This document shows positions 1-64,000 of a stretch of 64,000 nt of DNA, piece after piece. The stretch spans positions 86,746 through 150,745 of the forward strand of contig CAVZUV010000008.1 of NCBI GenBank assembly GCA_963778575.1. Reading direction: 5' to 3'. The translations under genes and the position numbers were made by a program. The stretch's first letter is position 1. Each line of letters begins with the position of its first letter. Source of the stretch: an uncultured delta proteobacterium. Lineage in GTDB: Bacteria > Desulfobacterota > Desulfobacteria > Desulfobacterales > UBA11574. The notes under the pieces are model-generated. The model did no database searches. It worked only from the letters and a program-made list of their open reading frames with translations, and was not told the DNA's origin.

Positions 1-465
1 AATTTGTTCATCAAAAAAAAGGGGACACTTTGTTCCCGTGTAGACGCAACCATAACGCTGTTGCCGAGACATTCCTGGCTTTATCTGCCCATTTCAAAAC
101 TGCTTAGAAAATATGATCGCCTTTTCATCACCCTCTACATGAAGAAACCGCCTTCGGAAGAAGCCCATCTGATTGAAAGCAAATACAGCAAATTCATGGG
201 TTCGAAGATCGAAAATGCGCACCTGATGCATCATGAAACCGTCAAATGGGAAACCCTCGATTTTCACCTCTACTACCACAGCTCGGAGATGCGCGAGAAG
301 ATGCGATCCTTTATGAGAACAAATCCTGCCCCGGGCATCATCCGGCACATCGCTCTCGTTCCTGAACAGAAAAAAGGATTTATCTTCATGATTCCAAAGA
401 AGGAGCAGGTCGCACGCTATTTCGCTCCGATTTATCACTGGCTACCCTCGGTTGTAAAAGGATAG
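1..465 (+). CDS. hypothetical protein, 5' end outside window; tandem paralog of 486..1154
   Basis: The frame is open from nt 1. The product aligns by eye to the C-terminal two thirds of the next ORF (TLLPRHSWLYLPISKLLRKYDRLFITLYM vs TLLPRQAPLYMPISKFLMKYDRLFISVYM; IRHIALVPEQKKGFIFM vs IRHIAIVPDQRKGFIFM). No family recognised. Confidence 0.6.
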   Translation, partial: NLFIKKKGTLCSRVDATITLLPRHSWLYLPISKLLRKYDRLFITLYMKKPPSEEAHLIESKYSKFMGSKIENAHLMHHETVKWETLDFHLYYHSSEMREKMRSFMRTNPAPGIIRHIALVPEQKKGFIFMIPKKEQVARYFAPIYHWLPSVVKG

Positions 466-485
466 GCGTCGAAGAAGGAAAGTCA

Positions 486-1154
486 ATGGGAACATTTGGA
501 AGCACCACAATGGTTTCCGTATTGCTCGTGATTATCGCGATCAGCGTTTTTATTGCCTTTTCTTTTCACTCCGGCAGACGAAAAAACAAAGAGATTTGCA
601 CCGTTGTTTTTAACGACCTCGTAAAGGTTTTTAAACCCGACGACCAGACCTTCACCAATATCGGAGGCGCTGTCGGACATCACGGTACTTTCACTTTCAA
701 AGAACGGGGCTCGGTCTCTCGAATCGACGTCACACTCACCCTGCTGCCGCGGCAGGCGCCTTTGTATATGCCCATCTCGAAGTTTTTAATGAAATATGAC
801 CGGCTGTTTATTTCCGTTTATATGAGGTATCCGCCACCCGGTGAAGGTCACATCATCGAAAGGGGATATTCCGGATTTCGAGGACCTGTCATCACCAACA
901 TTTCACGGCTTCGCCGAATGGAATTGAAGTGGGGCGATTTCGCTTTTTTCCTTTATTACGAACAAGACCGAATGCTTGACCATTTCAAGAAACTTGTCGA
1001 ATCCCTCCCGGACTCCGGACCCATCAGACACATTGCCATTGTTCCCGATCAACGAAAGGGATTTATTTTTATGGGGCTTCAACGAGAACCCATTGGAGCA
1101 TACCTGGCGCCGGTTTATGACTGGTTATATCGTGTTTTCGAACCATACGAATAA
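486..1154 (+). CDS. hypothetical membrane-anchored protein, paralog of the upstream ORF
   Basis: 222-aa ORF with an N-terminal hydrophobic helix (VSVLLVIIAISVFIAFSF). Clear paralogy to 1..465. No family recognised. Confidence 0.6.
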   Translation: MGTFGSTTMVSVLLVIIAISVFIAFSFHSGRRKNKEICTVVFNDLVKVFKPDDQTFTNIGGAVGHHGTFTFKERGSVSRIDVTLTLLPRQAPLYMPISKFLMKYDRLFISVYMRYPPPGEGHIIERGYSGFRGPVITNISRLRRMELKWGDFAFFLYYEQDRMLDHFKKLVESLPDSGPIRHIAIVPDQRKGFIFMGLQREPIGAYLAPVYDWLYRVFEPYE

Positions 1155-1209
1155 GACTTTTTTTCTATTCCCTGTCTTGTGCAAGATCCAGATGTCAATT
1201 CCAATCCCT

Positions 1210-1235
1210 TTTACATCCTGTAAAAAATTCTGACA
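1210..1235 (+). promoter_or_regulatory. 26-nt upstream element (putative enhancer/UAS), copy 1
   Basis: TTTACATCCTGTAAAAAATTCTGACA. It has a TTTACA/TGTAAA palindromic core and lies 122 nt upstream of the TGGCAT at 1332. The same element occurs at five other sigma-54 promoters. Confidence 0.7.
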
Positions 1236-1292
1236 CGAACTTTTTTCTTCGCCCAGTGAAGATGTTATCTATAGTTAAAAAAAATAAATATT

Positions 1293-1305
1293 TATCAGTC
1301 TGTTA
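1293..1305 (+). promoter_or_regulatory. IHF-like site at -39 relative to the -24 box
   Basis: TATCAGTCTGTTA compared with the IHF consensus WATCAANNNNTTR. Similar sites sit at the same offset at 14671, 31119 and 23662. Confidence 0.4.
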
Positions 1306-1331
1306 TTTCGAATTGCTCAAAAAATAATGGT

Positions 1332-1346
1332 TGGCATATCTTTTGC
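1332..1346 (+). promoter_or_regulatory. sigma-54 (-24/-12) promoter
   Basis: TGGCAT-ATCTT-TTGC matches TGGCAC-N5-TTGC. It lies 39 nt upstream of the ATG at 1385, which has a GGAGG RBS. Confidence 0.75.
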
Positions 1347-1384
1347 GTTCTTTATGTCAGCATATTCTTTCAAGGAGGTGAAAT

Positions 1385-1681
1385 ATGCCGAAAACCAATT
1401 CAAAACAAAACAATAAACGGAATAGCTGGACGTTTTCACTGGAAGCGTCAGAGGCCAAGGAAGTCTTCTTGATGGGAGATTTCAACAACTGGAGCCCGGG
1501 AAAGCATACCATGCGAAAAGATGAGAATGGAACATGGAAAAAACGGGTGATACTTTCCCCCGGGAACTATGAATACAAGTTTTTGGTAGACGGGCAGTGG
1601 AAGGAAGATCCTCGGAACAACCGGCGATGTCCCAATCGTTTCGGTACCTACAACAGTGTTATCCGTTTGCCCGAAGCTTAA
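1385..1681 (+). CDS. stand-alone glycogen-binding CBM48 (AMPK-beta-like) domain protein
   Basis: 98 aa with [50 protein letters not shown], the typical CBM48/E-set signature. Strong RBS. Paralog at 11238. Confidence 0.85.
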
Positions 1682-1698
1682 TGTTATGGAAGGAAGAA

Positions 1699-2163
1699 AT
1701 GAAAAGAATTCGAAAAATCATGGCGGCGTATGACTTTTCCGACTATTCGAAAGAAGCCTTGGTATTTGCTGTTGAGTTGGCCGATGAATTAAAAAGCGAT
1801 CTGATGATCGTCAATGTCATCAACCAAAGAGATTTAGAAGCAGTACGGAGAGCGGAAATAGAAAGCATTGGTTTCTCCGCAGACGAATTTATCAAAGACC
1901 GGAAAAAAGATCGATTGGAACAAATCAATCAAACCATCGAAGAAATCTCTGCCAAACACCGTCCTGTGGAGATAATCATCAAGACAGGCGTCCCGTTTCA
2001 TGAGCTGATACAGGCTGCCAAGGATAGCGGCGTCGATCTTGTGGTGATGGGGAGAAAGGGCCGCACCAATCTTGCAGGCATTCTTTTCGGCACAACAGCG
2101 GAAAAGATGTTCCGTCACTGCCCGGTTCCATTGTTAAGTTTGCGCGAGGATATGCACCGATGA
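1699..2163 (+). CDS. universal stress protein (UspA family)
   Basis: The ORF track gives 1597. ATG 1699 ([14 protein letters not shown]) avoids overlap with the CBM48 gene. The C-terminal motif [30 protein letters not shown] is typical of Usp ATP-binding proteins. Confidence 0.8.
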
Positions 2164-2193
2164 CTGATAATCCTTGTCCCATCGTTTATTTAG

Positions 2194-2337
2194 AAGCTAT
2201 CTCAAAATTAGGATTTTCGTTCGAAATCAAGGCGAGACCGAGGATCAACCCGCAGGCATACTCAAGTATGTCGAGGACTTGAGACGAGGGCTCAACGCTG
2301 ATATCGAGCGAAAAGACTTTTTTGAGATGGCTTATAG
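2194..2337. repeat. ~145-nt imperfect palindromic element, copy A (second copy at 14286..14433)
   Basis: The termini AGCTATCTCAAAA and TTTTGAGATGGCT are inverted. The central 60 nt are nearly identical to copy B (GAGGATCAACCCGCAGGCATACTCAAGTATGTCGAGGACTTGAGACGAGGGCTCAACG). It lies between two usp genes. Confidence 0.8.
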
Positions 2338-2373
2338 ATTAACCGGCGGATGTGTTCTTGAAAAGAGGCGAAT

Positions 2374-2820
2374 ATGTATAAAGTGATTTTAGTGCCGTTG
2401 GACGGATCAAAGCGGGCGGAACGGATATTGAAACATGTTGAGGAGTTGGCTCACTGCTTCAATGCCAAGGTCATTTTTCTGCAGGTGGTCACTGCTCCCA
2501 ATCTTGTGGGATATGACGAGAGCGCAATCTTGCTTTACCATCATAACCTGGAACAACTGGCCAAGCAGGCGAAATCTTATTTGGATTCTCTGAAAGGAGA
2601 ATTTCGTGAGAAAGGCATTGAAGCCAAAACTTGCGTTGTCGGCGGTCCGGTTGTGGAGCAGATTATTGACTGCGCTTTAAGAGAACATGCCGATCTCGTC
2701 GCAATGTCCAGCCACGGAAGAACCGGCTTGGCCCGGGCTTTTTACGGGAGCATAACCGCCGGTGTATTGAATCTGATCGATCGGCCGTTGCTCATTATCC
2801 GGTCACGAAGGGATAATTAG
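2374..2820 (+). CDS. universal stress protein (UspA family)
   Basis: MYKVILVPLDGSKRAE ... MSSHGRTGLARAFYGSITAGVLNLIDRPLLII. Close paralog of 17224..17673. Confidence 0.85.
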   Translation: MYKVILVPLDGSKRAERILKHVEELAHCFNAKVIFLQVVTAPNLVGYDESAILLYHHNLEQLAKQAKSYLDSLKGEFREKGIEAKTCVVGGPVVEQIIDCALREHADLVAMSSHGRTGLARAFYGSITAGVLNLIDRPLLIIRSRRDN

Positions 2821-2951
2821 GCAAAAAATGTGTCATTTCGGCCTGTGGCCGAAAATTCAAGCCATCCGCTTTGCGGGTGGTAATAGACTCCTTTATTTTA
2901 TCTTCTATAAAATATAGCTGATTTTCAAATCCGCAAAATTGGGAAATACCG

Positions 2952-5501
2952 GTGAAGCGCATTCTCACATACCAGATTTTTCCTTCTATCCCGAAATCAC
3001 TGGCCTTTTTGGAAGTTTTGTCTCGAAATCTCTGGTGGTGCTGGAAGCAGGATGCCATCACGCTGTTTCGGCGCATTGAACCGCAACTTTGGATAGAATC
3101 CAGAGGAAACCCGATTTACCTTTTGTCCCATGTCAGTCAGAAGCGCTTGGAGGAGCTGGCCGGGGATGACAGTTTTTTGAGCCATCTGCAACGGGTCGAG
3201 GATCGTTTTACAAAACGGGTTATCGATCATGCCGAACTATCCAATTCTCTTTACAAAAAAATGGGACCGGTGGCCTATTTTTCAATGGAATTTGGTGTCA
3301 ATGAAAATATTCCCTTTTTTGCCGGCGGACTGGGTGTCCTTGCCGGAGACCACTTAAAAGCTGCCTCCAACATGGCGTTGCCCCTCGTCGGGATCGGGTT
3401 GCTGTATCGAAAGGGCTATTTCCGTCAATATCTTGATCAAGAGGGATTGCAACAGGAAGAATATCCGGAAATAGAATTTTATTATCTTCCACTGGAGCGC
3501 GCCCGGGATCCCCAGGGCAATGAAATCACAATTTCAATTAATGGGCCTGAAAACGAGATTCACGCGTTTGTCTGGAAAATCCGAGTGGGCCGCACCCCTC
3601 TGTTTTTGCTCGATACCAATCTTCCTGAGAATACTCCGGAGGCCCGGGAAATTACGGCACGCCTTTATGTAGCTGAGCCCAAAATCAGGCTGGCCCAGGA
3701 AATACTGCTCGGCATCGGCGGCATGCGGGCATTGGCGGCTATGGATCTCTTTCCATCCGTTTGTCATATGAATGAAGGGCATTCGGCTTTCTCCGCTCTG
3801 GAACGTCTTGCACTGTTCATGGAGCGTTTTCACGTAGATTTAAAGACTGCCTTGCAAATTATTCCCCGTTGTACAATGTTTACCACTCATACCCCGGTTG
3901 CCGCCGGGCATGATTCTTTCCCCGTCGATTTGGTCAAGCCGTGGATTCGGCCGTTGAAAGATCGCCTGGGAGCCGGTGAAGAAGAAATTTTATCTTGGGG
4001 GCAAACTGAGGGTTTCAATAAAGACGCGCCGTTTTACATGTGTATTCTGGGTCTGCGAATGTCTCAGTATCGTAACGGCGTCAGCCGTCTTCACGACAGA
4101 ACCGCCAGAAAGATGTGGGCCCATCTTTGGCCGGGGTGGCCGGAAGACGAGATCCCGATTTCCCATGTCACCAACGGAATACATGTCTCGACGTTTATTT
4201 CCCAGGAAATCTGGCCGTTGTTTGAACGTTATCTGGGACCGGAATGGTACATGAGTTCACGGCGGCCCGAAAACATTGACCGTATTGACGAGATTTACGA
4301 CGACGAGCTCTGGCGGGCCCATGAGATGAGCCGTTCCCGGTTGATCCGCACCTGCCGAGGACTATTAAAACAACAATACGAAAGACGCAATGCACCCAAG
4401 AGCGTCATCGAAAAAATCGAAGCAGTCCTGAATCCTGAAGTGTTAACCATCGCCTTTGCCCGCAGGTTTGCTGCTTACAAACGGGCGCACCTGCTGCTTG
4501 AGGATCCTGATCGGCTGGCGGCGATTCTCAACAACGAAACCCGTCCGGTGCAGATCATTTTCGCTGGAAAAGCCCACCCCCAGGACAAAAAAGGAAAAGA
4601 AATCATCAAACGTCTGCTTGAATTTATCCGCCGGCCGGAAATTCGTCCGCACGCAGTATTTATTGAGGGTTACGATATGGCACTGGCAAGATCTCTGGTT
4701 CAGGGCGCCGATGTCTGGCTGAGTACTCCCCGCAGACCTTTAGAGGCCTGCGGCACATCCGGGATGAAAGCCGCCGTCAATGGTGTGCTCAATGTCAGTA
4801 TTTTGGATGGATGGTGGTGTGAAGGCTATTCCGAAGAACGGGGATGGCGAATCGGAGGCGGTGAAGAATATGTCGATCATGAATACCAGGATGCCACCGA
4901 GAGTCAGGCTCTGTATAACGTGTTGGAAAATGATGTAATCTCATGCTTTTACGAAGAGAACGAGGGAGAACTTCCAAAGCGCTGGATTCGAATGATGAAA
5001 GCCTCTATGAAAATGGCCATGAAGGATTTTTGCAGCTTGCGAATGGTTGGAGAATATGAACAACGCTTTTATAATCCCATCGTTCACCGGTTGAAAGCAT
5101 TGCTGAATAAAAATGGTCTGGAAGCCCGCAACCTTGCGCTCCAACAAGAACGGATTCAGAGCCTGTGGAAGGACATCCGCATTGGGCTGCCCGTCCAGAC
5201 CCGCAAGGGACCGTTTCGCGTTGGTGATCACTTCGAAGTTACGGTAGAAGTCGATCTGGGAAAACTAAATCCCGAAGAAGTCAGCGTGGAACTTTACAAT
5301 GGGCACATGAAAGCAGTGGATGCACTGGAGGGTATCAGTACGATTCCTATGACCGTCATTGAGCATTTCGGTAATGGAAATTATCGTTACGGTTGCAAGG
5401 TCCCCTGTGGATTGTCCGGACGGTATGGATTTACGGTCAGGGCCATACCCGCAGGTGACGATTTTTTAAAATTTTTGCCGCGATTGATCACCTGGTCTTA
5501 G
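2952..5501 (+). CDS. glgP: alpha-glucan (glycogen) phosphorylase, GT35, DUF3417-type N-terminus
   Basis: 849 aa. Motifs FSMEFGV..PFFAGGLGVLAGDHLKAAS, TTHTPVAAGHD and GTSGMKAAVNGVLNVSILDGWW (PLP-lysine region). GTG start. Confidence 0.9.
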   Translation: MKRILTYQIFPSIPKSLAFLEVLSRNLWWCWKQDAITLFRRIEPQLWIESRGNPIYLLSHVSQKRLEELAGDDSFLSHLQRVEDRFTKRVIDHAELSNSLYKKMGPVAYFSMEFGVNENIPFFAGGLGVLAGDHLKAASNMALPLVGIGLLYRKGYFRQYLDQEGLQQEEYPEIEFYYLPLERARDPQGNEITISINGPENEIHAFVWKIRVGRTPLFLLDTNLPENTPEAREITARLYVAEPKIRLAQEILLGIGGMRALAAMDLFPSVCHMNEGHSAFSALERLALFMERFHVDLKTALQIIPRCTMFTTHTPVAAGHDSFPVDLVKPWIRPLKDRLGAGEEEILSWGQTEGFNKDAPFYMCILGLRMSQYRNGVSRLHDRTARKMWAHLWPGWPEDEIPISHVTNGIHVSTFISQEIWPLFERYLGPEWYMSSRRPENIDRIDEIYDDELWRAHEMSRSRLIRTCRGLLKQQYERRNAPKSVIEKIEAVLNPEVLTIAFARRFAAYKRAHLLLEDPDRLAAILNNETRPVQIIFAGKAHPQDKKGKEIIKRLLEFIRRPEIRPHAVFIEGYDMALARSLVQGADVWLSTPRRPLEACGTSGMKAAVNGVLNVSILDGWWCEGYSEERGWRIGGGEEYVDHEYQDATESQALYNVLENDVISCFYEENEGELPKRWIRMMKASMKMAMKDFCSLRMVGEYEQRFYNPIVHRLKALLNKNGLEARNLALQQERIQSLWKDIRIGLPVQTRKGPFRVGDHFEVTVEVDLGKLNPEEVSVELYNGHMKAVDALEGISTIPMTVIEHFGNGNYRYGCKVPCGLSGRYGFTVRAIPAGDDFLKFLPRLITWS

Positions 5502-5544
5502 CGCAGATCTTTGATGAAGAATGGATCGGGCCGTTATGGTTATA

Positions 5545-5712
5545 TTTTTACATTAACCTTTGAGCCAAAAATAGGAGATAGGAAAGAGCAAAGAGGAAAG
5601 AGAGAAAAAGTTGTTTCAATGTATGGGGGAAATCCCTATCTGGGAGATTTTCCCAGAAAAAATGAATCTTTTCCCTATGGACAAAGCTGACCAGATCGAC
5701 AATAAATAATAG
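5545..5712. repeat. conserved intergenic module, copy 1 (copy 2 at 10783..10946)
   Basis: Shared blocks are TTTT(A)CATTAACCTTTG..CCAAA and TGTATGGGG..ATTTTC.CAGAAAAAATGAATC..CCCTATGGACAAA..TCGA.AATAAAT. Indels between the copies are not multiples of three. Confidence 0.65.
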
Positions 5713-5757
5713 GTTGTTCTAATCAAAATAAAAAAATGACGGATATCAGGGGGTAAA

Positions 5758-6330
5758 ATGGATAAGCTCTATTTTTTAGAGGATATTCTTCAACCCGACC
5801 GCATGGAATTTGCCGGCGAATTTTCTGAATTTGATCATAAATCGGAGGTTGCAAACCCGTCGCTGCTGCTGCAAATGATGGATACAAACACGGTAAAAAA
5901 TACTGAAAAGAGAGCGCACGAACGATTTTGGGCTAAAAAAGATGCTTTTGCGCTGATCCGGCCGGCTGCTGCCGGGCATTTGGACATTGCGGACAGGAGT
6001 ATGGGTCAAATTGCATGTGCCGTATATCGATCGAAACCGGTCAGGTTCGGCAGAATCGTTAACATCAGCATGGGCGGGCTTTTATTTCGTTATATTAACG
6101 GCGAGGAGCAATCCATCCGATTGCCGGTGCTGGACATATTGGTAGCTGATTCGGGCTTTTACCTTGAAAATTTGATGTTTAAAAACATTGACGATATAGA
6201 GATAAATGATGATTTCACGATCAATTCTTTTAAGATGCGGCAGAATCGGGTGAAGTTTGAAGAACTGGGACCTGCCGCAATGATGAAGCTGAAGTTTTTT
6301 GTTGAAAATTACACGGTATCCGGGTCTTAG
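5758..6330 (+). CDS. PilZ domain-containing protein (putative c-di-GMP receptor)
   Basis: RAHERF (RxxxR) followed by GRIVNISMGGLLF (D/NxSxxG), the bipartite PilZ signature. Confidence 0.6.
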   Translation: MDKLYFLEDILQPDRMEFAGEFSEFDHKSEVANPSLLLQMMDTNTVKNTEKRAHERFWAKKDAFALIRPAAAGHLDIADRSMGQIACAVYRSKPVRFGRIVNISMGGLLFRYINGEEQSIRLPVLDILVADSGFYLENLMFKNIDDIEINDDFTINSFKMRQNRVKFEELGPAAMMKLKFFVENYTVSGS

Positions 6331-6466
6331 AAGAAATGTCGCAACCTATCTTAACCATAACACTTCCCAAGGAAGAAAAGGTCAAGAAAAAACAGGTTAA
6401 GATTAACGTTGCGTAATCTGAATGTTATTTCTTTGCATTTACAAAAAAATATGGATATATGAAAAA

Positions 6467-6503
6467 GGCGAGAAATTGAAAATCAGGCATTCTCGCCTTT
6501 TTT
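6467..6503 (+). terminator. rho-independent terminator-like hairpin
   Basis: GGCGAGAA-15 nt loop-TTCTCGCC followed by TTTTTT. An A-run upstream could allow bidirectional use. Confidence 0.6.
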
Positions 6504-6522
6504 ACATGGATAAAATAATTTA

Positions 6523-8172
6523 ATGCACCATTTGAAAAAATTGTCCCCTCTTGTCGCGTTTTTGATTTTCGGCAGTATTGCGGTGTTGCTGTGGCAAAAT
6601 CAAAATAGCTACGAACGAGAGCTTGTCCTCCGGCATACGGAAACTTCTTCGAGGCAGATAAGGACTCGTATTGAAGGTTTGATGAATGCTCGCATGGCTT
6701 CACTGGAATTACTGGCGGAAAGATGGGTTGAGAGGGTTCCGCCGGATTTCAGCCAGACGCGTTTTATTGACTTTGCCCAGGTGTTTTATTCCCATCACCC
6801 CGGTTTTATGGGAATCAACTGGATTGATCCTGCGGGCGTCGTTCGATGGGTTTATCCTAGAAATAGCAATGAAAGCGTCATCGATAAGCCGATCTTTAAA
6901 CCTCAGGATCCCCATTTTGGCAAAAAATTTCAAATACTCCACTCCAGACAAAATATCGTAACCCCTTGTATGAAGTTGATTCAGGGAGGACTCGGTTACA
7001 ACACATTTTTGCCGCTCGTCTATTCCGGCAGGATTCAAGGTTATCTGAACGGTGTATTCCGGGTTAAAGGCATTGTGGATATCAGCCTGGCCAAGGACAT
7101 CTCCAACGAATTTTGGGTACGTCTGTACGAAGAGGATCGACTGATTTACACCAATGACATTCAAAGCGACGACAATCCGGAAAAAAATGGATTGCGAATG
7201 CTTCGGGAGATTCGGTTTCCCGGCAAAGTCTGGAAGCTGGATCTTGTTCCAAAGGCCCTCATTTATCCGTCCGGCGCGGGTTGGCATGTTTCCTTTCTCG
7301 TTTTTGGGCTTATAATCTCGGCATTGCTCTCATTGCTCCTTCATCTTCTTCTCGAGCGGATGCAAATGTACCGGCAAGCCAGGGATCAGGCGCTTCAAGA
7401 GATCAGTGAACGGAAACGCACGGAAACGGCATTAAAGGAAAATGAAAAAAAGTTGGAAACCGCGCTCGCCGAACTCGAAGACAAAAATACAGAACTGGAA
7501 ACCTTCGTGTATACGGTTTCCCACGATTTAAAAACCCCTATCGTCACCATCGAGGGATTTATTGGCGCCCTTCGGGAGGATTTTGGAGACCGGATCGATG
7601 AAAATGCTGAAAAATACCTGAATTACATGAGTGATGCTTCCCGGAACATGGAACTGCTGATCACCGACTTGCTGTATCTTTCCCGCATCGGGCGGTTGCC
7701 GGAAAGAAAAACGGAATTCGCCTTTGACGATCTCATGGAAAAAGTTCTAAATACGCTCCAACGTCAAATTAAGAAAAGCGGCGTCACATTAAATGTTGAA
7801 AAAGGTTTTCCCCTGATTTATGGTGAAATGGAACGATTGTGCCAGGTGATGGAGAACCTGTTGTCCAACGCCATTAAATACATCGGAAAGGAGAATCCTT
7901 CTCCCAGGATCGATGTGGGGGCAATGGATCAGAACGGCCGCAAGGTATTCTTTGTCCGGGACAACGGTATCGGTATTGAAAAAAGATATCATCAAAAGAT
8001 TTTCGAAATCTTTCAACGACTCCCGGCTGCAAAAAAATCCGCAGAGGGGACAGGCGTCGGGATGACCATCGTAAAGCGGATTATTGAACATCATGGCGGC
8101 GACATCTGGCTGGAATCCGAGCCGGGGAAAGGGACCGCGTTTTTTTTCACCCTCAAAGGGAAGGAGGCATGA
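6523..8172 (+). CDS. sensor histidine kinase with periplasmic sensor domain and coiled coil
   Basis: Two TM segments flank a ~230-aa extracytoplasmic region. H-box VSHDLKTPI. N and G boxes NLLSNAIKY, DNGIGI, GTGVGMTIVKRIIEHHGG. Confidence 0.9.
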   Translation: MHHLKKLSPLVAFLIFGSIAVLLWQNQNSYERELVLRHTETSSRQIRTRIEGLMNARMASLELLAERWVERVPPDFSQTRFIDFAQVFYSHHPGFMGINWIDPAGVVRWVYPRNSNESVIDKPIFKPQDPHFGKKFQILHSRQNIVTPCMKLIQGGLGYNTFLPLVYSGRIQGYLNGVFRVKGIVDISLAKDISNEFWVRLYEEDRLIYTNDIQSDDNPEKNGLRMLREIRFPGKVWKLDLVPKALIYPSGAGWHVSFLVFGLIISALLSLLLHLLLERMQMYRQARDQALQEISERKRTETALKENEKKLETALAELEDKNTELETFVYTVSHDLKTPIVTIEGFIGALREDFGDRIDENAEKYLNYMSDASRNMELLITDLLYLSRIGRLPERKTEFAFDDLMEKVLNTLQRQIKKSGVTLNVEKGFPLIYGEMERLCQVMENLLSNAIKYIGKENPSPRIDVGAMDQNGRKVFFVRDNGIGIEKRYHQKIFEIFQRLPAAKKSAEGTGVGMTIVKRIIEHHGGDIWLESEPGKGTAFFFTLKGKEA

Positions 8173-8176
8173 ATCC

Positions 8177-8626
8177 ATGGATTACGAACCCTTGGATATA
8201 TTGCTTGTGGAAGATGAGCCGGCCCATGCGGAACTTACCAGGCGCGCAATTCGAAAAGCCGGAAACGCCAACCGGGTCTTCACTGTATCTGATGGCGAGG
8301 AAGCCTTAGACTATCTTTACCATAGTGGGAAATATGAAGATAACGTCAAATATCCCTTGCCCGGGTTGATTTTATTGGATATCAAGCTGCCCGGTATCGA
8401 CGGCATTGAGATTTTAAAGACGATCAAGGAAGATGCATTGCTGAAACGAATTCCGGTGATCATGCTGACCACGTCGGAACGGGAAGAGGATATTGCCCGA
8501 TCCTATAATCATTATGCCAACAGCTACCTGACCAAACCTGTCGGGTTCAAGGAATTTGAGGAAAAAATCATGCAAATTGAGTTTTACTGGATGATTCTCA
8601 ATAAGCCGCCTGTCTTAACAGAATAA
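8177..8626 (+). CDS. single-domain response regulator (receiver)
   Basis: ATG 8177 lies 5 nt after the kinase stop and has a GGAGG RBS. ILLVEDE ... LILLDIKLPGIDG ... LTKP. Confidence 0.9.
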   Translation: MDYEPLDILLVEDEPAHAELTRRAIRKAGNANRVFTVSDGEEALDYLYHSGKYEDNVKYPLPGLILLDIKLPGIDGIEILKTIKEDALLKRIPVIMLTTSEREEDIARSYNHYANSYLTKPVGFKEFEEKIMQIEFYWMILNKPPVLTE

Positions 8627-8663
8627 ATTTGTTTTACGCGCCCGAAGGAAAATTTTAGGAGTT

Positions 8664-10136
8664 TTGACAGTGGAACCCTTGAAGCTCGTCATCATCGAGG
8701 ACGAGAAAGCCCATTTCAGCCTGATGAAGCGGGCCATCGCCAAAGAATTTCCAAACGCCTCGGTCTATCATTTTCAGGATGCCACCACATGCCTTGACCG
8801 CCTTGACAGCATCGTTCCCTCCGTCATCATCACGGATTACCTTCTGCCGGGTATGAACGGTATCGAGTTCTTGGAGACCCTAAGTCAAAAGGGCGGAGAT
8901 GTCCCGGTGATTATGATCACGGGCCAGGGAGACGAGAATATCGCTGTCCGCGCCATGAAATTGGGAGCTATCGATTATCTGGTCAAGTCCAGGAATTTTT
9001 TTACCCTGCTTCCCGCCGTCATTGAAAAAGTGATTCAAAAAAACAGACTTGAGCAATCTCTTTTAAAATTCGAAAAACGATTTCAGGACATGGCTGAAAA
9101 CACATCGGACTGGGTCTGGGAGATGGACGCCCAAGGCAGGTATATCTATTCAAACCCTCTTGTAGAAGACATCACCGGCTATCGCTGTGACGAGGTGATC
9201 GGTAGATACTTTTACGATTTTTTATCTTCAGAAAATAAAGAAGTCTTAAAAGCGACGATCTTTGATCTGATATCCCAATTAAAACCCATCAAGTCCCTTG
9301 ATAATATTCTGGTTCGAAAAGACGGATTTGAAGCGATCATGGAGACCAGTGGCGTTCCGTGTTTGGACAAAAAGGGAAACTTAACCTGCTACAGGGGCGT
9401 CAATCGAGACATTAGTGAACGAAAACGTGCCGAATCCCGTATTCGACGCCTATCTCAACAATTATTAAAAGCACAGGAAACCGAACGTCAGATGATTTCC
9501 TTTGAGCTCCACGACCGGGTGGCACAAGATCTTTCCGCTACAAAAATCGGGTTTGACATGCTTTTAAAGGCTCAGCCTTCATTGGATTTCGCAGTAAAAG
9601 AAAAATTGCTGGACATCTCAAATTGCCTTCAAAGGGCCATCAATGCCATCCGTGATCTCTCATATGATTTGCAACCTCCGGCCCTGGCGGAAATGGGCCT
9701 TGTGAAAGCGCTTGAAATATATTGTGAAGAATTTTATAGCCAATTGGGAATAAAAGTTGACTTCCAATCGGCGGGTTTAAATTTATTCGGACTGGATTCG
9801 AATACCGAAATCCATCTTTACCGTTTGGTTCAAGAAGGTCTAAACAATATCCGCAAACATGCCGATACCGACCAGGCCGTCGTCAGGCTTGTGGGCGTAT
9901 TCCCGAATATCATTCTTCGCATTGAAGACAGCGGAAAAGGTTTTGATATCAAGATACGGGAGATTGAATTGGGCGATGAAAAGCGGATGGGCCTTCGAAG
10001 CATGAGAGAAAGAACCGGCTTGCTGGGTGGTCAAATGATTGTTCAATCGCGTCCGATGCACGGCACCAGAATATTTATAAAAATACCTTGCCAGGAGCAA
10101 AACCGTGAGTCCAAAAAAACGCATATTGATTATTGA
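8664..10136 (+). CDS. hybrid receiver-PAS-histidine kinase (HisKA_3/NarL-type)
   Basis: N-terminal REC (VIITDYLLPGMNG), a PAS segment, H-box ELHDRVAQDLSA and a HATPase domain. The start is TTG 8664 or GTG 8670. Confidence 0.85.
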   Translation: MTVEPLKLVIIEDEKAHFSLMKRAIAKEFPNASVYHFQDATTCLDRLDSIVPSVIITDYLLPGMNGIEFLETLSQKGGDVPVIMITGQGDENIAVRAMKLGAIDYLVKSRNFFTLLPAVIEKVIQKNRLEQSLLKFEKRFQDMAENTSDWVWEMDAQGRYIYSNPLVEDITGYRCDEVIGRYFYDFLSSENKEVLKATIFDLISQLKPIKSLDNILVRKDGFEAIMETSGVPCLDKKGNLTCYRGVNRDISERKRAESRIRRLSQQLLKAQETERQMISFELHDRVAQDLSATKIGFDMLLKAQPSLDFAVKEKLLDISNCLQRAINAIRDLSYDLQPPALAEMGLVKALEIYCEEFYSQLGIKVDFQSAGLNLFGLDSNTEIHLYRLVQEGLNNIRKHADTDQAVVRLVGVFPNIILRIEDSGKGFDIKIREIELGDEKRMGLRSMRERTGLLGGQMIVQSRPMHGTRIFIKIPCQEQNRESKKTHIDY

Positions 10137-10782
10137 CGATCATCCCCTCTTTCGGGAAGGTATAAAGGCGATCATCGGACACAACCCCGGATATGAAATC
10201 GTCGGGGAAACAGGTACCGGCCGTCAAGGGCTTCAAATGGCCAAAGAGTGCAAGCCCGATCTGGTTTTGCTGGACGTGGGGCTGCCGGATGTCAGAGGAC
10301 TTGTTTTGATCGGAGATATTTTAAGGTGTTCTCCCAAAATCCGTGTCATGGTTGTCAGTATGCATTCCAAAATAGACTATATCGTAAAGGCATTTCAGTC
10401 CGGCGCCATGGGCTATTTGGTCAAAGAATCTGCCGCGGATTTGCTCTTGGGGGCTATTGATCATGTGTTAAAGGGCCATTACTTTATGGACACGTCGGTA
10501 TCCCATCAGGTGGTCAAAAAGCTTATCGGTTTGCCGGAAAAGCAGTTGGCGGTGGCAGGTTCCGGCTACGACTTGCTGACCGCCAGGGAACAGGAAGTCA
10601 TGGGTCTTTTAGCCGAAGGACTGTCAACAGAGCAGGTTTCGGAAAAACTCTTCATCAGCCGCAAAACCGTTGAAAACCATCGCCACAGCATCATGAAAAA
10701 GCTCGATCTGCATAGCACGATTGAGTTGACCCGTTATGCTGCAAAGCTCGGTCTCATCGACATCGATTTGTGGAAAGAATAA
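10105..10782 (+). CDS. LuxR/NarL-family response regulator
   Basis: GTG start after an AGGAG RBS. REC (LVLLDVGLPD) plus a C-terminal LuxR HTH (LTAREQEVMGLLAEGLSTEQVSEKLFISRKTVENHR). Confidence 0.9.
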   Translation: MSPKKRILIIDDHPLFREGIKAIIGHNPGYEIVGETGTGRQGLQMAKECKPDLVLLDVGLPDVRGLVLIGDILRCSPKIRVMVVSMHSKIDYIVKAFQSGAMGYLVKESAADLLLGAIDHVLKGHYFMDTSVSHQVVKKLIGLPEKQLAVAGSGYDLLTAREQEVMGLLAEGLSTEQVSEKLFISRKTVENHRHSIMKKLDLHSTIELTRYAAKLGLIDIDLWKE

Positions 10783-10946
10783 TTTTTCATTAACCTTTTG
10801 TCCAAATCGAACGAACCTCGATGAATCCGTATCCCGTCGATTCCCTTCCTTTGTATGGGGAAAATTTCCCCCCCTTAGGAAATTTTCTCAGAAAAAATGA
10901 ATCCGCCACCCTATGGACAAATCCAGTAAAGTCGATAATAAATGAA
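10783..10946. repeat. conserved intergenic module, copy 2
   Basis: See 5545..5712. Contains the perfect palindrome GGGGAAAATTTCCCC. Confidence 0.65.
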
Positions 10947-11023
10947 TCACAATTCCATTTGAGCTGTTTTTTTTCTTTTCATACTCTTGAAGCACAAAAT
11001 TGTTGTAATTTTGGGAGGTGTGC

Positions 11024-11194
11024 ATGGCAGACAATCTTGACAATCATCCAAAAGATCAATTCCCGGATCTAAAACATCTTATTCAAAGCATTCAGCATCT
11101 TGAAGGAAATCTGGATTGTTTCGGCAAATCAGATGGGAACTGCGACCGTGAAGATTGTCTTTGGCGTGAATACTGCCTGAAGGAAAAAGGATAA
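11024..11194 (+). CDS. small Cys-rich protein (56 aa), below the ORF-track cutoff
   Basis: GGGAGG RBS 6 nt before the ATG. MADNLDNHPKDQFPDLKHLIQSIQHLEGNLDCFGKSDGNCDREDCLWREYCLKEKG, with four Cys in C-x7-C-x4-C-x5-C spacing. Confidence 0.5.
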   Translation: MADNLDNHPKDQFPDLKHLIQSIQHLEGNLDCFGKSDGNCDREDCLWREYCLKEKG

Positions 11195-11237
11195 AAGATT
11201 TAAGATTGCAAGGGAGTTTATCTTTAGGAGGGGTGAC

Positions 11238-11534
11238 ATGTCAAAAGGAAAATCAAATCAGAAAACCAAACGAAAAAAATGGACATTCCTATTGGAAGCA
11301 AAAGATGCCCAAGAGGTTCTCTTGCTGGGAGATTTTAACAATTGGAGTTCGGGAAAACACCCCATGCAAAGAGATGAAAATGGGATATGGAATAAGACCG
11401 TGATGCTTTTTCCCGGAAATCACGAATATAAATTTCTGGTCGACGGGCAGTGGAGAGAAGACCCTTCGAACGACCGTCTGTGCCCGAACTGTTTCGGGAC
11501 ATACAATAGTGTCATTAACCTTTCTGGATCCTAA
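11238..11534 (+). CDS. stand-alone CBM48 glycogen-binding domain protein (paralog of 1385..1681)
   Basis: 98 aa with [59 protein letters not shown]. Confidence 0.85.
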   Translation: MSKGKSNQKTKRKKWTFLLEAKDAQEVLLLGDFNNWSSGKHPMQRDENGIWNKTVMLFPGNHEYKFLVDGQWREDPSNDRLCPNCFGTYNSVINLSGS

Positions 11535-11683
11535 TTCGGCCGATTCCGTTTCTTTAAACACTGATCGCATCAACTAAGTGTCAGAAAAGACAAACCGAAA
11601 AATATTTGCGAACCTTTCGCCGGACAATAAATTATCGACCCGAGCGAAGATATAAAGGTGCGCTAATAACAAAAGGTGAAGCA

Positions 11684-11971
11684 ATGGCATCCAATTTCAG
11701 AATTTATTGTCACCAAAACAGCGATAATCTTCATCTAAAACTCCTGGGAGACTTTGACGGTACATCCGCTTATGAGCTGATCCGTGCCTTGGAAAAATAT
11801 CAGGGAAACGGTGGAAAGGTTTTTATTCACACATGTGCGCTTTCTTCCGTTCATCCGTTCGGCCTGGAAGTATTTCAAAAAAATTGTTCGATCAAGAAGC
11901 TGTCCCAAACTCTGACCTTTACCGGAGAATATGGGACAGCGATTGCGCCGCAAGGGAGCAATGCACTCTGA
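11684..11971 (+). CDS. small hypothetical protein, possibly STAS/anti-sigma-antagonist-like
   Basis: ATG 11684 after an AAGGTGA RBS. The pattern LHLKLLGDFDGTSAYELIRAL resembles STAS proteins, but the assignment is tentative. Confidence 0.4.
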   Translation: MASNFRIYCHQNSDNLHLKLLGDFDGTSAYELIRALEKYQGNGGKVFIHTCALSSVHPFGLEVFQKNCSIKKLSQTLTFTGEYGTAIAPQGSNAL

Positions 11972-12132
11972 TGGCGACCAATTTGGATTGATGATTTATG
12001 ATTGTTGATTGATGATTGAAGGCATTGCTCGCGAAACGCCCGCATCGTTTCATATTTCATGTGTTGCAGTTCGACTTTTTGACTAAAAAACGGAGTGTTC
12101 ATTACACATTAGATACACAGGATCATTAGATC

Positions 12133-13833
12133 ATGATTAATTCTCCAGCCAATCCCCGGATACTGCTGGTGACACCTGAGGTTACCTATCTTCCCGATGG
12201 AATGGGGCAATTTGCCAATGGTTTAAATGCCAAAGCCGGGGGGCTTGCCGATGTGTCGGCAGCATTGATCAATGCACTGTACCGTCGAGGCGCCGATGTC
12301 CATGTCGCCTTGCCCGACTATCGGTCCATATTTAGCGGCAGTATGGCACCCATTGTAAAAAGAGAACTCGGTAAATTAAGAAACAGCGTTCCGGAAGAAA
12401 GAATCCATCTGGCTCAAGACAGGGCATTTTTCTATCTGAACCATATTTATTCCGAAAATGAGTTTGAAAACGTTAAAATATCGCTGGTCTTTCAGCGAGA
12501 CGTGATCAACAATATTATTCCCAGAGTGCAGCCTGATTTAATCCATTGCAATGACTGGATGACCGCTTTGATTCCGGCCGTGGCCAGACATTTGGGCATT
12601 CCCTGTCTGTTTACCATTCACAACATCCATACGGTTAAATGCACTCTTTCCGAAATCGAGGAAAGGGGCATTGACAGTGCTTTGTTCTGGCAGAACCTTT
12701 ATTATGAAAATTTCCCTTCCAATTATGAAAATACCAGAAACTCGATCCCTGTAGATTTTCTGGCCAGCGGTGTTTTTGCCGCTCATTTTGTCAACACGGT
12801 CAGCCCCGGATTTTTAGAAGAAATGGTCGAAGGCCGGCACGGATTTGTGAAAAATTGTATGCAACAAGAGCTGGCCAACAAAAATAACGCCGGATGTGCC
12901 ATGGGAATTTTAAATGCCCCCGACCCTTCTTATCACCCATCCAATGATGAGGTACAGCCCTGCAAGTATTCCGCAAGCAATCATGCTTTGGGAAAAAAGA
13001 CCAATAAGCGGATGTTTCAAAAAGATTTGGGTTTGATCCGGGACCCCCAAGCCCCCATCTTTTTTTGGCCTTCACGTCTGGATCCGGTTCAAAAAGGATG
13101 CCGATTATTAGCGGATATCCTTTATGAGGTCGTTTGCCGCTATCGGAAAGAGAATCTTGAAATTGTTTTTGTGGCGGACGGGGAGTTTCAAAGGCATTTT
13201 AAAGACATCGTTCGATATCACGATTTGTTCGATCGTGTGGCAATATGTGATTTTAATGAACGTTTGGCCCGGCTGGCTTACGGGGCGTCGGATTTTGTAT
13301 TCATGCCTTCAAGTTTAGAACCCTGCGGTCTTCCCCAGATGATCGGTCCGATATACGGCGTCCTCCCGGTGGCTCATGATACCGGCGGCATTCATGATAC
13401 GGTATTTCAATTGGATGTTTCTAAGGATACGGGCAACGGATTTTTGTTTAACACCTTCGATTCAGGCGGTTTGTCATGGGCCATTGATCAGGCCATGCAG
13501 TTTTATAGAATGTCCTCTGATATCAAAGATCGGCAGATCCGTCGAATAATGACGGAAAGCGCCGCAATATTTAATCATCAGGTCACCGCAAAACAATATA
13601 TCGATCTATATGAAAAGATGCTTCAGCGCCCACTCATTAACCGGGAAAATATTGATTCTCCTGATATCCGTAACATTTCAAGTCAGAAAGGATATCATAA
13701 ACCAAACAGAAAAGATCCGAAGACGCATCGGTTTCCATTAGAACATCCGGATGCACGAAATATTATCCGTTTTCCAAAAAGACACCGGGATGTTGAGAAA
13801 CAGCGACTCCAAAAATATCGGGTAAATTCATAG
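12133..13833 (+). CDS. glgA: glycogen synthase-like glycosyltransferase (GT5) with ~90-aa basic C-terminal extension
   Basis: N-terminal ILLVTPEVTYL...KAGGLADVSAAL (the K-x-GGL-x-DV hallmark). C-terminal PSSLEPCGLPQM. Confidence 0.8.
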   Translation: MINSPANPRILLVTPEVTYLPDGMGQFANGLNAKAGGLADVSAALINALYRRGADVHVALPDYRSIFSGSMAPIVKRELGKLRNSVPEERIHLAQDRAFFYLNHIYSENEFENVKISLVFQRDVINNIIPRVQPDLIHCNDWMTALIPAVARHLGIPCLFTIHNIHTVKCTLSEIEERGIDSALFWQNLYYENFPSNYENTRNSIPVDFLASGVFAAHFVNTVSPGFLEEMVEGRHGFVKNCMQQELANKNNAGCAMGILNAPDPSYHPSNDEVQPCKYSASNHALGKKTNKRMFQKDLGLIRDPQAPIFFWPSRLDPVQKGCRLLADILYEVVCRYRKENLEIVFVADGEFQRHFKDIVRYHDLFDRVAICDFNERLARLAYGASDFVFMPSSLEPCGLPQMIGPIYGVLPVAHDTGGIHDTVFQLDVSKDTGNGFLFNTFDSGGLSWAIDQAMQFYRMSSDIKDRQIRRIMTESAAIFNHQVTAKQYIDLYEKMLQRPLINRENIDSPDIRNISSQKGYHKPNRKDPKTHRFPLEHPDARNIIRFPKRHRDVEKQRLQKYRVNS

Positions 13834-13863
13834 AAAAGTCCTAATGATGAAAGCAAATGACTG

Positions 13864-14175
13864 ATGGAAGCATTATTGAGAACGATATTTGAGGCTTTTC
13901 CCGATAAATCGAAAATCATCTTTAAAGGCAAATGTTCCGACTGCGGCAACGATGTCGTCATTGATATTATTCCCACATCAGAAGGCTTCGGATTGTTAGG
14001 GGGTGGTTTTGTTGAATGGTCAACGGAAAAGTACGCCGCTAAATGCCAAAGTTGTTATAAGGTGAATTCTAAAATGCTTGAGCGGTATGAGGCAAATCCC
14101 AACGTTTTGCCGATATTTGATAAAAAAGGCCTTTTGAGTTCCATATTGTCATTAAAAAGCCGGATGGAGATATGA
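13864..14175 (+). CDS. hypothetical small protein with two CxxC pairs
   Basis: 103 aa with KCSDCGND and KCQSCYK. No clear RBS. Confidence 0.45.
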   Translation: MEALLRTIFEAFPDKSKIIFKGKCSDCGNDVVIDIIPTSEGFGLLGGGFVEWSTEKYAAKCQSCYKVNSKMLERYEANPNVLPIFDKKGLLSSILSLKSRMEI

Positions 14176-14177
14176 AT

Positions 14178-14276
14178 ATGAAAAAAATCCTTTCAGAATG
14201 GTTAATTCTGCTATTTCCCATCACGTGCATCATTGCAAGCATCACCTTCTCCGTATTAAACACTGTGGGAAAATAG
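14178..14276 (+). CDS. candidate 32-aa single-pass membrane peptide
   Basis: GGAG 8 nt upstream. MKKILSEWLILLFPITCIIASITFSVLNTVGK. It abuts the stop of 13864..14175, and an alternative ATG 14172 forms an ATGA overlap with that stop. Confidence 0.35.
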   Translation: MKKILSEWLILLFPITCIIASITFSVLNTVGK

Positions 14277-14285
14277 CGGTTTTAT

Positions 14286-14433
14286 CTATAAGCCATCTCA
14301 AAATGAGGATTTTCGGTCAAAATAAAGGCGAGGCCGAGGATCAACCCGCAGGCATACTCAAGTATGTCGAGGACTTGAGACGAGGGCTCAACGTCGATAT
14401 CGGACGAAAAGACCTTTTTGAGATGGCTTATAG
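14286..14433. repeat. ~145-nt imperfect palindromic element, copy B
   Basis: CTATAAGCCATCTCAAAA ... TTTTGAGATGGCTTATAG form 18-nt inverted termini. The core is nearly identical to 2194..2337. Confidence 0.8.
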
Positions 14434-14588
14434 TCTTTCCTGAGTGCCAGCCTTGCTTTTAAAATCACAAATTCCAAGCACCCAACACCAAATTAACCCA
14501 CCGCTGAGGATAACCAACGCCGGGTTCTCTATGCCAAAATTTTTACTTATTAACGCTTCATATTTTGCTTTTTGCCGCCCAACATCCC

Positions 14589-14614
14589 TTTACATCCTGT
14601 AAAAAATACTGACA
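14589..14614 (+). promoter_or_regulatory. 26-nt upstream element, copy 2
   Basis: TTTACATCCTGTAAAAAATACTGACA, 121 nt upstream of the TGGCAC at 14710. Confidence 0.7.
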
Positions 14615-14670
14615 TCAGTTTTTTTTCTTCCATGGAGAAACGTTAACGGGTCATTAAAAATTAGCGGATT

Positions 14671-14683
14671 TATCAAAGAGTTA
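14671..14683 (+). promoter_or_regulatory. IHF-like site at -39
   Basis: TATCAAAGAGTTA is a full match to WATCAANNNNTTR. Confidence 0.5.
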
Positions 14684-14709
14684 TTTAAACGCTTTTTAAA
14701 AGACGCCTT

Positions 14710-14724
14710 TGGCACACCTTTTGC
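14710..14724 (+). promoter_or_regulatory. sigma-54 (-24/-12) promoter
   Basis: TGGCAC-ACCTT-TTGC is a perfect consensus, 81 nt upstream of the ATG at 14805. Confidence 0.8.
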
Positions 14725-14804
14725 GATGTTAATAATCGAGGTTTTTACATTTATCCGCATGGTACGGATTTCAAATGGAATAGCAGAAGCAAGGGAGGTA
14801 CCAA

Positions 14805-16085
14805 ATGAAGGGAATGAGAAAGATATACGACATGCTCATGTGGGGGGCATATGCCCATGCAAAATGGGAATATGAAACAAGCATGTCCATTCTTAGAAAC
14901 AAAAAGAAAATGCTTTTTCTGCTGATACTGGCTGTTGTCCTGGTCTCCACGGCTACAGTCCTGGTCTATGCAAAAGGGGCTCTGACACTCGGAGGAAGTA
15001 AAGCGTATGCCCCCCCGATCGGTTTTGCCGCGGGCGCCTTTATCGTTGCAATATTAGTGGGTTTTGCAGCAGGATTGATGACGGGAGCCATCGGCGTCGG
15101 CGGCGGGGTCGTCGTCACCCCGGCCTTGATGAGCGCGGGAATTAGAGGCATCGTCGTGGTGGGTACCGATCTTTTACACATGTTTGCCAAAGCTATTATG
15201 GGAACCGCCGTCCACAAGAAATTGGGGAACGTGAACTATCGTCTTGCCATCGCATTTGTGGTCGGCTCTTGTATCGGTGTTACTTGCGGCGGATACATAA
15301 ACAGAACTGTTTATAACATAAATCCGGTGCTGAGCGATGCGTTCATCAGCATAATCTATGTTGCCTTGCTCGGGTTTCTCGGTTTCTATGCCATTCAGGA
15401 TTACTTTCGCCTTAGAAAGGCAGGGGATTTAGTACAAGAAAAACAAGATAAAAAGGTGGAAATATCAGGGACCGCCCGAAAACTGCAGTCGCTGAAAATT
15501 CCCCCTATGATAAAATTCGATGAAGATCTGGTGCCCGGCGGAAGAAAGATATCTTTCCTTTTGGTCACCATTGTCGGTTTTTTTGTGGGGACATTTGCCG
15601 CAATAATGGGCGTCGGCGGCGGATTTCTAACATTTCCCTCCTTTGTTTATCTGCTCGGGATATCCTCTTTTACGACCGTCGGAACAGATATCTTCCAGAT
15701 CGTCTTCACGACGGGTTATGCTTCCATCGCCCAATATGCCATATATGGATTCATTTTTGTTTCACTGGCAATGGGCCTCCTTTTGGGATCGCTCATCGGC
15801 GTTCAATTCGGAGCGCTCACCACCAAGGTCGTGAAAGGCATGCACATCAGGGCATTTTACGGCTTGGTCATGCTCGCGGGCTTTATGAACCGGCTGCTGG
15901 CCCTACCCTCTAAGTTATCGGATTTAGGATTCATTCACATCTCAAAATCTCTGGGGGGCAACCTGAAGCTGGCCGGAGTCGTCATACTGTTCGGAATCAT
16001 AACCTACTTTGCGCTGTGGGTTTTTTACCGCTTTATAACCAATGTTCAAACGTTTAGACAGGAAGCCCTGAAAATGGAGGGATAG
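14805..16085 (+). CDS. TauE/SafE (DUF81)-family anion permease-like membrane protein
   Basis: 426 aa and polytopic. Two internal repeats with TGAIGVGGGVVVTPALM and AAIMGVGGGFLTFPSFVYLLG. Paralog at 37504..38803. Confidence 0.75.
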   Translation: MKGMRKIYDMLMWGAYAHAKWEYETSMSILRNKKKMLFLLILAVVLVSTATVLVYAKGALTLGGSKAYAPPIGFAAGAFIVAILVGFAAGLMTGAIGVGGGVVVTPALMSAGIRGIVVVGTDLLHMFAKAIMGTAVHKKLGNVNYRLAIAFVVGSCIGVTCGGYINRTVYNINPVLSDAFISIIYVALLGFLGFYAIQDYFRLRKAGDLVQEKQDKKVEISGTARKLQSLKIPPMIKFDEDLVPGGRKISFLLVTIVGFFVGTFAAIMGVGGGFLTFPSFVYLLGISSFTTVGTDIFQIVFTTGYASIAQYAIYGFIFVSLAMGLLLGSLIGVQFGALTTKVVKGMHIRAFYGLVMLAGFMNRLLALPSKLSDLGFIHISKSLGGNLKLAGVVILFGIITYFALWVFYRFITNVQTFRQEALKMEG

Positions 16086-16088
16086 AAA

Positions 16089-16796
16089 ATGGAACTCGTT
16101 TTGAATAAAAAGGAATTCACACTGGGGGCGGTCCTCACGGTTGCCTTCTTTGTCTTTTTGTTTGCAATACATACCATCGCAGTCATCAGCATCAACGGAA
16201 AATCCCTGGTGCGTTACACCGATGAGATGTTTGTATCCGTATCCAAAGGCTCGGTTTACTTTATCCCGGAGCTTGTGAAATCGGCAGACAAACATGTTGG
16301 AAAAATTCTCGATGTCAAAATAAAGAAAAACGAAAAAGCGGCAATGCTCTTCAAAAAGGCGAACGCAAGCGTTATTTCGGAAAATGGAGATCTGAAGATA
16401 AAAGGGGATTTGGGCGAGATATTAAAAAGCGTCCTTGCAGATGCCGACGCCGTCTTCAAGGGTGAAGACAAGCCATTATACGAGAGATACGGATATGCCG
16501 GTAAGGAGGTTGTGCTTCAGTGGTGGTTGGCTTTTAAAGAAATAGAGGGCGTGTTTCAAAAAGCCAAAAAGTTTGCTGGAATAAAACCCTTGGAAACGGT
16601 AAGAATCAAGGCACTTGAGCCGGCATTTAACTTTTATGGGGTCGAAGCAACATCCGCCTCGCAACATGTTTGGGGCATAACCGGTATTATTGGATTCTAC
16701 GTGGTATACACGGTGTGGTGGGGATATGCCATATACTTTCTTTGCGAGGGCGTGGGACTGCTGATGAAAAAATCCAAGGAAAAAAAGGAAGCGTAA
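16089..16796 (+). CDS. conserved hypothetical membrane protein, partner of the TauE-like gene
   Basis: 235 aa with one N-terminal and two C-terminal TM helices. Homologous to 38800..39486 (GDLGEILKSVLADADAVF vs GDLAKILSNCLADADSMY). Starts 4 nt after the upstream stop. Confidence 0.7.
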   Translation: MELVLNKKEFTLGAVLTVAFFVFLFAIHTIAVISINGKSLVRYTDEMFVSVSKGSVYFIPELVKSADKHVGKILDVKIKKNEKAAMLFKKANASVISENGDLKIKGDLGEILKSVLADADAVFKGEDKPLYERYGYAGKEVVLQWWLAFKEIEGVFQKAKKFAGIKPLETVRIKALEPAFNFYGVEATSASQHVWGITGIIGFYVVYTVWWGYAIYFLCEGVGLLMKKSKEKKEA

Positions 16797-16856
16797 ACTT
16801 TTTAAAAATGAAGGTCGTTTTCCGTCATTCATTGGTTTTGTTCAAAGGTTTGAAAC

Positions 16857-17108
16857 ATGTTAAGCAATATGGGTAAAGCCGATCGGCTGATTCGCACGGC
16901 AGCGGTGTTTGTCATTGTCTTCGGCAGTATTTATTTTAATGGATTGTGGGCGATTTTGGGTGTTCTGATTCTTTTAACCGCCGTTATGGGTTGGTGTCCG
17001 ATTTATGCTCTCTTCCATTTGTCCACCACCAGAGAGCAAGCAGAAATACCTGCAAATACATCCGGTGAACATAAACCGCGGCGCGGACCGAAACGATTGT
17101 TAAAATAA
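16857..17108 (+). CDS. DUF2892 (YgaP-like) small membrane protein
   Basis: DRLIRTAAVFVIVFG ... LLTAVMGWCPIYALF, the characteristic GWCP-x-Y motif. Confidence 0.7.
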   Translation: MLSNMGKADRLIRTAAVFVIVFGSIYFNGLWAILGVLILLTAVMGWCPIYALFHLSTTREQAEIPANTSGEHKPRRGPKRLLK

Positions 17109-17223
17109 CCGAGTCCGGGGAAGTTTTCTTAAAAAAAAGCGCTGCATGGTGCGTCCTTGGAGCGATTTGAAAAATAAAAACGCCGCGACGCAGCATGTAA
17201 CTTCGTCATCAAAGGAGCCTGTC

Positions 17224-17673
17224 ATGTATAATAAAATACTGGTCCCCCTGGATGGCTCGAAACGAGCGGAAGCCATTTTACCCCATGCCGAGGAAATGGC
17301 GAATCGATACGGGGCCGAGATAATTTTTCTTCGCGTTGAAGAATTGTTTGTCATGCTGGAGTGGGATGAGGTCGTAAATCTGGAGAATTGTCGCGAAAAG
17401 TTCGATGCGCGAAAGAAAACGTCGGAAGCGTATCTGTCCCTGCTTAAAACCGAATTCCGGGATAAAGGCATTCGGGCAGACGCACGCGTCGTTCATGGAC
17501 CGGTGGTGAAGTCGATATTAACCGCTGCCGAAGATATGGACGTGGATATCCTGCTAATGGCCAGTCACGGTCTTGGCGGATTGCGCCGAACTTTTTATGG
17601 CAGCGTCACTGCCGGCGTCCTGCAAAAGATAGACCGTCCCTTGCTGATCATCAGAACCCGCAGAATGGAGTAG
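17224..17673 (+). CDS. universal stress protein (UspA family)
   Basis: ATG 17224 after an AAAGGAG RBS. MYNKILVPLDGSKRAEAIL ... MASHGLGGLRRTFYGSVTAGVLQKIDRPLLII. Confidence 0.85.
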   Translation: MYNKILVPLDGSKRAEAILPHAEEMANRYGAEIIFLRVEELFVMLEWDEVVNLENCREKFDARKKTSEAYLSLLKTEFRDKGIRADARVVHGPVVKSILTAAEDMDVDILLMASHGLGGLRRTFYGSVTAGVLQKIDRPLLIIRTRRME

Positions 17674-17741
17674 GACAAGCGGAGTGTACATATTCAGGGA
17701 GGCGTACCCCCTGAATATGTGCCGCGGAGCGATCAAGACAG

Positions 17742-19136
17742 ATGAGAGTATTTGGTTGCATGGCGGTCGGGACGATTTTTCTTTTCTTTTCCTTCCCTCT
17801 TGCCGATGCACTTGCCGGTGAATCCGGAAGTGTCGGACTCCTAGACTCCGGAACTGATTTTCTGTGGATCGCCATTATTATCCTGGGGGCCAAATTATCC
17901 AATCTGGTAGAACGATTCGGACAGCCTGGGGTCTTAGGCGAACTGCTGTTCGGAGTGGTATTGGGTAACATGGCGTTGACCGGTTTCAATTTCTTTGAGC
18001 CGATACGGAAAGATATCGTTATCCGTTTTTTGGCTGACATCGGTGTTGTCATTTTACTCTTCCAGGTCGGCCTTGAATCGAATATCCGGAAAATGCTGCA
18101 AGTGGGTCCCCGGGCCTTTCTCGTTGCCGTTGTCGGCGTTACTGTACCGTTTTTTCTGGGTACCGTTGTGGCCGGACCCATTCTTCTGCCTGAGCTATCT
18201 TTCAATGCACATCTTTTTATGGGAGCAATTCTGACGGCCACTTCGGTGGGCATCACGGCACGGATCTTCCATGATCTGGGTCAACTGAAAACCCCTGAGG
18301 CTCAAATCATTTTAGGAGCAGCGGTCATCGACGACGTCATGGGTTTGGCGATTCTGGCTGTTGTTAAAGCCATGGCGGAATCCGGGAAGGTCAGTTTCAT
18401 GGACATTGGCTGGATTGCTGCGAAGGCGGTTCTTTTTTTAGGTGGCGCTATTTTTTTAGGACAGCTTCTGGCGCCGAGGCTGGGGCGGTTCTTTTCAAAA
18501 ATAAACCCGGGAATCGGTATGAAACTTATTTTGGCAGTGGGTTTTGGGTTGATTTTTGCGTACGTTGCGGAATTGATCGGTCTGGCTGCCATTGTCGGCG
18601 CCTTTGCCGCCGGACTGGTTTTGGAACCGGTCCATTTTCGGCATTTTGATGTCCCCGGTGTTGTCTCCGACATCAATGAAAGCATCCGGCAGGCAAGCCC
18701 GGAAGTGAGAAAAAAAGTTTCGGGTGTGTTGGAAGCCCTTGCACGTAACCATATCAAAGAGCTCATCCAACCCTTGGGGTACTTCCTGGTCCCTATCTTT
18801 TTCGTTTTGACCGGCATGCAAGTGAGGATTGAAACGCTGTTTAATGTGCGTATCCTGATATTGGCCACGGCCATTTCCGTTGCAGCATTCGGCGGAAAGA
18901 TCGTTGCCGGGTTCGTTGCCGGAAGCGTTCGTAAATCGATTGTCGGCTGGGGCATGGTACCCAGAGGCGAAGTCGGATTGATTTTTGCTGCAACAGGAAA
19001 AGCCCTGGGTGTGTTGCCCGATGATATTTTTTCTATGATGGTGATTGTCATTATGATCACGACCATTTTGCCCCCACTCATCCTGAACGCCATGATAATG
19101 CGGCAGGATCCAGCCTTATATCCGGCAGATTCATAA
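17742..19136 (+). CDS. cation:proton antiporter (CPA2, Kef/NapA-like)
   Basis: 464 aa with about 12 TM segments. QPGVLGELLFGVVLG, LLFQVGLE and the other features are typical of the Na_H_Exchanger family. Confidence 0.8.
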   Translation: MRVFGCMAVGTIFLFFSFPLADALAGESGSVGLLDSGTDFLWIAIIILGAKLSNLVERFGQPGVLGELLFGVVLGNMALTGFNFFEPIRKDIVIRFLADIGVVILLFQVGLESNIRKMLQVGPRAFLVAVVGVTVPFFLGTVVAGPILLPELSFNAHLFMGAILTATSVGITARIFHDLGQLKTPEAQIILGAAVIDDVMGLAILAVVKAMAESGKVSFMDIGWIAAKAVLFLGGAIFLGQLLAPRLGRFFSKINPGIGMKLILAVGFGLIFAYVAELIGLAAIVGAFAAGLVLEPVHFRHFDVPGVVSDINESIRQASPEVRKKVSGVLEALARNHIKELIQPLGYFLVPIFFVLTGMQVRIETLFNVRILILATAISVAAFGGKIVAGFVAGSVRKSIVGWGMVPRGEVGLIFAATGKALGVLPDDIFSMMVIVIMITTILPPLILNAMIMRQDPALYPADS

Positions 19137-19270
19137 ATCAAAGAATATGATTTTCAGGTAAGCGCTCCCGATAATACTAAGAATAGTCATAATTTGGAAA
19201 ATAAGTTTTCGTGGTAAGTTTCTTCTCAATCTCAACAGGTTGACGTATTAAACCAAATGTGTTTAATTAA

Positions 19271-19285
19271 TGGCATATCTTTTGC
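19271..19285 (+). promoter_or_regulatory. sigma-54 (-24/-12) promoter
   Basis: TGGCAT-ATCTT-TTGC is identical to the 15-mer at 1332. It lies 117 nt upstream of the ATG at 19402. No convincing 26-nt element is present upstream. Confidence 0.65.
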
Positions 19286-19401
19286 ATAATTTGCATGATA
19301 AAATTCATCAACAGCATAAAACGGAATTTAATGAAATCGTTACCAATCTTCAATTTTGAATAAACATCATCGATAAAACGTGTTCTTATCACGGCCAATT
19401 T

Positions 19402-22400
19402 ATGAACGATAAAGTCTCCGGGATACTTTTTGACAAACACGACCATGAGTTGATCCGAATCGTCAACGATGTCCTTGAAGGGAAAAGCAGCTACAAGTAC
19501 GCCCGCCGAGTTTACTATCCGTACTTCCATTCCCACGGCATCAAAGAAATGACTGAAACCAGGGGATTGCGGATCGCCTATGCGGTGGTCCACCTGTTAA
19601 GTTCTCTGGAAGTCGGCGGGGTTGAGGAACGTATCAATGCGTTGCGCCTCTTGCGCAATGAAGTGATCGATACCGCCGAAGGCCCGATGCCGAAAAATAC
19701 CGCCAGGGTGTTACTGCAAATCATGAAGGATTTGGTGCGGGTTCGCGGCGATTATCGCAAGCAACTTCAACTGGCCCATGACTTCCGGATGGCGACATCC
19801 GGGAAACCGCGCATCATCCGGCGGCAACTCAAACGCTACCATCTCTTGGAGATGCCCGAAGATTGGAATCAAATTGCATTCGACGATCATGTTCACGATG
19901 TCAACACCAAAGGGCGCAAGTCTTCCACCCATCTTGTTATGGATGCATGGATAAAAGGTATCCAACGCCTGCGGGTGATCCACTACAACTTTATCGAGCC
20001 GCGTTTTGCGGCCGAACTTCTTGAAGCCGCCAAAATTCTGAAAATCGACATTCGAATCGGCATTGAGTTTTATACGCGATTCCATGACAAATACGTGCAA
20101 TTGATATGGGTCCCTCGCGGGTTTAACGATGCACAGGCATTCCTATGCTTTCTTGCCGAACCGGCAGTCATGAAGATCATGGAGGCCGGCCGAAGGGTTT
20201 CGATCTATCAACAAGAATATGTTCCGGCGCTTCTTAAGAAATTTAATGAAAGCCACCGTCCGGAGATCAACCGAATTTACGGAATCGAGTTGCCCTCCAT
20301 TGATGAAAAAGAATTTCTGGCGTACGTGGGGATCGGGCAGAAATCAAGATTGCATCTCGCGAAATTCATCCATGACCGGATGTTGAAAGTGTTGCAGGGG
20401 AAAACCGATCGGTTAAAGGAAGAGTTTCTCTTGGCAAGCCCCGAACGGCGAGATACCATCACCCAATGGATCGAATCCATGAACACACAGGATTTCGAAT
20501 CCGTCATCGACGGGTATCTGGCGCCTGAAAAAAACCGCGGGATCAGATATCCGGATATGGTGGACGATGGCCCGGATGTCCCGGAACTGTTGCAACTCGG
20601 TTCATTTGAAATTTTGAGACGACTCGCTCAACTCCATTCGGGATACCGGGTGACGCTGAATCTAACCAATTTGAACGCCGGGGATGTCCTGGAGCTGTTA
20701 TACGATTGCCAAGGGATGATTACCCGGCTCGAGATATTCAATCTTAAAGATCATGCCGCGGGCAAGACCGCCCATATTGCTGAAATCAGCCGTTTGCAGG
20801 AAGCGATTAACGAAGGAAGTCCGATTCATCTAAAGCAAATCATTCGTGAGATTATTGAAGATCTCAGGCAACCGGGAACTTCGGCCAATGCTCAACAAAT
20901 AGACAAATTGATTACGATTCTCTACGATATCGATATATTGAAGTCTTACTACGCCGGAAAGCCCCTTAAATCTAGGATCGGAAGTGATTCCACGGGCCGT
21001 TCTCCCAAGGTTCATGGAATGGGGCTGGCGATCAAGGAAACGCTTCCGAGACGGGCGCAACGGCAAATCGTACTGGATTGCCGGACGGGTGTTCGTGAGA
21101 CCATTCCCATTAAAATCAATGCATACAAATACACGATTGACATTCCACATGAATCCGCCAGGCCATTTGACAAGTTAATATCCGGATTGGCAACGATTCT
21201 CCCGGGTTTCAGCCGATTAAACGTCATACGCCGACAAGGCTGGCAGGTTCAGGCGACTTCTACCCGTATGGTTCGCTCGGGCAACATTGTGACTCTCGGT
21301 GGCGCTCAGAAAAATATTGTTAACGAACTTTATCTCAAGGCGCCGGAGTTGCCGAAAAGAAGGCGAGGGTTGCAGTGGTCCTATTTGAACTCAAAGCTGA
21401 AAAACGCTCTCAAGGTAATGATCGGATTTATTCCGGCTTTTCTAACCTTTGCCCTGACCAAGGATTGGTGGGTGTTGGCTTATTTGGGAGCCTTTATCTG
21501 GTTCGGAATTACCGGTCTGCGCAATATTCTTCAATCTGTTCTGGGCGGCGGCGGTTTTCGCCGCTCGCCGCTGTTGAATTGGAATGATTACGTCAGTTGG
21601 ACGCGTATTACGGATTCTCTGCTTTTCACCGGATTTTCCGTACCGCTTTTGGATTATGTGGTCAAAACCGTGATATTGGATCGGGGGTTTGGTATCACGA
21701 CCCAGACCAGCCCGGTTCTTTTGTATACATTTATGGCGTTGGCCAACGGTATTTATTTGTCCGGTCATAATATTTTCCGTGGTCTGCCCAAAGGCGCGGT
21801 TTATGGGAACTTCTTCCGCAGCATCCTGTCCATTCCCGTGGCCGTAATATTAAATGCCGGTATCGGCGGCATCCTCACCATGTCGCAAACAGCGGGTGTC
21901 AATGATATATTGCAAAAGTGGGCGGCGATTATATCAAAGGCCGCATCGGATTTTGTTGCCGGTTTCATTGAAGGGACCGCCGACCGGTACAAGAATATCC
22001 GGACGCGTTTGCGTGAGTACAAAAACAAGTTCAGAGAGCTTTTGGACATTTATGCACAATTGGAACTGCTCTATCCGGACGTAGAGTCTTTCAAAATCCT
22101 TGATTGTGCATCTGACATGAATCGGAAAACCAATGCAGAAGCCCGGGATCTCGAAAAAATTATCATGATCCACGCCCTGGACATGCTGTATTTTTGGATG
22201 TACCAGCCGCGTTCCCACGTGGCTTTTCCGCAATTCTTGCGCACGCTTTCAGTCGATGAACGCTATATTCTGGTCAGCTCGCAGTTCACACTTCAGCGTC
22301 ACCGTGAGATCAGTCAAATGTTTATTGACGGCATCTTGGGATTCAATTTTCCTCGGCCGCTTTCGTTTTATCTTTCACGCTACGAGGAATACCTTGAACA

Positions 22401-22470
22401 AATCAAACAATTGGTGCTCAGTGAAGAATTCGGAGAGGTGTATGCTGAAAACGCTGTGCCCCCTAATTGA
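19402..22470 (+). CDS. large (1022 aa) hypothetical protein: ~650-aa soluble N-terminal region plus C-terminal polytopic membrane domain
   Basis: Long uninterrupted ORF. TM segments run from about residue 665 (VMIGFIPAFLTFAL, WWVLAYLGAFIWFGITGL, LLYTFMALANGIYL, ILSIPVAVILNAGIGGIL). No family recognised by eye. Confidence 0.75.
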   Translation: MNDKVSGILFDKHDHELIRIVNDVLEGKSSYKYARRVYYPYFHSHGIKEMTETRGLRIAYAVVHLLSSLEVGGVEERINALRLLRNEVIDTAEGPMPKNTARVLLQIMKDLVRVRGDYRKQLQLAHDFRMATSGKPRIIRRQLKRYHLLEMPEDWNQIAFDDHVHDVNTKGRKSSTHLVMDAWIKGIQRLRVIHYNFIEPRFAAELLEAAKILKIDIRIGIEFYTRFHDKYVQLIWVPRGFNDAQAFLCFLAEPAVMKIMEAGRRVSIYQQEYVPALLKKFNESHRPEINRIYGIELPSIDEKEFLAYVGIGQKSRLHLAKFIHDRMLKVLQGKTDRLKEEFLLASPERRDTITQWIESMNTQDFESVIDGYLAPEKNRGIRYPDMVDDGPDVPELLQLGSFEILRRLAQLHSGYRVTLNLTNLNAGDVLELLYDCQGMITRLEIFNLKDHAAGKTAHIAEISRLQEAINEGSPIHLKQIIREIIEDLRQPGTSANAQQIDKLITILYDIDILKSYYAGKPLKSRIGSDSTGRSPKVHGMGLAIKETLPRRAQRQIVLDCRTGVRETIPIKINAYKYTIDIPHESARPFDKLISGLATILPGFSRLNVIRRQGWQVQATSTRMVRSGNIVTLGGAQKNIVNELYLKAPELPKRRRGLQWSYLNSKLKNALKVMIGFIPAFLTFALTKDWWVLAYLGAFIWFGITGLRNILQSVLGGGGFRRSPLLNWNDYVSWTRITDSLLFTGFSVPLLDYVVKTVILDRGFGITTQTSPVLLYTFMALANGIYLSGHNIFRGLPKGAVYGNFFRSILSIPVAVILNAGIGGILTMSQTAGVNDILQKWAAIISKAASDFVAGFIEGTADRYKNIRTRLREYKNKFRELLDIYAQLELLYPDVESFKILDCASDMNRKTNAEARDLEKIIMIHALDMLYFWMYQPRSHVAFPQFLRTLSVDERYILVSSQFTLQRHREISQMFIDGILGFNFPRPLSFYLSRYEEYLEQIKQLVLSEEFGEVYAENAVPPN

Positions 22471-22480
22471 CCATAAAAAA

Positions 22481-22511
22481 AGCACGAAATTTTATCTTTT
22501 TCGTGCTTTTT
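22481..22511. terminator. bidirectional rho-independent terminator between convergent genes
   Basis: AAAAAAA-AGCACGAAA-loop-TTTCGTGCT-TTTT. Confidence 0.7.
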
Positions 22512-22530
22512 CATTTGTGTGTGTTCGCGA

Positions 22531-23313
22531 CTAAGACGCTGTTGCTGTTTCAGCTATTCCGGAATATGAAAGTTCCTCGGCAAACTTTTTCTTAAAGGCC
22601 AGTTCAACAATCTCCGCCGCATCTCGTGTATTTTTGATATAGTCACAATTGATCACCAAATCAAACTCATATGGAACGGCCATTTTTTTGTCGAAAATCT
22701 TTTTAAAAAATTCACTTTGTTCCTTATCCAATTGCGGTAACTTTGAGGCGGCCTCTTTCTTTTCAACGTTGAGAATTCTGGACAATCGCTTAATCCGGTG
22801 CTCGTCCGAACAGATGCATCTGACCGCCAGCACCCGGTCCCGGGGAAGGATTAAATGGGTTCCCCTGCCGACAAAAATGGTGGGTTCCAAGCCGGCGATG
22901 GAAAGCACAACATTCGCAAGATGACGGCTATAGTCGCTTTTAATAAAGGATTTTTCACCGAAGAGAAGCTTGACGAATTCGTTTAAAACGCCGGGATACC
23001 GTTCATCGAAATAGGAGACTGTTTTTTCGCTGAGTTTCGCCTCCTGGGCGATATGCATCAGCAGTCCCCTGTCAACCACATTGTAGTTGATCTTTTTTGC
23101 CAGAATATCTGCAATCTCGAGAGCGCCGACGCCGATTTTTCGAGAAAAACAGATCGTAGGAAAAATCGCGGGTCTCTTTTCCTTTTTTTTCTTTTCAATC
23201 CATTTTTGATCCAGATCACGAAAATACTTATCAGCCAGTTGGGAACCGGTGGGTCTTTTTTTTTCGTACATCCCCGGAATGTATTTTACACCTCCGATTT
23301 GTATAGCCATCAT
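22531..23313 (-). CDS. cytidylate kinase-like family protein
   Basis: 260 aa with TICFSRKIGVGALEIADILAKKINYNVVDRGLL. Resembles 54910..55761 in its N-terminal half. Confidence 0.6.
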   Translation of the reverse strand: MMAIQIGGVKYIPGMYEKKRPTGSQLADKYFRDLDQKWIEKKKKEKRPAIFPTICFSRKIGVGALEIADILAKKINYNVVDRGLLMHIAQEAKLSEKTVSYFDERYPGVLNEFVKLLFGEKSFIKSDYSRHLANVVLSIAGLEPTIFVGRGTHLILPRDRVLAVRCICSDEHRIKRLSRILNVEKKEAASKLPQLDKEQSEFFKKIFDKKMAVPYEFDLVINCDYIKNTRDAAEIVELAFKKKFAEELSYSGIAETATAS

Positions 23314-23408
23314 ATACCTCCTTTTAGACTCATAATTCTATCTGAAGCGATCAATTTGCAAAGGCGAAGCACTCACCAAGTCCTCGGAACTATTTTATGA
23401 CTGTTTTT

Positions 23409-23423
23409 GCAACTATTATGCCA
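23409..23423 (-). promoter_or_regulatory. sigma-54 (-24/-12) promoter, minus strand
   Basis: The reverse complement reads TGGCAT-AATAG-TTGC. It lies about 96 nt upstream of the minus-strand ATG at 23313. Confidence 0.7.
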
Positions 23424-23519
23424 CGGGGAGATAAAAGAAAGGTATCTCTTATATAATTGAATTGTCAGTAAATATAATCTATACTTCCGAAAAATTGGAT
23501 TTGCTTCGGTCAGCAAATC

Positions 23520-23545
23520 TGTCCGTTTTTTTTACAAACTGTAAA
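23520..23545 (-). promoter_or_regulatory. 26-nt upstream element, minus-strand orientation
   Basis: The minus strand reads TTTACAGTTTGTAAAAAAAACGGACA, starting 122 nt upstream of the minus-strand TGGCAT at 23423. Confidence 0.7.
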
Positions 23546-23579
23546 AAGAAAAAAGCATTACCGTTCTAAAAAGATTCTC

Positions 23580-23605
23580 TTTACAGGTTGTAAAAATATC
23601 CGACA
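23580..23605 (+). promoter_or_regulatory. 26-nt upstream element, copy 4
   Basis: TTTACAGGTTGTAAAAATATCCGACA, 122 nt upstream of the TGGAAT at 23702. Confidence 0.7.
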
Positions 23606-23661
23606 GGTTATTTATCAATTCTCCTACCACATCTTCTTAAAATATATTTATAAAACAATTA

Positions 23662-23674
23662 TAACAATATGTTA
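23662..23674 (+). promoter_or_regulatory. IHF-like site at about -40
   Basis: TAACAATATGTTA, one mismatch to WATCAANNNNTTR. Confidence 0.35.
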
Positions 23675-23701
23675 ATGTAGTTCCCCCGGCATTTTTATTT
23701 C

Positions 23702-23716
23702 TGGAATAGTTATTGC
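23702..23716 (+). promoter_or_regulatory. sigma-54-type promoter with non-canonical -24 box
   Basis: TGGAAT-AGTTA-TTGC. It is accepted mainly because the 26-nt element and the IHF-like site sit at the canonical offsets. Confidence 0.55.
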
Positions 23717-23837
23717 TTCTTGTTTTGTTATGGACATCAAGGGGCTTATGCCATTTCTAGTTCGTTCGTTTCTCTCTATTGGAATGTTGGAATAATGTAC
23801 AGCATCTATCCCATGCAGCAGGAAAGGAAGGTTCATA

Positions 23838-24773
23838 ATGAAGAATCAATCTCAACAAAAAGTACTGTTGACTTTTGACGGATCCGAACATGCTTTTCAT
23901 GCGATAAATTATGTGAGCAAACTCACCCCTTTTCATAAAATGAAGATTGTGCTTTTTAATGTTTTCAGCAGCATACCCGAGGCGTATGCGGATCTTGAAA
24001 AAGATCCCCAATTCAGTCGATCCGCCCGGGAGGTCATGGCGTGGGAAATGCAGCAGAAAAAAGAGATTCAAAACGCCATGGAGAATGCAAAGCAAAAGCT
24101 TCTCCATTCAGGCTTTTCTTCAGACGCCGTCTCCATACGAATTCATAACAAGAAAGAAGGTATTGCCAGAGACATCGTCAAGGAAGCCCGGAACGGGTAC
24201 GATGCAGTGATTATCGGGCGAAGGGGCACGGGTACCTATAAAGAGGTCATTGTTGGAAGCGTTGCGAAAAAAATCGTTGAAAAAGTGATTTTCCTGCCGG
24301 TTTTAATGATCGGTGAAATACCCCCTGACAACAAATTTCTATTAGCCGTTGACAACTCAGAAAATGCCATTCGGGCTGTAGATTACATTGCTCGTGTACT
24401 GGGTGGTTTCGATTTCAAAATAACCTTGTTTCATGCCATTCGAGGTGCCCAATCGACTCATTCAGGTATTGCGCATCTATTTTTTCCCAAAGAAAGCTTA
24501 GAGGATGCAGAAGCCGGTGTAATGACTGCTTTCGACAACGCAAAACGACATTTGGAAGATGCCGGTATTACGTCCGGTCAAATATCTACCAAATTGGTTT
24601 CCGGCGTCCCCAGCCGCGCAGAAGCGATTATTAGAGAAGCGAGAGAGGGAGATTACGGCACCATCGTTTTAGGCCGAAGAGGCCTGTCCAAGGTTCAGGC
24701 ATTTTTGCTGGGCAGGGTGAGTAACAAAGTCATTAGCATTATCCGAAGAAGAGCGGTATGGATCGTGACCTAA
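23838..24773 (+). CDS. tandem-domain universal stress protein
   Basis: 311 aa with two Usp repeats (IIGRRGTGTYKEVIVGSVAKKIVEKVIFLPVLMI and VLGRRGLSKVQAFLLGRVSNKVISIIRRRAVWIV). Confidence 0.85.
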   Translation: MKNQSQQKVLLTFDGSEHAFHAINYVSKLTPFHKMKIVLFNVFSSIPEAYADLEKDPQFSRSAREVMAWEMQQKKEIQNAMENAKQKLLHSGFSSDAVSIRIHNKKEGIARDIVKEARNGYDAVIIGRRGTGTYKEVIVGSVAKKIVEKVIFLPVLMIGEIPPDNKFLLAVDNSENAIRAVDYIARVLGGFDFKITLFHAIRGAQSTHSGIAHLFFPKESLEDAEAGVMTAFDNAKRHLEDAGITSGQISTKLVSGVPSRAEAIIREAREGDYGTIVLGRRGLSKVQAFLLGRVSNKVISIIRRRAVWIVT

Positions 24774-24818
24774 TGGTTGCAAAATCGGTTAAACTACTTA
24801 AAAAAAAGGAGGTTCATT

Positions 24819-25301
24819 ATGAAGGCGATTATGGATTTCAAAAAGTTCGATTTCTTTCATGCGTTTTCGGAAGATCAGTTGGGAGAACTCATGAAAGTCA
24901 CGGAGAAAAAAACCTTCAAAAAAGGGACTCAAATCTACAAGGAGGGTGATCGGGCCAATCAAATTTTTATCGTTTCCAAAGGATGGGTGAAACTGCGAAA
25001 GATTGATCCGGGAAAAGATATTGACATTTCTTTTGAAAACAGGAGCAAAGGGGAGCTGTTCGGTGCGGCATGTTTTATGAAACCCCAGGAATATACATTG
25101 AATGCCATATGTATGGAAGACACTGAGGTTATGGCCATGAACGCGGATGACTTATTTGATCTCTTCCATAAAGATTATCAAATCGGATACCTTTTTCTAA
25201 AAGAAATCGCAAAGGTCTATTTCGAACGCTATAAAAACGTCAAAAAACAGCTTTATGGCATGTTCAAAGACCCTGCGACCATCACAGCACTGCCGGGATA
25301 A
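24819..25301 (+). CDS. cyclic-nucleotide-binding domain protein without a DNA-binding domain
   Basis: ATG 24819 after an AGGAGG RBS. FDFFHAFSEDQLGELMK..FKKGTQIYKEGDRANQIFIVSKGWVKL..GELFG. About 160 aa, too short to carry an HTH. Confidence 0.7.
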   Translation: MKAIMDFKKFDFFHAFSEDQLGELMKVTEKKTFKKGTQIYKEGDRANQIFIVSKGWVKLRKIDPGKDIDISFENRSKGELFGAACFMKPQEYTLNAICMEDTEVMAMNADDLFDLFHKDYQIGYLFLKEIAKVYFERYKNVKKQLYGMFKDPATITALPG

Positions 25302-25353
25302 AGACTCATAACCGCAAAAAGGTGGATTAAAAAACAATAAAAGGAGATTCGTT

Positions 25354-25566
25354 ATGGCAGAGAGCGTTTATAAAATCATTGAGTTGGTGGGGACCAGCCG
25401 TTCTTCATGGGAAGATGCCGCTAAAAATGCAGTGGAAACAGCTTCCGGCACGCTTAAAGAGCTTAGAATCGCGGAAATTACCAAGCTGGACTTGAAGATC
25501 GAAAATGGGAAAGTGGCGGCTTATCGCGCCCGGGTAAAGCTTTCCTTTAAATATGAAAAAGAATGA
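25354..25566 (+). CDS. dodecin-family flavin-binding protein
   Basis: 70 aa with VYKIIELVGTSRSSWEDAAKNAVETASGTLKELRIAEITKLDLKIENGKVAAYRARVKLSF, the typical dodecin sequence. Confidence 0.8.
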   Translation: MAESVYKIIELVGTSRSSWEDAAKNAVETASGTLKELRIAEITKLDLKIENGKVAAYRARVKLSFKYEKE

Positions 25567-25591
25567 GCCATGAAATGAAGATGGGTAACCT

Positions 25592-25636
25592 AAAAGAGGT
25601 GGCAGCCGATAAATCGTATGGCTTCCACCTCTTTTC
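25592..25636 (+). terminator. rho-independent terminator
   Basis: AAAGAGGTGGCAGCC-loop-GGCTTCCACCTCTTT followed by a T-rich tail. One mismatch in the stem. Confidence 0.65.
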
Positions 25637-25953
25637 GTATGGGAACCCATCTTGTCCGTTCAGAAAGGCGCCGTAAATTTCAAATGGTTGGAGATACTAC
25701 AAGGTTTCAATGGCTTCATAAGAACTGAGTATTCGATCTCGAAGCAACAAAACGAGCTGTTCCAATATGTTGATCCGGATTACTGAATCCTGGACCATTG
25801 TGTTTCTAAGATCCGAACAGCGTATTGAAACAATCCTCATTATAAAAATTAATGAGAATATTTAGTTTGCTTAAACAATACCATAGAGAGCAGCAAAAAT
25901 CGTACCATCTCCCGATAAGCCATAATATTTTTTAACCATCTGAAATTTAATCT

Positions 25954-25968
25954 TGGCATGAAAATTGT
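25954..25968 (+). promoter_or_regulatory. possible sigma-54 promoter (weak -12)
   Basis: TGGCAT-GAAAA-TTGT, with -12 GT instead of GC. It lies 88 nt upstream of the ATG at 26056. Confidence 0.4.
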
Positions 25969-26055
25969 AATTACCATTACAATTGATCATCGATTCGACA
26001 GCTTGAAATCAAATTAAGGAAATAGAGCCTGTCAAAACACAATAAGGAGATCTTT

Positions 26056-26436
26056 ATGCACCAGGTTCATATAAATCCCATAAAAAATAGAATGTATATC
26101 ATTTTAAAAGACGGGAATGTGAATGATATAACAGAATACGTGAACGCCATCGAAAATGCCTGTGGGGATCTGGCTGATAACTTTTCATGTGTTGCGGTTT
26201 TAGATAAAAAGGGATGCGTTCGTCAAAACGACCTTGATCTTTTGTTTAATACCGTGGATTTAATTTATGCGTATGGTGCGGGCCGAATCGTTCTTGTTGG
26301 AAAGAACAATGTCAACTCCGATTTCTTCCAAAAAAATCTTTTCAGTTTAAAAGCCTGTTTCACGGTAGAAAATGCCGGCGATATACAGGAAGCAGATGAC
26401 AGGCTCGATCAAAAACACCATGCTGTTGCTCATTAA
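26056..26436 (+). CDS. hypothetical protein (126 aa)
   Basis: AAGGAG RBS. No recognisable motif. Confidence 0.55.
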   Translation: MHQVHINPIKNRMYIILKDGNVNDITEYVNAIENACGDLADNFSCVAVLDKKGCVRQNDLDLLFNTVDLIYAYGAGRIVLVGKNNVNSDFFQKNLFSLKACFTVENAGDIQEADDRLDQKHHAVAH

Positions 26437-26536
26437 CGACAAGGGAGCAAACGTCTATTCACAGTGAAACTGTGCAAACAACTGTTCCAACCCGCCATTA
26501 TTCCATTGATCATTTTTTCCATTTCAATCAGTTTTT

Positions 26537-26562
26537 TTTACATTCTGAAAAAAATATCGACA
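26537..26562 (+). promoter_or_regulatory. 26-nt upstream element, copy 5 (variant)
   Basis: TTTACATTCTGAAAAAAATATCGACA. It lies 100 nt upstream of the TGGCAT at 26637, which is 22 nt shorter than at the other promoters. Confidence 0.6.
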
Positions 26563-26636
26563 CTGAACTGACTCCATCGGAAAGAGACATATAAAATAAC
26601 CCCTTGTAAAAGCGTATATTATCGAATTTGGCGCTA

Positions 26637-26651
26637 TGGCATGTTTTTTGC
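26637..26651 (+). promoter_or_regulatory. sigma-54 (-24/-12) promoter
   Basis: TGGCAT-GTTTT-TTGC, 70 nt upstream of the ATG at 26721. Confidence 0.7.
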
Positions 26652-26720
26652 GGAAGCTAAAAGGAAAACTTCGAGCATGTTCTTTTTAAATCCCTCATTC
26701 GAGCAGACGGGGAATTAAAT

Positions 26721-27095
26721 ATGCCCAAAATTCTAATCGTCGACGACAAAAAGGTGATTCTCAAGGCGCTATATCATGAGCTGAATATTGAGAACTTTCA
26801 AGTCGTAACTTTAAACACCATCGGATTGATCTGGGAATATATAAGCGATACGCGACCGGATTTAGTGCTTTTAGGACTTCATTCGGAAAGTTTTGACAGT
26901 TGGCAAATTTTAAATGATATTAAAAAGAGAATTCCGGATCTGCCGGTACTCATTTATATCATCGAGAGCCACCGTTCAATGAACAGCCTCAAACAGGCCA
27001 TCAGTGAAGTCCTTAAGAATGGCAGTATTTCATCGGCATTTATGTTCCATGCGTTAAGAAAACCGGAATCCGAGAAATCCGAGAAGATTGAATAA
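26721..27095 (+). CDS. receiver-like protein lacking the phospho-acceptor Asp (pseudo-receiver)
   Basis: KILIVDDKK ... PDLVLLGLHSES. A Gly sits where receivers carry the phosphorylated Asp (compare DLVLLDL). Confidence 0.65.
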   Translation: MPKILIVDDKKVILKALYHELNIENFQVVTLNTIGLIWEYISDTRPDLVLLGLHSESFDSWQILNDIKKRIPDLPVLIYIIESHRSMNSLKQAISEVLKNGSISSAFMFHALRKPESEKSEKIE

Positions 27096-27125
27096 CTTTT
27101 AAACAATAAGGCGAGGTTGCTTTCA

Positions 27126-28634
27126 ATGACTGTTACGTCGTATCCCATTTTAACACCGGATGAGGCCGCATCGTACATAAAGGACGGTGATACGGTTTCA
27201 TTTAGCGGGTTCAGCCCCGCCGGTGCGGCAAAAATCGTACCCAGAGCGATCGCCGCTCGTGCTCGGGATGAACACGAAAAAGGAAATCGTTTCAAAATGA
27301 GGGTGCTCACCGGCGCTTCCAGCGGACGTATCATCGATGATGAACTGGCTCAGGCGGAAGCGGTTTCATGGCGTGCTCCGTACCAGTCGGGTTCTGTTTT
27401 ACGCAAACAGATCAATCGCCAGGAGGTTGAATATGTGGACATGCACCTTTCCCATGTCCCGCAGGCCGTGGCCGAAGGTTTTTTCGGCCGGATCGACGTT
27501 GCGGTCGTGGAAGCCACAGAGATCACATCAGACGGAAGAGTATTTCTGACAACATCCATCGGCGCTTCTCCAACGTATCTTCGATACGCAGAAAAGGTCA
27601 TCATTGAAATCAACAGACATCAATCTCCGCGGCTCCGCGAGATGGCGGACATCGTGGTAATGCCCCCGCCGCCCAAGCGATATCCCATACCTATCTACGA
27701 ACCCCTGACGCGTATCGGTTTTCCCTATGCAGTGACTGATCCCAAAAAGGTCATCGGCCTTGTGGAAAGCGACGAGCCCGACCAGGTGATTGAATTAGCG
27801 GCACCGGATGGCAGCAGCCGCCAAATCGCCGAACATGTGGTCCGCTTTTTCTTGGAAGAGATACATAGAGGCCGGCTTCCCAAAGCATTATTGCCGATCC
27901 AGGCAGGTGTCGGCAACGTTGCCAACGGCGTGTTGGCTGCCTTGGGGAACCATCCGGATATTCCCCCTTTTAGCATGTATTCGGAAGTTTTTCAGGATGC
28001 CATGGTGGATCTCATGGCCCAGGAGAAGCTTCTGGGCGCCAGCGCTACGAGCTTGACCATCTCATCTCATAAATTAAAACAACTTGTGGCGGAGATAGAT
28101 TTTTTTGCTTGTCGCATTGTACTGCGGCCCCAGGAAATTTCTAACCACCCGGGCGTCATTCGAAGGCTGGGGATCATCGCTTTGAATACGGCGATCGAGA
28201 TGGATATTTACGGGAATGTGAATTCTTCGCACCTATACGGCATGGATATCATGAACGGCATCGGCGGCAGCGGCGAGTTTACGAGAAACAGCTATTTGTC
28301 AGTTTTCATGACACCCTCAATCGCCAAAGGCGGCAGGATATCTTCCATAGTACCCATGTGCCCGCATGTGGACAATAACGAGCACTCTGTTCAAATCGTC
28401 GTTACCGAACAGGGATTGGCGGATCTCAGAGGACTAGGGCCCATGCAAAGAGCAGAACTCATCATCGAAAAATGTGCTCATCCTGCGTACAGGGACTACC
28501 TTTATCGATACATACAAGATGCCAGGCTCGGGCACATTCGGCATGATCTGATACGATGCTTTGAACTGCATCGAAATTTGTTGGAACACGGCGCCATGCT
28601 TCCGGATTTAGCATATGAAGACATTTCTAATTAA
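27126..28634 (+). CDS. acetyl-CoA hydrolase/transferase family protein (succinyl-CoA:acetate CoA-transferase-like)
   Basis: About 500 aa. TVSFSGFSPAGAAK, IQAGVGNVANGV and EMDIYGNVNSSH..NGIGGSGEF are typical of the Cat1/AarC family. Confidence 0.8.
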   Translation: MTVTSYPILTPDEAASYIKDGDTVSFSGFSPAGAAKIVPRAIAARARDEHEKGNRFKMRVLTGASSGRIIDDELAQAEAVSWRAPYQSGSVLRKQINRQEVEYVDMHLSHVPQAVAEGFFGRIDVAVVEATEITSDGRVFLTTSIGASPTYLRYAEKVIIEINRHQSPRLREMADIVVMPPPPKRYPIPIYEPLTRIGFPYAVTDPKKVIGLVESDEPDQVIELAAPDGSSRQIAEHVVRFFLEEIHRGRLPKALLPIQAGVGNVANGVLAALGNHPDIPPFSMYSEVFQDAMVDLMAQEKLLGASATSLTISSHKLKQLVAEIDFFACRIVLRPQEISNHPGVIRRLGIIALNTAIEMDIYGNVNSSHLYGMDIMNGIGGSGEFTRNSYLSVFMTPSIAKGGRISSIVPMCPHVDNNEHSVQIVVTEQGLADLRGLGPMQRAELIIEKCAHPAYRDYLYRYIQDARLGHIRHDLIRCFELHRNLLEHGAMLPDLAYEDISN

Positions 28635-29034
28635 ATATCCCGACAAGATTCTTTCGATGGTGTTATGGGTGGTTGCCGTCCATTCCATTTTGATGGGACT
28701 GGCACTGATTTCGCAACCCACTATCCTAATGGAATGGTCAGGCTTCAACGCCGGGTATGAACGATTTTTTCCTGCCCAGGGCGGTGTTTTTCATTTACTC
28801 ATGGCTGTCGCATACTCACTGGGGGCCGTAAATCCTGAAAAGTATCAATTTTTGATTGTCTTTGCAGTGATTGTAAAGGCCGTGGCAACAGTGTTTTTGC
28901 TGATATACTGTTTTGCCGTTGAATTCAACTGGGTCATTTTGGTTTCCGGAATCAGTGACGGTGTAATGGGCATGGCGATTTTTATCGCTTTTCGTCGCTA
29001 TATTTATTTTCAAACAATAAACGGCAGAGTATGA
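28615..29034 (+). CDS. hypothetical 4-TM membrane protein
   Basis: 139 aa and hydrophobic. It overlaps the upstream gene by 20 nt and the downstream gene by 4 nt, consistent with an operon. Confidence 0.55.
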   Translation: MKTFLIKYPDKILSMVLWVVAVHSILMGLALISQPTILMEWSGFNAGYERFFPAQGGVFHLLMAVAYSLGAVNPEKYQFLIVFAVIVKAVATVFLLIYCFAVEFNWVILVSGISDGVMGMAIFIAFRRYIYFQTINGRV

Positions 29035-30728
29035 ATAACGCAGAGAACAAATTGCCTGGAATTCTGGTTACCGGGGCCTCAGGGTTCATCGGCAGACATT
29101 TTGTCATGGCCGTATCCGAAAAATTTCGCCTGTTCTGCATTGCACGCCGCAGTCAAAGAGAAGTCGGTATTCCCTTCTGTAATACCATACACTGGCTGCA
29201 GGCCGATATAACCAAGTGGAAAGAGTTGCTCAATATTTATGAATATATTAAAAGTCACGGCAACGTGGATTATGTTTTGCATTTGGCGGGATATTACGAT
29301 TTCACGCAACAGGAAAATCCGGTATATGAGCAGGTGAATGTCATTGCCACGCGCTATCTTCTTGAGTTGTCAAACATGCTGAAAGTGAAACGTTTTATTT
29401 TTTCCAGTTCAGTGGCTGCGTGCAATTTCCCGCCCAAAGGCAAAGCCATAACCGAAGAAAGTCCTGCCGACGGCGATTTTCCTTATGCTTGCAGCAAGCG
29501 GCGAGCGGAATTGCTCATCAAAGAGTATTCGGAATCCTTTCCGTGTTCCATCGTCCGTCTGGCCGCCGTATACAGCGACTGGTGCGAATATCCCATGTTA
29601 TATATGCTGTTAAAGCACTGGCTATCCAAAAACAAGATTATGTCGAGAGTTGTGGCCGGTCATGGCGAATCAGCCATACCCTATATCCATATCCGAGATC
29701 TTACTAAACTGTTTCTCAGAATTATCGACATCAGCGACACCCTTCCTCAACTGGGCCTTTATATTGCCGGTCCTACCGGGAGTGTTTCGCATAATGAGCT
29801 TTTTAAAACCGCCACGCGTTACTATTACGGACATGATGTGAAGTCGTTTAAAATTCCCAAATTTTTCGCGAGGATGGGATTTTATGTTCTTTCTTTTTCA
29901 GGATGGTTGATTGGAAAGGAAATGCTCGAAAAGCCGTGGATGGTCGAATACATTGATAAAAACCTGACCATTGATGCCTCGGCAACCTACACGGCTTTAG
30001 GCTGGAAGCCGATCCCCCGGTATCATATATTGCGGCGTCTTCTCTATTTAACCGAAAAAATGACCAGCCAGCCTAAAGAATGGATATATCGCAACGAAAT
30101 CCTTTTATATCGACCTGCTTACAGAAGAAGCACTCGAATCTATGATATTTTGATCCAATTGCGCGAACCCATCATTCAAAAAATTATTCAAGAAGCAAAA
30201 AAACCGGCCAATGCACGTCAATTCCCCAATTACCTGAAATTGGATCGCGAACTGATGAAGTGGCACATTACGCTGAATTATCAAATAATCGCCGCAACGG
30301 TAAGAAATAGAGAGCGGTCCATTATACCAGCGTTCGCTAAAGAGGTTGCCCGTAGACGGCATGCCGAGGGTTTCCCGGTAAAGGAAGTCAAAGCATTGAT
30401 GGTATTGATCGGGAAAACCATGGAGGCATTTCTGCTTAAACGGCCGGAATTAAAGGATTCGAAACAACGGGTGGATGACTATATTGTTTTGACGTCGCAG
30501 TTTGCCGCAGACGAATTTGAAGATGCATATGAGATTCTTGAATCGCAACCCACGGACCAAGCAGATGCCATAAAACCGATAGAATTACTGACAAGCTTTG
30601 AAAATATGAAGCTGATTGTCGCGCAACTTGAAGATATCGGTGCGGATCTGTTTTCATTTCATCCAAAAGGAGAAGTCATGTTCAAAAAATACGGTGCTTT
30701 GATAAAATTAAACGATCCAAATAAATGA
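29031..30728 (+). CDS. NAD-dependent epimerase/dehydratase (SDR) fused to ~230-aa C-terminal helical domain of unknown function
   Basis: ILVTGASGFIGRH Rossmann motif and YACSKRRAE (YxxxK). The C-terminal half is not recognisable. Confidence 0.7.
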   Translation: MNNAENKLPGILVTGASGFIGRHFVMAVSEKFRLFCIARRSQREVGIPFCNTIHWLQADITKWKELLNIYEYIKSHGNVDYVLHLAGYYDFTQQENPVYEQVNVIATRYLLELSNMLKVKRFIFSSSVAACNFPPKGKAITEESPADGDFPYACSKRRAELLIKEYSESFPCSIVRLAAVYSDWCEYPMLYMLLKHWLSKNKIMSRVVAGHGESAIPYIHIRDLTKLFLRIIDISDTLPQLGLYIAGPTGSVSHNELFKTATRYYYGHDVKSFKIPKFFARMGFYVLSFSGWLIGKEMLEKPWMVEYIDKNLTIDASATYTALGWKPIPRYHILRRLLYLTEKMTSQPKEWIYRNEILLYRPAYRRSTRIYDILIQLREPIIQKIIQEAKKPANARQFPNYLKLDRELMKWHITLNYQIIAATVRNRERSIIPAFAKEVARRRHAEGFPVKEVKALMVLIGKTMEAFLLKRPELKDSKQRVDDYIVLTSQFAADEFEDAYEILESQPTDQADAIKPIELLTSFENMKLIVAQLEDIGADLFSFHPKGEVMFKKYGALIKLNDPNK

Positions 30729-30759
30729 TGGGTCCGGGTGTTTTTCGAACCGGCGCTCC

Positions 30760-30959
30760 ATGGATAATCTTTTTTTTAAACCGCATGAACTCGCGGCAAG
30801 GGATCGTAAAGAAAGAACAGGAAACTATCTTTAAGATATCAATAGGTTTAATTCATTATTTTAAATTCTTTTAAAGATAAAATTTCGCAATGCGCCTGTT
30901 CTTTCTAACGATCCCTAAGCCACTCAAACAGCATCCGCTTTAAAAAAAAGATTATCCAT
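30760..30959. mobile_element. 200-bp MITE-like inverted-repeat element
   Basis: Perfect 21-bp terminal inverted repeats ATGGATAATCTTTTTTTTAAA / TTTAAAAAAAAGATTATCCAT. An inner 22-23 bp inverted repeat AGGGATCGTAAAGAAAGAACAGG / CCTGTTCTTTCTAACGATCCCT. AT-rich centre. A half copy lies at 60414..60455. Confidence 0.55.
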
Positions 30960-31035
30960 TCCGCTCTTTTTAAAGATGTAGAAGAAAAACTCCCCGAGGG
31001 CTCAAATAAATAAAAGCTGCGGTTGCCATTTCCTT

Positions 31036-31061
31036 TTTACACCTTGTAAAAAAAATCGACA
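31036..31061 (+). promoter_or_regulatory. 26-nt upstream element, copy 3
   Basis: TTTACACCTTGTAAAAAAAATCGACA, 122 nt upstream of the TGGCAT at 31158. Confidence 0.7.
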
Positions 31062-31118
31062 TCTATTTTCTTCATGATGTTTTCAAATATTGCCCTCCTG
31101 TCTTAAAAACACTTTTTA

Positions 31119-31131
31119 TTTCAATTAATTG
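31119..31131 (+). promoter_or_regulatory. IHF-like site at -39
   Basis: TTTCAATTAATTG, one mismatch to WATCAANNNNTTR. Confidence 0.35.
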
Positions 31132-31157
31132 ATGAAGTTTCAGACAACGATTTCATC

Positions 31158-31172
31158 TGGCATAGCGATTGC
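31158..31172 (+). promoter_or_regulatory. sigma-54 (-24/-12) promoter
   Basis: TGGCAT-AGCGA-TTGC, 53 nt upstream of the ATG at 31225. Confidence 0.75.
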
Positions 31173-31224
31173 TTCATGATATGGCAGTTTATTCTTTTCG
31201 TTTAAAAGGACAAGTTTTTGAGCC

Positions 31225-33705
31225 ATGAGTGCGATTCATCTGGATAAAATTTTTCACCCAAAGTCCATTGCCGTGATCGGTGATGATTCACCGGGAGGAC
31301 GGATTTTTACTACCCTGGTGCATAACCTGATTGAAGGCGAATATTCCGGAGGCATCTATCCGATTCATCATCGCCACAAAAAAATTTGGAAACAACCTGT
31401 TTATCCATGTCTTTCAGCGCTGAGTTGCGAAGTGGATCTGGCCGTCCTTGTGGGATCCGTGAATTCAGTACCTCGTGTTATCCAAGAGTGCATCGATGCA
31501 AAGGTGAAAGGCGTGGTCATGATTTCGGCCGGGGGTAAAGAGACCGGGAACAAAAACCAAGAGATGGTGGTATCCGCCGTCAATGCGGCGAAACGTCAAG
31601 GGCTTCGCGTAATCGGGCCGGATTGTCTCGGGATAATTTGCTCCGGTTCCAAGCTCAATCTCAGTTTTTCGAGTCATACCCCGCCTCCCGGAAAAATGGC
31701 ATTTGTCTCCCAGAGCGGCGCAATTTGCGTCTCGGTTCTCGATCTTTGCCTCAGAGAACATGTCGGCTTCAGCTATTTTGTGAGCCTTGGAGCCATGATG
31801 GATGTGGATTTCGGGGATATTATCGATTATCTCGGAGGAGATCATCACGCCGGCAGTATTGTCATATTTGTCGAAAGCATTCCGCGGATTCGAAATTTCA
31901 TGAGTGCAGCCCGGTCGGTATCTCGAATCAAACCGATCATCGCGCTTAAAGCCGGTCGAACCGCGGCGGGGGCGTTGGCGATTGCGTCTCATACCGGCAG
32001 GCTCGGCGGGGAAGATGCCGTATATGATGCGGCTTTCGAACGAGCCGGAATCGTTCGGGTTAAAACCTTTGAAGAACTTCTTGACTGCGTGGGGCTCTTG
32101 GCCAAGCAGCCGCGGCCTTTGAAGCCCGGATTGGCCATCGTCACCAATGCCGGCAGTCCGGGAGTTATGGCTGTTGATGCGCTTGCCGACCATGGTGTGG
32201 ATCCGGCGATTTTAGCTTCTGAAACCATTTCCAAATTAGATGAGTTTCTCCCTCCGGGCTGGAGCCGTACAAACCCGGTGGATATTCTGGGAGATGCTAC
32301 TCCAGAGCGGTATGAGAAAGCCGTGGACATCTGTCTAAAAGATCCCGCAGTGAACGGGCTTTTGATCATCCTCGCTCCCCAGGCTTTAACACGGCCGACC
32401 CAAGTGGCCGAATCTTTGGCCGGTGTTATAAAAAGGACCTCTTTTCCGATATTCGTTTCATGGATGGGTGGGAAACAAATGGAGATTGGTCGGGATATTT
32501 TTAATCGTAAGGGAATACCGACATTTGAGACACCGGAACGAGCGGTAAGGGCGTTTATGGATCTTTATCGTTACTCAAAAAACCTCGAAGTGCTTTTGGA
32601 GACGCCGCCAAAATTTGACCGAAAGATTGAATTTGATTTTAAAAGCGCGCAAATTCAGATCCAAAAAAAACTCTCACAAAAAGCGTTGTGTCTGATCTCA
32701 ACAGAAGCAAATGATTTGCTGAACGCCTACGGCATCCCTGTTTATCCGGCGAAAACATCACTCTCCGGCCAAGAGATTCAACAAAAAACACTGCAGTACG
32801 AACTGGCGATGGGTTCGAAAAAGGATCTGGATTTCGGACCGGTCATTTTTTTCGGTTTGGGGGGTGTTTTGGCTGAAGTGCTGAAAGATCGATCCGTTGC
32901 GCTGCCTCCGTTGAATCGTCTGTTGGCCAGAAAGCTCATGAAAAAAACAAAAATATATACGCTGCTGAACGGTTTCAAAAATTATCCCCCATGCAATCTG
33001 ACCCTGCTCGAAGAAATTTTAATTCGACTGGCTCAGATGGTAACGGATTTTCCCGAGATCGACGAAATCGACATCGATCCTCTGATCGTCACTGAAAACG
33101 ATATCTGTGTGAAAAATGCCCGGATCGTTTTAGGATCGTCCATGATAAAGACGCACGATCACCTGGTCATAAGCCCTTATCCCAACCAGTATGAAACGCG
33201 AATCAACCGTGAAGGTGTCGGGGAGCTGTTCATCCGGCCCATTCGGCCCGAGGATGCTCCGCTGCTGGTGCAGCTTTTTGAATCTCTTTCACAACAGAGC
33301 ATTTATTTTCGGTTTTTCAGTTCGTTAAAAAGGCTCCCTTCCCATATGCTCGCCCGGTTCACGCAGATTGACTACGACAGGGAAATTGCACTGGTTGCGC
33401 TTTTAGGAACCGAACCCAAGGAGAAAATGCTGGGCGTTGCCCGTGTGATTACCAATATTTACAATCGAAAAAACGCGGAATTCGCCGTCGTCGTAAGTGA
33501 TTCGTGGCACGGGAAAGGCATCGGCGCAGAACTTCTCAAACGGTGTCTTTTGATTTCAAAAGAACGCGGGATCGAAAACGTATGGGGACTCGTTTTGCCT
33601 GAAAATACCCAAATGCTGGCTTTGGGGAAAAAGCTGGGTTTTACGGCAAAAAAGATGGTTGGGGAAAGCGATTATGAATTGAATATAGATTTGACAAAGC
33701 TTTAA
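31225..33705 (+). CDS. Pat-like bifunctional protein: ADP-forming acyl-CoA synthetase-like region fused to C-terminal GNAT acetyltransferase
   Basis: 826 aa. N-terminal CoA-binding region (FHPKSIAVIG), a succinyl-CoA-synthetase-like region and an ATP-grasp region. C-terminal GNAT (FAVVVSDSWHGKGIGAELLKRCL). Confidence 0.8.
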   Translation: MSAIHLDKIFHPKSIAVIGDDSPGGRIFTTLVHNLIEGEYSGGIYPIHHRHKKIWKQPVYPCLSALSCEVDLAVLVGSVNSVPRVIQECIDAKVKGVVMISAGGKETGNKNQEMVVSAVNAAKRQGLRVIGPDCLGIICSGSKLNLSFSSHTPPPGKMAFVSQSGAICVSVLDLCLREHVGFSYFVSLGAMMDVDFGDIIDYLGGDHHAGSIVIFVESIPRIRNFMSAARSVSRIKPIIALKAGRTAAGALAIASHTGRLGGEDAVYDAAFERAGIVRVKTFEELLDCVGLLAKQPRPLKPGLAIVTNAGSPGVMAVDALADHGVDPAILASETISKLDEFLPPGWSRTNPVDILGDATPERYEKAVDICLKDPAVNGLLIILAPQALTRPTQVAESLAGVIKRTSFPIFVSWMGGKQMEIGRDIFNRKGIPTFETPERAVRAFMDLYRYSKNLEVLLETPPKFDRKIEFDFKSAQIQIQKKLSQKALCLISTEANDLLNAYGIPVYPAKTSLSGQEIQQKTLQYELAMGSKKDLDFGPVIFFGLGGVLAEVLKDRSVALPPLNRLLARKLMKKTKIYTLLNGFKNYPPCNLTLLEEILIRLAQMVTDFPEIDEIDIDPLIVTENDICVKNARIVLGSSMIKTHDHLVISPYPNQYETRINREGVGELFIRPIRPEDAPLLVQLFESLSQQSIYFRFFSSLKRLPSHMLARFTQIDYDREIALVALLGTEPKEKMLGVARVITNIYNRKNAEFAVVVSDSWHGKGIGAELLKRCLLISKERGIENVWGLVLPENTQMLALGKKLGFTAKKMVGESDYELNIDLTKL

Positions 33706-33789
33706 CACAAATCGAGGCTTAAAAACCGAATACGTGTTCACAGGGGTGTGCATCCCCTGTACACATACAAAACATAAAGGAGGGGTATC

Positions 33790-34467
33790 ATGTTGGTCAA
33801 AAATTGGATGAGCAAACCGGCTGTTACCATTGATGTGAACGAGTCCATGAATGATGCAATTAAGCTGCTTAAAAAACACAACATCAAAATGCTGCCAGTG
33901 ATGGAAAAAGGCAAACTCATTGGGATTATAACCGATCGGGATATCAAAAGGGCGTCTGCTTCCGATGCCACGACCCTGGAAATTCATGAACTGCTATATT
34001 TAATTTCAAAAATCAAAATTAAGGAGATCATGACCAAAAATCCCGTTACGGTTCCTCCCGACTATACCATTGAAGAAACGGCGGAAGTTCTTTTAAAGCA
34101 TAACATTTCGGGAGTGCCGGTGGTGGATCATTACGGGATGGTGGTGGGTGTGGTGACTCAGAATGACATTTTCAAAACCATTATTTCACTGACCGGTGCG
34201 GAAAAAAGAGGCATTCAATTCGGCATGGAGGTGGAGGATCGGCCGGGCGCCATAAAGGAAGTGACGGATATCATTCGGGGATACGGTGGACGCACGGCGA
34301 GCATCCTGACGTCCTACGACATGGTTCCGGAAGGATTTCGCCGGGTGTATATTCGCATGTATGGCATCGATCGGTTCAAAATCAATAGACTCAAGGAAGC
34401 GCTGAGAGCGAAAGCACGACTTTTATATATGGTGGACCGCCGTGAAGTCACCAGAGAAACTTTTTAG
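33790..34467 (+). CDS. CBS-pair plus ACT-like domain protein (AcuB-like)
   Basis: Two CBS motifs (MLPVMEKGKLIGIITDRDI and GVPVVDHYGMVVGVVTQNDI) followed by an ~80-aa ACT-like C-terminus. Confidence 0.75.
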   Translation: MLVKNWMSKPAVTIDVNESMNDAIKLLKKHNIKMLPVMEKGKLIGIITDRDIKRASASDATTLEIHELLYLISKIKIKEIMTKNPVTVPPDYTIEETAEVLLKHNISGVPVVDHYGMVVGVVTQNDIFKTIISLTGAEKRGIQFGMEVEDRPGAIKEVTDIIRGYGGRTASILTSYDMVPEGFRRVYIRMYGIDRFKINRLKEALRAKARLLYMVDRREVTRETF

Positions 34468-34484
34468 TTTATTCATAAGGGCTG

Positions 34485-34886
34485 ATGCAAAAAGCATTCA
34501 ATTTGCTGATTGTTGATCGCAATCCGCATATCAGAAATTTTTTGAAGCGAGAATTTCAATCCGAAGGGTACACTGTTCAACTCGCGAGAAACAGCAGGGA
34601 ATTGGTGGATATGATTTACAGTTCCGCATCCATCGATCTTGTTATTATTGATCCAAATATCCCTGATGTCAGTCAGCTGAATCTGTTCAAGAGCCTTGAA
34701 GATCGAGTTCCTCCGTTGCCCTTTGTGATTCACAGTGATCTAATTGATTATCTCGAATCCACTTCACATATCAGTAAAGCAGCCTTTGTTCCAAAACAAG
34801 GGAGCAGCAGCGAAACCTTGAAAGATGTGGTCTGGAACCTTTTGAAGGAATCAAGCCTGAAAAAGTTCAAGACGCCCGATGGTTAA
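34485..34886 (+). CDS. single-domain response regulator (divergent acidic pocket)
   Basis: LLIVDRNPH ... IDLVIIDPNIPD. Receiver fold with DR in place of the usual DD/DE pair. Confidence 0.7.
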   Translation: MQKAFNLLIVDRNPHIRNFLKREFQSEGYTVQLARNSRELVDMIYSSASIDLVIIDPNIPDVSQLNLFKSLEDRVPPLPFVIHSDLIDYLESTSHISKAAFVPKQGSSSETLKDVVWNLLKESSLKKFKTPDG

Positions 34887-34948
34887 GAAAAAGCACGTGC
34901 TCAGACCGCTTACTTTCCGAGCACGTTCGAAATAAAATCAGAGGCTTT

Positions 34949-36658
34949 TTGGAGATGAAGCAGAACGGATATCAAAAAAGCGACTATTACCGATCCTTAA
35001 CCCGGAAAATGATCCTGACCATCATCATTGTTTCAATTACTCCATTGATCCTGGTGGGAAGCATCATCCTCTATCGGTTCCACGGATCCTATCATGAAAA
35101 AGTGGAAGCTCATCTTCAAGAATTGGTGCTCAAGCATAAACAAACCATCGACAATTTTTTAAAGGAAAAGCTGGGAGATATCCGATTTCTGTCGGAAACC
35201 TTTAGTTTTGATGAGCTCAAAGACGCTTTTTTTCTACAAGACAGGCTGGATTCGCTGCAACAATCTTTCGGCCCTGTTTTTGTAGACATGGGTGTTGTCA
35301 ATTCGCGAGGACTCCAGGTGGCGTATGCCGGGCCTTTCAGACTCGGGGAAGCATTATATTACGAAGCCGACTGGTTTAAAAAGGCCATGAAAACACGGTA
35401 TTTTATCAGCGATGTGTTTTTGGGTCTTCGCGGACTCCCTCATTTTATTGTTGCAGTAAAAAACAACTGGAAGGACGAACCGTGGATCTTGCGGGCGACC
35501 ATTGATTTCGTGGCGTTTAACGATTTTGTAAAAAACATCCGTATCGGTGAAACCGGCTTTGCCTATATCCTTAACAGAGAAGGAAAATTTCAAACCAAAC
35601 CCTTTTTCAATGTTGCTCCCAAGAATGAACCCTATCGAGACTTTCTGAAGATCAAGGAAGATGATCCGCAAAAAGTCCATATCATAGAAAAAAAGGACGA
35701 CTTTGGTAAAAAAATGATCTACGTCACGTCCTTTTTAAAAGATGGGGATTGGCTGTTGGTTTATCAACAGAATCATCGTGATGCCTATTTAGATTTCTAC
35801 AAGGCGATTGTCGTCGCCGTCATGATTATGGCGTTCGGCGCTTTCGGAATTGTTTTTGCCGCGCTTATCCTTTCCAAGAGAATGGTCCGTCGTATTTCCG
35901 TGGCAGACAAAGAAAAGGAAATGATGGACAAACAGATCATAGAAACCGGTAAACTGGCATCCATCGGCGAACTGGCCGCAGGTATCGCCCATGAAATCAA
36001 CAACCCCGTGGCCATTATGGTGGAAGAGGCCGGCTGGATGAAAGATTTGCTGGAAGAAGAAGAATTCCGTAAAAGCGAGAACCTAAATGAATTTGAAAGG
36101 GCGTTGAATCAGATTAAAACCCAAGGGCGGCGGTGCAAGGAAATTACGCATAAGCTGCTGAGCTTTGCAAGAAAAACCGATTTCAGGGTTCAAAAAACCG
36201 ATATCAACGCGTTGATTGCGGAATTAGTCGCGCTTTCGGAACAAAGAGCAAAATACGCTAAAATAACGATTCATACGGATTTTCAAAATGATCTTCCCGC
36301 TATGGTTCTGGCTCAATCGGAAATGCAGCAGGTTCTTTTGAATCTGATCAACAACGCCATCGATGCCATGGAAAACCAGGGGGGTGAATTGAGAATATCC
36401 ACCCGGTTTGAATGTGAAGAAGGGATTATTGTTATTGAAGTTTCGGACAACGGGCCCGGAATTCCGGAAGCCAACCTTTCCAGGATATTCGAGCCGTTTT
36501 TCACCACAAAAGCGGTGGGAAAAGGAACCGGTCTCGGATTGTCCATTTGTTACGGCATCATTCAAAAAATGGGGGGCCGAATAGAGGTGAAAAGCCTCAT
36601 CGATTCGGGGACCACGTTTTACATTCGTCTGCCGGTGCAAGGCGCGCCTGAAGGCTGA
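34949..36658 (+). CDS. sensor histidine kinase with extracytoplasmic Cache-like domain
   Basis: Two TM segments flank a ~260-aa sensor region. H-box [27 protein letters not shown] and [18 protein letters not shown]. Confidence 0.9.
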
Positions 36659-36671
36659 GAGGTTACCATTC

Positions 36672-37058
36672 ATGTTTGAAGACAAAAAAAAGCCTATAAA
36701 GATCCTTTTTGTGGATGATGAAAAAGGGTTTGTGGACGTCATATCCAAAAGAATGTCCAAACGAAACATTGAAGTTACCAAAGCCTACAGCGGCAAAGAT
36801 GCGTTGCAGGCTTTGAGGAAGACGGATTTTGATGCGGTGGTTCTGGATCTGAAGATGGAAGATATGGACGGCATCGAAATTTTAAAAATCTTTAAAAAAA
36901 TCGTTCCGGATCTTCCCGTAATTATGCTCACAGGGCACGGGTCCGAAGAAGCGGCCAGAGACGGTTTACGGCTCGGGGCCTCGGATTACCTGACAAAACC
37001 ATGTGAATTTGAGGAACTCATTGTAAAAATAAAAGATGTTGTTTCATCCGGGAGGTGA
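36672..37058 (+). CDS. single-domain response regulator
   Basis: ILFVDDEKG ... AVVLDLKMEDMDG ... LTKP. Confidence 0.9.
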   Translation: MFEDKKKPIKILFVDDEKGFVDVISKRMSKRNIEVTKAYSGKDALQALRKTDFDAVVLDLKMEDMDGIEILKIFKKIVPDLPVIMLTGHGSEEAARDGLRLGASDYLTKPCEFEELIVKIKDVVSSGR

Positions 37059-37507
37059 CGAAATTGGAAGCCTTGAAAGTTCTTTTTGTAGATGACGAAA
37101 TCGATTTTTTGGAAACACTGATGAAGCGCATGAAAAAGCGCGGCGTGGATGTCGCAGGGGTCGGAAGCGGCGAAGAGGCACTCGATTATTTGAACATGCA
37201 TCGGGCAGATGTGGTTGTGCTGGATGTCAGAATGCGGGGTATCGGGGGAATAAATGCGTTAAAGGAGATAAAGAAAATAGATCCTTTGATGGAAGTCATT
37301 ATGTTAACCGGTCACGCCAGCATAGAAGCGGCCATAGAAGGCATGGAATCGGGTGCTTTTGATTATCTTATGAAACCGGCGGATTTTGATGAGCTTTTTT
37401 ACAAGATTCAGGACGCTTTTAAAAAAAGAACCATACAGAAACAAAAAATTGAAAAACTTGGAAATCTCAAACTGACGGATCAAAAGAAAGGAGCGATATC
37501 AACGTGA
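37055..37507 (+). CDS. single-domain response regulator
   Basis: GTG start overlapping the upstream stop by 4 nt. VLFVDDEID ... VVVLDVRMRGIGG ... LMKP. Confidence 0.85.
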   Translation: MTKLEALKVLFVDDEIDFLETLMKRMKKRGVDVAGVGSGEEALDYLNMHRADVVVLDVRMRGIGGINALKEIKKIDPLMEVIMLTGHASIEAAIEGMESGAFDYLMKPADFDELFYKIQDAFKKRTIQKQKIEKLGNLKLTDQKKGAIST

Positions 37508-38803
37508 ACTTTTTAAAACAATGGGGACAATTTATGATGATGGGTGCAAGGGCCCATGCGCGGTGGGAGATTAGTGTATCCAATACCATTTTTAGCGATA
37601 AAAAACGGCTGTTAATTTTAGGCTTGCTGACCATCCCCATTATCTTGGGAGGCATAGCGTTTGCAGACCAGATCGGCGGGGCGTTGCCAAAATTATTGGG
37701 CGGCAAAAAGGCTTACAGTCCTGCGTTTTACAGTACAGGCATATTTGTCGTCTCCATTCTTATCGGACTGGGCGCCGGGCTGATTACCGGATGCATCGGC
37801 GCCGGCGGCGGATTTATCATTGCACCGGCTTTGATGAGCGCCGGCGTTAAAGGCATTTTAGCGGTGGGAACCGACCTATTCCATATTTTTGCAAAGGCCA
37901 TCATGGGAAGCGTCATCCACCGGAAACTTGGGGAATATTTCCGTGGCACTGGCACTGGTCTTTTTAATCGGCGCCATTATAGGCGCTACCGTCGGCGGCG
38001 TCATTAACCGCCTATTATATGCCATCAATCCCGTGCTCAGTGACGCATTTATCACGACCGTTTACTCGGTTATGCTTGGATTCTTGGGAATTTATGCCAT
38101 GACTGATTTTCTCATGGCTAAAAGAGCAGAGCGCAAGGACTTTCATGGCAGGGAGACCCGTGGCAAAAAGGTTGAAGGCGCGGAAATGGGGGGCCTTCCC
38201 AAAAAGCTCCAGGCTGTCAATCTTCCTCCAAAAGTCAAATTCGATTATGATCTTACCCCCGAGGGGAGAAGTATTTCATGGGTCTTTTTGGTCTTAAGCG
38301 GCGGGATGGTCGGATTTGTGGCGGCCATCATGGGCGTTGGCGGCGGCTTTTTGACATTTCCGATTTTTGTTTATGTTCTGGGCGTTTCCTCCATGACTAC
38401 GGTAGGAACCGACATTTTCCAGATTGTGTTCACCGCCGGTTATGCCGCCATCAGCCAGTATGCGATTTACGGATTTATTTTCTACACGCTTGCCATGGGG
38501 ATGCTTTTGGGGTCTTTGGTGGGGATCCAGGTCGGGGCAATTGTGACTAAGGTCGTTCGCGGCATCACGATCCGCGGGTTCTACGCCATGGCGGTCCTCG
38601 CCGGTTTTGTTAACCGGGTCTTTGCACTGCCGGCCAAGCTGGGTGCCATGGATATCATTAAGATATCAAAAGGAACCGGAGCTCTACTGGAAAAAATTGG
38701 AATATGGGCATTTTTCGTCGTAATATTGGGATTCGCGATATGGGTAATCGGCACGTTTTTAATGAATATCCGAGTACTTAAAGGTGGGGAGGCTGAATCA
38801 TGA
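37504..38803 (+). pseudogene. TauE/SafE-like permease paralog interrupted by a 1-nt frameshift in a G4 run (37930..37933)
   Basis: ORFs 37504..38007 and 37889..38803 together align along the whole of 14805..16085. Frame A reads ..GSVIHRKLG and frame B continues NISVALALVFLIG, where the paralog has HKKLGNVNYRLAIAFVVG. Removing one G restores a single ORF. Confidence 0.7.
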
Positions 38804-39486
38804 TAGAAAAAAAGAAAGAATTTTTTGGCGGCCTGGCATTGTTAATCGGATTTGCAGTCATATTGATCATCATCTTTTCCCCGATCTTTGAGGGACAAAA
38901 CGGTCTGAAATATTTAGACAACTTATACAATTCCATCTCAAAGGGGTCGGCCTATTACATTCCAAAGGTAAAAAAGGAAATAAATACGTTTGCCGGTACA
39001 TCTGTCAATGTAACCATTGCAATGGCGGACGATGGCCAGGCCCAGCAAACAGCCGCTTTGTTAATGAAAGGCGACGCCCTGGTCAATGTGTCCGGAACCC
39101 AATTGAAGATCGAGGGAGATCTGGCAAAAATCTTATCAAACTGTCTTGCCGATGCCGACAGCATGTACATCAATGACGGGCAAACTGTTGCTGCCAAATA
39201 CGGCTATAACGAAAGGCAGGTCCTGTATAACTGGTGGCAGGCGCTCAAGGCCCTGAATAAGAATTTAACCAAGCAAAAACAGTTCAAAGCAGCCAGTGCC
39301 GTTGATACGGTTGCAACTAAAGCAGTGGAGACTTCTTACAACTACTACCGAATCGAGCCCCAGAAAATATCCGATCGCTTCTTTATTGTCTTCTTTTCTT
39401 TGGTATTTTATGTCATCTATACGCTCTGGTATGGTTTTGCAATTATGTTCATGTTTGAGGGATGGGGTCTGAAGCTGGAACATTAA
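38800..39486 (+). CDS. conserved hypothetical membrane protein, partner of the TauE-like gene (paralog of 16089..16796)
   Basis: 228 aa with the same TM topology and shared blocks (KYGYNERQVLYNWWQALK vs RYGYAGKEVVLQWWLAFK). 4-nt overlap with the upstream gene. Confidence 0.7.
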   Translation: MIEKKKEFFGGLALLIGFAVILIIIFSPIFEGQNGLKYLDNLYNSISKGSAYYIPKVKKEINTFAGTSVNVTIAMADDGQAQQTAALLMKGDALVNVSGTQLKIEGDLAKILSNCLADADSMYINDGQTVAAKYGYNERQVLYNWWQALKALNKNLTKQKQFKAASAVDTVATKAVETSYNYYRIEPQKISDRFFIVFFSLVFYVIYTLWYGFAIMFMFEGWGLKLEH

Positions 39487-39530
39487 CCCGAATATTTCAG
39501 AGTTAAGAGGATTGACGTTTGTCCGTTGAA

Positions 39531-39577
39531 AAGGCTGAAACCAAAAGGGACGTTGCCTTGCTTTCGGCCTTTTTTTC
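39531..39577 (+). terminator. rho-independent terminator
   Basis: AAGGCTGAAA-21 nt loop-TTTCGGCCTT followed by TTTTTTT. Confidence 0.65.
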
Positions 39578-39592
39578 AAGTAGTTTATAAAT

Positions 39593-39608
39593 TGCATGGT
39601 ACCATGCA
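39593..39608. promoter_or_regulatory. perfect 16-bp palindrome, candidate operator
   Basis: TGCATGGTACCATGCA lies 15 nt upstream of a TATAAT hexamer (39623..39628) and 72 nt upstream of the ATG at 39680. Confidence 0.4.
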
Positions 39609-39679
39609 GGGAGAATTCGTCTTATAATGCTTCTGAATAAAATTAGAAGTATCCATCTGAAACTCCGGAACTTGAAATT

Positions 39680-42280
39680 ATGGGCGTACTGTTAGACCAA
39701 TTTAAAAAGCTTTTTATTAAAAAGCCGGAACCTGCAGCAGGTGATGTCGAACAACTCCGCATTGAGTTCAAGGAGCGGTATCACAGTTTCAAGCTCCTGC
39801 TGAATGCCAATAACAGAGCGCTTGAGATTATGGCCGATATGGAGCGGGCGCTTGAGGGCGGACAACCCTTTGGCATGGCCTTTGTCCGGGCAAGTTGCAC
39901 GGCGATTTCCGTCAATATCTTTAATATGGTAAAAAATATGGAAAAGCTCGCCCAGGACAAATACGGGGAACTTGATGTCCGGTTTAACGATATTCAGCAA
40001 AAGATTGATAAGTTGCTTTCACAGAAGAAATCGATGAAAGATGAAAAGCTCGTAATACCCATGGATGCTGTGAATAAGGAGATGAGCGATTTTGTAGGGA
40101 ACAAGATGGCCAATCTCGGGGAAATAAAAAATAAACTTCAGATCAGGATTCCCACGGGATTTGTCATTACTTCGGCAGCCTATGAAAGGTTTATCAAAGA
40201 AAATGACTTGCAGGCGGAAATTGACCGGCGCATTCAATCCGCTGATGTGGATAATATAGAAAGGCTTTATACCCTGAGTTCAGAAATTCAGCAGCTTATT
40301 ATCCAATCCAGAGTGCCGGATGATCTGGCCGATGCCGTTAGGCAGGCCTATCAGAAACTCGAATCAGACACAAAAGGTAAAATAGCTTTGGCTTTAAGGA
40401 GCAGTGCTTTAGGAGAAGATACGCGGGACAGCTCATTTGCCGGCCAGTATCGGAGTGAACTGAACGTCGGTTTTGACAGCATATTCCAGGCATACAAGGA
40501 GATTCTGGCGAGCAAGTATTCATTTCAGGCCGTTACCTACCGGTTGAACAGGGGATTTAAGGATGAAGATATTTCCATGTGCGTGGGATGCATGTGCATG
40601 GTGGATGCCGTAGCAGGTGGTGTCATCTATACTCGCAACCCCGTTGACATGGCCGATGATTCGATTTTTATCAATTCCGCATGGGGGTTGCCCAAGTCGG
40701 TTGTCGACGGCAGTGATGCCTGCGATCTTTTTGTTGTTTCAAAAAAACCCCCCAGAGAGATTATCCGTAAAACTATAAACACCAAGGAGATAAAATTTGT
40801 CTGCCTGCCGGAAGAGGGGGTTTGCCGTATGGAGTTGACCGGAGATAAAAAGGATCTGGCCTCCATTGATGATAAGAAGGCATTGGATCTGTCGGAACTT
40901 GCGGCTAAAATTGAAGAATACTATGCAACACCCCAGGACATTGAATGGGCCGTTGCCGAGGATGGCTCTGATTATATCCTGCAATGCCGGCCTTTAAAGC
41001 AAACGGAGACGTTGGAGACGAATCTTTCTGAACCCGCATTTAAGACAGCACAAGATGCCATCATTGTCAAGGGAGGAATCACCGCAAGTCCGGGTACAGC
41101 CAGCGGGAAAGTCTATCTGGTGGACAAGGGGATAGATATCCTGCGGTTTCCTCAAGGGGCGATATTGGTTACCCGGCAGCCACTTCCAATATGGGCCTCA
41201 CTGTTAAATCGATCGGCTGCTGTTGTAACGGAGCAGGGCGGCTTTGCCGGGCATCTCGCCAGCGTGGCACGAGAGTTCGGTGTCCCTGCGCTCTTTGGAG
41301 TGGCCGGTGCTGTAAATCGATTGAATCATGGCGATCTGGTCACCGTTGATGCCGACACCCTGACCATTTATAAAGGAGAAATCGAGTCGTTACCGGTAAA
41401 ATCCGGGCCAAAGATAAACCTTATGCAAGGCAGCCCGGTTTATGAAACCTTGAAACAGGTGAGCAGCCTTATCATTCCTTTAAACTTGCTCGACCCGGAT
41501 TCTCCTTATTTTAGTGCGGCCAACTGCAAAACTTTCCATGATATGACCCGGTTTGTCCATGAAAAAGCAGTATATGAGATGTTCAATTTTGGTAAGGCGC
41601 ATAAATTTTCAGAAAAATCGAGCAAACAACTTTTTTATAATGTCCCCATGCAGTGGTGGATTTTGAATTTGGACGACGGATTCAAGGAAGATGCGGTCGG
41701 CAGGTATGTGAAGCTGGAAAATATCGCCTCGATCCCGATGCTGTCTTTCTGGAAAGGATTCAGCGCCGTTCCCTGGGAAGGCCCGCCGGCAATTGACGGC
41801 AAGGGTTTTGCGTCAGTTATATTTCAATCGACGGTAAATCGGAATTTAATCCCCGGTCTTCGTTCAGCCTATGCCGCCCGTAATTATTTTATGATCTCCA
41901 AAAATTATTGCAGCTTAAGTTCGAGGTTGGGGTATCATTTTTCCATCCTGGAGGCGCTGGTCAGTGAACGCGTAACGGAAAATTACATCAGTTTCCAATT
42001 TAAAGGGGGTGCGGCAGACCATCAGCGACGACTCGGAAGGGTTCATTTTATTGCAGGAACACTTAAAAAAGAGGGCTTCAGAGTAGATGTAAGAGAAGAC
42101 AATCTCATTGCGCGGGTGGAAGGCCATGACATGGCGTACATGAAAAAACGTCTCGAAATTCTGGGTTATCTGACGCTTCATACCCGGCAGCTCGATATGA
42201 TCATGAGTAACAGCGCCGCACTGAACCATTATCAGCAAAAAATCGAAAAAGACATCCGGAACATCCTCGATTCAGAATAA
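39680..42280 (+). CDS. PEP-utilising-enzyme family phosphotransferase (PPDK_N ATP-grasp plus mobile His domain) with non-canonical N- and C-terminal regions
   Basis: 866 aa. VGNKMANLGE and LALRSSALGEDT..SFAGQY (ATP-grasp). GTASGKVYLV...VVTEQGGFAGHLASVAREFGVPALFG (swivel His domain). The last ~300 aa do not look like a PEP/pyruvate TIM barrel. Confidence 0.7.
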   Translation: MGVLLDQFKKLFIKKPEPAAGDVEQLRIEFKERYHSFKLLLNANNRALEIMADMERALEGGQPFGMAFVRASCTAISVNIFNMVKNMEKLAQDKYGELDVRFNDIQQKIDKLLSQKKSMKDEKLVIPMDAVNKEMSDFVGNKMANLGEIKNKLQIRIPTGFVITSAAYERFIKENDLQAEIDRRIQSADVDNIERLYTLSSEIQQLIIQSRVPDDLADAVRQAYQKLESDTKGKIALALRSSALGEDTRDSSFAGQYRSELNVGFDSIFQAYKEILASKYSFQAVTYRLNRGFKDEDISMCVGCMCMVDAVAGGVIYTRNPVDMADDSIFINSAWGLPKSVVDGSDACDLFVVSKKPPREIIRKTINTKEIKFVCLPEEGVCRMELTGDKKDLASIDDKKALDLSELAAKIEEYYATPQDIEWAVAEDGSDYILQCRPLKQTETLETNLSEPAFKTAQDAIIVKGGITASPGTASGKVYLVDKGIDILRFPQGAILVTRQPLPIWASLLNRSAAVVTEQGGFAGHLASVAREFGVPALFGVAGAVNRLNHGDLVTVDADTLTIYKGEIESLPVKSGPKINLMQGSPVYETLKQVSSLIIPLNLLDPDSPYFSAANCKTFHDMTRFVHEKAVYEMFNFGKAHKFSEKSSKQLFYNVPMQWWILNLDDGFKEDAVGRYVKLENIASIPMLSFWKGFSAVPWEGPPAIDGKGFASVIFQSTVNRNLIPGLRSAYAARNYFMISKNYCSLSSRLGYHFSILEALVSERVTENYISFQFKGGAADHQRRLGRVHFIAGTLKKEGFRVDVREDNLIARVEGHDMAYMKKRLEILGYLTLHTRQLDMIMSNSAALNHYQQKIEKDIRNILDSE

Positions 42281-42321
42281 ACAAGTAGAAAACAGAGATT
42301 TTAAAACAGGAGGTGCATCAA

Positions 42322-43710
42322 ATGAGATGGTGCAATATATGTGCAACGTTGCTCACCGTGATCATGCTTTGTCTCCCTCAAATTTCGTTTGCCGCAATGA
42401 ATAATGAGGATATGTTGAACAAGCTCAATGAACTCAGCATCATTATTCAGAAACAGCAGCAGGAAATCGAAATGCTGAAACAGGAGCTGAAAAATCAAAA
42501 GGAATCCATCGACAAGGTAAAAGAAACGCAAAAGGAAGAAGTGACCAAAACCGTAAAGGCAGAACCCAAAGAAACATCCCAACAGTGGAGCGAGAAAATT
42601 CCCAAATGGATTAGAGATACCAAAGTGTCCGGCGACCTGAGACTTCGCTATGAAGGCATCTACAACCGTGAAGAGGAACAGACGGACGGATCCATTAAAG
42701 ATATTCCAAACCGCGACAGATTCCGAATCCGGGCAAGACTCTTTTTCGACAGCCATATCAGTGATGAAATAGCTACCCAGATCATGCTTTCCACCGACCA
42801 GGATACCAATCGGGAGGCACCGACCAGCAACCAGAGTCTTACCGATGATTTCAATGACAAGGGCATTTATCTTGCCCGGGCGTTTGCGGTCTATACGCCC
42901 AATTGGTTGAAGAAACTTGCACTTGCCGGCGGTAAATTCAAAAATACGTTTTTGCACACCGACATTATGTGGGATCCTGATGTAAATCCCGAAGGTGCCT
43001 ATGAATATTACCAGTATCCGGGCTGGGCGGATTTCAAACCGTTTGTACAGTTGGGCCAGATGGTGGTCAACGAGGTCGCGGACCAAACAGACGACGCGGC
43101 TCTTTTTATTTATCAAGCCGGATTCGACTGGACCATAGGGAAGTTAGAATGGATCCTGGCCGGCAGCTATTATGATTGGACCAACCTTGAAAATTCAAAA
43201 TACCTCCATGATGCGAACTATAAAACCGGGGGGGGCAACTCGTTTGTTCTCGATGCCAATGGGAATTTGCAGTATGCTTATGACTACAATCTATGGGAAG
43301 GTATCTCATACGTTAATTTCAAACTGGGAGCCATTCCTACAACACTGATTTTCGACTATATCGTCAACACCGCCGATAATGTTCCCAGCGGCCAGGATAC
43401 CGCCTACTATATTGGATTTGATCTGGGTGAGTCAAAAACAAAAGGGGACTGGTCAATCGGGTATAAATACGCCCGAATTGAAAGAGACGCTGTTATCGGC
43501 TCGATGAATGACCAGGATTTTTACGGCGCAAACCGAAAAGGGCATAAAGTGAAACTTAAATATATGGTGCTGGACCGGTTGAGATTCGATGTCGCCTACT
43601 TTTATACCGATCCTGTCACTGACTGGGATCCTTCCGACGTTACCTTCAGCAAAAACAAACAAAGGGAGCATGAAGACCGGGTCCAGACGGATTTAATTTT
43701 TAATTTTTAA
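42322..43710 (+). CDS. outer-membrane porin-like beta-barrel with N-terminal coiled coil
   Basis: Signal peptide (LLTVIMLCLPQISFAA), a coiled coil (QQQEIEMLKQELKNQKESIDKVKE) and alternating beta-strand patterns ending ..VQTDLIFNF. ATG 42322 is preferred over GTG 42313 because of its spacing from the GGAGG RBS. Confidence 0.65.
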   Translation: MRWCNICATLLTVIMLCLPQISFAAMNNEDMLNKLNELSIIIQKQQQEIEMLKQELKNQKESIDKVKETQKEEVTKTVKAEPKETSQQWSEKIPKWIRDTKVSGDLRLRYEGIYNREEEQTDGSIKDIPNRDRFRIRARLFFDSHISDEIATQIMLSTDQDTNREAPTSNQSLTDDFNDKGIYLARAFAVYTPNWLKKLALAGGKFKNTFLHTDIMWDPDVNPEGAYEYYQYPGWADFKPFVQLGQMVVNEVADQTDDAALFIYQAGFDWTIGKLEWILAGSYYDWTNLENSKYLHDANYKTGGGNSFVLDANGNLQYAYDYNLWEGISYVNFKLGAIPTTLIFDYIVNTADNVPSGQDTAYYIGFDLGESKTKGDWSIGYKYARIERDAVIGSMNDQDFYGANRKGHKVKLKYMVLDRLRFDVAYFYTDPVTDWDPSDVTFSKNKQREHEDRVQTDLIFNF

Positions 43711-43776
43711 CGAAGGTTTCGATATCCGGTTTTAAAACAAGATCCCAAAAATAGATCTTTCGGCACTGGCTAAAAA

Positions 43777-44268
43777 ATGAAAATCAAAATCATAGATAAT
43801 TTAAAGGAAGGGACACAGCCGCTGGGTGATTCCGAAGCCGGTAAAGTTGCGGCGTTGATCCGGCAAAATACTCAGGATATCCATCAAGGCGAGTATCGTC
43901 CGGAAGATCTTGAAAGACTGGTGGCTTTTGCAACGCCCGAAAAAATACAGGAAGAGATGGACAGAGGTTATCTCGCCATGCTGTTCAACGAAGAGGAAGA
44001 TCTCATCGGCTGTGCGTTTGTGGTTCGAAGAGGAATGAAACTTGTCATAAAAACACTGCATATCAAAAGGATTTACTCCAGAAAAGGCTATGGGTCGCTT
44101 CTGTATGAGCAGTGTGAAAATTTGTTCAGACACATGGGAATGAAGGAGGTAGAAGTAGAAGTCCCCAAATTTCCTTCATCGGAAGCTTTCTATCAAAGCC
44201 GCGGATTTGTAAAAACCGGAAATCCGACCCAGAAAGATCTGCGGTTTGCCATGTTCAAATATATTTGA
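43777..44268 (+). CDS. GNAT-family N-acetyltransferase
   Basis: 163 aa with LHIKRIYSRKGYGSLLYEQCENLFRHMG, the acetyl-CoA binding motif A region. Confidence 0.7.
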   Translation: MKIKIIDNLKEGTQPLGDSEAGKVAALIRQNTQDIHQGEYRPEDLERLVAFATPEKIQEEMDRGYLAMLFNEEEDLIGCAFVVRRGMKLVIKTLHIKRIYSRKGYGSLLYEQCENLFRHMGMKEVEVEVPKFPSSEAFYQSRGFVKTGNPTQKDLRFAMFKYI

Positions 44269-44279
44269 TACATCTTCTT

Positions 44280-46283
44280 CTAATTCAACACCAAATCGAT
44301 GACCTCTTCCAATTCATTGATTTCGATGATCTGAATATCTTTTTTAATATCCTCGGAGATATCCTTGATGTCCGAATTGTTTCTGGCCGGGAAAACCACG
44401 GATTTGACACCGGCCCGGTGCGCGGCCAGGACCTTTTCCTTGACGCCGCCCACAGGCAGAATCCTTCCGCTTAACGTCAACTCGCCGGTCAGCGCGACGT
44501 TCCTTTTGCAGGAACGGTTCGTTATCAGGCTGATGAGCGCTACGGCGATGGTCACGCCGGCGGACGGACCGTCTTTAGGGATCGCGCCGGCAGGCACATG
44601 GATGTGAATGTCATGGGTTTCGAATAGGCTGTCCGGGATATTGAAAGCATCAGCGTGGCTTCGAATATAACTCATCGCCGCGTGAGCCGATTCCTTCATC
44701 ACGTCTCCCAATGACCCGGTGAGAATAAGATTGCCTTTTCCTTTCATTTTGGCGGCTTCAATAAAGATGATCTGGCCTCCGGCTTCCGTCCATGCCAGTC
44801 CGGTGGCCACGCCCACCCTTTCTCTGGCTTCTGCAATCTCGAAATAAAACTTTTGAGGGCCTAAAAAATCTTCCACCATTTCCGGCGTTAGATGGGTCGC
44901 TCCGTCTTTATACGCCCCGCGCAATGTTTCACGGGCGATTTTACGGCAAATGGATGCAATCTGACGTTTGAGATTTCTCAAACCCGCTTCCCGGGTGTAC
45001 TCCCGGATGATCTTATGGATGGTCTCCGGCGTGAAAACCGGCGGGTTTTCGGTGAGCCCCGCTTCTTCGATTTCTCTGGGGATTAAATATCGGGTTGCGA
45101 TTTTTGCTTTTTCTTCTTCCGTATACCCCAACAGGGTAATCACCTCCAGGCGGTCCAGCAGGGGGCCCGGAATAAGATCCAGGGCATTTGCAGTGGCGAT
45201 GAACATCACACGAGACAGGTCAAAGGGAACATCCAGGTAATGATCCGTAAAATGCGTATTCTGTTCGGGATCAAGAACCTCCAGCAAGGCCGCGGCCGGA
45301 TCCCCTTTAAAATCACCGCCGATTTTGTCGATTTCATCGAGCATAATCACGGGATTCTTTGTTTCCGCACGGCGTATTTCCTGAATAATTCTTCCCGGCA
45401 ACGCACCGACATAGCTTTTACGGTGCCCTCTTATTTCAGCCTCATCCTTCATGCCGGCCAGAGATATGCGAACAAATTTTCGTTCCAAACTCCTGGCAAT
45501 CGACATGCCCAGCGATGTTTTTCCGGTGCCGGGAGGGCCGGCAAAACAGAGTACCGGTCCTTTGGGCTCTAAACGAACTTTTTTCTTATACAATGCTTTT
45601 TGGATGGTTGAACGGATTTCATCGAGCCTTAACGGTTTGGTCAGATAATGGTATGATCCTTTTTTCATCGCCTCAATGGCCGTTGATACGGTGGCATACC
45701 CTGTGATGATAATCACTTCGGTACTTGGGTTGACCGCTTTGGCTTTTTCCAGAACCGTCATGCCGTCGACTTTTCCCATTTTGAGATCCGTGACGATAAC
45801 ATCAAAGGCACTTTTTTCCAGAAAATCCAACGCCTCTACACCATCGGAAGCGGTATTGACGTGATAGCCGTCTTTTTTAAAAACATGTTCCAGATTCTGG
45901 CGGGTAATTTTTTCATCATCCACCACCAGTATCTTGTGTTGGCCCGACATCTTGAGAATCCTGACGGAAAGATGCTCCAAAATGCGGTCTTTTATGTTGG
46001 CCAGTCCAAAATGATCTTCATCGAGGATGGATTCGGCCCGTTTAATATCGAGGTTGTCATTGGTCATTTTGTTCCAGGGCAGACTCAACAGATAATCGAT
46101 ATAGTTGATGCCGATGGTATATTCAGTGCTTGAAGGGGAGGTTTTGGTCAGCCGCTCGAGTTCTTTGTGGACGACTTTTTCTACCGGTTCGGGCATTTTG
46201 GCCCTTTGTACGTCTTCTTTAAGTTCATTGAGTTCCGACGGCAGTTCCTTCATTTGTCCTTTTTCCTTCTTAAATATTCGCAT
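44280..46283 (-). CDS. lon: Lon-type ATP-dependent protease lacking the N-terminal substrate domain and carrying an inserted receiver (REC) domain
   Basis: 667 aa. Lon linker LDEDHFGLANIKDRILEHLSV, then REC (ILVVDDEKITRQNLE...VIVTDLKMGKVDG...LTKP), then Walker A GPPGTGKTS, and the protease motif PKDGPSAGVTIAVAL. Confidence 0.85.
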   Translation of the reverse strand: MRIFKKEKGQMKELPSELNELKEDVQRAKMPEPVEKVVHKELERLTKTSPSSTEYTIGINYIDYLLSLPWNKMTNDNLDIKRAESILDEDHFGLANIKDRILEHLSVRILKMSGQHKILVVDDEKITRQNLEHVFKKDGYHVNTASDGVEALDFLEKSAFDVIVTDLKMGKVDGMTVLEKAKAVNPSTEVIIITGYATVSTAIEAMKKGSYHYLTKPLRLDEIRSTIQKALYKKKVRLEPKGPVLCFAGPPGTGKTSLGMSIARSLERKFVRISLAGMKDEAEIRGHRKSYVGALPGRIIQEIRRAETKNPVIMLDEIDKIGGDFKGDPAAALLEVLDPEQNTHFTDHYLDVPFDLSRVMFIATANALDLIPGPLLDRLEVITLLGYTEEEKAKIATRYLIPREIEEAGLTENPPVFTPETIHKIIREYTREAGLRNLKRQIASICRKIARETLRGAYKDGATHLTPEMVEDFLGPQKFYFEIAEARERVGVATGLAWTEAGGQIIFIEAAKMKGKGNLILTGSLGDVMKESAHAAMSYIRSHADAFNIPDSLFETHDIHIHVPAGAIPKDGPSAGVTIAVALISLITNRSCKRNVALTGELTLSGRILPVGGVKEKVLAAHRAGVKSVVFPARNNSDIKDISEDIKKDIQIIEINELEEVIDLVLN

Positions 46284-46553
46284 GATAGGATTCCTCTATT
46301 TTCCGTATACAATCAGATTCAACTGCCCCGCGCAATAATTTTTTGCTGTGGGTCTGCCCGCCAATAATAGGCGTTACAATACGCAACGAGACCTTCTTTT
46401 TTTGCAATATTGAATAACTTTCTAATATTAAAAGAGATATTTTCATCATCCAAAGAACCATTGCAGATTGCAACGTTTTTATAGGAGGTGATTATAATGT
46501 TAATATCGATATAAATATAATGTTATCAATTAGATATATATTTTCGGCGGCAT

Positions 46554-46568
46554 TGGCACAAGAGTTGC
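46554..46568 (+). promoter_or_regulatory. sigma-54 (-24/-12) promoter
   Basis: TGGCAC-AAGAG-TTGC is a perfect consensus. The predicted start near 46580 excludes the track start at 46576. Confidence 0.7.
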
Positions 46569-46620
46569 TCTACCAATGAACAACAGCGAAAAAAAACATT
46601 GCACAATGGAGGATTCACCC

Positions 46621-46797
46621 ATGTTTAAATTCAAAGAGACTTTCGACAGATTGATGGCGGCAATTACCTTTGCCCAGGCCAATGAGCATGAGATGGCGCT
46701 TGATATCATGCATGACCGTCCGGAAAGCGAATCCCGGAAAAAGGCCGAAGACCGTGTTCGGCGCAGTGAAGAAACCCGTCCGGAGATGCGTATTTAA
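46621..46797 (+). CDS. small protein (58 aa) with TFA(E/Q)A(G/N)E motif
   Basis: GGAGGA RBS 8 nt before ATG 46621. MFKFKETFDRLMAAITFAQANEHEMALDIMHDRPESE... Confidence 0.55.
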   Translation: MFKFKETFDRLMAAITFAQANEHEMALDIMHDRPESESRKKAEDRVRRSEETRPEMRI

Positions 46798-46834
46798 CCG
46801 GACGCCAAGGATCAGCGGGAAAAAAAGGATAACG

Positions 46835-47335
46835 ATGAAAAGCGTATTGTTAACCATAGACGGCATGACCCCCGACCAAAAGGCATTCGAGTATGCGGTG
46901 TCTCTTTGCAAGCGGATACAGGCGGAGCTGAGCATATTCCAGATCATCAGACCCCGGTACTATCGCAAGTATATGAAAAAGATTCGAAAAAATGCCTTGC
47001 TTGCCAAAAAGCTCGTTGAAAGCGCCATAATAGCGGCAACCTTTGCGGAAGCCGGTGAGCACGAGACGGCTTTGGATATAATGACTGAGGCCTCGAAGCA
47101 GATTGAACATCTCATTCAGGAATCGGAAAAAGCAGGTGTTCATTGTCGCTTTTCGATTACGTCGGGGAATCCGGAAAAAGAGATCGTCGAATATGTCAAC
47201 GACCATCGGGACGTTATTTTGACCATCTACGATGTTTTCGGTGGCAGCGGAACCGTCGAAAGCTTTGAAAAGAAAAATACCCTTGCGAAGATTAAAAGAA
47301 ATTTATCGGTTCCCCTGGTTACGGTTCACGGTTAG
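46835..47335 (+). CDS. Usp-like protein with an internal TFAEAGE motif insert
   Basis: ATG 46835 after an AAGGA RBS. MKSVLLTIDGMTPDQKAFEYAVSL (Usp-like N-terminus), then AATFAEAGEHETALDIM, then Usp-like C-terminal strands. Confidence 0.65.
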   Translation: MKSVLLTIDGMTPDQKAFEYAVSLCKRIQAELSIFQIIRPRYYRKYMKKIRKNALLAKKLVESAIIAATFAEAGEHETALDIMTEASKQIEHLIQESEKAGVHCRFSITSGNPEKEIVEYVNDHRDVILTIYDVFGGSGTVESFEKKNTLAKIKRNLSVPLVTVHG

Positions 47336-47383
47336 ACATCAAACAAAATGAAAAAACATATATGATTTAAGGAGGAGGTAAAA

Positions 47384-47941
47384 ATGGCTGGGATTTTTGG
47401 AAGAATCAAACGAAAATTGAGCAAAACCGGCAATAAAATGGAGAAATATCATGAAGCGATTACCTTTGCCGAAGCCGGCGAATCCGAATATGCCGTAACG
47501 TCAATGGCTGAAAAAAAAGAGGCTCAGGCGCCCACAAAACTGCTGGTTATGGGCAGAGAAAGCGATTTTTCAAAAGAGATTATCGATTATGCCCTGGAAA
47601 TGGCGAAGCGGATGTCTTATGACATTCTGGCCTTAAATACGGCGCCGCTGTCCTGCGAAACATTTAAGCTATTTTCATCTTCTCGCAACCAGGTCTGTGA
47701 AGAGTTTTCGGCCATGTCCAAAAAAAATGCCGGGTTGTTTCAGGAAGCGGCTGCCGAAAAAGGAATTGCTTTTCATCACATTGTAATGTTCAGCGAGCCT
47801 GAAGAAGCGCTGGAATCCATCACCAGAGAGCATAAAGAAATCGCTTTTGTAGTGTCGGAAAGCGTGGAAGACCGAGGGGAAAGCAGGGTCGAAGAGGGTG
47901 AGCGTCTACGCCGAAATCTTTATGTTTATTCCATGGTCTAA
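47384..47941 (+). CDS. Usp-like protein with an N-terminal TFAEAGE motif
   Basis: AAGGAGGAGG RBS. HEAITFAEAGESEYAVTSM, then KLLVMGRESDFSKEIIDYALEMAKRMSYDILALN (Usp-like fold without an obvious ATP motif). Confidence 0.65.
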   Translation: MAGIFGRIKRKLSKTGNKMEKYHEAITFAEAGESEYAVTSMAEKKEAQAPTKLLVMGRESDFSKEIIDYALEMAKRMSYDILALNTAPLSCETFKLFSSSRNQVCEEFSAMSKKNAGLFQEAAAEKGIAFHHIVMFSEPEEALESITREHKEIAFVVSESVEDRGESRVEEGERLRRNLYVYSMV

Positions 47942-48053
47942 CCGGGTATCGAGTGACGGTGTTTTTCGAATAACGAGCAACGAACAACCCATAACTTCAA
48001 TTGAGCATTTTTTGCGCCATCGAGATTAAATAATATTGACTGCATAAAATCTT

Positions 48054-48090
48054 AAAATCCGGCCTTTTTTTGAAAGGCCGGATTTTCTTT
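48054..48090. terminator. bidirectional terminator between convergent genes
   Basis: AAAATCCGGCC-11 nt loop-GGCCGGATTTT. Confidence 0.65.
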
Positions 48091-48145
48091 GACCTCAATA
48101 TCGTCACACCGGAGAGCATACCGCCTAAATCCCCGGGACAGGCAA

Positions 48146-48685
48146 TTATCCGATGATCATAATGACTTCGCCGGTGGCGACCTCCGAATCTTTTTGAACC
48201 CGAATCATCTGAACAAAACCATCCATGCTACTGGTAATATTATTTTCCATTTTCATGGCTTCCATGGTCGCTACGGTTTGGCCCTTGACCACCGGGTCTC
48301 CAACTTTCACCTTGATATCCATGATGCGTCCGGGAATCGGTGCCACAATTTCACCCGCGGTCTGCACTTTTTTGGGAGACCGCACCTCGATTCGGCCCAT
48401 TGTCGGTGACGATACCCTGGGAGGTATTGGCGCCGGCTTCGGGGACGGTGCCGGTTTCGCGGATGTCGCCGGTTTCGGAGTTGCGGTAGTCACCGGTACA
48501 GCAGCATATGGCGACGCAGGAGCCGAAGGCAAAGATCCGGTTGCGACGTCCTCGTAGTTTTCAATCAGAATGTCAAAGGGTTGGCCATCGACGGTTACCT
48601 GGGCAATGCCTTCTTTGATGTCATTGATTTCAATCTCAAATTTTCGGTCGTTGACTGCAATTTTGTATTTCATAAAATGCCTCAT
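48146..48685 (-). CDS. biotin carboxyl carrier subunit of Na+-translocating decarboxylase
   Basis: Ala/Pro-rich linker and the C-terminal biotinyl motif VATMEAMKMEN. ATGA overlap with the upstream gene. Confidence 0.85.
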   Translation of the reverse strand: MRHFMKYKIAVNDRKFEIEINDIKEGIAQVTVDGQPFDILIENYEDVATGSLPSAPASPYAAVPVTTATPKPATSAKPAPSPKPAPIPPRVSSPTMGRIEVRSPKKVQTAGEIVAPIPGRIMDIKVKVGDPVVKGQTVATMEAMKMENNITSSMDGFVQMIRVQKDSEVATGEVIMIIG

Positions 48686-49614
48686 CGATTCTGCAAGCGA
48701 TTACTGCGGTTCGTAAGTATGGATCGAGCATTCATGATCCGTTCACGGCCTTGCCGGACCCAGGGCGAAATCTCCGGCTTAATAAAATGGGGGGTTGTCG
48801 TGGGTCGATGTGCTGAAAAATGCAAATGCAAGGCCGCACAGACAGCTGCGGCCAGTTCCGGTTCAACGGACTCGGCCGGTTGAATATCGGGTGCCGGGGC
48901 TTTTGGCTGCGATAGAATCTCTTTTGCTTTTTTCTTGTCTAACATCTGAAAGACCCTTCCCGAAATGATCAGGCCGATCATTAGGATGGACAGGACCAAA
49001 AAAATACCGAAGAACCGGATAAAAAGGGTACCCAAGGCATATCCCCAAAAAGAGTCCTTGGGTCCTCCCTCAAGCGTAATCCGGCCGTTGACCGCGCCGT
49101 CACTGTCAAATGGTCCGCCGTCCTTTACGGAAATCGTCAGTTTTTGGACCAGGTCGGGAAGGCTTAGATTCTGCGCGTCAGCGTTTACCCAGGGTTCTTT
49201 TGACGTTGGGTTGAATACCCAGTACTCGGTCGAGCTGGTGAAAAAATTCGACGTTATGGCTACCTTGGCCTCTCCGCCCGGAGAAACTTTGTCGATCTTG
49301 ATCACAAAAAGTTCGGACTTGAAATCCTTATTGTCGACGCCGGGACCGGCAGCCTCTTTAAAATCCATACCTTCAACATCGATGAGGTCGCCGCCTGAAA
49401 CCTGGAACTGAATAGAAACGCTGGTGCTTTTTGCACGAGGAATGAGCTTGGCCGTGATGATATCTCCCGCACGGGTGAATTCGGGTTTGGGCTTTTCCAG
49501 ATCTTCACCAAAAGCCGCCCAAACCTGGGTCCGTGGCGCCAAGACAATCAACATTAATGCCAAAATGAACCACGTCCAAATTCTTTTGAAAAATTCATCA
49601 GGTAAACTCGTCAT
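48682..49614 (-). CDS. OadG/MmdD-like small-subunit homolog fused to a ~190-aa N-terminal extracytoplasmic domain
   Basis: C-terminal part: TM helix FIRFFGIFLVLSILMIGLIISG plus PELAAAVCAALHLH, as in decarboxylase gamma/delta subunits. N-terminal part: a signal anchor and a beta-rich domain with DGGPFDSDGAVNGRITLEGGP. Confidence 0.6.
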   Translation of the reverse strand: MTSLPDEFFKRIWTWFILALMLIVLAPRTQVWAAFGEDLEKPKPEFTRAGDIITAKLIPRAKSTSVSIQFQVSGGDLIDVEGMDFKEAAGPGVDNKDFKSELFVIKIDKVSPGGEAKVAITSNFFTSSTEYWVFNPTSKEPWVNADAQNLSLPDLVQKLTISVKDGGPFDSDGAVNGRITLEGGPKDSFWGYALGTLFIRFFGIFLVLSILMIGLIISGRVFQMLDKKKAKEILSQPKAPAPDIQPAESVEPELAAAVCAALHLHFSAHRPTTTPHFIKPEISPWVRQGRERIMNARSILTNRSNRLQNR

Positions 49615-49623
49615 AATGCTCTC

Positions 49624-50772
49624 CTACTTGAACATGGCGATGAACATTCCTGCCGCGGAGGCAGAACCGATAACGCCGGCAAGGTTGGGGCCCATGGCAT
49701 GCATGATGAGCCAGTTATCGGGGTCGGCTTTCTGGCCTTCCACTTGAGAAACCCGGGCGGCCATGGGTACTGCGGAAACCCCTGCGGAGCCGATAAGAGG
49801 GTTCATCTTTTCTTTTAAAAACAGATTCATGATGTGGACGGTCAGGATACCGCCGAAGGTACATATAATAAAATCCAAAAGCCCAAAGCCGAAAATCAGC
49901 ATCGGTTTCCAGCTCAAAAAGACATTGGCCTGCATGGTCGCTCCTACCGAAAGCCCCAACAGTATCGTGACAATGTTCATCATGGCGTTTTGAGCTGTTT
50001 CGCTCAGGCGCTTCACCACACCGCATTCGCGCATAAAATTTCCGAACATGAACATGCCCATCAACGGCGCTACGGCAGGAATCAGAAGAATAATGAAAAT
50101 CGTCGCAATGAGCGGAAAGAGCAGCTTTTCTTTTGCGGAAACGGGCCTGAGCTGCCGCATTTTGATCCGGCGTTGTTCGGGGGTGGTCATCAGACGCATG
50201 ATGGGCGGCTGTATGAGGGGAACCATGGCCATGTAAGAATAAGCGGCCAACGCATTGGGGCCTAACAGCTGCGGTGCGAGCATGGCGGTCAGGTAAATCG
50301 TGGTGGGGCCGTCCGCGCCGCCGATGATTCCCACCGACGCAGCTTCTTTTAATGTAAAACCGAAAAAGAGGGTCCCGCAATACGTGATGAACACCCCGAG
50401 CTGTGCCCCGGCACCCACGATCAGCGTTTTCGGATTGGCGATCAGTGGTCCGAAATCGGTCATTGCTCCCAGCCCCAAGAAGATCAGGCATGGGATGATT
50501 TCCCACTGCACACCGTATTTATAAAAGGCTCTGATGAGTTCGGGGTCGCCGTGTTCGGTAAAGCCCATGAGCGGTGCCAGGGGAAAGTTCACCAAAAATA
50601 TTCCAAAGCCGATGGGAACGAGCAGCAGCGGTTCATATTCTTTGGCGACGGCGAGGTAAAGGAAAAAAAAGGAAATGAGGATCATGATCACCTGGCCCAC
50701 CTCCAGGTTCGGTATGCCTGTCTGCGTTAGAAGGATGCTCTTAATCAGTTCAAATACTTGATCCCAGCTCAT
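49624..50772 (-). CDS. Na+-translocating decarboxylase beta subunit (OadB/MmdB/GcdB family)
   Basis: 382 aa and polytopic. GAMTDFGPLIANP and IGGADGPT motifs. Confidence 0.9.
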   Translation of the reverse strand: MSWDQVFELIKSILLTQTGIPNLEVGQVIMILISFFFLYLAVAKEYEPLLLVPIGFGIFLVNFPLAPLMGFTEHGDPELIRAFYKYGVQWEIIPCLIFLGLGAMTDFGPLIANPKTLIVGAGAQLGVFITYCGTLFFGFTLKEAASVGIIGGADGPTTIYLTAMLAPQLLGPNALAAYSYMAMVPLIQPPIMRLMTTPEQRRIKMRQLRPVSAKEKLLFPLIATIFIILLIPAVAPLMGMFMFGNFMRECGVVKRLSETAQNAMMNIVTILLGLSVGATMQANVFLSWKPMLIFGFGLLDFIICTFGGILTVHIMNLFLKEKMNPLIGSAGVSAVPMAARVSQVEGQKADPDNWLIMHAMGPNLAGVIGSASAAGMFIAMFK

Positions 50773-50795
50773 ATAACGGTCTCCTGTTTAAAGGT

Positions 50796-52346
50796 TTAAA
50801 GGGGAATGTTTCCGTGTTTCTTTGGAGGGTTGGTATCTCGTTTATTGCTGAGCATCCTTAACGCCTGGATGATTTTCCACCGGGTATCCGCCGGATCGAT
50901 GACCTCATCGATATAACCGTGTTCCGCAGCCCTGTATGGATTCGAAAATTTATCCCGATAGTCGTCGATCAGTCGCTGTCTTTCCGTTTCAGGATCTTCG
51001 GCTTTTTTAATCTGACTGCGGCAAATGATATTCACGGCGCCGTCAGCGCCCATGACCGCAATCTCTGCATTGGGATACGCCAAGATGATATCACCCCTAA
51101 GATGTTTCGAGCTCATGACAATATAGGCGCCGCCGTAAGCCTTGCGGGTAATGACGGTCACGCGCGGCACGGTGGATTCGGCAAATGCATAGATCAACTT
51201 GGCGCCGTGCTTGATAATTCCGCCGTGTTCCTGGTGGGTACCGGGCATGAATCCCGGGACATCCTCAAAAATAACCAGCGGGATATTAAAACAGTCGCAA
51301 AAACGGACAAACCGGGCGCCTTTATTGGAGGCATTGATGTCGAGGACTCCGGCCATTGCAGCGGGTTGGTTGGCGACAACTCCCACCGGCATACCGTCAA
51401 ATCTGCCGAAACCGACAACGATGCTGGGTGCCCAGTGTTCATGCACTTCAAAAAAATAATTGTCATCCAGGCAGGCCCTAATGACATTGCGCATGTCATA
51501 GGGCTTGTTGGAGTCCGAAGGGACGATTTCGCGAATGCTCTCCTCGCGACGCATGGGGTCGTCAACCGGCGATCGCCGGGGTGGATCTTCCATGTTGTTC
51601 TGGGGCAGAAAAGACATGAGTTCCCGAATTTTTTCGATGCACGTTTCATCGTTGGGACAGGGAAAGTGCGCCACACCGCTTTTGGCACTGTGTGCCATTG
51701 CGCCGCCGAGTTCTTCCATGGTGACATCTTCCCGGGTAACGGCCTTGACGACTTCGGGGCCGGTTATAAACATATAACTGGTATTTTCAACCATAAAAAC
51801 CCAGTCGGTCAACGCCGGGGAATAGACGGCCCCTCCGGCAGAAGGGCCCATAATGGCGCTAATCTGGGGGATGACCCCGGATGCCATAACATTCAAAAGA
51901 AATATATCACCGTATCCGGCCAGGCTCATAACCCCTTCCTGGATTCTCGCACCGCCGGAGTCATTGAGCCCGATGACCGGCGCGCCGACGCGCATGGCAT
52001 GCTGGAGAACTTTGCAGATTTTTTCAGCATGGGCCAGAGAAAGAGAACCGCCGTGTGCAGTGAAATCTTGTGCAAATACAAATATTTGTCTTCCATGCAT
52101 CAGCCCATGCCCCGTAACGACGCCGTCGCCCGGGATCTTTTTATTCTCCATTCCGAAATCGGTACAGCGGTGCACTTTAAATCGATCGAACTCGACAAAC
52201 GTTCCTTCATCCAAAAGCTTGTCGATTCGCTCACGGGCGGTGAGTTTTCCTGAATCGTGCTGTTTTTGGATTCGGTCGGGACCACCGCCTTCCATGGCTT
52301 TCCGGTTCTTTCCATCGAGTTTTTCGAGTATTTCTTTTGAGTCCAT
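50796..52346 (-). CDS. acyl-CoA carboxyltransferase (decarboxylase alpha subunit, methylmalonyl-CoA decarboxylase/PccB-like)
   Basis: 516 aa with GGGPDRIQKQHDSGKLTARERIDKLLDEGTFVEFD and DSGGARIQEG. The substrate cannot be assigned from sequence alone. Confidence 0.85.
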   Translation of the reverse strand: MDSKEILEKLDGKNRKAMEGGGPDRIQKQHDSGKLTARERIDKLLDEGTFVEFDRFKVHRCTDFGMENKKIPGDGVVTGHGLMHGRQIFVFAQDFTAHGGSLSLAHAEKICKVLQHAMRVGAPVIGLNDSGGARIQEGVMSLAGYGDIFLLNVMASGVIPQISAIMGPSAGGAVYSPALTDWVFMVENTSYMFITGPEVVKAVTREDVTMEELGGAMAHSAKSGVAHFPCPNDETCIEKIRELMSFLPQNNMEDPPRRSPVDDPMRREESIREIVPSDSNKPYDMRNVIRACLDDNYFFEVHEHWAPSIVVGFGRFDGMPVGVVANQPAAMAGVLDINASNKGARFVRFCDCFNIPLVIFEDVPGFMPGTHQEHGGIIKHGAKLIYAFAESTVPRVTVITRKAYGGAYIVMSSKHLRGDIILAYPNAEIAVMGADGAVNIICRSQIKKAEDPETERQRLIDDYRDKFSNPYRAAEHGYIDEVIDPADTRWKIIQALRMLSNKRDTNPPKKHGNIPL

Positions 52347-52915
52347 GCAGTCTCCTTTGTTCGATCCACAGGGTGAAGCGGGAATGCATACCCGGTGAAC
52401 TTTTATTTAAAACAGTCATTATGTTGGCGTACGGTCAACTGAGTCCATGCGGCAACAGTTATTTTTAAACGGTCATTGGTGAATGGATTGCTCAACTGCC
52501 CTTAGCAAAAATTATGAAAGGATTCAATCGAAAAAACTGAAATAATTCTCAAATCAACATCGTTATGGGCAAAACAAAGCCTTTATGCCGGATCCGTCAT
52601 CACGGGATCGCATTAAAAATTGTCGCGACTTCCTAAATTGTTCGTCATCGCTGAAATTTAGGGTTGCGCCGGTTGAGATAGATAGTTGTTTCAATATGAA
52701 ACTTTAGGGGAAAACCGCGACAATTTGTGCCTGAAGAAAACGTGTTATAACCGTATCGAGCCCCTTTAAACATCCGTGTCGTTGAAACAGAAGATTCTGA
52801 TTTTATGTAGATTTCGGATTTTGTGTTTTTTTTGGCGGAAACCATATTCCATATTGCAAAAAATTTAAATGTATGCATTATATAACTCTTTTTAAAATCA
52901 AAAAAGGAGGTTGGA

Positions 52916-52996
52916 GTGGATACGCATTTCCTTTTTGGCCTTGTGCTTATCGGTTTTGCTTTCTGGCTGTGTTTTAAGTTCAGAAAAAAGAAATGA
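52916..52996 (+). CDS. candidate 26-aa hydrophobic leader peptide upstream of the DASS permease
   Basis: AGGAGG RBS 5 nt before GTG. (M)DTHFLFGLVLIGFAFWLCFKFRKKK. An overlapping alternative frame from TTG 52911 would give a lipobox-like LLSGC but has no RBS spacing. Confidence 0.3.
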   Translation: MDTHFLFGLVLIGFAFWLCFKFRKKK

Positions 52997-53057
52997 TCGG
53001 AGATGTCATATAGATGTCGAAATTCACACATGATGATGCAGGAAGGGATATTTAGCG

Positions 53058-54872
53058 ATGACACCTGAGATGATCTTGACAATGATTGTACTTGGTTTTG
53101 CCGTCGTTCTGTTTATTTTTGAATGGGTAAGGGTCGATGTCGTGGGAATTATCATGATGGCGTTGCTCCCGCTTATCGGCCTGATATCGCCGAAAGAAGC
53201 ATTTGTCGGCTTGAGCAGTAACGCCGTTGTCTCCATCATGGCGGTCATCATTATCGGCGCCGGTCTTGACAAGACAGGGGTCATGAACAAAGTGGCCGGC
53301 CCCATCATCAAGATGGCCGGCAACAGCGAAAAAAAAGTAATTATGCTGGTATCCGGTACTGTTGGCATCATATCGAGCATGATGCAGAATATCGGTGCCG
53401 CAGCCCTGTTTCTTCCGGCGACCCAGCGAATTTCCAAAAGAATGGGGGTACCGATATCTCGACTCCTGATGCCCATGGGATTCTGTGCCATCATCGGCGG
53501 AACCATCACGCTGGTAGGAGCCAGTCCCACCATTCTCTTGAATGATCTCATGGTTCTCGGCGGGAAAAAGCTGCAACCCTTCGGCCTTTTCACCCAAACC
53601 CCCATCGGCATCTGCTTGCTTTCCAGTGCCATCATCTATTTTATTCTTTTCGGAAAATTTATCCTGCCGGCGGCGGAAGGCGAAGCGGAAAAGGGGGTTA
53701 CGGCGCTGTTGATGGAAGCCTACCAGGGACTCGAAAATACGTTTGAAATCCATATCCCGGATACCTTTGTCGGCCCCAAGACGTTGGAGGAACTGGCCAT
53801 CAGGCCGAAATTTCTGGTGACCGTGGTGGCCGTCAGTTTTACGGCGGAAAACGAAAAAACTTTTGTGCCGAAAAGCAGTGATGTTATTTCTCCGGGAGAT
53901 AACATTGCCGTTATCGGCAAGGAAAAAATGGTTAAAATGCTTGCCGACGAATACGGATGGAAGATCAAGGGCGGGCTGGATGTTTTTGGAGAGAGCCTGG
54001 CGGTGATTAATGCCGGGATGGCGGAAACAGTGGTGTCTCCCCGGTCGGAACTGATCGGCAAAACCATGAGTCAGGTTAATTTTAAGGAAATGTACGGTGT
54101 AAACCCGGTGGCGCTGTTTACCGGCAATAAGATTATTTACAGCAACTTAACCCATGTTCGGCTGCAAATGGGCGATACGCTGTTGCTCCAGGCGCCCTGG
54201 GAGAAATTTCACATTCTAAGAAATCAGCCGCAGCCCCGGGCACTGACCTTTGCCACAGCCCTTGAAGGTGAAATCATGCGTCCGGAAAAGGCCAAACTGG
54301 CGATAACTTGGCTAGCCGTGGCCCTGGCGCAAATTATTTTTTTTAAAATTCAGCTTTCCGTGGCGCTCATGTCCGGAGCGCTGGGCATGATCATCACCGG
54401 CGTGCTCTCGGTGGATGAAGCCTATCGCGCCGTGGACTGGATGACCGTGTTTCTCCTGGCCGGCCTGATCCCCTTAGGTATTGCTTTTGAAAAAACCGGC
54501 ACGGCTGCGTTTATTGCAAAATTCGTTCTCGGGATGCTGGGTAATCCCTCACCCATCGTCTTGCTGGGGGCGGTGGGCATCATGACCTCTTTTTTCACCC
54601 TGGTGATTTCCAATGTCGGCGCAACAGTGCTTCTGGTTCCGCTGTGCATGAACATGGCGGTCATGGCCGGCGGAGATCCCCGAATGGCGGCGCTGGTCGT
54701 GGGATTGTCGGCATCCAATACATTCGTTCTTCCGACGCATCAGGTCAACGCCCTTGTTATGAGACCCGGGGGCTATCGTACCGTGGACTATGCCAAGGCG
54801 GGGGCAATTATGACGGTCATCTTTTTAACCGTGGAATTGACCATTCTCTATTTCTTTTATGGCATTCAGTGA
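53058..54872 (+). CDS. DASS/SLC13-family anion permease with two central TrkA-C domains
   Basis: 604 aa. N- and C-terminal transporter halves flank two TrkA_C-like segments (GDNIAVIGKEKMVKML and GDTLLLQAPWEKF). Confidence 0.8.
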   Translation: MTPEMILTMIVLGFAVVLFIFEWVRVDVVGIIMMALLPLIGLISPKEAFVGLSSNAVVSIMAVIIIGAGLDKTGVMNKVAGPIIKMAGNSEKKVIMLVSGTVGIISSMMQNIGAAALFLPATQRISKRMGVPISRLLMPMGFCAIIGGTITLVGASPTILLNDLMVLGGKKLQPFGLFTQTPIGICLLSSAIIYFILFGKFILPAAEGEAEKGVTALLMEAYQGLENTFEIHIPDTFVGPKTLEELAIRPKFLVTVVAVSFTAENEKTFVPKSSDVISPGDNIAVIGKEKMVKMLADEYGWKIKGGLDVFGESLAVINAGMAETVVSPRSELIGKTMSQVNFKEMYGVNPVALFTGNKIIYSNLTHVRLQMGDTLLLQAPWEKFHILRNQPQPRALTFATALEGEIMRPEKAKLAITWLAVALAQIIFFKIQLSVALMSGALGMIITGVLSVDEAYRAVDWMTVFLLAGLIPLGIAFEKTGTAAFIAKFVLGMLGNPSPIVLLGAVGIMTSFFTLVISNVGATVLLVPLCMNMAVMAGGDPRMAALVVGLSASNTFVLPTHQVNALVMRPGGYRTVDYAKAGAIMTVIFLTVELTILYFFYGIQ

Positions 54873-54909
54873 TTTTTTGGAAAAGGCGCTATTCAGGAGG
54901 TAATGGGTA

Positions 54910-55761
54910 ATGGCAATAATCACCATTTCTCGAGGGAGTTTCAGCCACGGTCAGGAGATTGCTGAAAAGACGGCTGAAATGCTGGGGTACGAATGTGTGA
55001 GCAGAGAGATTCTGGTGGAGGCCGCGCAGCTTTTTAATGTTTCGGAAAAAAAACTGATTCGATCCCTCAATGACGCGCCCAACATTCTCGAACGGATAGT
55101 CCGCGGCAAAGAACGGTATCTCGAATTTATCAAGGCCGCACTTTTGGAATATGCCAGGAAAGGGAATGTGATCTATCACGGCCATGCCGGCCATCTTTTG
55201 CTGACCGAGATCCCCCAGGTCCTCAAAATAAGGATCATCGCCGATAAAGACGACCGGATCAAATTGTTGCAAAAACGGGAAAGCGTCACAAAAGAAACGG
55301 CAGCCGAGATCATTGAAAATGAGGATAAAAATCGAATCCACTGGACCCGGTATCTATACAAGACCGATATCCATGATCCCAAACTTTATGATATTGTAAT
55401 TAATATCGGAAACTTGACAATTGAAGACGCCTGTGAAATTATTTGTCTTGCGGCACGGAGCAAGACCTACCGAACGACCGATGAATCGAAACAAATCGTG
55501 GAAGATTTTGCCGTTGCGAGTCGGCTGCGGGCGGCCCTGCAACCGGTATGTGACGTCGACATTTTTGTAAAAAACGGGGATGTTCATGTTACGGTCGCGG
55601 CACAGAAAAGAAAAAAATCCGGCTATATCAGTCCGGCATTGCAGCGACATCTCGGCGAAGCCTATCAGGAGGATTTAACCCGGCAGATTACCGAAATTGC
55701 GCGCAACATCCCCGGCGTCAACAATGTATTCTGCCAAATCGCAATGCCCTACTATACCTGA
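54910..55761 (+). CDS. cytidylate kinase-like protein with a C-terminal BON-like domain
   Basis: MAIITISRGSFSHGQEIAEKTAEMLGYECVSREIL is cmk-like. The C-terminus has DVDIFVKNGDVHVTVAA...NIPGVNNV. Confidence 0.6.
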   Translation: MAIITISRGSFSHGQEIAEKTAEMLGYECVSREILVEAAQLFNVSEKKLIRSLNDAPNILERIVRGKERYLEFIKAALLEYARKGNVIYHGHAGHLLLTEIPQVLKIRIIADKDDRIKLLQKRESVTKETAAEIIENEDKNRIHWTRYLYKTDIHDPKLYDIVINIGNLTIEDACEIICLAARSKTYRTTDESKQIVEDFAVASRLRAALQPVCDVDIFVKNGDVHVTVAAQKRKKSGYISPALQRHLGEAYQEDLTRQITEIARNIPGVNNVFCQIAMPYYT

Positions 55762-55808
55762 TAACCTCTGTTCCCGGCATCAGATCCGGCACCCCATCAT
55801 ATGCGAAG

Positions 55809-57236
55809 ATGAAAATCAGCATCAGAGGGAAAATTTTTTTAGCTTTTGTCATCTTTATCTCCATCAGTGGCTTGATATGGGCACGCAGTTATTACAGCCA
55901 GTATATTCTAAATCAGAAGATCCAGATTATCGAAAGAAAGTACGACCTTTTAAACGCCATTCTTGAAGCCCGCCGGTACGAGAAAAACTACTTTCTATCC
56001 TTTGATAAAAAGAACATCATCGAAACGCTGAACTATGTCCGCCGTGCAGAGGATATCCTTCGCGATATATTGACCCGATACTCAAAATACACTCTGGCCC
56101 AAAACCTCGATGAAAGAATCGCCGAACTGGTGACCTACAAGAATTCCCTCGCCAATCTTTTGAAACTCCAAGAACAAGGGCAATTAATGGTCTCCCCGAA
56201 TACCATTGAACGCATCCGTACCCAGGGTAGAATTCTGACCAGCGAGCTGGAAAAAATCGTTACAAAAGAGAGCCAATTCATCCGAAACCTGATCGGAAAA
56301 TCACAGACGATCCATCTTTTGGCGCTGATCCCCGTGTTTATCCTTTCTGTTTTAATTGCCCTCTTTTTGATTTTCAATGTCAACCGTCCGCTGAAAACCA
56401 TTGAAAACGCCATTACCAAGATTGCCAGAGGAGATTTTAATAATATCCCGGAAATCAAAACCGGGGATGAATTTGAATCTCTGGTGACCAGTCTCAACAA
56501 TATGATCGATGAGCTGAACCAGCGGAGCAAGCAGCTCGTACAGGCTCAGAAGCTGGCTTCCCTGGGAAGACTGACGTCAGGTGTGGCGCATGAACTGAAC
56601 AATCCTCTCAACAATATTTCCACCTCCCTTCAAATCCTTATCGAGGAACTGGCGGAAAACGATCTGGAATATAAAAAAGAACTGCTGGTCGGCGCTGAAA
56701 AAGAGGTGGAACGGGGTAAAGAAATCGTTCGATCGTTGTTAGAGTTCGCCAGGGAGCGGTCTTTGAGCTTGAAACAGGTGGCTTTTAAGGATTTGGTGGA
56801 CAGCGCCATTTCTCAAGTTCGATCACAAATACCGGATAATATACATTTTAATATCGATGTGCCCGAAGATATCCGGGCCACTTTGGGGCCGCAGCGAATA
56901 GAACGGGTGTTGATCAATCTTATCGTCAATGCCGTGCACGCCATGAAAAACGGAGGAGATATTGCTATCAGGGCCAAAAATGAACGGGACAAAAATGGAT
57001 TTTCTTTCCAGGTGATCGACACGGGCGAAGGCATTGATGAAAAAATCATTTCAAAAATTTTCGATCCTTTTTTTACCACAAAAGGCGTCGGCAAGGGCTC
57101 GGGACTGGGGCTTTCCATTGTTTACGGCATCATAGAGCAGCATGACGGCAAGATATCCGTTTCCAGCGAAATCGGCAAAGGAACGACATTTACCTGTTTT
57201 CTGCCGTATCATCAACCCGGACAGCGGCGATTGTAA
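55809..57236 (+). CDS. sensor histidine kinase (TM - helical sensor - HAMP - HisKA - HATPase)
   Basis: H-box AHELNNPLNNIS, HAMP (NRPLKTIENAITKIARGDF) and GSGLGLSIVYGIIEQHDG. Confidence 0.9.
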   Translation: MKISIRGKIFLAFVIFISISGLIWARSYYSQYILNQKIQIIERKYDLLNAILEARRYEKNYFLSFDKKNIIETLNYVRRAEDILRDILTRYSKYTLAQNLDERIAELVTYKNSLANLLKLQEQGQLMVSPNTIERIRTQGRILTSELEKIVTKESQFIRNLIGKSQTIHLLALIPVFILSVLIALFLIFNVNRPLKTIENAITKIARGDFNNIPEIKTGDEFESLVTSLNNMIDELNQRSKQLVQAQKLASLGRLTSGVAHELNNPLNNISTSLQILIEELAENDLEYKKELLVGAEKEVERGKEIVRSLLEFARERSLSLKQVAFKDLVDSAISQVRSQIPDNIHFNIDVPEDIRATLGPQRIERVLINLIVNAVHAMKNGGDIAIRAKNERDKNGFSFQVIDTGEGIDEKIISKIFDPFFTTKGVGKGSGLGLSIVYGIIEQHDGKISVSSEIGKGTTFTCFLPYHQPGQRRL

Positions 57237-57246
57237 AAGGATAAGT

Positions 57247-58617
57247 GTGGATAAAAACAAAGCGATAATTCTGGTTGTTGAAGACGAAGATATTGCAAGA
57301 AAGAACCTCGAACATATTCTGATCAAAGCCGGCTACGATGTCGTTGCCGTAAACAACGGCCAAAAGGCGATGGACTTGCTTCAGTCACAAAATTTCGATC
57401 TTGTGATTACCGATCTGAAAATGGACAAAGTGGACGGCATGCAGGTGCTGCATAAAACAAAGGAACTTCAGCCTTACACCGAAGTTATCATGATCACCGG
57501 CTTTGCCACCATTGAAACCTCGGTTCAGGCCATGCATGACGGCGCTTATTATTATATCGCCAAACCCTATAACATCGGAGAAGTTCGCCAAATTACCAAA
57601 GAGGCGCTGTTAAAGCGGCGGCTTCGTCTGGAAAACATTGAACTCAAAGAAATACTCAAAAAACAGCAAAAGATTTCATCCATTGTCGGTCAAAGCAAGA
57701 TCATGATGGAAGTTCAGAAAACCCTTCAACAGATCGCCCCTTCGGATATCAATGTGTTGATACTTGGCGAAAGCGGCACCGGCAAGGAACTGGTCGCCCG
57801 ATCCATCCACCGGTTCAGTCCCCGTTCAGAGAAGGAATTCGTTGCATTTAACTGCGGTTCGTTTACGGAAGAACTCATGGCCAATGAGCTGTTCGGTCAT
57901 GAAAAGGATGCGTTCACCGGCGCTTCAAAGGCAAAGGCGGGGTTGATCAAGACAGCCGACGGCGGGACCGTCTTTCTGGATGAGATCGGAGATATGCCGC
58001 TGAGCATGCAGGTGAAGCTATTGCGCGTCATTCAGGAAAAAGAGATCTTACCGGTGGGCGGCGAAACACCGGTTCCAGTGGATGTTCGCTTTATTGCGGC
58101 CACCCATCGCGAGCTCAAGGAGGATGTGGAAAAGGGGCATTTTCGACAGGATTTGTTTTACCGGTTGAATGTCATCACCATAAAACTTCCTTCCCTCACG
58201 GAGCGGAACGGCGATATTCCGCTTCTGGCGTATCACTTTTTGTTTCAAAAGAACAAGGACATGAACAAAGATGTTCAATTGATTCAAAAAGATTGTATGG
58301 AATTACTTTGCCAGTACGGCTGGCCGGGAAATATCAGAGAGCTGGAGAATGTCATCGAACGAGCGGTCGCGCTGGCGAACGGTCCGGAAATAACCGTCAA
58401 CGAACTGCCGGAATACATCAGCAATCTTTCCATTGAAACCTATCGCCGGCATGATCAAGAGGTGCCGACCCTTGAGGAACAGGAGAAAAATTACATTAAA
58501 TGGGTCCTCGATAAATGCGAGGGAAATAAAACCAGAGCGGCGAAAATAATGGGCATCGACCGGGTTTCCCTGTGGCGCAAAATAAAAAGATTCGGCCTGG
58601 AACCTGAAGGCGACTGA
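57247..58617 (+). CDS. NtrC-family sigma-54-dependent response regulator (REC - AAA+ - Fis-type HTH)
   Basis: GTG 57247 after an AAAGGA RBS, 11 nt past the kinase stop. LVITDLKMDKVDG, GESGTGKE, the sigma-54 contact loop GHEKDAFTGA, and the HTH TRAAKIMGIDRVSLWRKIKRFGL. Confidence 0.9.
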   Translation: MDKNKAIILVVEDEDIARKNLEHILIKAGYDVVAVNNGQKAMDLLQSQNFDLVITDLKMDKVDGMQVLHKTKELQPYTEVIMITGFATIETSVQAMHDGAYYYIAKPYNIGEVRQITKEALLKRRLRLENIELKEILKKQQKISSIVGQSKIMMEVQKTLQQIAPSDINVLILGESGTGKELVARSIHRFSPRSEKEFVAFNCGSFTEELMANELFGHEKDAFTGASKAKAGLIKTADGGTVFLDEIGDMPLSMQVKLLRVIQEKEILPVGGETPVPVDVRFIAATHRELKEDVEKGHFRQDLFYRLNVITIKLPSLTERNGDIPLLAYHFLFQKNKDMNKDVQLIQKDCMELLCQYGWPGNIRELENVIERAVALANGPEITVNELPEYISNLSIETYRRHDQEVPTLEEQEKNYIKWVLDKCEGNKTRAAKIMGIDRVSLWRKIKRFGLEPEGD

Positions 58618-58940
58618 CGCCATTATTTTTTACATTGAAAACATAGTCTTCCGGTCCGGGTCAGAGAGTTATGGCTCTGCCTGGAGAATCGATGGAAGAG
58701 TTTGAAGTGAACTAAAGTTTAAAGTGAGTCCCGCCTCGGCGGGATTAAGGAATTCTTCCGGTTATATAAAACCAGTGGAGCGACACGCGGCGCAAGCGCC
58801 TGCGCTGCGCGAGCGACTCAATAATTTTAGGCACTTTTAACTTGTACGCTTTAAGCAAAACAGACCTTTTTAGGGGTTATATCAAAGACTGATCATCTGT
58901 GCCGAGATTTTTACACCATACGGGATCCGGAGGCGACCAT

Positions 58941-60362
58941 ATGAAACAGCTTGGAAATTTGTTTGATAGGATTATCGGCCGCATTAATGTCAACCTGCGT
59001 GATTTCGGATTTGATGCCGCTGCTTTTATTCGAGGCATCATCCCCTTGAAACGGCTGCTTCAATTAAATGCATTTTTAGGCATGACACACCAGCACCCGA
59101 TTCATTTTCGTTTTCGCAGTTCAAGCCTTGCCGGAAGTTATTTTTTAGGAAAATGCTTGGTGGATCACGCCGTACTCTACAAGAGCGATGTCCGAGGAGA
59201 TGAACTGAAAGGCAAAGGAGATCAATTTAAGATTCAGGGGCTTGAAATTCCTGTTCATGACGATGAAGTCATTCGGATCAAAGACGCCATTTTGGTTAAA
59301 ACGTTGGTTCACTGTTATTCTCATGATCCTGAATTTTTAGAAGAGTTATGCATCCAAAATACGGCATCCATGCCGTATGCCAATATTCACGGTTCTTCCA
59401 TAGAAGGATGTTTTCTGGGACCATTTAGCACCGTGGATCTGACCACACTCCATGACTCCGTTATCGGGGCATTCTCATATGTGCAGGTCGGCGAACTTTC
59501 TCATTATCGTGTGAAACCCGGTACCGTCTGGATCAAATCAGGGGATGATTTTGAATTTCATTACGCTTTTTCCCGAAAAACGCTAAAGAAATATATCGCC
59601 GAAGAATCGGACATTATACCCGGGGGGCTGTTCATGGATTTCATGGATACCCGAAAAAACGATTTTCAAAAACTTTTTGACCTTCTTCCCTATAAGGCGC
59701 CGCTTTCAGTTCCTCGAAACGCATCTTTGAATCGTTATGCCCTGGTTAATGGGCAAAACCATATCGGTGAAAACGTCCTGGTGGTTCAAAGGGCGCATCT
59801 GGGGAATGCCTGGCTGGGCAAAGGATCAAATGTTCAGGAAAACTGTTACATCATCAATTCCCGGCTTGAAGGCAATAATGTGACGGCCCATGGTGCCAAA
59901 ATTATCCATGCAAAACTGGGGAGAAATGTTTTTGTCGGGTTTAACTCCTTTTTAAGGGGGAAATCGGAATCTTCACTCGAAATCGGTGAAGCGTGTATTG
60001 TTATGCCCCATACCATCATTGATCTTGATGAACCTTTAATCATTCCGGCGCAACATCTGGTGTGGGGGCATATCAAAAATGCAAAGGATCTTCAAGAAAA
60101 CACCGTTTCCATCGGGGAACTTTCAAAAGTCAAAGAAAAATTGACGCTGAAAGCCATGACGTTTCAGGGTTCCGGTTCCAAATTTATTCAGGCTTTTAAA
60201 CATCGGATCGAGCATATTCTGGAAACCAACGGCGCTTTTTATGACGGCAGGAATAACAAGGGGCATGCCCAGAAAAAACAGTATATCTCATATCATATCG
60301 TCCAACCTTACCGTAAAGGACCGAAAAAGGGGTTTTATCCTTCCATAGAAATTCGGTCTTAA
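58941..60362 (+). CDS. hypothetical protein with left-handed beta-helix (hexapeptide-repeat-like) segments
   Basis: ATG 58941 after a GGAGG RBS. Repetitive segments such as IGENVLVVQRAHLGNAWLGKGSNVQENCYIINSRLEGNNVTAHGAKIIHAKLGRNVFVGFNSFL. Confidence 0.5.
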   Translation: MKQLGNLFDRIIGRINVNLRDFGFDAAAFIRGIIPLKRLLQLNAFLGMTHQHPIHFRFRSSSLAGSYFLGKCLVDHAVLYKSDVRGDELKGKGDQFKIQGLEIPVHDDEVIRIKDAILVKTLVHCYSHDPEFLEELCIQNTASMPYANIHGSSIEGCFLGPFSTVDLTTLHDSVIGAFSYVQVGELSHYRVKPGTVWIKSGDDFEFHYAFSRKTLKKYIAEESDIIPGGLFMDFMDTRKNDFQKLFDLLPYKAPLSVPRNASLNRYALVNGQNHIGENVLVVQRAHLGNAWLGKGSNVQENCYIINSRLEGNNVTAHGAKIIHAKLGRNVFVGFNSFLRGKSESSLEIGEACIVMPHTIIDLDEPLIIPAQHLVWGHIKNAKDLQENTVSIGELSKVKEKLTLKAMTFQGSGSKFIQAFKHRIEHILETNGAFYDGRNNKGHAQKKQYISYHIVQPYRKGPKKGFYPSIEIRS

Positions 60363-60413
60363 AACAGTAGGGGGGGAAAATAATTGAGGGATGTTTTTCC
60401 AAACAGCCGCTTC

Positions 60414-60455
60414 ATGGATAATCTTTTTTTAAACCGCATGATCTCGCGGCAAGGG
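60414..60455. repeat. solo half-copy of the 30760 element
   Basis: ATGGATAATCTTTTTTTAAACCGCATGATCTCGCGGCAAGGG compared with 30760..30802, differing by one T in the T-run and one substitution. Both loci continue with CTCAAATAA. Confidence 0.6.
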
Positions 60456-60464
60456 CTCAAATAA

Positions 60465-61466
60465 CTAGCTTTTGATGAGTAAATAAAGAATATACCCGAC
60501 ATAGCAGAAAAGAAGCAACACGCCGTCCCGGCGCGACACGATGGTTGTTTTTCTCATCATCAGCCACGGCAAAAAGCTGACAAACATCATGAAAAGATAA
60601 TCGATCAACAGGCCGCTTTGAACAAAACCGCCGGGAATGGATATGGGTTTTACCATGGAGGCGGCCCCGAGAACGCTGAGGATGTTGAAGACATTGCTTC
60701 CCACAAGATTGCCGATGCTGATGTCCGATTCTTTTTTCATGGCGGCGATGGCGGAAGTGGCAAGTTCAGGAAGGGACGTCCCCAGTGCTACGATGGTCAG
60801 GCCGATAAATTTTTCACTGACGCCGAATGCCTTCATGATGGCCACCGCTGAATCAATGAGAATCTCGGCACCGATAACGACAGCGACGATTCCAGTTATG
60901 ATACACGCCACTTGCCGGGTTCGGGAAGCGATATATTCGATGCCATCGGCAACATGCACGAATGCAACACTTTCATCATGGATTTTATGTCGGGTTTCCT
61001 TGACGGCGATATAATAATTGAAACCGGTATACAAGACGATACCCGCCAAAAGGGAGGCGCCTTCAAGCCTTCCGATTTTCGAATTCAGCGAAATCAGCAA
61101 AAGATATAACGATACGCCGAGCATTATCGGTATATCCCGCCTGAATACGGACCGGTTGCCCCTGATCGGTTGTATCAATGCCGAAATGCCGAGCACCAGC
61201 GTAATGTTGCAAATGTTGCTCCCGATGACATTTCCAACGGCGATCATGCTTTTGCCTTTAATCGAAGAAACGACACTCACCACCAGTTCCGGAGCGGAAG
61301 TCCCGAATGCCACGACGGTCAGGCCGATAACAAGGGGGGTCAAACCCATACTTCGCGCCAGACTCGACGATCCTTTGACCAGCCAGCCGGCGCCGAAATA
61401 GAGCATTAAAAATCCGACAATAAATAAGAGCAACTGAAGTATCATAGGGCACGCTTCGCAGTCCAT
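60465..61466 (-). CDS. Ca2+/Na+ antiporter (CaCA family, YrbG-like)
   Basis: Two alpha-repeats, GNVIGSNICNITLVLG and GNLVGSNVFNILSVLG. The start may be the internal Met at 61445. Confidence 0.85.
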   Translation of the reverse strand: MDCEACPMILQLLLFIVGFLMLYFGAGWLVKGSSSLARSMGLTPLVIGLTVVAFGTSAPELVVSVVSSIKGKSMIAVGNVIGSNICNITLVLGISALIQPIRGNRSVFRRDIPIMLGVSLYLLLISLNSKIGRLEGASLLAGIVLYTGFNYYIAVKETRHKIHDESVAFVHVADGIEYIASRTRQVACIITGIVAVVIGAEILIDSAVAIMKAFGVSEKFIGLTIVALGTSLPELATSAIAAMKKESDISIGNLVGSNVFNILSVLGAASMVKPISIPGGFVQSGLLIDYLFMMFVSFLPWLMMRKTTIVSRRDGVLLLFCYVGYILYLLIKS

Positions 61467-61615
61467 TCTTCAAATGTTTTCAACCGTATCAAACTTATAT
61501 GACAAATGTAAACGCTATTTCTTTAAGATGAATCGGCTTGTGAAAAAAGGTTGCATAAAAGTATTAAATTTAGTTAAAATCTTTTCGATTTTATTCGTTT
61601 GGGAGAACCATTCAT

Positions 61616-62485
61616 ATGCACTATGAAGGAAATATCATTCGACCGCCCAGTGAAGCCAACAGTATTCTTCTGCAGGTTACCGTGGGGTGCTCCCGGAACA
61701 AATGCACATTCTGCGGTGCGTACAAAGGAGAACGGTTTCGCATAAAAGCGGATGCGGTCATCATGGACGATATCGCTTTTGCGGCGGCTCATTGCCAAAG
61801 ACAGCGTCGCCTGTTTTTATGCGACGGAGATGCCCTCATCGTTCCCCAAAAAAGGCTTCTGAGTATCCTGCAGGAAATCAAACGGCAGCTTCCCTGGGTC
61901 ACCCGCGTGGGTGCATACGCCAATTGCAAAAGCCTGAAAATGAAAACCCTGGAAGAGCTTCAAACACTTAAAGCGCACGGCCTTGGCATCCTCTATATGG
62001 GCCTTGAAACCGGAGACGACATTACTTTGAAACAGATCAACAAAGGCGCTACATCCCAAGAAATGATCCAAATGGGCAAAAAAGTAAAGACCTCAGGGAT
62101 CAAGCTTTCCATTACCGTACTTCTGGGGATTGCCGGTCCTTTGCGGTCGAATATTCATGCCCGTGAAACCGGACGGGTCCTTACCGCCATCGATCCGGAT
62201 TATATCGGCGCGCTGACCCTGATGCTCATTCCGGGCACACCATTATACCGGGACTTTAAAAATGGAGAATTTCCCGTGCTGAAAGCGGATGAAATGCTAA
62301 AGGAACTCAAGGCCATGATTGATGCCACGGAACTTTCAAGTGGGCTTTTCCATGCCAACCATGCATCAAATTATCTTCCCATTAAGGCAAGACTGCCCAA
62401 AGACAAACAAAAGACATTACGTCTTATTGATGAGGCCCTGACGGGCAAGATAGCCCTGAAGCCTGAATTTTTGCGAGCGTTGTAA
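61616..62485 (+). CDS. radical SAM protein
   Basis: CSRNKCTFCGAY, the CxxxCxxC cluster motif, near the N-terminus. 289 aa. Confidence 0.75.
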   Translation: MHYEGNIIRPPSEANSILLQVTVGCSRNKCTFCGAYKGERFRIKADAVIMDDIAFAAAHCQRQRRLFLCDGDALIVPQKRLLSILQEIKRQLPWVTRVGAYANCKSLKMKTLEELQTLKAHGLGILYMGLETGDDITLKQINKGATSQEMIQMGKKVKTSGIKLSITVLLGIAGPLRSNIHARETGRVLTAIDPDYIGALTLMLIPGTPLYRDFKNGEFPVLKADEMLKELKAMIDATELSSGLFHANHASNYLPIKARLPKDKQKTLRLIDEALTGKIALKPEFLRAL

Positions 62486-62529
62486 TTCGAATATACCACT
62501 CACCATATGTTAAAAAAAGGAGAAATGAA

Positions 62530-64000
62530 TGAGGACTGAAGGTCTGGCAGAAAACTTGATAAGCGTCGACGATTTGTGTATCAATACCATCCGCGGCCTT
62601 TCAATGGATGCGGTTCAAAAAGCCAATTCCGGTCATCCAGGCGCGCCCATGGGGCTCGCGCCAGCCGCCTATGTCCTATGGACACGGATAATGAAACATA
62701 ATCCTTTAAATCCCGGATGGCTCGACAGGGATCGGTTCATACTTTCGGCCGGACATGCCTCCATGCTCCTTTACAGCCTGCTTCATCTTTCAGGATATGC
62801 CGTTAGTCTCGATGATATTAAAAATTTTCGTCAATGGGGCAGTAACACGCCCGGCCACCCCGAATTCGGGCATACACCGGGGGTGGAAACCACCACCGGA
62901 CCGCTGGGGCAGGGCTTTGCCAATGCCGTGGGCATGGCCATGGCGGAACGCCACCTTGCCGCACGGTTTAACCGTCCCGGACACGAGATCGTCGACCATT
63001 ACACGTACATGATCTGCGGCGACGGCGATATGATGGAGGGCATTTCTTCAGAGGCGGCGTCCCTTGCCGGCCATTTGGGACTCGGTAAATTGATCTGCAT
63101 CTACGACGACAACCGTATCTCCATCGAAGGTCCTACGGCGATCACCTTTTCGGAAGATGTCGCCCTTCGATTCAAGGCGTATCAATGGCACGTTATAAGC
63201 GTTGACGACGGCAACGATATCCAGGCCGTTTATAACGCCGTCCAGACCGCCAAAGCGCACACGCAGCAGCCGTCTTTGATCGTTCTTCGCACATATATCG
63301 CCTGCGGAAGTCCCAACATGCAAAATACCGCCGGCGCCCACGGAGCACCGTTGGGTGAAGAAGAGGTCCGTCTGACCAAAAAATGTCTCGGCATGCCTGA
63401 AGATGCCTTTTTTCACGTTCCTGAAGCGGTATCGAATCATTTCAGACAGTGTATTGACGACGGAAGCAACGCCGAAGACAGATGGCAGGAAAAATTCAAG
63501 GCTTATAGTAAAAAATATCCGGAGATGACCCAAAAATGGGTGGATGCCATGAGTGGTTTTCTTACCACCGGATGGGATAAAGACATCCCGGTATTTAGCG
63601 TTTCCGATGGACCTGTGGCTACGCGGGCGGCATCCGGAAAAGTCTTAAATGCCATTGCCCCGAATCTTCCCACATTGATCGGCGGCAGCGCGGATCTGGC
63701 TCCTTCGAACAAAACCTATTTGAATGAATCCCGTGAATTTCAAAAAGATACCTACGACGGGCGCAACATCCGTTTCGGTGTTCGGGAACACGCCATGGGA
63801 GGCATCATGTCCGGCATGTTTCTTCACCACGGGCTCCGGCCTTACGGTGGAACATTTCTCGTTTTTTCGGACTATCTACGGCCGTCCCTGCGCGTGGCCG
63901 CCATTATGAAGATTCCATTGATATACGTCTTCACCCACGACTCCATCGCAGTTGGCGAAGACGGTCCCACGCACCAGCCCGTAGAACATCTGGCCGGTTT
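62530..64000 (+). CDS. tkt: transketolase, 3' end outside window (absent from the ORF track because no stop lies in the window)
   Basis: [50 protein letters not shown]...[12 protein letters not shown]...CGDGDMMEG...[14 protein letters not shown]. Confidence 0.9.

Follow-up and report, generated by a model that had tools for sequence, protein, structure and literature searches.

Several described systems resemble parts of the locus analyzed here. TPRs are protein-protein interaction modules, and the related alpha-hairpin repeats considered below are TPR_4, TPR_6, TPR_14, and PPR. Among transporter-associated proteins, TeaD is encoded by a gene that adjoins its transporter gene (TeaABC). NtrC-type sigma-54 regulons combine an HK/NtrC-type pair, paired upstream sites, an IHF-like site, and a -24/-12 promoter, and counterparts of these elements, with a candidate pair and putative activator sites, are present at this locus. 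In the RssB-ClpXP and CpdR-ClpXP systems, a receiver domain is coupled to an AAA+ protease. Within the 64-kb stretch of DNA that was analyzed (the window), three consecutive genes, ORF1, ORF2, and ORF3 (Table 1), form, as judged from their sequence, a single sigma-54-dependent operon, and their products share a TFAEAGE-type motif. The reading favored here, with middling confidence, is that the predicted hairpins containing this motif serve as protein-protein assembly modules, that the resulting complex, expressed under probable HK/NtrC control, would act on a transporter, and that a Lon protease may also play a role.

Table 1. Features of the operon, its upstream region, and its neighbors, with positions in the window.
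Feature	Position	Strand	Remarks
REC-Lon protease	44280-46283	-	divergent from operon; receiver just before AAA+ module; without globular Lon N-domain
Upstream palindrome 1	46372-46388	.	CGTTACAATACGCAACG; TTRCA-N3-YGCAA type; putative activator site; conserved in alignment
Upstream palindrome 2	46459-46475	.	CATTGCAGATTGCAACG; 87 bp from palindrome 1; ~113 bp upstream of predicted transcription start
Conserved A/T-rich block	46518-46537	.	TAATGTTATCAATTAGATAT; between palindromes and promoter; IHF-like, one mismatch to WATCAANNNNTTR
Sigma-54 -24/-12 promoter	46554-46569	+	TGGCAC-AAGAG-TTGCT; TGGCACAAGAGTTGC at 46554-46568 is an exact TGGCAC-N5-TTGC
ORF1 ribosome-binding site	46608-46612	+	GGAGG, 8 nt before ATG
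ORF1	46621-46797	+	58 aa; one module at residues ~7-30 (46639-46710), then basic tail ending RPEMRI
ORF2	46835-47335	+	166 aa; Usp-fold protein, module at residues ~59-83 (47009-47083) inserted after beta-2
ORF3	47384-47941	+	185 aa; N-terminal module at residues ~18-41 (47435-47506), then divergent Usp-fold core ~50-160
G+C-rich hairpin	48054-48086	.	between convergent ORF3 and biotin-carrier gene; likely terminator; RNA contigs end at 47940-47942
Decarboxylase operon	48146-52346	-	
Membrane micro-ORF	52916-52996	+	26 aa; precedes CitMHS/TrkA_C gene
CitMHS/TrkA_C transporter	53058-54872	+	Pfam
Histidine kinase	55809-57236	+	Pfam; candidate regulator of the promoter at 46554
NtrC-type sigma-54 activator	57142-58617 (ORF)	+	probable GTG start at 57247; Pfam; candidate for the promoter at 46554

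The sequence-only reading had described three adjacent motif genes behind a perfect sigma-54 promoter, and every element of that description was found in place, the promoter being an exact match to TGGCAC-N5-TTGC that is kept in related loci. Gene order, motif, -24/-12 elements, and the GGAGG before ORF1 are all preserved in 23 related Desulfobacterales loci, the most distant of which, L022 and L023, have ORF3 identities of 57% and 51%. Conservation of the motif in orthologs, which that reading had singled out as decisive, thus extends down to 51% identity. The operon is transcribed in situ, as seen in closely related strains: contigs of a sediment metatranscriptome span precisely ORF1-ORF3 (46594-47940), with a word depth of up to 125, whereas lon reaches 2-5 and the intergenic region 0. 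These contigs start at 46594-46633, which is compatible with the predicted start but is not a mapped 5' end, and none of them covers 46322-46582. ORF1 is under purifying selection, with a pN/pS of 0.29 overall and 0.13 in its motif half across 21 orthologs. Its homologs fall into 165 clusters of called genes and those of ORF3 into 566, and the type of small protein to which it belongs, composed of a module, a basic tail, and RPxLR[AVIM], is widespread.

A six-frame search of the 64 kb with the pattern [AIVLT]TFA[EQD]A[GN]E yielded exactly three matches, one in each of the three ORFs, where, roughly estimated, fewer than 0.001 would be expected by chance. No motif copies were found elsewhere in the window, including the receiver proteins at 36.6-37.5 kb, PPDK_N, and REC-Lon. 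When ORF2 and ORF3 were compared by BLASTP, the motif was the sole significant common segment (12/19 identical, E 6e-4). The view that the likeness is a chance or low-complexity coincidence and that ORF1 is not a real gene, in favor of which one can cite only that ORF1 is short and the motif rich in Ala and Glu, has a negligible probability; it is ruled out by the excess of matches over expectation, the conservation of the motif, the 425 clusters retrieved by profile (see below), the low pN/pS in the motif half of ORF1, its kept ribosome-binding site, and RNA across the operon.

Conservation of the palindromes, the A/T-rich block, and the promoter was assessed in an alignment of 22 upstream regions. 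The two palindromes are the only good matches to their type in the window, and the A/T-rich block, as read against the IHF-like consensus that is matched exactly in L010 and L016, is a putative IHF site. Palindromes of the same type also lie upstream of motif genes in L024, L149, L151, and L152; in the last three they occur as pairs spaced by 85 bp (L149), 147 bp (L151), and 89 bp (L152), standing before sigma-54-like sites with one or two mismatches. Six relatives have the same pair ahead of their CitMHS operon, at a spacing of 86 bp in L006, L010, L013, L019, and L020. The sigma-54 operons in which motif genes are clustered carry two TTGCA-N3-TGCAA palindromes. The earlier expectation that a different activator serves this promoter agrees with these findings, as the two conserved palindromes and an NtrC-type activator in the neighborhood indicate a dedicated one. 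By synteny, the activator at 57.2-58.6 kb is a candidate for acting on the two palindromes. Orthologs of the kinase and activator come after CitMHS in related loci (67-88% identity), and an activator 53% identical to that of the window is encoded directly ahead of P0253, a relative with three modules and with the same palindrome in its promoter. P0253 stands by itself, flanked by an HK/activator pair and by a CitMHS gene, and is preceded by the palindrome together with a sigma-54 site.

The motif was originally taken for a 17-residue amphipathic unit, a size that needs revision: in predicted models, the actual unit is an alpha-hairpin of ~30 residues, comprising a helix, a G/N-E turn, and a second helix, with the consensus [FL]-[ED]-x-h-M-x-A-[VI]-T-F-A-E-A-G-E-[HFYW]-[ED]-T-A-x-E-[IM]-[LM]. 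The accompanying remark that it is not a named domain holds, since it was identified in neither Pfam, NCBIfam, a PDB sequence search, nor the full-text literature, and by those searches the module is previously undescribed. Full-text queries with TFAEAGE and FAEAGE returned nothing relevant, and the motif, palindrome, and operon genes are unmentioned in keyword searches and in the sigma-54 regulon papers PMC4641369 and PMC12316311. A profile search of 1.84 billion representatives (E<=1e-3) found the module in 425 clusters at 50% identity, a widespread repeat family that is absent from the sequence-only reading. Among the 149 listed matches that were kept, 69 proteins contain one copy, 63 two, 15 three, and 2 four, and the most frequent spacing of successive copies is 34 aa (23 cases), with a range stretching upward through linkers. 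A repeat-profile search for homologs gave 288 candidates, those listed being 53-74 aa long and mostly 55-62 aa, with taxonomic hints of Thermodesulfovibrionales and Ca. Sulfobium but no additional architectures. Judged from the few source names, this large, TPR-like, undescribed family occurs in Desulfobacterota and Nitrospirota; its named members are labeled "hypothetical" or, wrongly, "altronate dehydratase".

The domain contexts of the module are diverse, encompassing the C-termini of receiver domains, 2-TM proteins, two Usp-like types, and a PPDK_N-like protein, and it also stands alone with a basic tail. Three modules and an ORF3-type Usp core are joined in a single chain in P0253, P0255, and P0264, and two modules in P0252 and P0373. 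Relatives of ORF3 carry 2-4 modules ahead of the same core, and other Usp-like families have 1-2 modules inserted where ORF2 has its own. About half of the family members are single-copy and come from loci that show no further motif gene, many of these contigs being short. The AF2 model of P0253 (pLDDT 83-86) comprises three hairpins with 3-residue turns (H3-21/H25-36, H45-59/H63-70, and H75-93/H97-109), and the ORF3 model contains a hairpin (H18-30/H33-43) placed at a pLDDT of ~30. Because of this low value and a pTM of only 0.55 for the P0253 model, the packing of hairpin against hairpin is regarded as putative. Foldseek with the three-module P0253 model returned only Usp matches and high-rmsd GRAS matches, uninformative on the hairpins. 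A ParD-type antitoxin, considered as a PDB relative in the repeat-profile search, was rejected (best E 0.3, 15 residues matched, wrong spacing).

Across module copies, the residues T-F-A-E-A-G-E are conserved above 80-97%, with E+3 at 97% and E+6 at 82%. Position +7 is His in 36% of copies and otherwise F, Y, W, or P, and a comparison of the copies revealed no conserved Pro at the end of the repeat. These values bear on the short ligand-binding helix suggested in the sequence-only reading, taken here to include metal binding, in which the acidic E-A-G-E-H-E would bind a cation or small molecule sensed by the Usp-like domains. The near-invariance of the acidic residues and the frequent His at +7 in the window copies are in line with such a role, as is the frequent function of Usp domains in ligand sensing, with AMP, cAMP, or c-di-AMP bound by solved relatives. 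This role is nevertheless very improbable, as the only varying candidate liganding side chain, His +7, is replaced in most copies, the majority of family members carry the hairpin without a Usp domain, and the module has no Cys/His pairs and resembles none of the known metal-binding motifs of Pfam or the PDB.

The positions of the motif, internal in ORF2 and N-terminal in ORF3, are as first reported, but the two proteins are not otherwise dissimilar, as had been claimed, since a Usp-type fold is common to both. With 31.3 bits (E 3.5e-7), ORF2 clears the cut-off of the Pfam Usp model (PF00582; 24 bits). ORF3 scores 14.3 bits against the same cut-off of 24 and falls below it; the core of its AF2 model has a pLDDT of 80-95, and each of the 37 top matches of this model in Foldseek PDB is a Usp structure (E 1.8e-5; TM, on the target, up to 0.65), the first being TeaD (PDB 3hgm). 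The core of P0253 likewise shows a Usp fold by Foldseek. The ATP motif G-2x-G-9x-G(S/T) of the UspFG/MJ0577 class was not found on reading the sequences of ORF2 (VFGGSGTVESFEKKNTLAKIK) and ORF3 (VEDRGESRVEEGERLRR); it is present in the tandem Usp proteins of L149, L151, and L152.

In most relatives, the micro-ORF and CitMHS gene directly follow ORF3. In the window, the decarboxylase operon is inserted between them, and upstream of the CitMHS gene neither the palindromes nor the sigma-54 site of the operon was found, a different palindrome being located there. Of 47 independent metagenome loci with a length of 4 kb or more, 21 have two or three motif ORFs side by side in the same orientation, and the neighbors include a sigma-54 activator (31 loci), a histidine kinase (26), TauE (25), and REC-Lon (10). 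Motif genes are accompanied by an HK/NtrC-type pair and by a transporter gene of the CitMHS or TauE family, and REC-Lon is often nearby. These neighborhoods also suit an explanation in which the hairpin docks its carriers onto a common partner that itself lacks the motif, candidates being the cytoplasmic TrkA_C or loop regions of CitMHS/TauE transporters, the histidine kinase, or the activator. In most loci, motif genes are found together with genes for transporters and two-component systems; the ORF3-type core stands directly before CitMHS in most relatives and the ORF2-type core before TauE operons; FAEAGE is near-invariant across very different carriers; and receiver proteins bear one copy at the C-terminus. 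Since the CitMHS and TauE families are unrelated, however, there is no single obvious docking surface, and the multi-copy arrays are left without explanation, and docking on an external partner is considered quite unlikely. The near-invariance of charged surface residues such as E+3 and E+6 is nonetheless unusual for a purely structural repeat and would be explained no less well by a single shared partner that recognizes the hairpin from outside than by assembly. Other points that count against the assembly reading are the many single-copy members and the window's CitMHS gene, which is split off and has neither the palindromes nor the sigma-54 site.

From the fusions, the tandem arrays, and the clustering of motif genes, a docking or oligomerization role in assembly, one of the roles that the sequence-only reading had suggested, is favored for the motif. 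The operon with its conserved promoter architecture and the module family with its domain architectures and gene neighborhoods are observed; on this basis, we infer hairpin-hairpin binding, the transporter as target, an activator bound to the palindromes, and a possible involvement of Lon. The small basic ORF1 and the Usp-fold proteins ORF2 and ORF3, both without the ATP motif, would associate through their hairpins, an arrangement that would mirror the single-chain relatives with three tandem hairpins before an ORF3-type domain. Once formed, this complex would modulate the CitMHS/TrkA_C transporter whose gene comes after ORF3 in most relatives. The HK/NtrC-type pair at 55.8-58.6 kb probably drives expression via the TTGCA-N3-TGCAA palindromes at about -113 and -200. 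REC-Lon, whose receiver is the closest paralog of that of the activator, may be under the same kinase and act on ORF1-3.

The divergent neighbor had been named REC-Lon, and the domain scores confirm this assignment: 757 bits for TIGR00763 (cut-off 608), 289 bits for Lon_C, and 98 bits for Response_reg, together with AAA and Lon_lid. Its REC is 50% identical to that of the activator, helix alpha-1 included, and the next best in the window reaches 39%. It adjoins the operon in most of the loci L001-L021 and also lies beside motif genes in L149 (a Nitrospirota genome), in L151, and in 10 of the 47 metagenome loci, a recurrence in other phyla that is new relative to the sequence-only reading. An alternative to assembly is that the hairpin is an address label for REC-Lon and that the motif proteins are its substrates or adaptors, recognized when the receiver is phosphorylated or dephosphorylated by the kinase that also switches on the operon. 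Lon would recognize the hairpin because its usual N-terminal substrate-binding domain is missing. This unlikely alternative accommodates the divergent position of lon in most close relatives, its recurrence in L149, L151, and the metagenome loci, which by our estimate is far above chance from 1-2 lon genes per genome, the REC identity of 50% with the activator versus 39% for the next best, the missing N-domain, and the conserved charged residues of the motif. By contrast, 37 of the 47 motif loci have no Lon within reach, L022 and L024-L027 lack REC-Lon, arrays of 2-4 copies with a fixed 34-aa period are characteristic of repeats that pack together, not of degrons, and the putative link between Lon and the motif proteins is genomic. 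A specific form of it, which we consider quite unlikely, has one kinase controlling both the sigma-54 activator (synthesis) and the receiver-gated Lon (removal), with the hairpin marking the products of the regulon for Lon. If true, this would be a branched circuit in which the hairpin tags small proteins, Usp-like regulators, receiver proteins, and membrane anchors as one assembly, and a previously undescribed, dedicated make-and-destroy switch for transporter regulators in anaerobic sulfur-cycle bacteria.

Under the favored assembly reading, the module probably joins small proteins, stress-protein-like domains, and signaling domains into complexes. A formal definition of it would supply an annotation for hundreds of small proteins and account for the additional segments that many Usp-like and receiver proteins have in sulfate reducers and related anaerobes, organisms whose sigma-54 regulons are very large and mostly without assigned function. 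The association of a sigma-54 promoter and palindrome pair with HK/NtrC, CitMHS or TauE, and REC-Lon points to a conserved and experimentally tractable regulatory unit, and the module proteins are candidate clients that offer a candidate function for the uncharacterized REC-Lon architecture.

Compared with known systems, the module most closely recalls TPRs: it is a predicted helix-turn-helix unit with a modal spacing of exactly 34 residues in tandem arrays, its turn, with the signature G-[ED]-aromatic-[ED]-x-A, lines up with TPR positions 15-20 ("GDYDEA"), and the commonest weak Pfam matches among 90 members are TPR_4 (14, counting relatives at E<0.1), TPR_6 (10), and TPR_14 (8). At E<=1, ORF1 matched no Pfam family, and ORF2 and ORF3 matched no TPR model; hhalign of the module against the consensus CTPR3 gave a probability of 1.8%, with no significant match. 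The module also differs from TPRs in that its predicted helix A has ~19 residues, whereas that of TPRs has roughly 14, its sequence conservation is far higher, charged residues included, and most of its proteins have 1-2 copies, single ones being grafted onto or inserted in other domains. With respect to Usp proteins, the genes for ORF2 and ORF3 adjoin a transporter gene in relatives, as teaD does, so the proposed Usp-transporter pairing has a precedent in TeaD, although searches of Pfam, NCBIfam, and the literature found the hairpin module on no described Usp. Relative to RssB-ClpXP and CpdR-ClpXP, the receiver is here fused into Lon itself, in place of the N-domain, and REC-Lon is encoded beside the regulon on which, judging from this genomic link, it may act.

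The region agrees with what the sequence-only reading had described, namely a sigma-54 promoter followed by three consecutive genes (ORF1, ORF2, and ORF3), each with one TFAEAGE-type motif. Alignment of the upstream regions of related loci revealed conservation of the -24/-12 elements, two palindromes (46372-46388 and 46459-46475), an A/T-rich IHF-like block, and a GGAGG 8 nt 5' of the 58-aa ORF1 start, indicating that this start is real and that the upstream ATG at 46576 is not. The whole window contains 15 sigma-54-like sites (TGGCAC-N5-TTGC, at most one mismatch) versus 3.95 expected from shuffles, and TGGCATATCTTTTGC is present twice, at 1332 and 19271.

Features of the motif operon and its surroundings in the window
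Feature	Position	Strand	Sequence or size	Remarks
Second signalling/transport block	34949-39486	+		dCache histidine kinase, two stand-alone receivers, split TauE gene, 228-aa membrane protein
TauE-family gene	37528-38800	+		two reading frames, split near 37925-37935 relative to the 429-aa TauE of the Ca. Sulfobium locus L149
REC-Lon	44280-46283	-		Lon protease with receiver domain (Pfam, NCBIfam); divergent from ORF1
Sigma-54 promoter	46554-46568		TGGCACAAGAGTTGC	exact match to TGGCAC-N5-TTGC
ORF1	46621-46797	+	58 aa	good ribosome-binding site
ORF2	46835-47335	+	166 aa	good ribosome-binding site
ORF3	47384-47941	+	185 aa	good ribosome-binding site
G+C-rich hairpin	48054-48086			3' of ORF3
Biotin-dependent Na+-decarboxylase operon	48146-52346	-		carboxyltransferase, beta, gamma-like, and biotin carrier subunits
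Single-TM micro-ORF, conserved	52916-52996	+	26 aa; VDTHFLFGLVLIGFAFWLCFKFRKKK	strong ribosome-binding site; about 60 nt 5' of the CitMHS gene

ORF3 was found in 23 genome loci (Desulfobacterales MAGs) at identities from 96% down to 51%, and ORF1 and ORF2 also occur in 21 of these, that is, in all those with upstream sequence present. The proposal of a shared motif had been made to depend on conservation in orthologs; all three proteins retain the motif, including those of the most divergent loci. ORF1 is under purifying selection (pN/pS 0.29 for the whole ORF, 0.13 for its motif half), and the other case named against the proposal, that this small ORF goes untranslated, appears unlikely. Homologues form 566 clusters for ORF3 and 165 for ORF1; the named ones are all "hypothetical" except where "altronate dehydratase" has been assigned spuriously. 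Four metatranscriptomes, from sediment and salt marsh, yielded contigs that cover 46594-47940 and are mostly 95-99%, in some cases 90-95%, identical to the window. Their word depth (a crude measure, DNA carry-over being possible in metatranscriptomes) is up to 125 over the operon, 2-5 for lon, and nil within 46322-46582. This coverage fits a transcription start just 3' of the -12 element. In runs X13 and X14, RNA contigs connect 47940/47942 directly to 48147, with 204-206 nt missing, which looks like a strain variant without the intergenic spacer holding the terminator hairpin.

In a six-frame translation of the whole window, a regular expression for the motif matched exactly three times, once per ORF, and the motif is the only significant local BLASTP match between ORF2 and ORF3. 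A profile of ORF1 orthologues and the motif segments of ORF2 and ORF3 retrieved 425 clusters at E<=1e-3 from 1.84 billion representative proteins, and many matches carry two, three, or four copies of the module, with a modal spacing of 34 residues. The consensus of 355 distinct units, 24 of which were assigned by the loose extraction pattern within the 12 chance ORFs, is [FL]-[ED]-x-h-M-x-A-[VI]-T-F-A-E-A-G-E-[HFYW]-[ED]-T-A-x-E-[IM]-[LM] and makes the proposed ligand-binding helix unlikely. Across these units, A-2, F+1, A+2, E+3, and A+10 are conserved at 96% or above, a core conservation inflated because part of the set was selected with the pattern AVTFAEAGE. In the model of P0253, a three-module relative, each unit comprises a helix of ~19 residues that terminates with TFAEA, a turn of three residues, and a helix of ~12 residues (pLDDT 83-86). 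No Pfam or NCBIfam model reached its threshold for the module, the commonest weak matches being TPR families; the PDB holds no sequence relative, and hhalign against a consensus TPR, which aligned FAEAGE..A with YYKQGDYDEA, was not significant. The module is therefore treated as a separate, TPR-like hairpin family.

Its architectures were collected from representative profile matches and a metagenome scan for AVTFAEAGE (120 stretches, about 12 of them chance matches in unrelated frames). The module stands alone in ~50-60-aa proteins with either an acidic tail or, as in the ORF1 type, a basic tail ending RPxLR[AVIM] or APGIKR, while two or three modules form ~100-140-aa proteins with a conserved "VGL..V...YG" or "IPG[IV][KR][IV]W" tail. 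One to four modules precede the ORF3-type Usp core, one or two precede the ORF2-type core, and one or two are inserted after beta-2 in another Usp-like family. The module is also found at the C-terminus of receiver domains, before a 2-TM "FSFVHG" domain, and within a PPDK_N-like protein. The PPDK_N-like (PEP/pyruvate-binding) protein of metagenome locus L111 has one inserted copy, ..AAVTFAEAGEHETAREIL.., and no copy is present in the PPDK_N protein of the window (39680-42280). The ORF3 motif aligns in register with the last repeat of multi-copy relatives, and single-copy members come, by source name, from Thermodesulfovibrionales, Ca. Sulfobium (Nitrospirota), and Desulfobacterales.

ORF1 has no family match in Pfam or NCBIfam, and ORF2 scores above and ORF3 below the Pfam Usp threshold. 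In the AF2 model of ORF3, residues 50-160 form a confidently predicted alpha/beta core, and its Foldseek matches are universal stress proteins throughout, with TeaD first. The motif lies after beta-2 in ORF2 and N-terminal to the core in ORF3, and the G-2x-G-9x-G(S/T) ATP motif is absent from both sequences. By analogy with TeaD, for which the similarity computed here is the structural one to ORF3 alone, the proteins with a Usp fold probably regulate the adjacent transporter.

Most relatives share the order REC-Lon (minus strand), ORF1-ORF2-ORF3, micro-ORF, and CitMHS/TrkA_C, followed by an optional cytidylate-kinase-like gene, a histidine kinase, and an NtrC-type activator. Nearly every related locus has the micro-ORF, L022 and L023 (51-57% ORF3 identity) among them. 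In the window and in L001, L002, L005, L016, L018, and L021, an insertion of the decarboxylase operon separates ORF3 from CitMHS; the other relatives lack it at this site. CitMHS has its own sigma-54 promoter, TGGCACGAATGATGC, in six relatives (L006, L010, L013, L014, L019, and L020), with the same pair of TTGCA-type palindromes as the ORF1 promoter in five and one perfect copy in L014. In the window, CitMHS is preceded by a different, perfect palindrome (GTTTCAATATGAAAC, 52688-52702) and no sigma-54 site was found upstream of it, and thus transporter regulation has been rewired.

The neighbourhood extends to distant loci. The P0253 gene is flanked by a kinase/activator pair and a CitMHS gene (activator 53% and CitMHS gene 55% identical to those of the window) and preceded by TGGCAC-N5-ATGC and a palindrome, GTTGCATCGCGCAAC, that shares its type with the two window sites. 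Operons in L149, L151, and L152 encode a small motif protein, a motif-bearing ORF2-type Usp, a 2-TM protein (not in L149), TauE, and a tandem Usp, preceded by a sigma-54-like site and two ATTGCA-N3-TGCAAC palindromes 85-89 bp apart (147 bp in L151), versus 87 bp in the window. A sigma-54 activator is encoded in 31, a kinase in 26, and TauE in 25 of 47 independent metagenome loci with a length of 4 kb or more; 21 of the 47 have two or three adjacent motif ORFs. Together, the data establish a conserved unit: a two-component sigma-54 system and its recognisable enhancer, hairpin-bearing proteins, a transporter, and frequently a receiver-gated Lon.

The globular Lon N-domain is missing from REC-Lon. 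The REC-Lon receiver, which lies directly N-terminal to the Walker A motif, is 50% identical to that of the activator (57247-58617, +), the best match in the window (next best, 39%). REC-Lon adjoins the motif operon in L149 and L151 and occurs in 10 of the 47 metagenome loci. The strongest rival to an assembly role is that the hairpin may be recognised by REC-Lon or another common partner, as the invariant charged residues of the motif and the recurrence of Lon as a neighbour would suggest; as the sole role, this is disfavoured by the tandem arrays and by the many loci that lack Lon. A role in protein-protein assembly is favoured, since the predicted hairpins stand in tandem with a TPR-like period, a single fused chain holds three of them, compared with one in each of three genes in the window, motif genes occur in clusters, and the module has been added to signalling and membrane domains.

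The second signalling block resembles TauE operons that carry motif genes elsewhere, but contains no motif copy. Its two stand-alone receivers are 37-39% identical to the REC-Lon receiver, and its 228-aa membrane protein is homologous to a 245-aa protein of L149. The TauE split is a frameshift, whether pseudogene, assembly error, or recoding.

At the gene level, the locus is unremarkable, with Usp-like proteins encoded in a sigma-54 operon. The shared peptide, by contrast, represents an abundant family of modular hairpins that had not been described and is linked to a conserved regulatory neighbourhood, which bears on anaerobe signalling and protein-family annotation. Among known kinds, the closest to this family and its regulation are alpha-hairpin interaction repeats and NtrC-type regulons.

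Follow-up and report, generated by a model that had tools for sequence, protein, structure and literature searches.

A Lon protease and a sigma-54 activator with sister receivers: a candidate shared-kinase stress module of the DVU3298-DVU3305 type in an uncultured delta proteobacterium

Can a single sensor kinase command both a transcription factor and a protease? The question is raised by a 64,000-nucleotide stretch of DNA from an uncultured delta proteobacterium (hereafter the window), which encodes a sensor histidine kinase (55809..57236, + strand), an adjacent NtrC-type sigma-54 activator response regulator (57247..58617, + strand) and, at some distance, a LonA-type protease with an inserted receiver (REC-Lon; 44280..46283, - strand). 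An earlier, sequence-only reading of this DNA had observed that the receivers of the regulator and the protease resemble each other and had suggested that the kinase may phosphorylate both. Our analysis supports this shared-kinase idea on the grounds of synteny, a frozen DHp helix in the partner kinases, DVU3305-type sites next to REC-Lon and the genetics of Desulfovibrio vulgaris (PMC3333781, PMC10102598). The idea has, however, a precedent: the REC-Lon DVU3303, the kinase DVU3304 and the sigma-54 regulator DVU3305 of D. vulgaris Hildenborough were proposed in 2011 to form a 'three-component system' (Rajeev 2011, PMC3333781).

We characterized the 667-aa REC-Lon using Pfam, a PDB sequence search and motifs readable in its translation. 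Pfam recovered Response_reg at aa 118-227 and AAA at aa 245-386, together with Lon_lid and Lon_C, but returned no match to LON_substr_bdg (PF02190). In the PDB search, aa 1-112 aligned to residues 234-345 of the Lon structure 7p6u and aa 240-666 to residues 351-775; the protein thus begins at about residue 234 of solved LonA and lacks the first ~233 residues, which form the substrate-binding N-domain. The AAA+ module, the lid and the S16 domain align end to end with canonical LonA (7P6U, 3M6A, 6U5Z; E ~1e-175), and both the Walker A motif (GPPGTGKT) and the Ser-Lys dyad (catalytic Ser in PKDGPSAG, Lys in GGVKEK) are retained. Because the N-terminal substrate-binding domain is missing, REC-Lon is a LonA derivative (MEROPS S16, endopeptidase La) and not a canonical LonA. 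A further departure is the 120-aa receiver, which replaces about five residues at the junction of the helical region and the AAA+ module. This receiver (aa 115-233; 45585..45941, - strand) is thereby flanked by the pre-AAA helical region and the AAA+ module, possesses all the phospho-chemistry residues (D-D, D, T and K), and finds its best solved relatives in the NtrC1 receivers 4l4u, 1zy2 and 1ny5 (E ~1e-25, PDB sequence search). By alignment, the junction lengths of the insertion are invariant, with 36 residues found in 66/66 family members and 37 in 65/66. REC-Lon genes are currently annotated simply as 'endopeptidase La'.

The resemblance between the two receivers had been put at roughly half identity over ~115 aa, and Smith-Waterman alignment with BLOSUM62 yielded 59 identical positions in 116 (50.9%, score 320). 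The peptides on which that estimate was based map to 57265..57567 (+ strand) in the regulator and 45633..45932 (- strand) in Lon. Exactly nine receivers are encoded in the window, so the count of seven others was correct, and in an all-versus-all comparison the Lon/NtrC-type pair obtained the best score of the 36 pairs. The accompanying claim that the other seven are much less similar agrees with this ranking but overstates the contrast, as the tandem pair REC_36672/REC_37055 is likewise 51% identical. Similarly, within the block TDLKM-x-KVDGM-x-VL, which had been singled out as unusual, TDLKM is ordinary among receivers, whereas the E/K-V preceding DG and the M following it (columns 56-58 and 61) are distinctive. 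Both domains are CheY-like, with the acidic pair (following beta1), acceptor Asp (beta3), Thr/Ser (beta4) and Lys-Pro (beta5) all present and Pfam Response_reg scores of 98 and 94 bits. The phospho-chemistry columns hold in both clades: D/E-D at 8/9, D at 52 (frequency 1.00), T at 80 and K-P at 102/103 (1.00).

The likeness is family-wide and not confined to this window. Over 79 related loci, the Lon receivers share 51.0% identity with the receiver of the partner regulator, compared with 39.3% for non-partner NtrC receivers and 32.1% for others. Lon and partner receivers have a further signature in common, comprising A13/N16/E18/H19 on helix alpha1 (the equivalents of Spo0F positions 15, 18, 20 and 21), A83/T84, and H98/A101/K105/V109/R110. 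Shared signature residues map to alpha1 and to the loops that surround the site of phosphorylation. When the Lon receiver was searched against a library of 1.84 billion proteins, the top ranks went largely to multi-receiver proteins, in which the scores of several domains are summed, and only the small number of single-receiver matches was informative; the best of these outside Lon were REC-Sigma54_activat proteins with 56-57% identity. An identity of 51% would not by itself establish a shared kinase.

The sequence-only reading had noted that a placement of the two receivers in unrelated clades would count against it. They are instead mutual nearest relatives, with nearest-neighbor relations reciprocal in 34/34 and 62/72 cases, the remaining 10 matching a frameshifted REC-Lon fragment. 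Quartets uniting Lon and partner against other NtrC receivers were supported at 100%, the two quartet sets run giving 100% and 80%, and a grouping of all NtrC-type receivers without Lon appeared in 0/300 bootstraps. Strict monophyly of Lon and partner receivers was weakly supported in neighbor-joining bootstraps (19/100 with 158 taxa; 34/300 with 49 taxa); since this is a poor statistic for a 119-column domain with wandering taxa, we used the nearest-neighbor and quartet measures in its place. Genome-specific co-variation was not significant, with a likeness of 0.527 for same-genome pairs versus 0.520 for cross-genome pairs (p = 0.06). The test therefore provides no evidence of ongoing pairwise co-evolution of the two receivers, and their likeness could reflect retained ancestry rather than active constraint.

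This result, along with the low clade bootstraps, lends itself to a purely historical explanation, in which duplication or fusion of the neighboring regulator's receiver gave rise to the Lon receiver, which is now served by another kinase, by acetyl phosphate or by no donor at all. We regard such a history as unlikely. According to Laub-lab work, paralogous receivers that switch kinases usually change at the specificity positions of alpha1, yet the Lon and partner receivers have kept A13, N16 and H19 in common all the way from Desulfobacterota to Nitrospirota, and other NtrC receivers have different residues at these sites. A second receiver in the window could also be brought forward in its favor, as the Lon receiver has 40% identity with REC_37055, a neighbor of a dCache kinase; the alpha1 of REC_37055 (D-F-L-E-T-L-M-K-R), however, is unlike that of Lon. 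We also considered the dCache kinase itself (34949..36658) as the donor for REC-Lon and ranked it low, given that the alpha1 of its two receivers differs and that it is not syntenic with REC-Lon elsewhere.

The kinase beside the regulator has a TM-HAMP-HisKA-HATPase_c architecture (Pfam), with two TM segments and a ~150-aa periplasmic region preceding the HAMP, HisKA and HATPase_c domains, and its orthologs adjoin the partner regulator in 28 loci. Partner kinases have in common the DHp helix H-E-L-N-N-P-L-[NS]-N-I-S-[ST]-S-x-Q-I-L-x-E-E, a docking helix that is frozen among them and differs from its counterpart in kinases that partner other NtrC regulators. That the kinase side should be as frozen as the receiver side is a further point against a likeness due to ancestry alone. 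The regulator combines a receiver (aa 5-123; 57259..57615), an AAA+ domain with a DAFTGA loop and a Fis-type HTH (Pfam Response_reg-Sigma54_activat-HTH_8), and its scores of 236 bits for Sigma54_activat and 50 bits for HTH_8 identify it as an enhancer-binding protein of the NtrC family. Among partner orthologs, the activator loop reads DAFTGA in 9, as in the window, and GAFTGA in 18. A GTG start at 57247 is plausible for the regulator: an AAGGA ribosome-binding site lies directly after the kinase stop codon and before this GTG, and orthologs are 456 aa in length.

Kinase, regulator and REC-Lon proved to be neighbors across two phyla, Desulfobacterota and Nitrospirota, in several gene orders. 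Of the 26 long-flank REC-Lon loci, 22 have the partner kinase and/or regulator within 10 kb of REC-Lon, arranged in four or more gene orders. In close relatives the module genes form one contiguous divergent unit. In the window, all three genes fall within 14.3 kb, with REC-Lon 9.5 kb from the kinase and on the opposite strand; in this lineage, the kinase and regulator are kept apart from REC-Lon by the opposite-strand insertion of a Na+-decarboxylase cluster. The exceptions favor the ancestry-only explanation: no partner was found nearby in 4 of the 26 long-flank loci (L021, L030, L061 and L067), and in L037 and L047 REC-Lon is paired with a different single-domain REC and kinase. Against it stands the survival of the neighborhood through at least four rearrangements.

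The region between REC-Lon and the Usp genes would link the regulator to the protease locus. Two candidate enhancer (UAS) boxes, GTTACAATACGCAAC at 46373..46387 (reverse complement GTTGCGTATTGTAAC) and ATTGCAGATTGCAAC at 46460..46474 (reverse complement GTTGCAATCTGCAAT), each differ by one mismatch from GTTGC-N5-GCAAC. They are conserved in a footprinting alignment of 16 orthologous intergenic regions and match the EMSA-validated D. vulgaris DVU3305 site GTTGCGATATGCAAC. In 64 loci, the motif has a density of 2.41/kb in the 450 bp preceding REC-Lon versus 0.092/kb elsewhere, an approximately 26-fold difference. A sigma-54 promoter with -24/-12 elements, TGGCACAAGAGTTGCT (46554..46569, + strand), reads away from REC-Lon into the small-ORF/Usp genes; it is the only zero-mismatch sigma-54 match in the 64 kb window, is likewise conserved in the footprinting alignment, and has a divergent sigma-54 counterpart in 36/64 REC-Lon loci. 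The upstream region of the transporter/kinase string (52347-53057) has no sigma-54 element, and the DVU3305 motif is represented there only by a two-mismatch palindrome, GTTTCAATATGAAAC, at 52688, on which we base no claim.

The first gene after the promoter is a conserved 58-aa ORF (46621..46797, + strand; beginning MFKFKETFDRLMAAITFAQANEHE), with GGAGG at 46608-46612 ahead of it; gene calls on independent contigs make it 73 aa long, and homologs occur in 33 loci. It is followed by the 166-aa universal stress protein Usp1 (46835..47335, + strand; Pfam Usp), whose start was taken from the footprinting alignment, agrees with independent 166-aa gene calls, and which is syntenic in relatives. The second conserved protein of the Usp operon is the 185-aa Usp2-like product of 47384..47941 (+ strand), with no Pfam match. 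The transporter-CMK-like-kinase-regulator string of the window opens with a CitMHS/TrkA-C anion transporter (53058..54872, + strand; Pfam). In relatives, Usp2 and the kinase operon are this gene's immediate neighbors on either side, and L004, L008, L009, L011, L023-L025 and L034 keep it contiguous with the module. Immediately upstream of the kinase is a cytidylate-kinase-like gene (54910..55761, + strand; Pfam Cytidylate_kin2), a position kept in Desulfobacterales relatives.

These features parallel the D. vulgaris system closely. The annotation of DVU3303 reads 'ATP-dependent protease La, truncation', and the protein has been described as a Lon-domain response regulator; a DAP-chip peak lies between DVU3301 and DVU3303, the DNA site of DVU3305 was validated by EMSA, and its reported regulon includes the putative anion transporter DVU3299 (PMC3333781; Kazakov 2015, PMC4641369; PMC10102598). 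The window and D. vulgaris have in common the same three proteins, including a truncated Lon with a receiver, the regulator motif GTTGC-N5-GCAAC in the intergenic region next to REC-Lon (as candidate boxes in the window), and a divergent sigma-54 operon whose products include Usp-type proteins, small hypothetical proteins and an anion transporter, the last contiguous in the window's relatives. They differ in that DVU3303-3305 form one operon in the order Lon-kinase-regulator, whereas in the window the linkage is looser, with kinase and regulator at the far end of the divergent Usp/transporter string, and in the activator loop, which is DAFTGA in the window's regulator and GAFSGA in DVU3305. 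From architecture, motif and regulon content we infer orthology, the window's module being a slightly rearranged member of the DVU3303-3305-type system. DVU3303, DVU3304 and DVU3305 show pairwise cofitness above 0.9 and the same fitness pattern (Trotter 2023, PMC10102598), which speaks against a likeness of merely historical origin; because DVU3303 is the first gene of its operon, this cofitness could in part reflect polar transposon effects.

Taken together, a shared-kinase stress module of the DVU3298-DVU3305 type, found in sulfate reducers and Nitrospirota, is the best explanation of the locus, and we assign it a probability of about 0.6. The membrane kinase would sense an envelope or periplasmic cue, autophosphorylate and, through its conserved DHp helix, pass the phosphoryl group to two sister receivers with the same docking surface, namely alpha1 (I-A/T-x-x-N-L-E-H-V/I) and the beta3-alpha3, beta4-alpha4 and beta5-alpha5 loops. 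The sequence proxies for one kinase serving two receivers, the shared alpha1 signature and the frozen DHp helix, are favorable to such a transfer, which is thus predicted for both proteins. Once phosphorylated, the activator would bind the two boxes at 46373-46474 and fire the promoter at 46554, switching on the small-ORF/Usp genes; in relatives with an unbroken unit, the same promoter would also drive the anion transporter, the CMK-like gene, the kinase and the regulator itself. The Lon receiver, held by fixed-length linkers between the pre-AAA helices and the AAA+ ring, would gate hexamer assembly, pore access or substrate choice. It is from this attachment of a receiver to an N-domain-less LonA by length-invariant linkers that we propose gating by phosphorylation state, and hence a putative effect of phosphorylation on Lon activity.

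Several known systems bear comparison with the shared-kinase scheme. In branched phosphotransfer from CheA, one kinase serves CheY and CheB, and the receiver of CheB controls its fused enzyme. The proposal resembles this arrangement in having one kinase and two receivers, one of them fused to an enzyme under receiver control; it differs in that CheA works through P1/P2 rather than as a HisKA kinase, the enzyme is a methylesterase rather than an AAA+ protease, and the CheA system has no transcriptional branch. In NtrC1/DctD-type proteins (1NY5, 1ZY2, 4L4U), as in REC-Lon, the receiver is directly N-terminal to an AAA+ module, which makes phosphorylation-dependent control of oligomerization a natural model. 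That module, however, belongs to a sigma-54 activator in NtrC1 and to Lon in REC-Lon, and the NtrC1 linker is a coiled coil of ~40 residues, whereas alpha5 of REC-Lon reaches AAA+ strand 1 within ~10 residues. Control of an AAA+ protease by two-component phosphorylation is known from RssB (ClpXP/RpoS) and CpdR (ClpXP); these are free-standing adaptors acting in trans on ClpXP, whereas the receiver of REC-Lon is part of the protease polypeptide.

Instead of gating the protease, the Lon receiver might serve as a handle for a substrate or partner. REC-Lon lacks the Lon substrate-binding domain, so it would capture the phosphorylated or unphosphorylated regulator through its look-alike receiver, by alpha4-beta5-alpha5 hetero-oligomerization, and degrade it, thereby terminating or tuning the response. 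Besides the missing N-domain, the signature residues in beta5/alpha5 (H98, A101, K105, V109, R110) and beta4-alpha4 (A83, T84) are in keeping with this, these surfaces being the receiver dimerization faces in NtrC1/DctD-type proteins, and NtrC1 receivers are the Lon receiver's closest solved relatives. Nevertheless, we consider it improbable: the signature is strongest on the kinase-docking helix alpha1 and is not confined to the dimer face, and a protease that removes the regulator should oppose the regulator-loss phenotype, yet the D. vulgaris genes share a fitness pattern, although polarity could mask the opposition. Just as doubtful is the more specific idea that the receiver sets substrate selection as well as activity, pairing with the phosphorylated or unphosphorylated receiver of the sister regulator and feeding that regulator into the AAA+ pore. 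If true, the shared kinase would switch on a transcription factor and arm its destroyer, making a built-in pulse generator, and receiver-receiver recognition would replace a degron or adaptor.

That the kinase phosphorylates the Lon receiver mainly to drain the regulator branch, like CheY sinks, with the protease constitutive, draws on the same evidence as the shared-kinase model, an effect of phosphorylation on Lon activity not being visible in sequence data, but we give it little credence, as a sink has no need of fusion to a 550-aa protease kept catalytically intact, and the linkers at the AAA+ ring's mouth, whose length does not vary (65-66 of 66 sequences), point to mechanical coupling rather than to a passive appendage.

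If the shared-kinase model is right, one sensor drives gene activation and regulated proteolysis in parallel, with a phospho-switch inside an AAA+ protease. The docking helix, the receiver signature, the invariant linkers, and the enhancer and sigma-54 promoter data make this hypothesis sharply testable. The comparative data further reveal the module to be widespread in uncultured sulfate reducers, and the enhancer and sigma-54 promoter next to the protease gene are conserved across Desulfobacterota and Nitrospirota.

The two peptides aligned in the sequence-only reading are indeed encoded at 57265..57567 (+), within the NtrC-type regulator (57247..58617, +), and at 45633..45932 (-), within REC-Lon (44280..46283, -), a Lon protease with an inserted receiver. 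All-against-all local alignment of the nine receivers in the window bore out the estimate that about half of their positions are identical (59/116; 50.9%), and this pair received the top score (320). The accompanying claim that the other seven receivers are much less similar stands as a real contrast, but a smaller one than proposed: the receiver at 37055 shares 40% identity with the Lon receiver, and the tandem receivers at 36672 and 37055 likewise match each other at 51%.

This kinship extends across the family. Among 158 receivers extracted from the window and 79 loci, Lon receivers shared a mean identity of 51.0% (sd 4.0) with that of the neighboring NtrC-type regulator, against 39.3% with other NtrC-type receivers from the same loci and 32.1% with the remaining receivers. 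The nearest outsider of the partner receivers was a Lon receiver in 34/34 cases; conversely, that of the Lon receivers was a partner receiver in 62/72, the other 10 being closest to a frameshifted REC-Lon fragment. A neighbor-joining (NJ) tree joined the two groups, with weak bootstraps for a strict clade (19/100 and 34/300), while a grouping of all NtrC receivers without Lon appeared in 0/300 bootstraps. Quartets uniting Lon and partner receivers against other NtrC receivers had 100% support, and those against one other NtrC and one other receiver 80% (bootstrap 95% interval 51–84%; chance 33%). In a library of 1.84 billion proteins, the best single-receiver non-Lon matches to the Lon receiver were REC-sigma-54 activators (56–57% identity). 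Nearest neighbors, quartets, and library matches thus place the two receivers together rather than in unrelated clades, the outcome that the sequence-only reading had named as telling against it.

Pfam searches resolved the kinase (55809..57236, +) as HAMP-HisKA-HATPase_c, the regulator as Response_reg-Sigma54_activat-HTH_8, and REC-Lon as Response_reg (aa 118–227) followed by AAA, Lon_lid, and Lon_C, with no PF02190 domain found in the latter. In a search of solved structures, aa 1–112 of REC-Lon matched residues 234–345 of a full-length LonA (7p6u) and aa 240–666 matched residues 351–775, while the closest solved relatives of its receiver were NtrC1 receivers. REC-Lon is therefore a LonA missing its first ~233 residues, the substrate-recognition N-domain. 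The receiver replaces ~5 residues where the pre-AAA helices meet the AAA+ module, and the translation retains an intact Walker A motif and Ser-Lys dyad. The family is large and conserved (>120 clusters at 90% identity, mostly Desulfobacterales), with PF00072 in all clusters. Its receiver junctions are fixed in length, at 36 residues in 66/66 and 37 residues in 65/66 sequences, which argues for rigid coupling of the receiver to the AAA+ ring.

Desulfobacterota and Nitrospirota yielded 70 REC-Lon loci, and we sought partners within 10 kb in the 26 with at least 8 kb on either side. Both partner kinase and partner regulator were present in 17/26, the kinase alone in three (at the locus edge in two), the regulator alone in two, and neither in four. 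Arrangements include a tandem Lon-kinase-regulator in Nitrospirota, Lon convergent with regulator-kinase, and a divergent regulator-kinase directly upstream of Lon. In Desulfobacterales, a small ORF, Usp1, Usp2, a CitMHS transporter, a CMK-like gene, the kinase, and the regulator diverge from REC-Lon, the form seen in the window. Here, protease and kinase lie 9.5 kb apart because a Na+-translocating decarboxylase cluster of four genes (Carboxyl_trans, OAD_beta, OAD_gamma, and biotinyl carrier; 48146..52346, -) is inserted on the opposite strand between Usp2 and the transporter. L001 shares this insertion; it is absent in L004, L008, L009, L011, and L023–L025, and the module is contiguous in relatives. 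The CMK-like gene (Cytidylate_kin2 family; 54910..55761) keeps its place just before the partner kinase in all the Desulfobacterales relatives, which suggests a fourth, uncharacterized component of the module. The Desulfobulbaceae locus L033 carries two REC-Lon genes (10001–12025 and 19237–20712) and two kinases of the partner type. The REC-Lon of L037 and L047 adjoins a kinase and a single-domain receiver whose likeness to the Lon receiver is slightly raised (~40%); in L037, Lon is additionally followed directly downstream by a divergent NtrC-type regulator.

Residues common to the Lon and partner clades and rare elsewhere fall in alpha1 (A13, N16, E18, H19), the beta3-alpha3 loop (E/K/V 56–58, M61), beta4-alpha4 (A83, T84), and beta5/alpha5 (H98, A101, K105, V109, R110). 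The alpha1 helix is known to set kinase specificity, and its four shared residues correspond to Spo0F positions 15, 18, 20, and 21. The DHp helix is frozen among the partner kinases (H-E-L-N-N-P-L-[NS]-N-I-S-[ST]-S-x-Q-I-L-x-E-E) and differs from the one in kinases that accompany other NtrC regulators. Same-genome Lon/partner pairs showed no significant excess of likeness over shuffled ones (0.527 vs 0.520, p = 0.06). The picture is of a static, conserved interface rather than a co-evolving one. By itself this would also be compatible with the Lon receiver having retained its ancestry and since been rewired, a less likely alternative with which the pair comparison agrees.

A sigma-54 promoter with zero mismatches (46554–46569), the sole such match in the 64 kb window, sits between REC-Lon and the Usp genes and is directed into the small ORF (46621..46797, +), Usp1 (46835..47335, +), and Usp2 (47384..47941, +). 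Footprinting against 16 loci showed it to be conserved together with two palindromes, candidate enhancer boxes (46373–46387 and 46460–46474), each one mismatch from GTTGC-N5-GCAAC. The EMSA-validated DVU3305 site at the DVU3303 promoter reads GTTGCGATATGCAAC, and further sites have been reported. At least one site of this type occurs within 450 bp upstream of REC-Lon in 46/64 loci (2.41/kb, vs 0.092/kb elsewhere), and a sigma-54 element, nearly always divergent, in 36/64.

The likeness is therefore correct and its interpretation supported, and the hypothesis itself is already published. Rajeev et al. 2011 (PMC3333781) proposed that DVU3303 (REC-Lon), DVU3304 (kinase), and DVU3305 (sigma-54 regulator) form a three-component system for general stress, detected DVU3305 binding between DVU3301 and DVU3303, and reported that orthologues usually accompany the Lon response regulator. 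The regulon comprises DVU3302-3298 and DVU3303-3305 (Kazakov et al. 2015, PMC4641369); the three genes have pairwise cofitness >0.9, and the anion transporter DVU3299 was named as a target (Trotter et al. 2023, PMC10102598). Our literature search found no biochemical study of any REC-Lon. To this the window contributes a member with a rearranged gene order, and comparison across the family lends further support. Alongside the architectures, receiver kinship, synteny, cis-elements, and docking-helix conservation observed here, and the regulator's DNA binding and genetic linkage of the three genes shown in D. vulgaris, we infer phosphotransfer to both receivers and an effect of it on Lon. Of the readings considered, a branched pathway with one kinase for two sister receivers has the best support: the phosphorylated regulator would turn on sigma-54 transcription of the Usp/transporter operon, while the second receiver would gate a Lon without a substrate domain. 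Less likely alternatives, besides retained ancestry, are that the protease captures the regulator through receiver-receiver contact, or that the Lon receiver acts as a phosphate sink.

Several further features of the window deserve mention. A perfect palindrome at 52688..52702 (GTTTCAATATGAAAC), upstream of the CitMHS-CMK-like-kinase-regulator string, differs from the DVU3305-type motif at two positions and lacks a neighboring sigma-54 element; it may be coincidental, or else represent a weak or related site. Near-consensus sigma-54 promoters (1–2 mismatches) at 1332, 14710, 19271, 23408(-), 26637, and 31158 closely precede other operons (Usp genes, the TauE module, a 1022-aa ORF at 19402, and an acyl-CoA synthetase-like gene at 31225), and the sequences at 1332 (TGGCATATCTTTTGCG) and 19271 (TGGCATATCTTTTGCA) are nearly the same. 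None of the six has a GTTGC-N5-GCAAC box at ≤1 mismatch, so they are presumably under the control of other activators; the window encodes a single sigma-54 activator. The small ORF (AITFAQANEHEMALDIM), the interior of Usp1 (AATFAEAGEHETALDIM), and the Usp2 N-terminus (AITFAEAGESEYAVTSM) have a short motif in common, (A/I)-I/A-T-F-A-E/Q-A-G/N-E-H/S-E...A...; in relatives, the small ORF likewise matches these secondary positions by tblastn. A TauE/TSUP permease and a ~230-aa membrane protein occur as two paralogous pairs, at 14805..16796 and 37504..39486, the second following the dCache kinase with its two single-domain receivers (34949..37507). In the latter pair, one extra G in a G-run at ~37930 (AAACTTGGGGAAT vs AAACTTGGGAAT), either an assembly/homopolymer error or a genuine frameshift, splits the permease into overlapping ORFs (37504..38007 and 37889..38803); on three metagenome contigs that are 99.8–99.9% identical, the same permease is encoded by one continuous 432-aa ORF.
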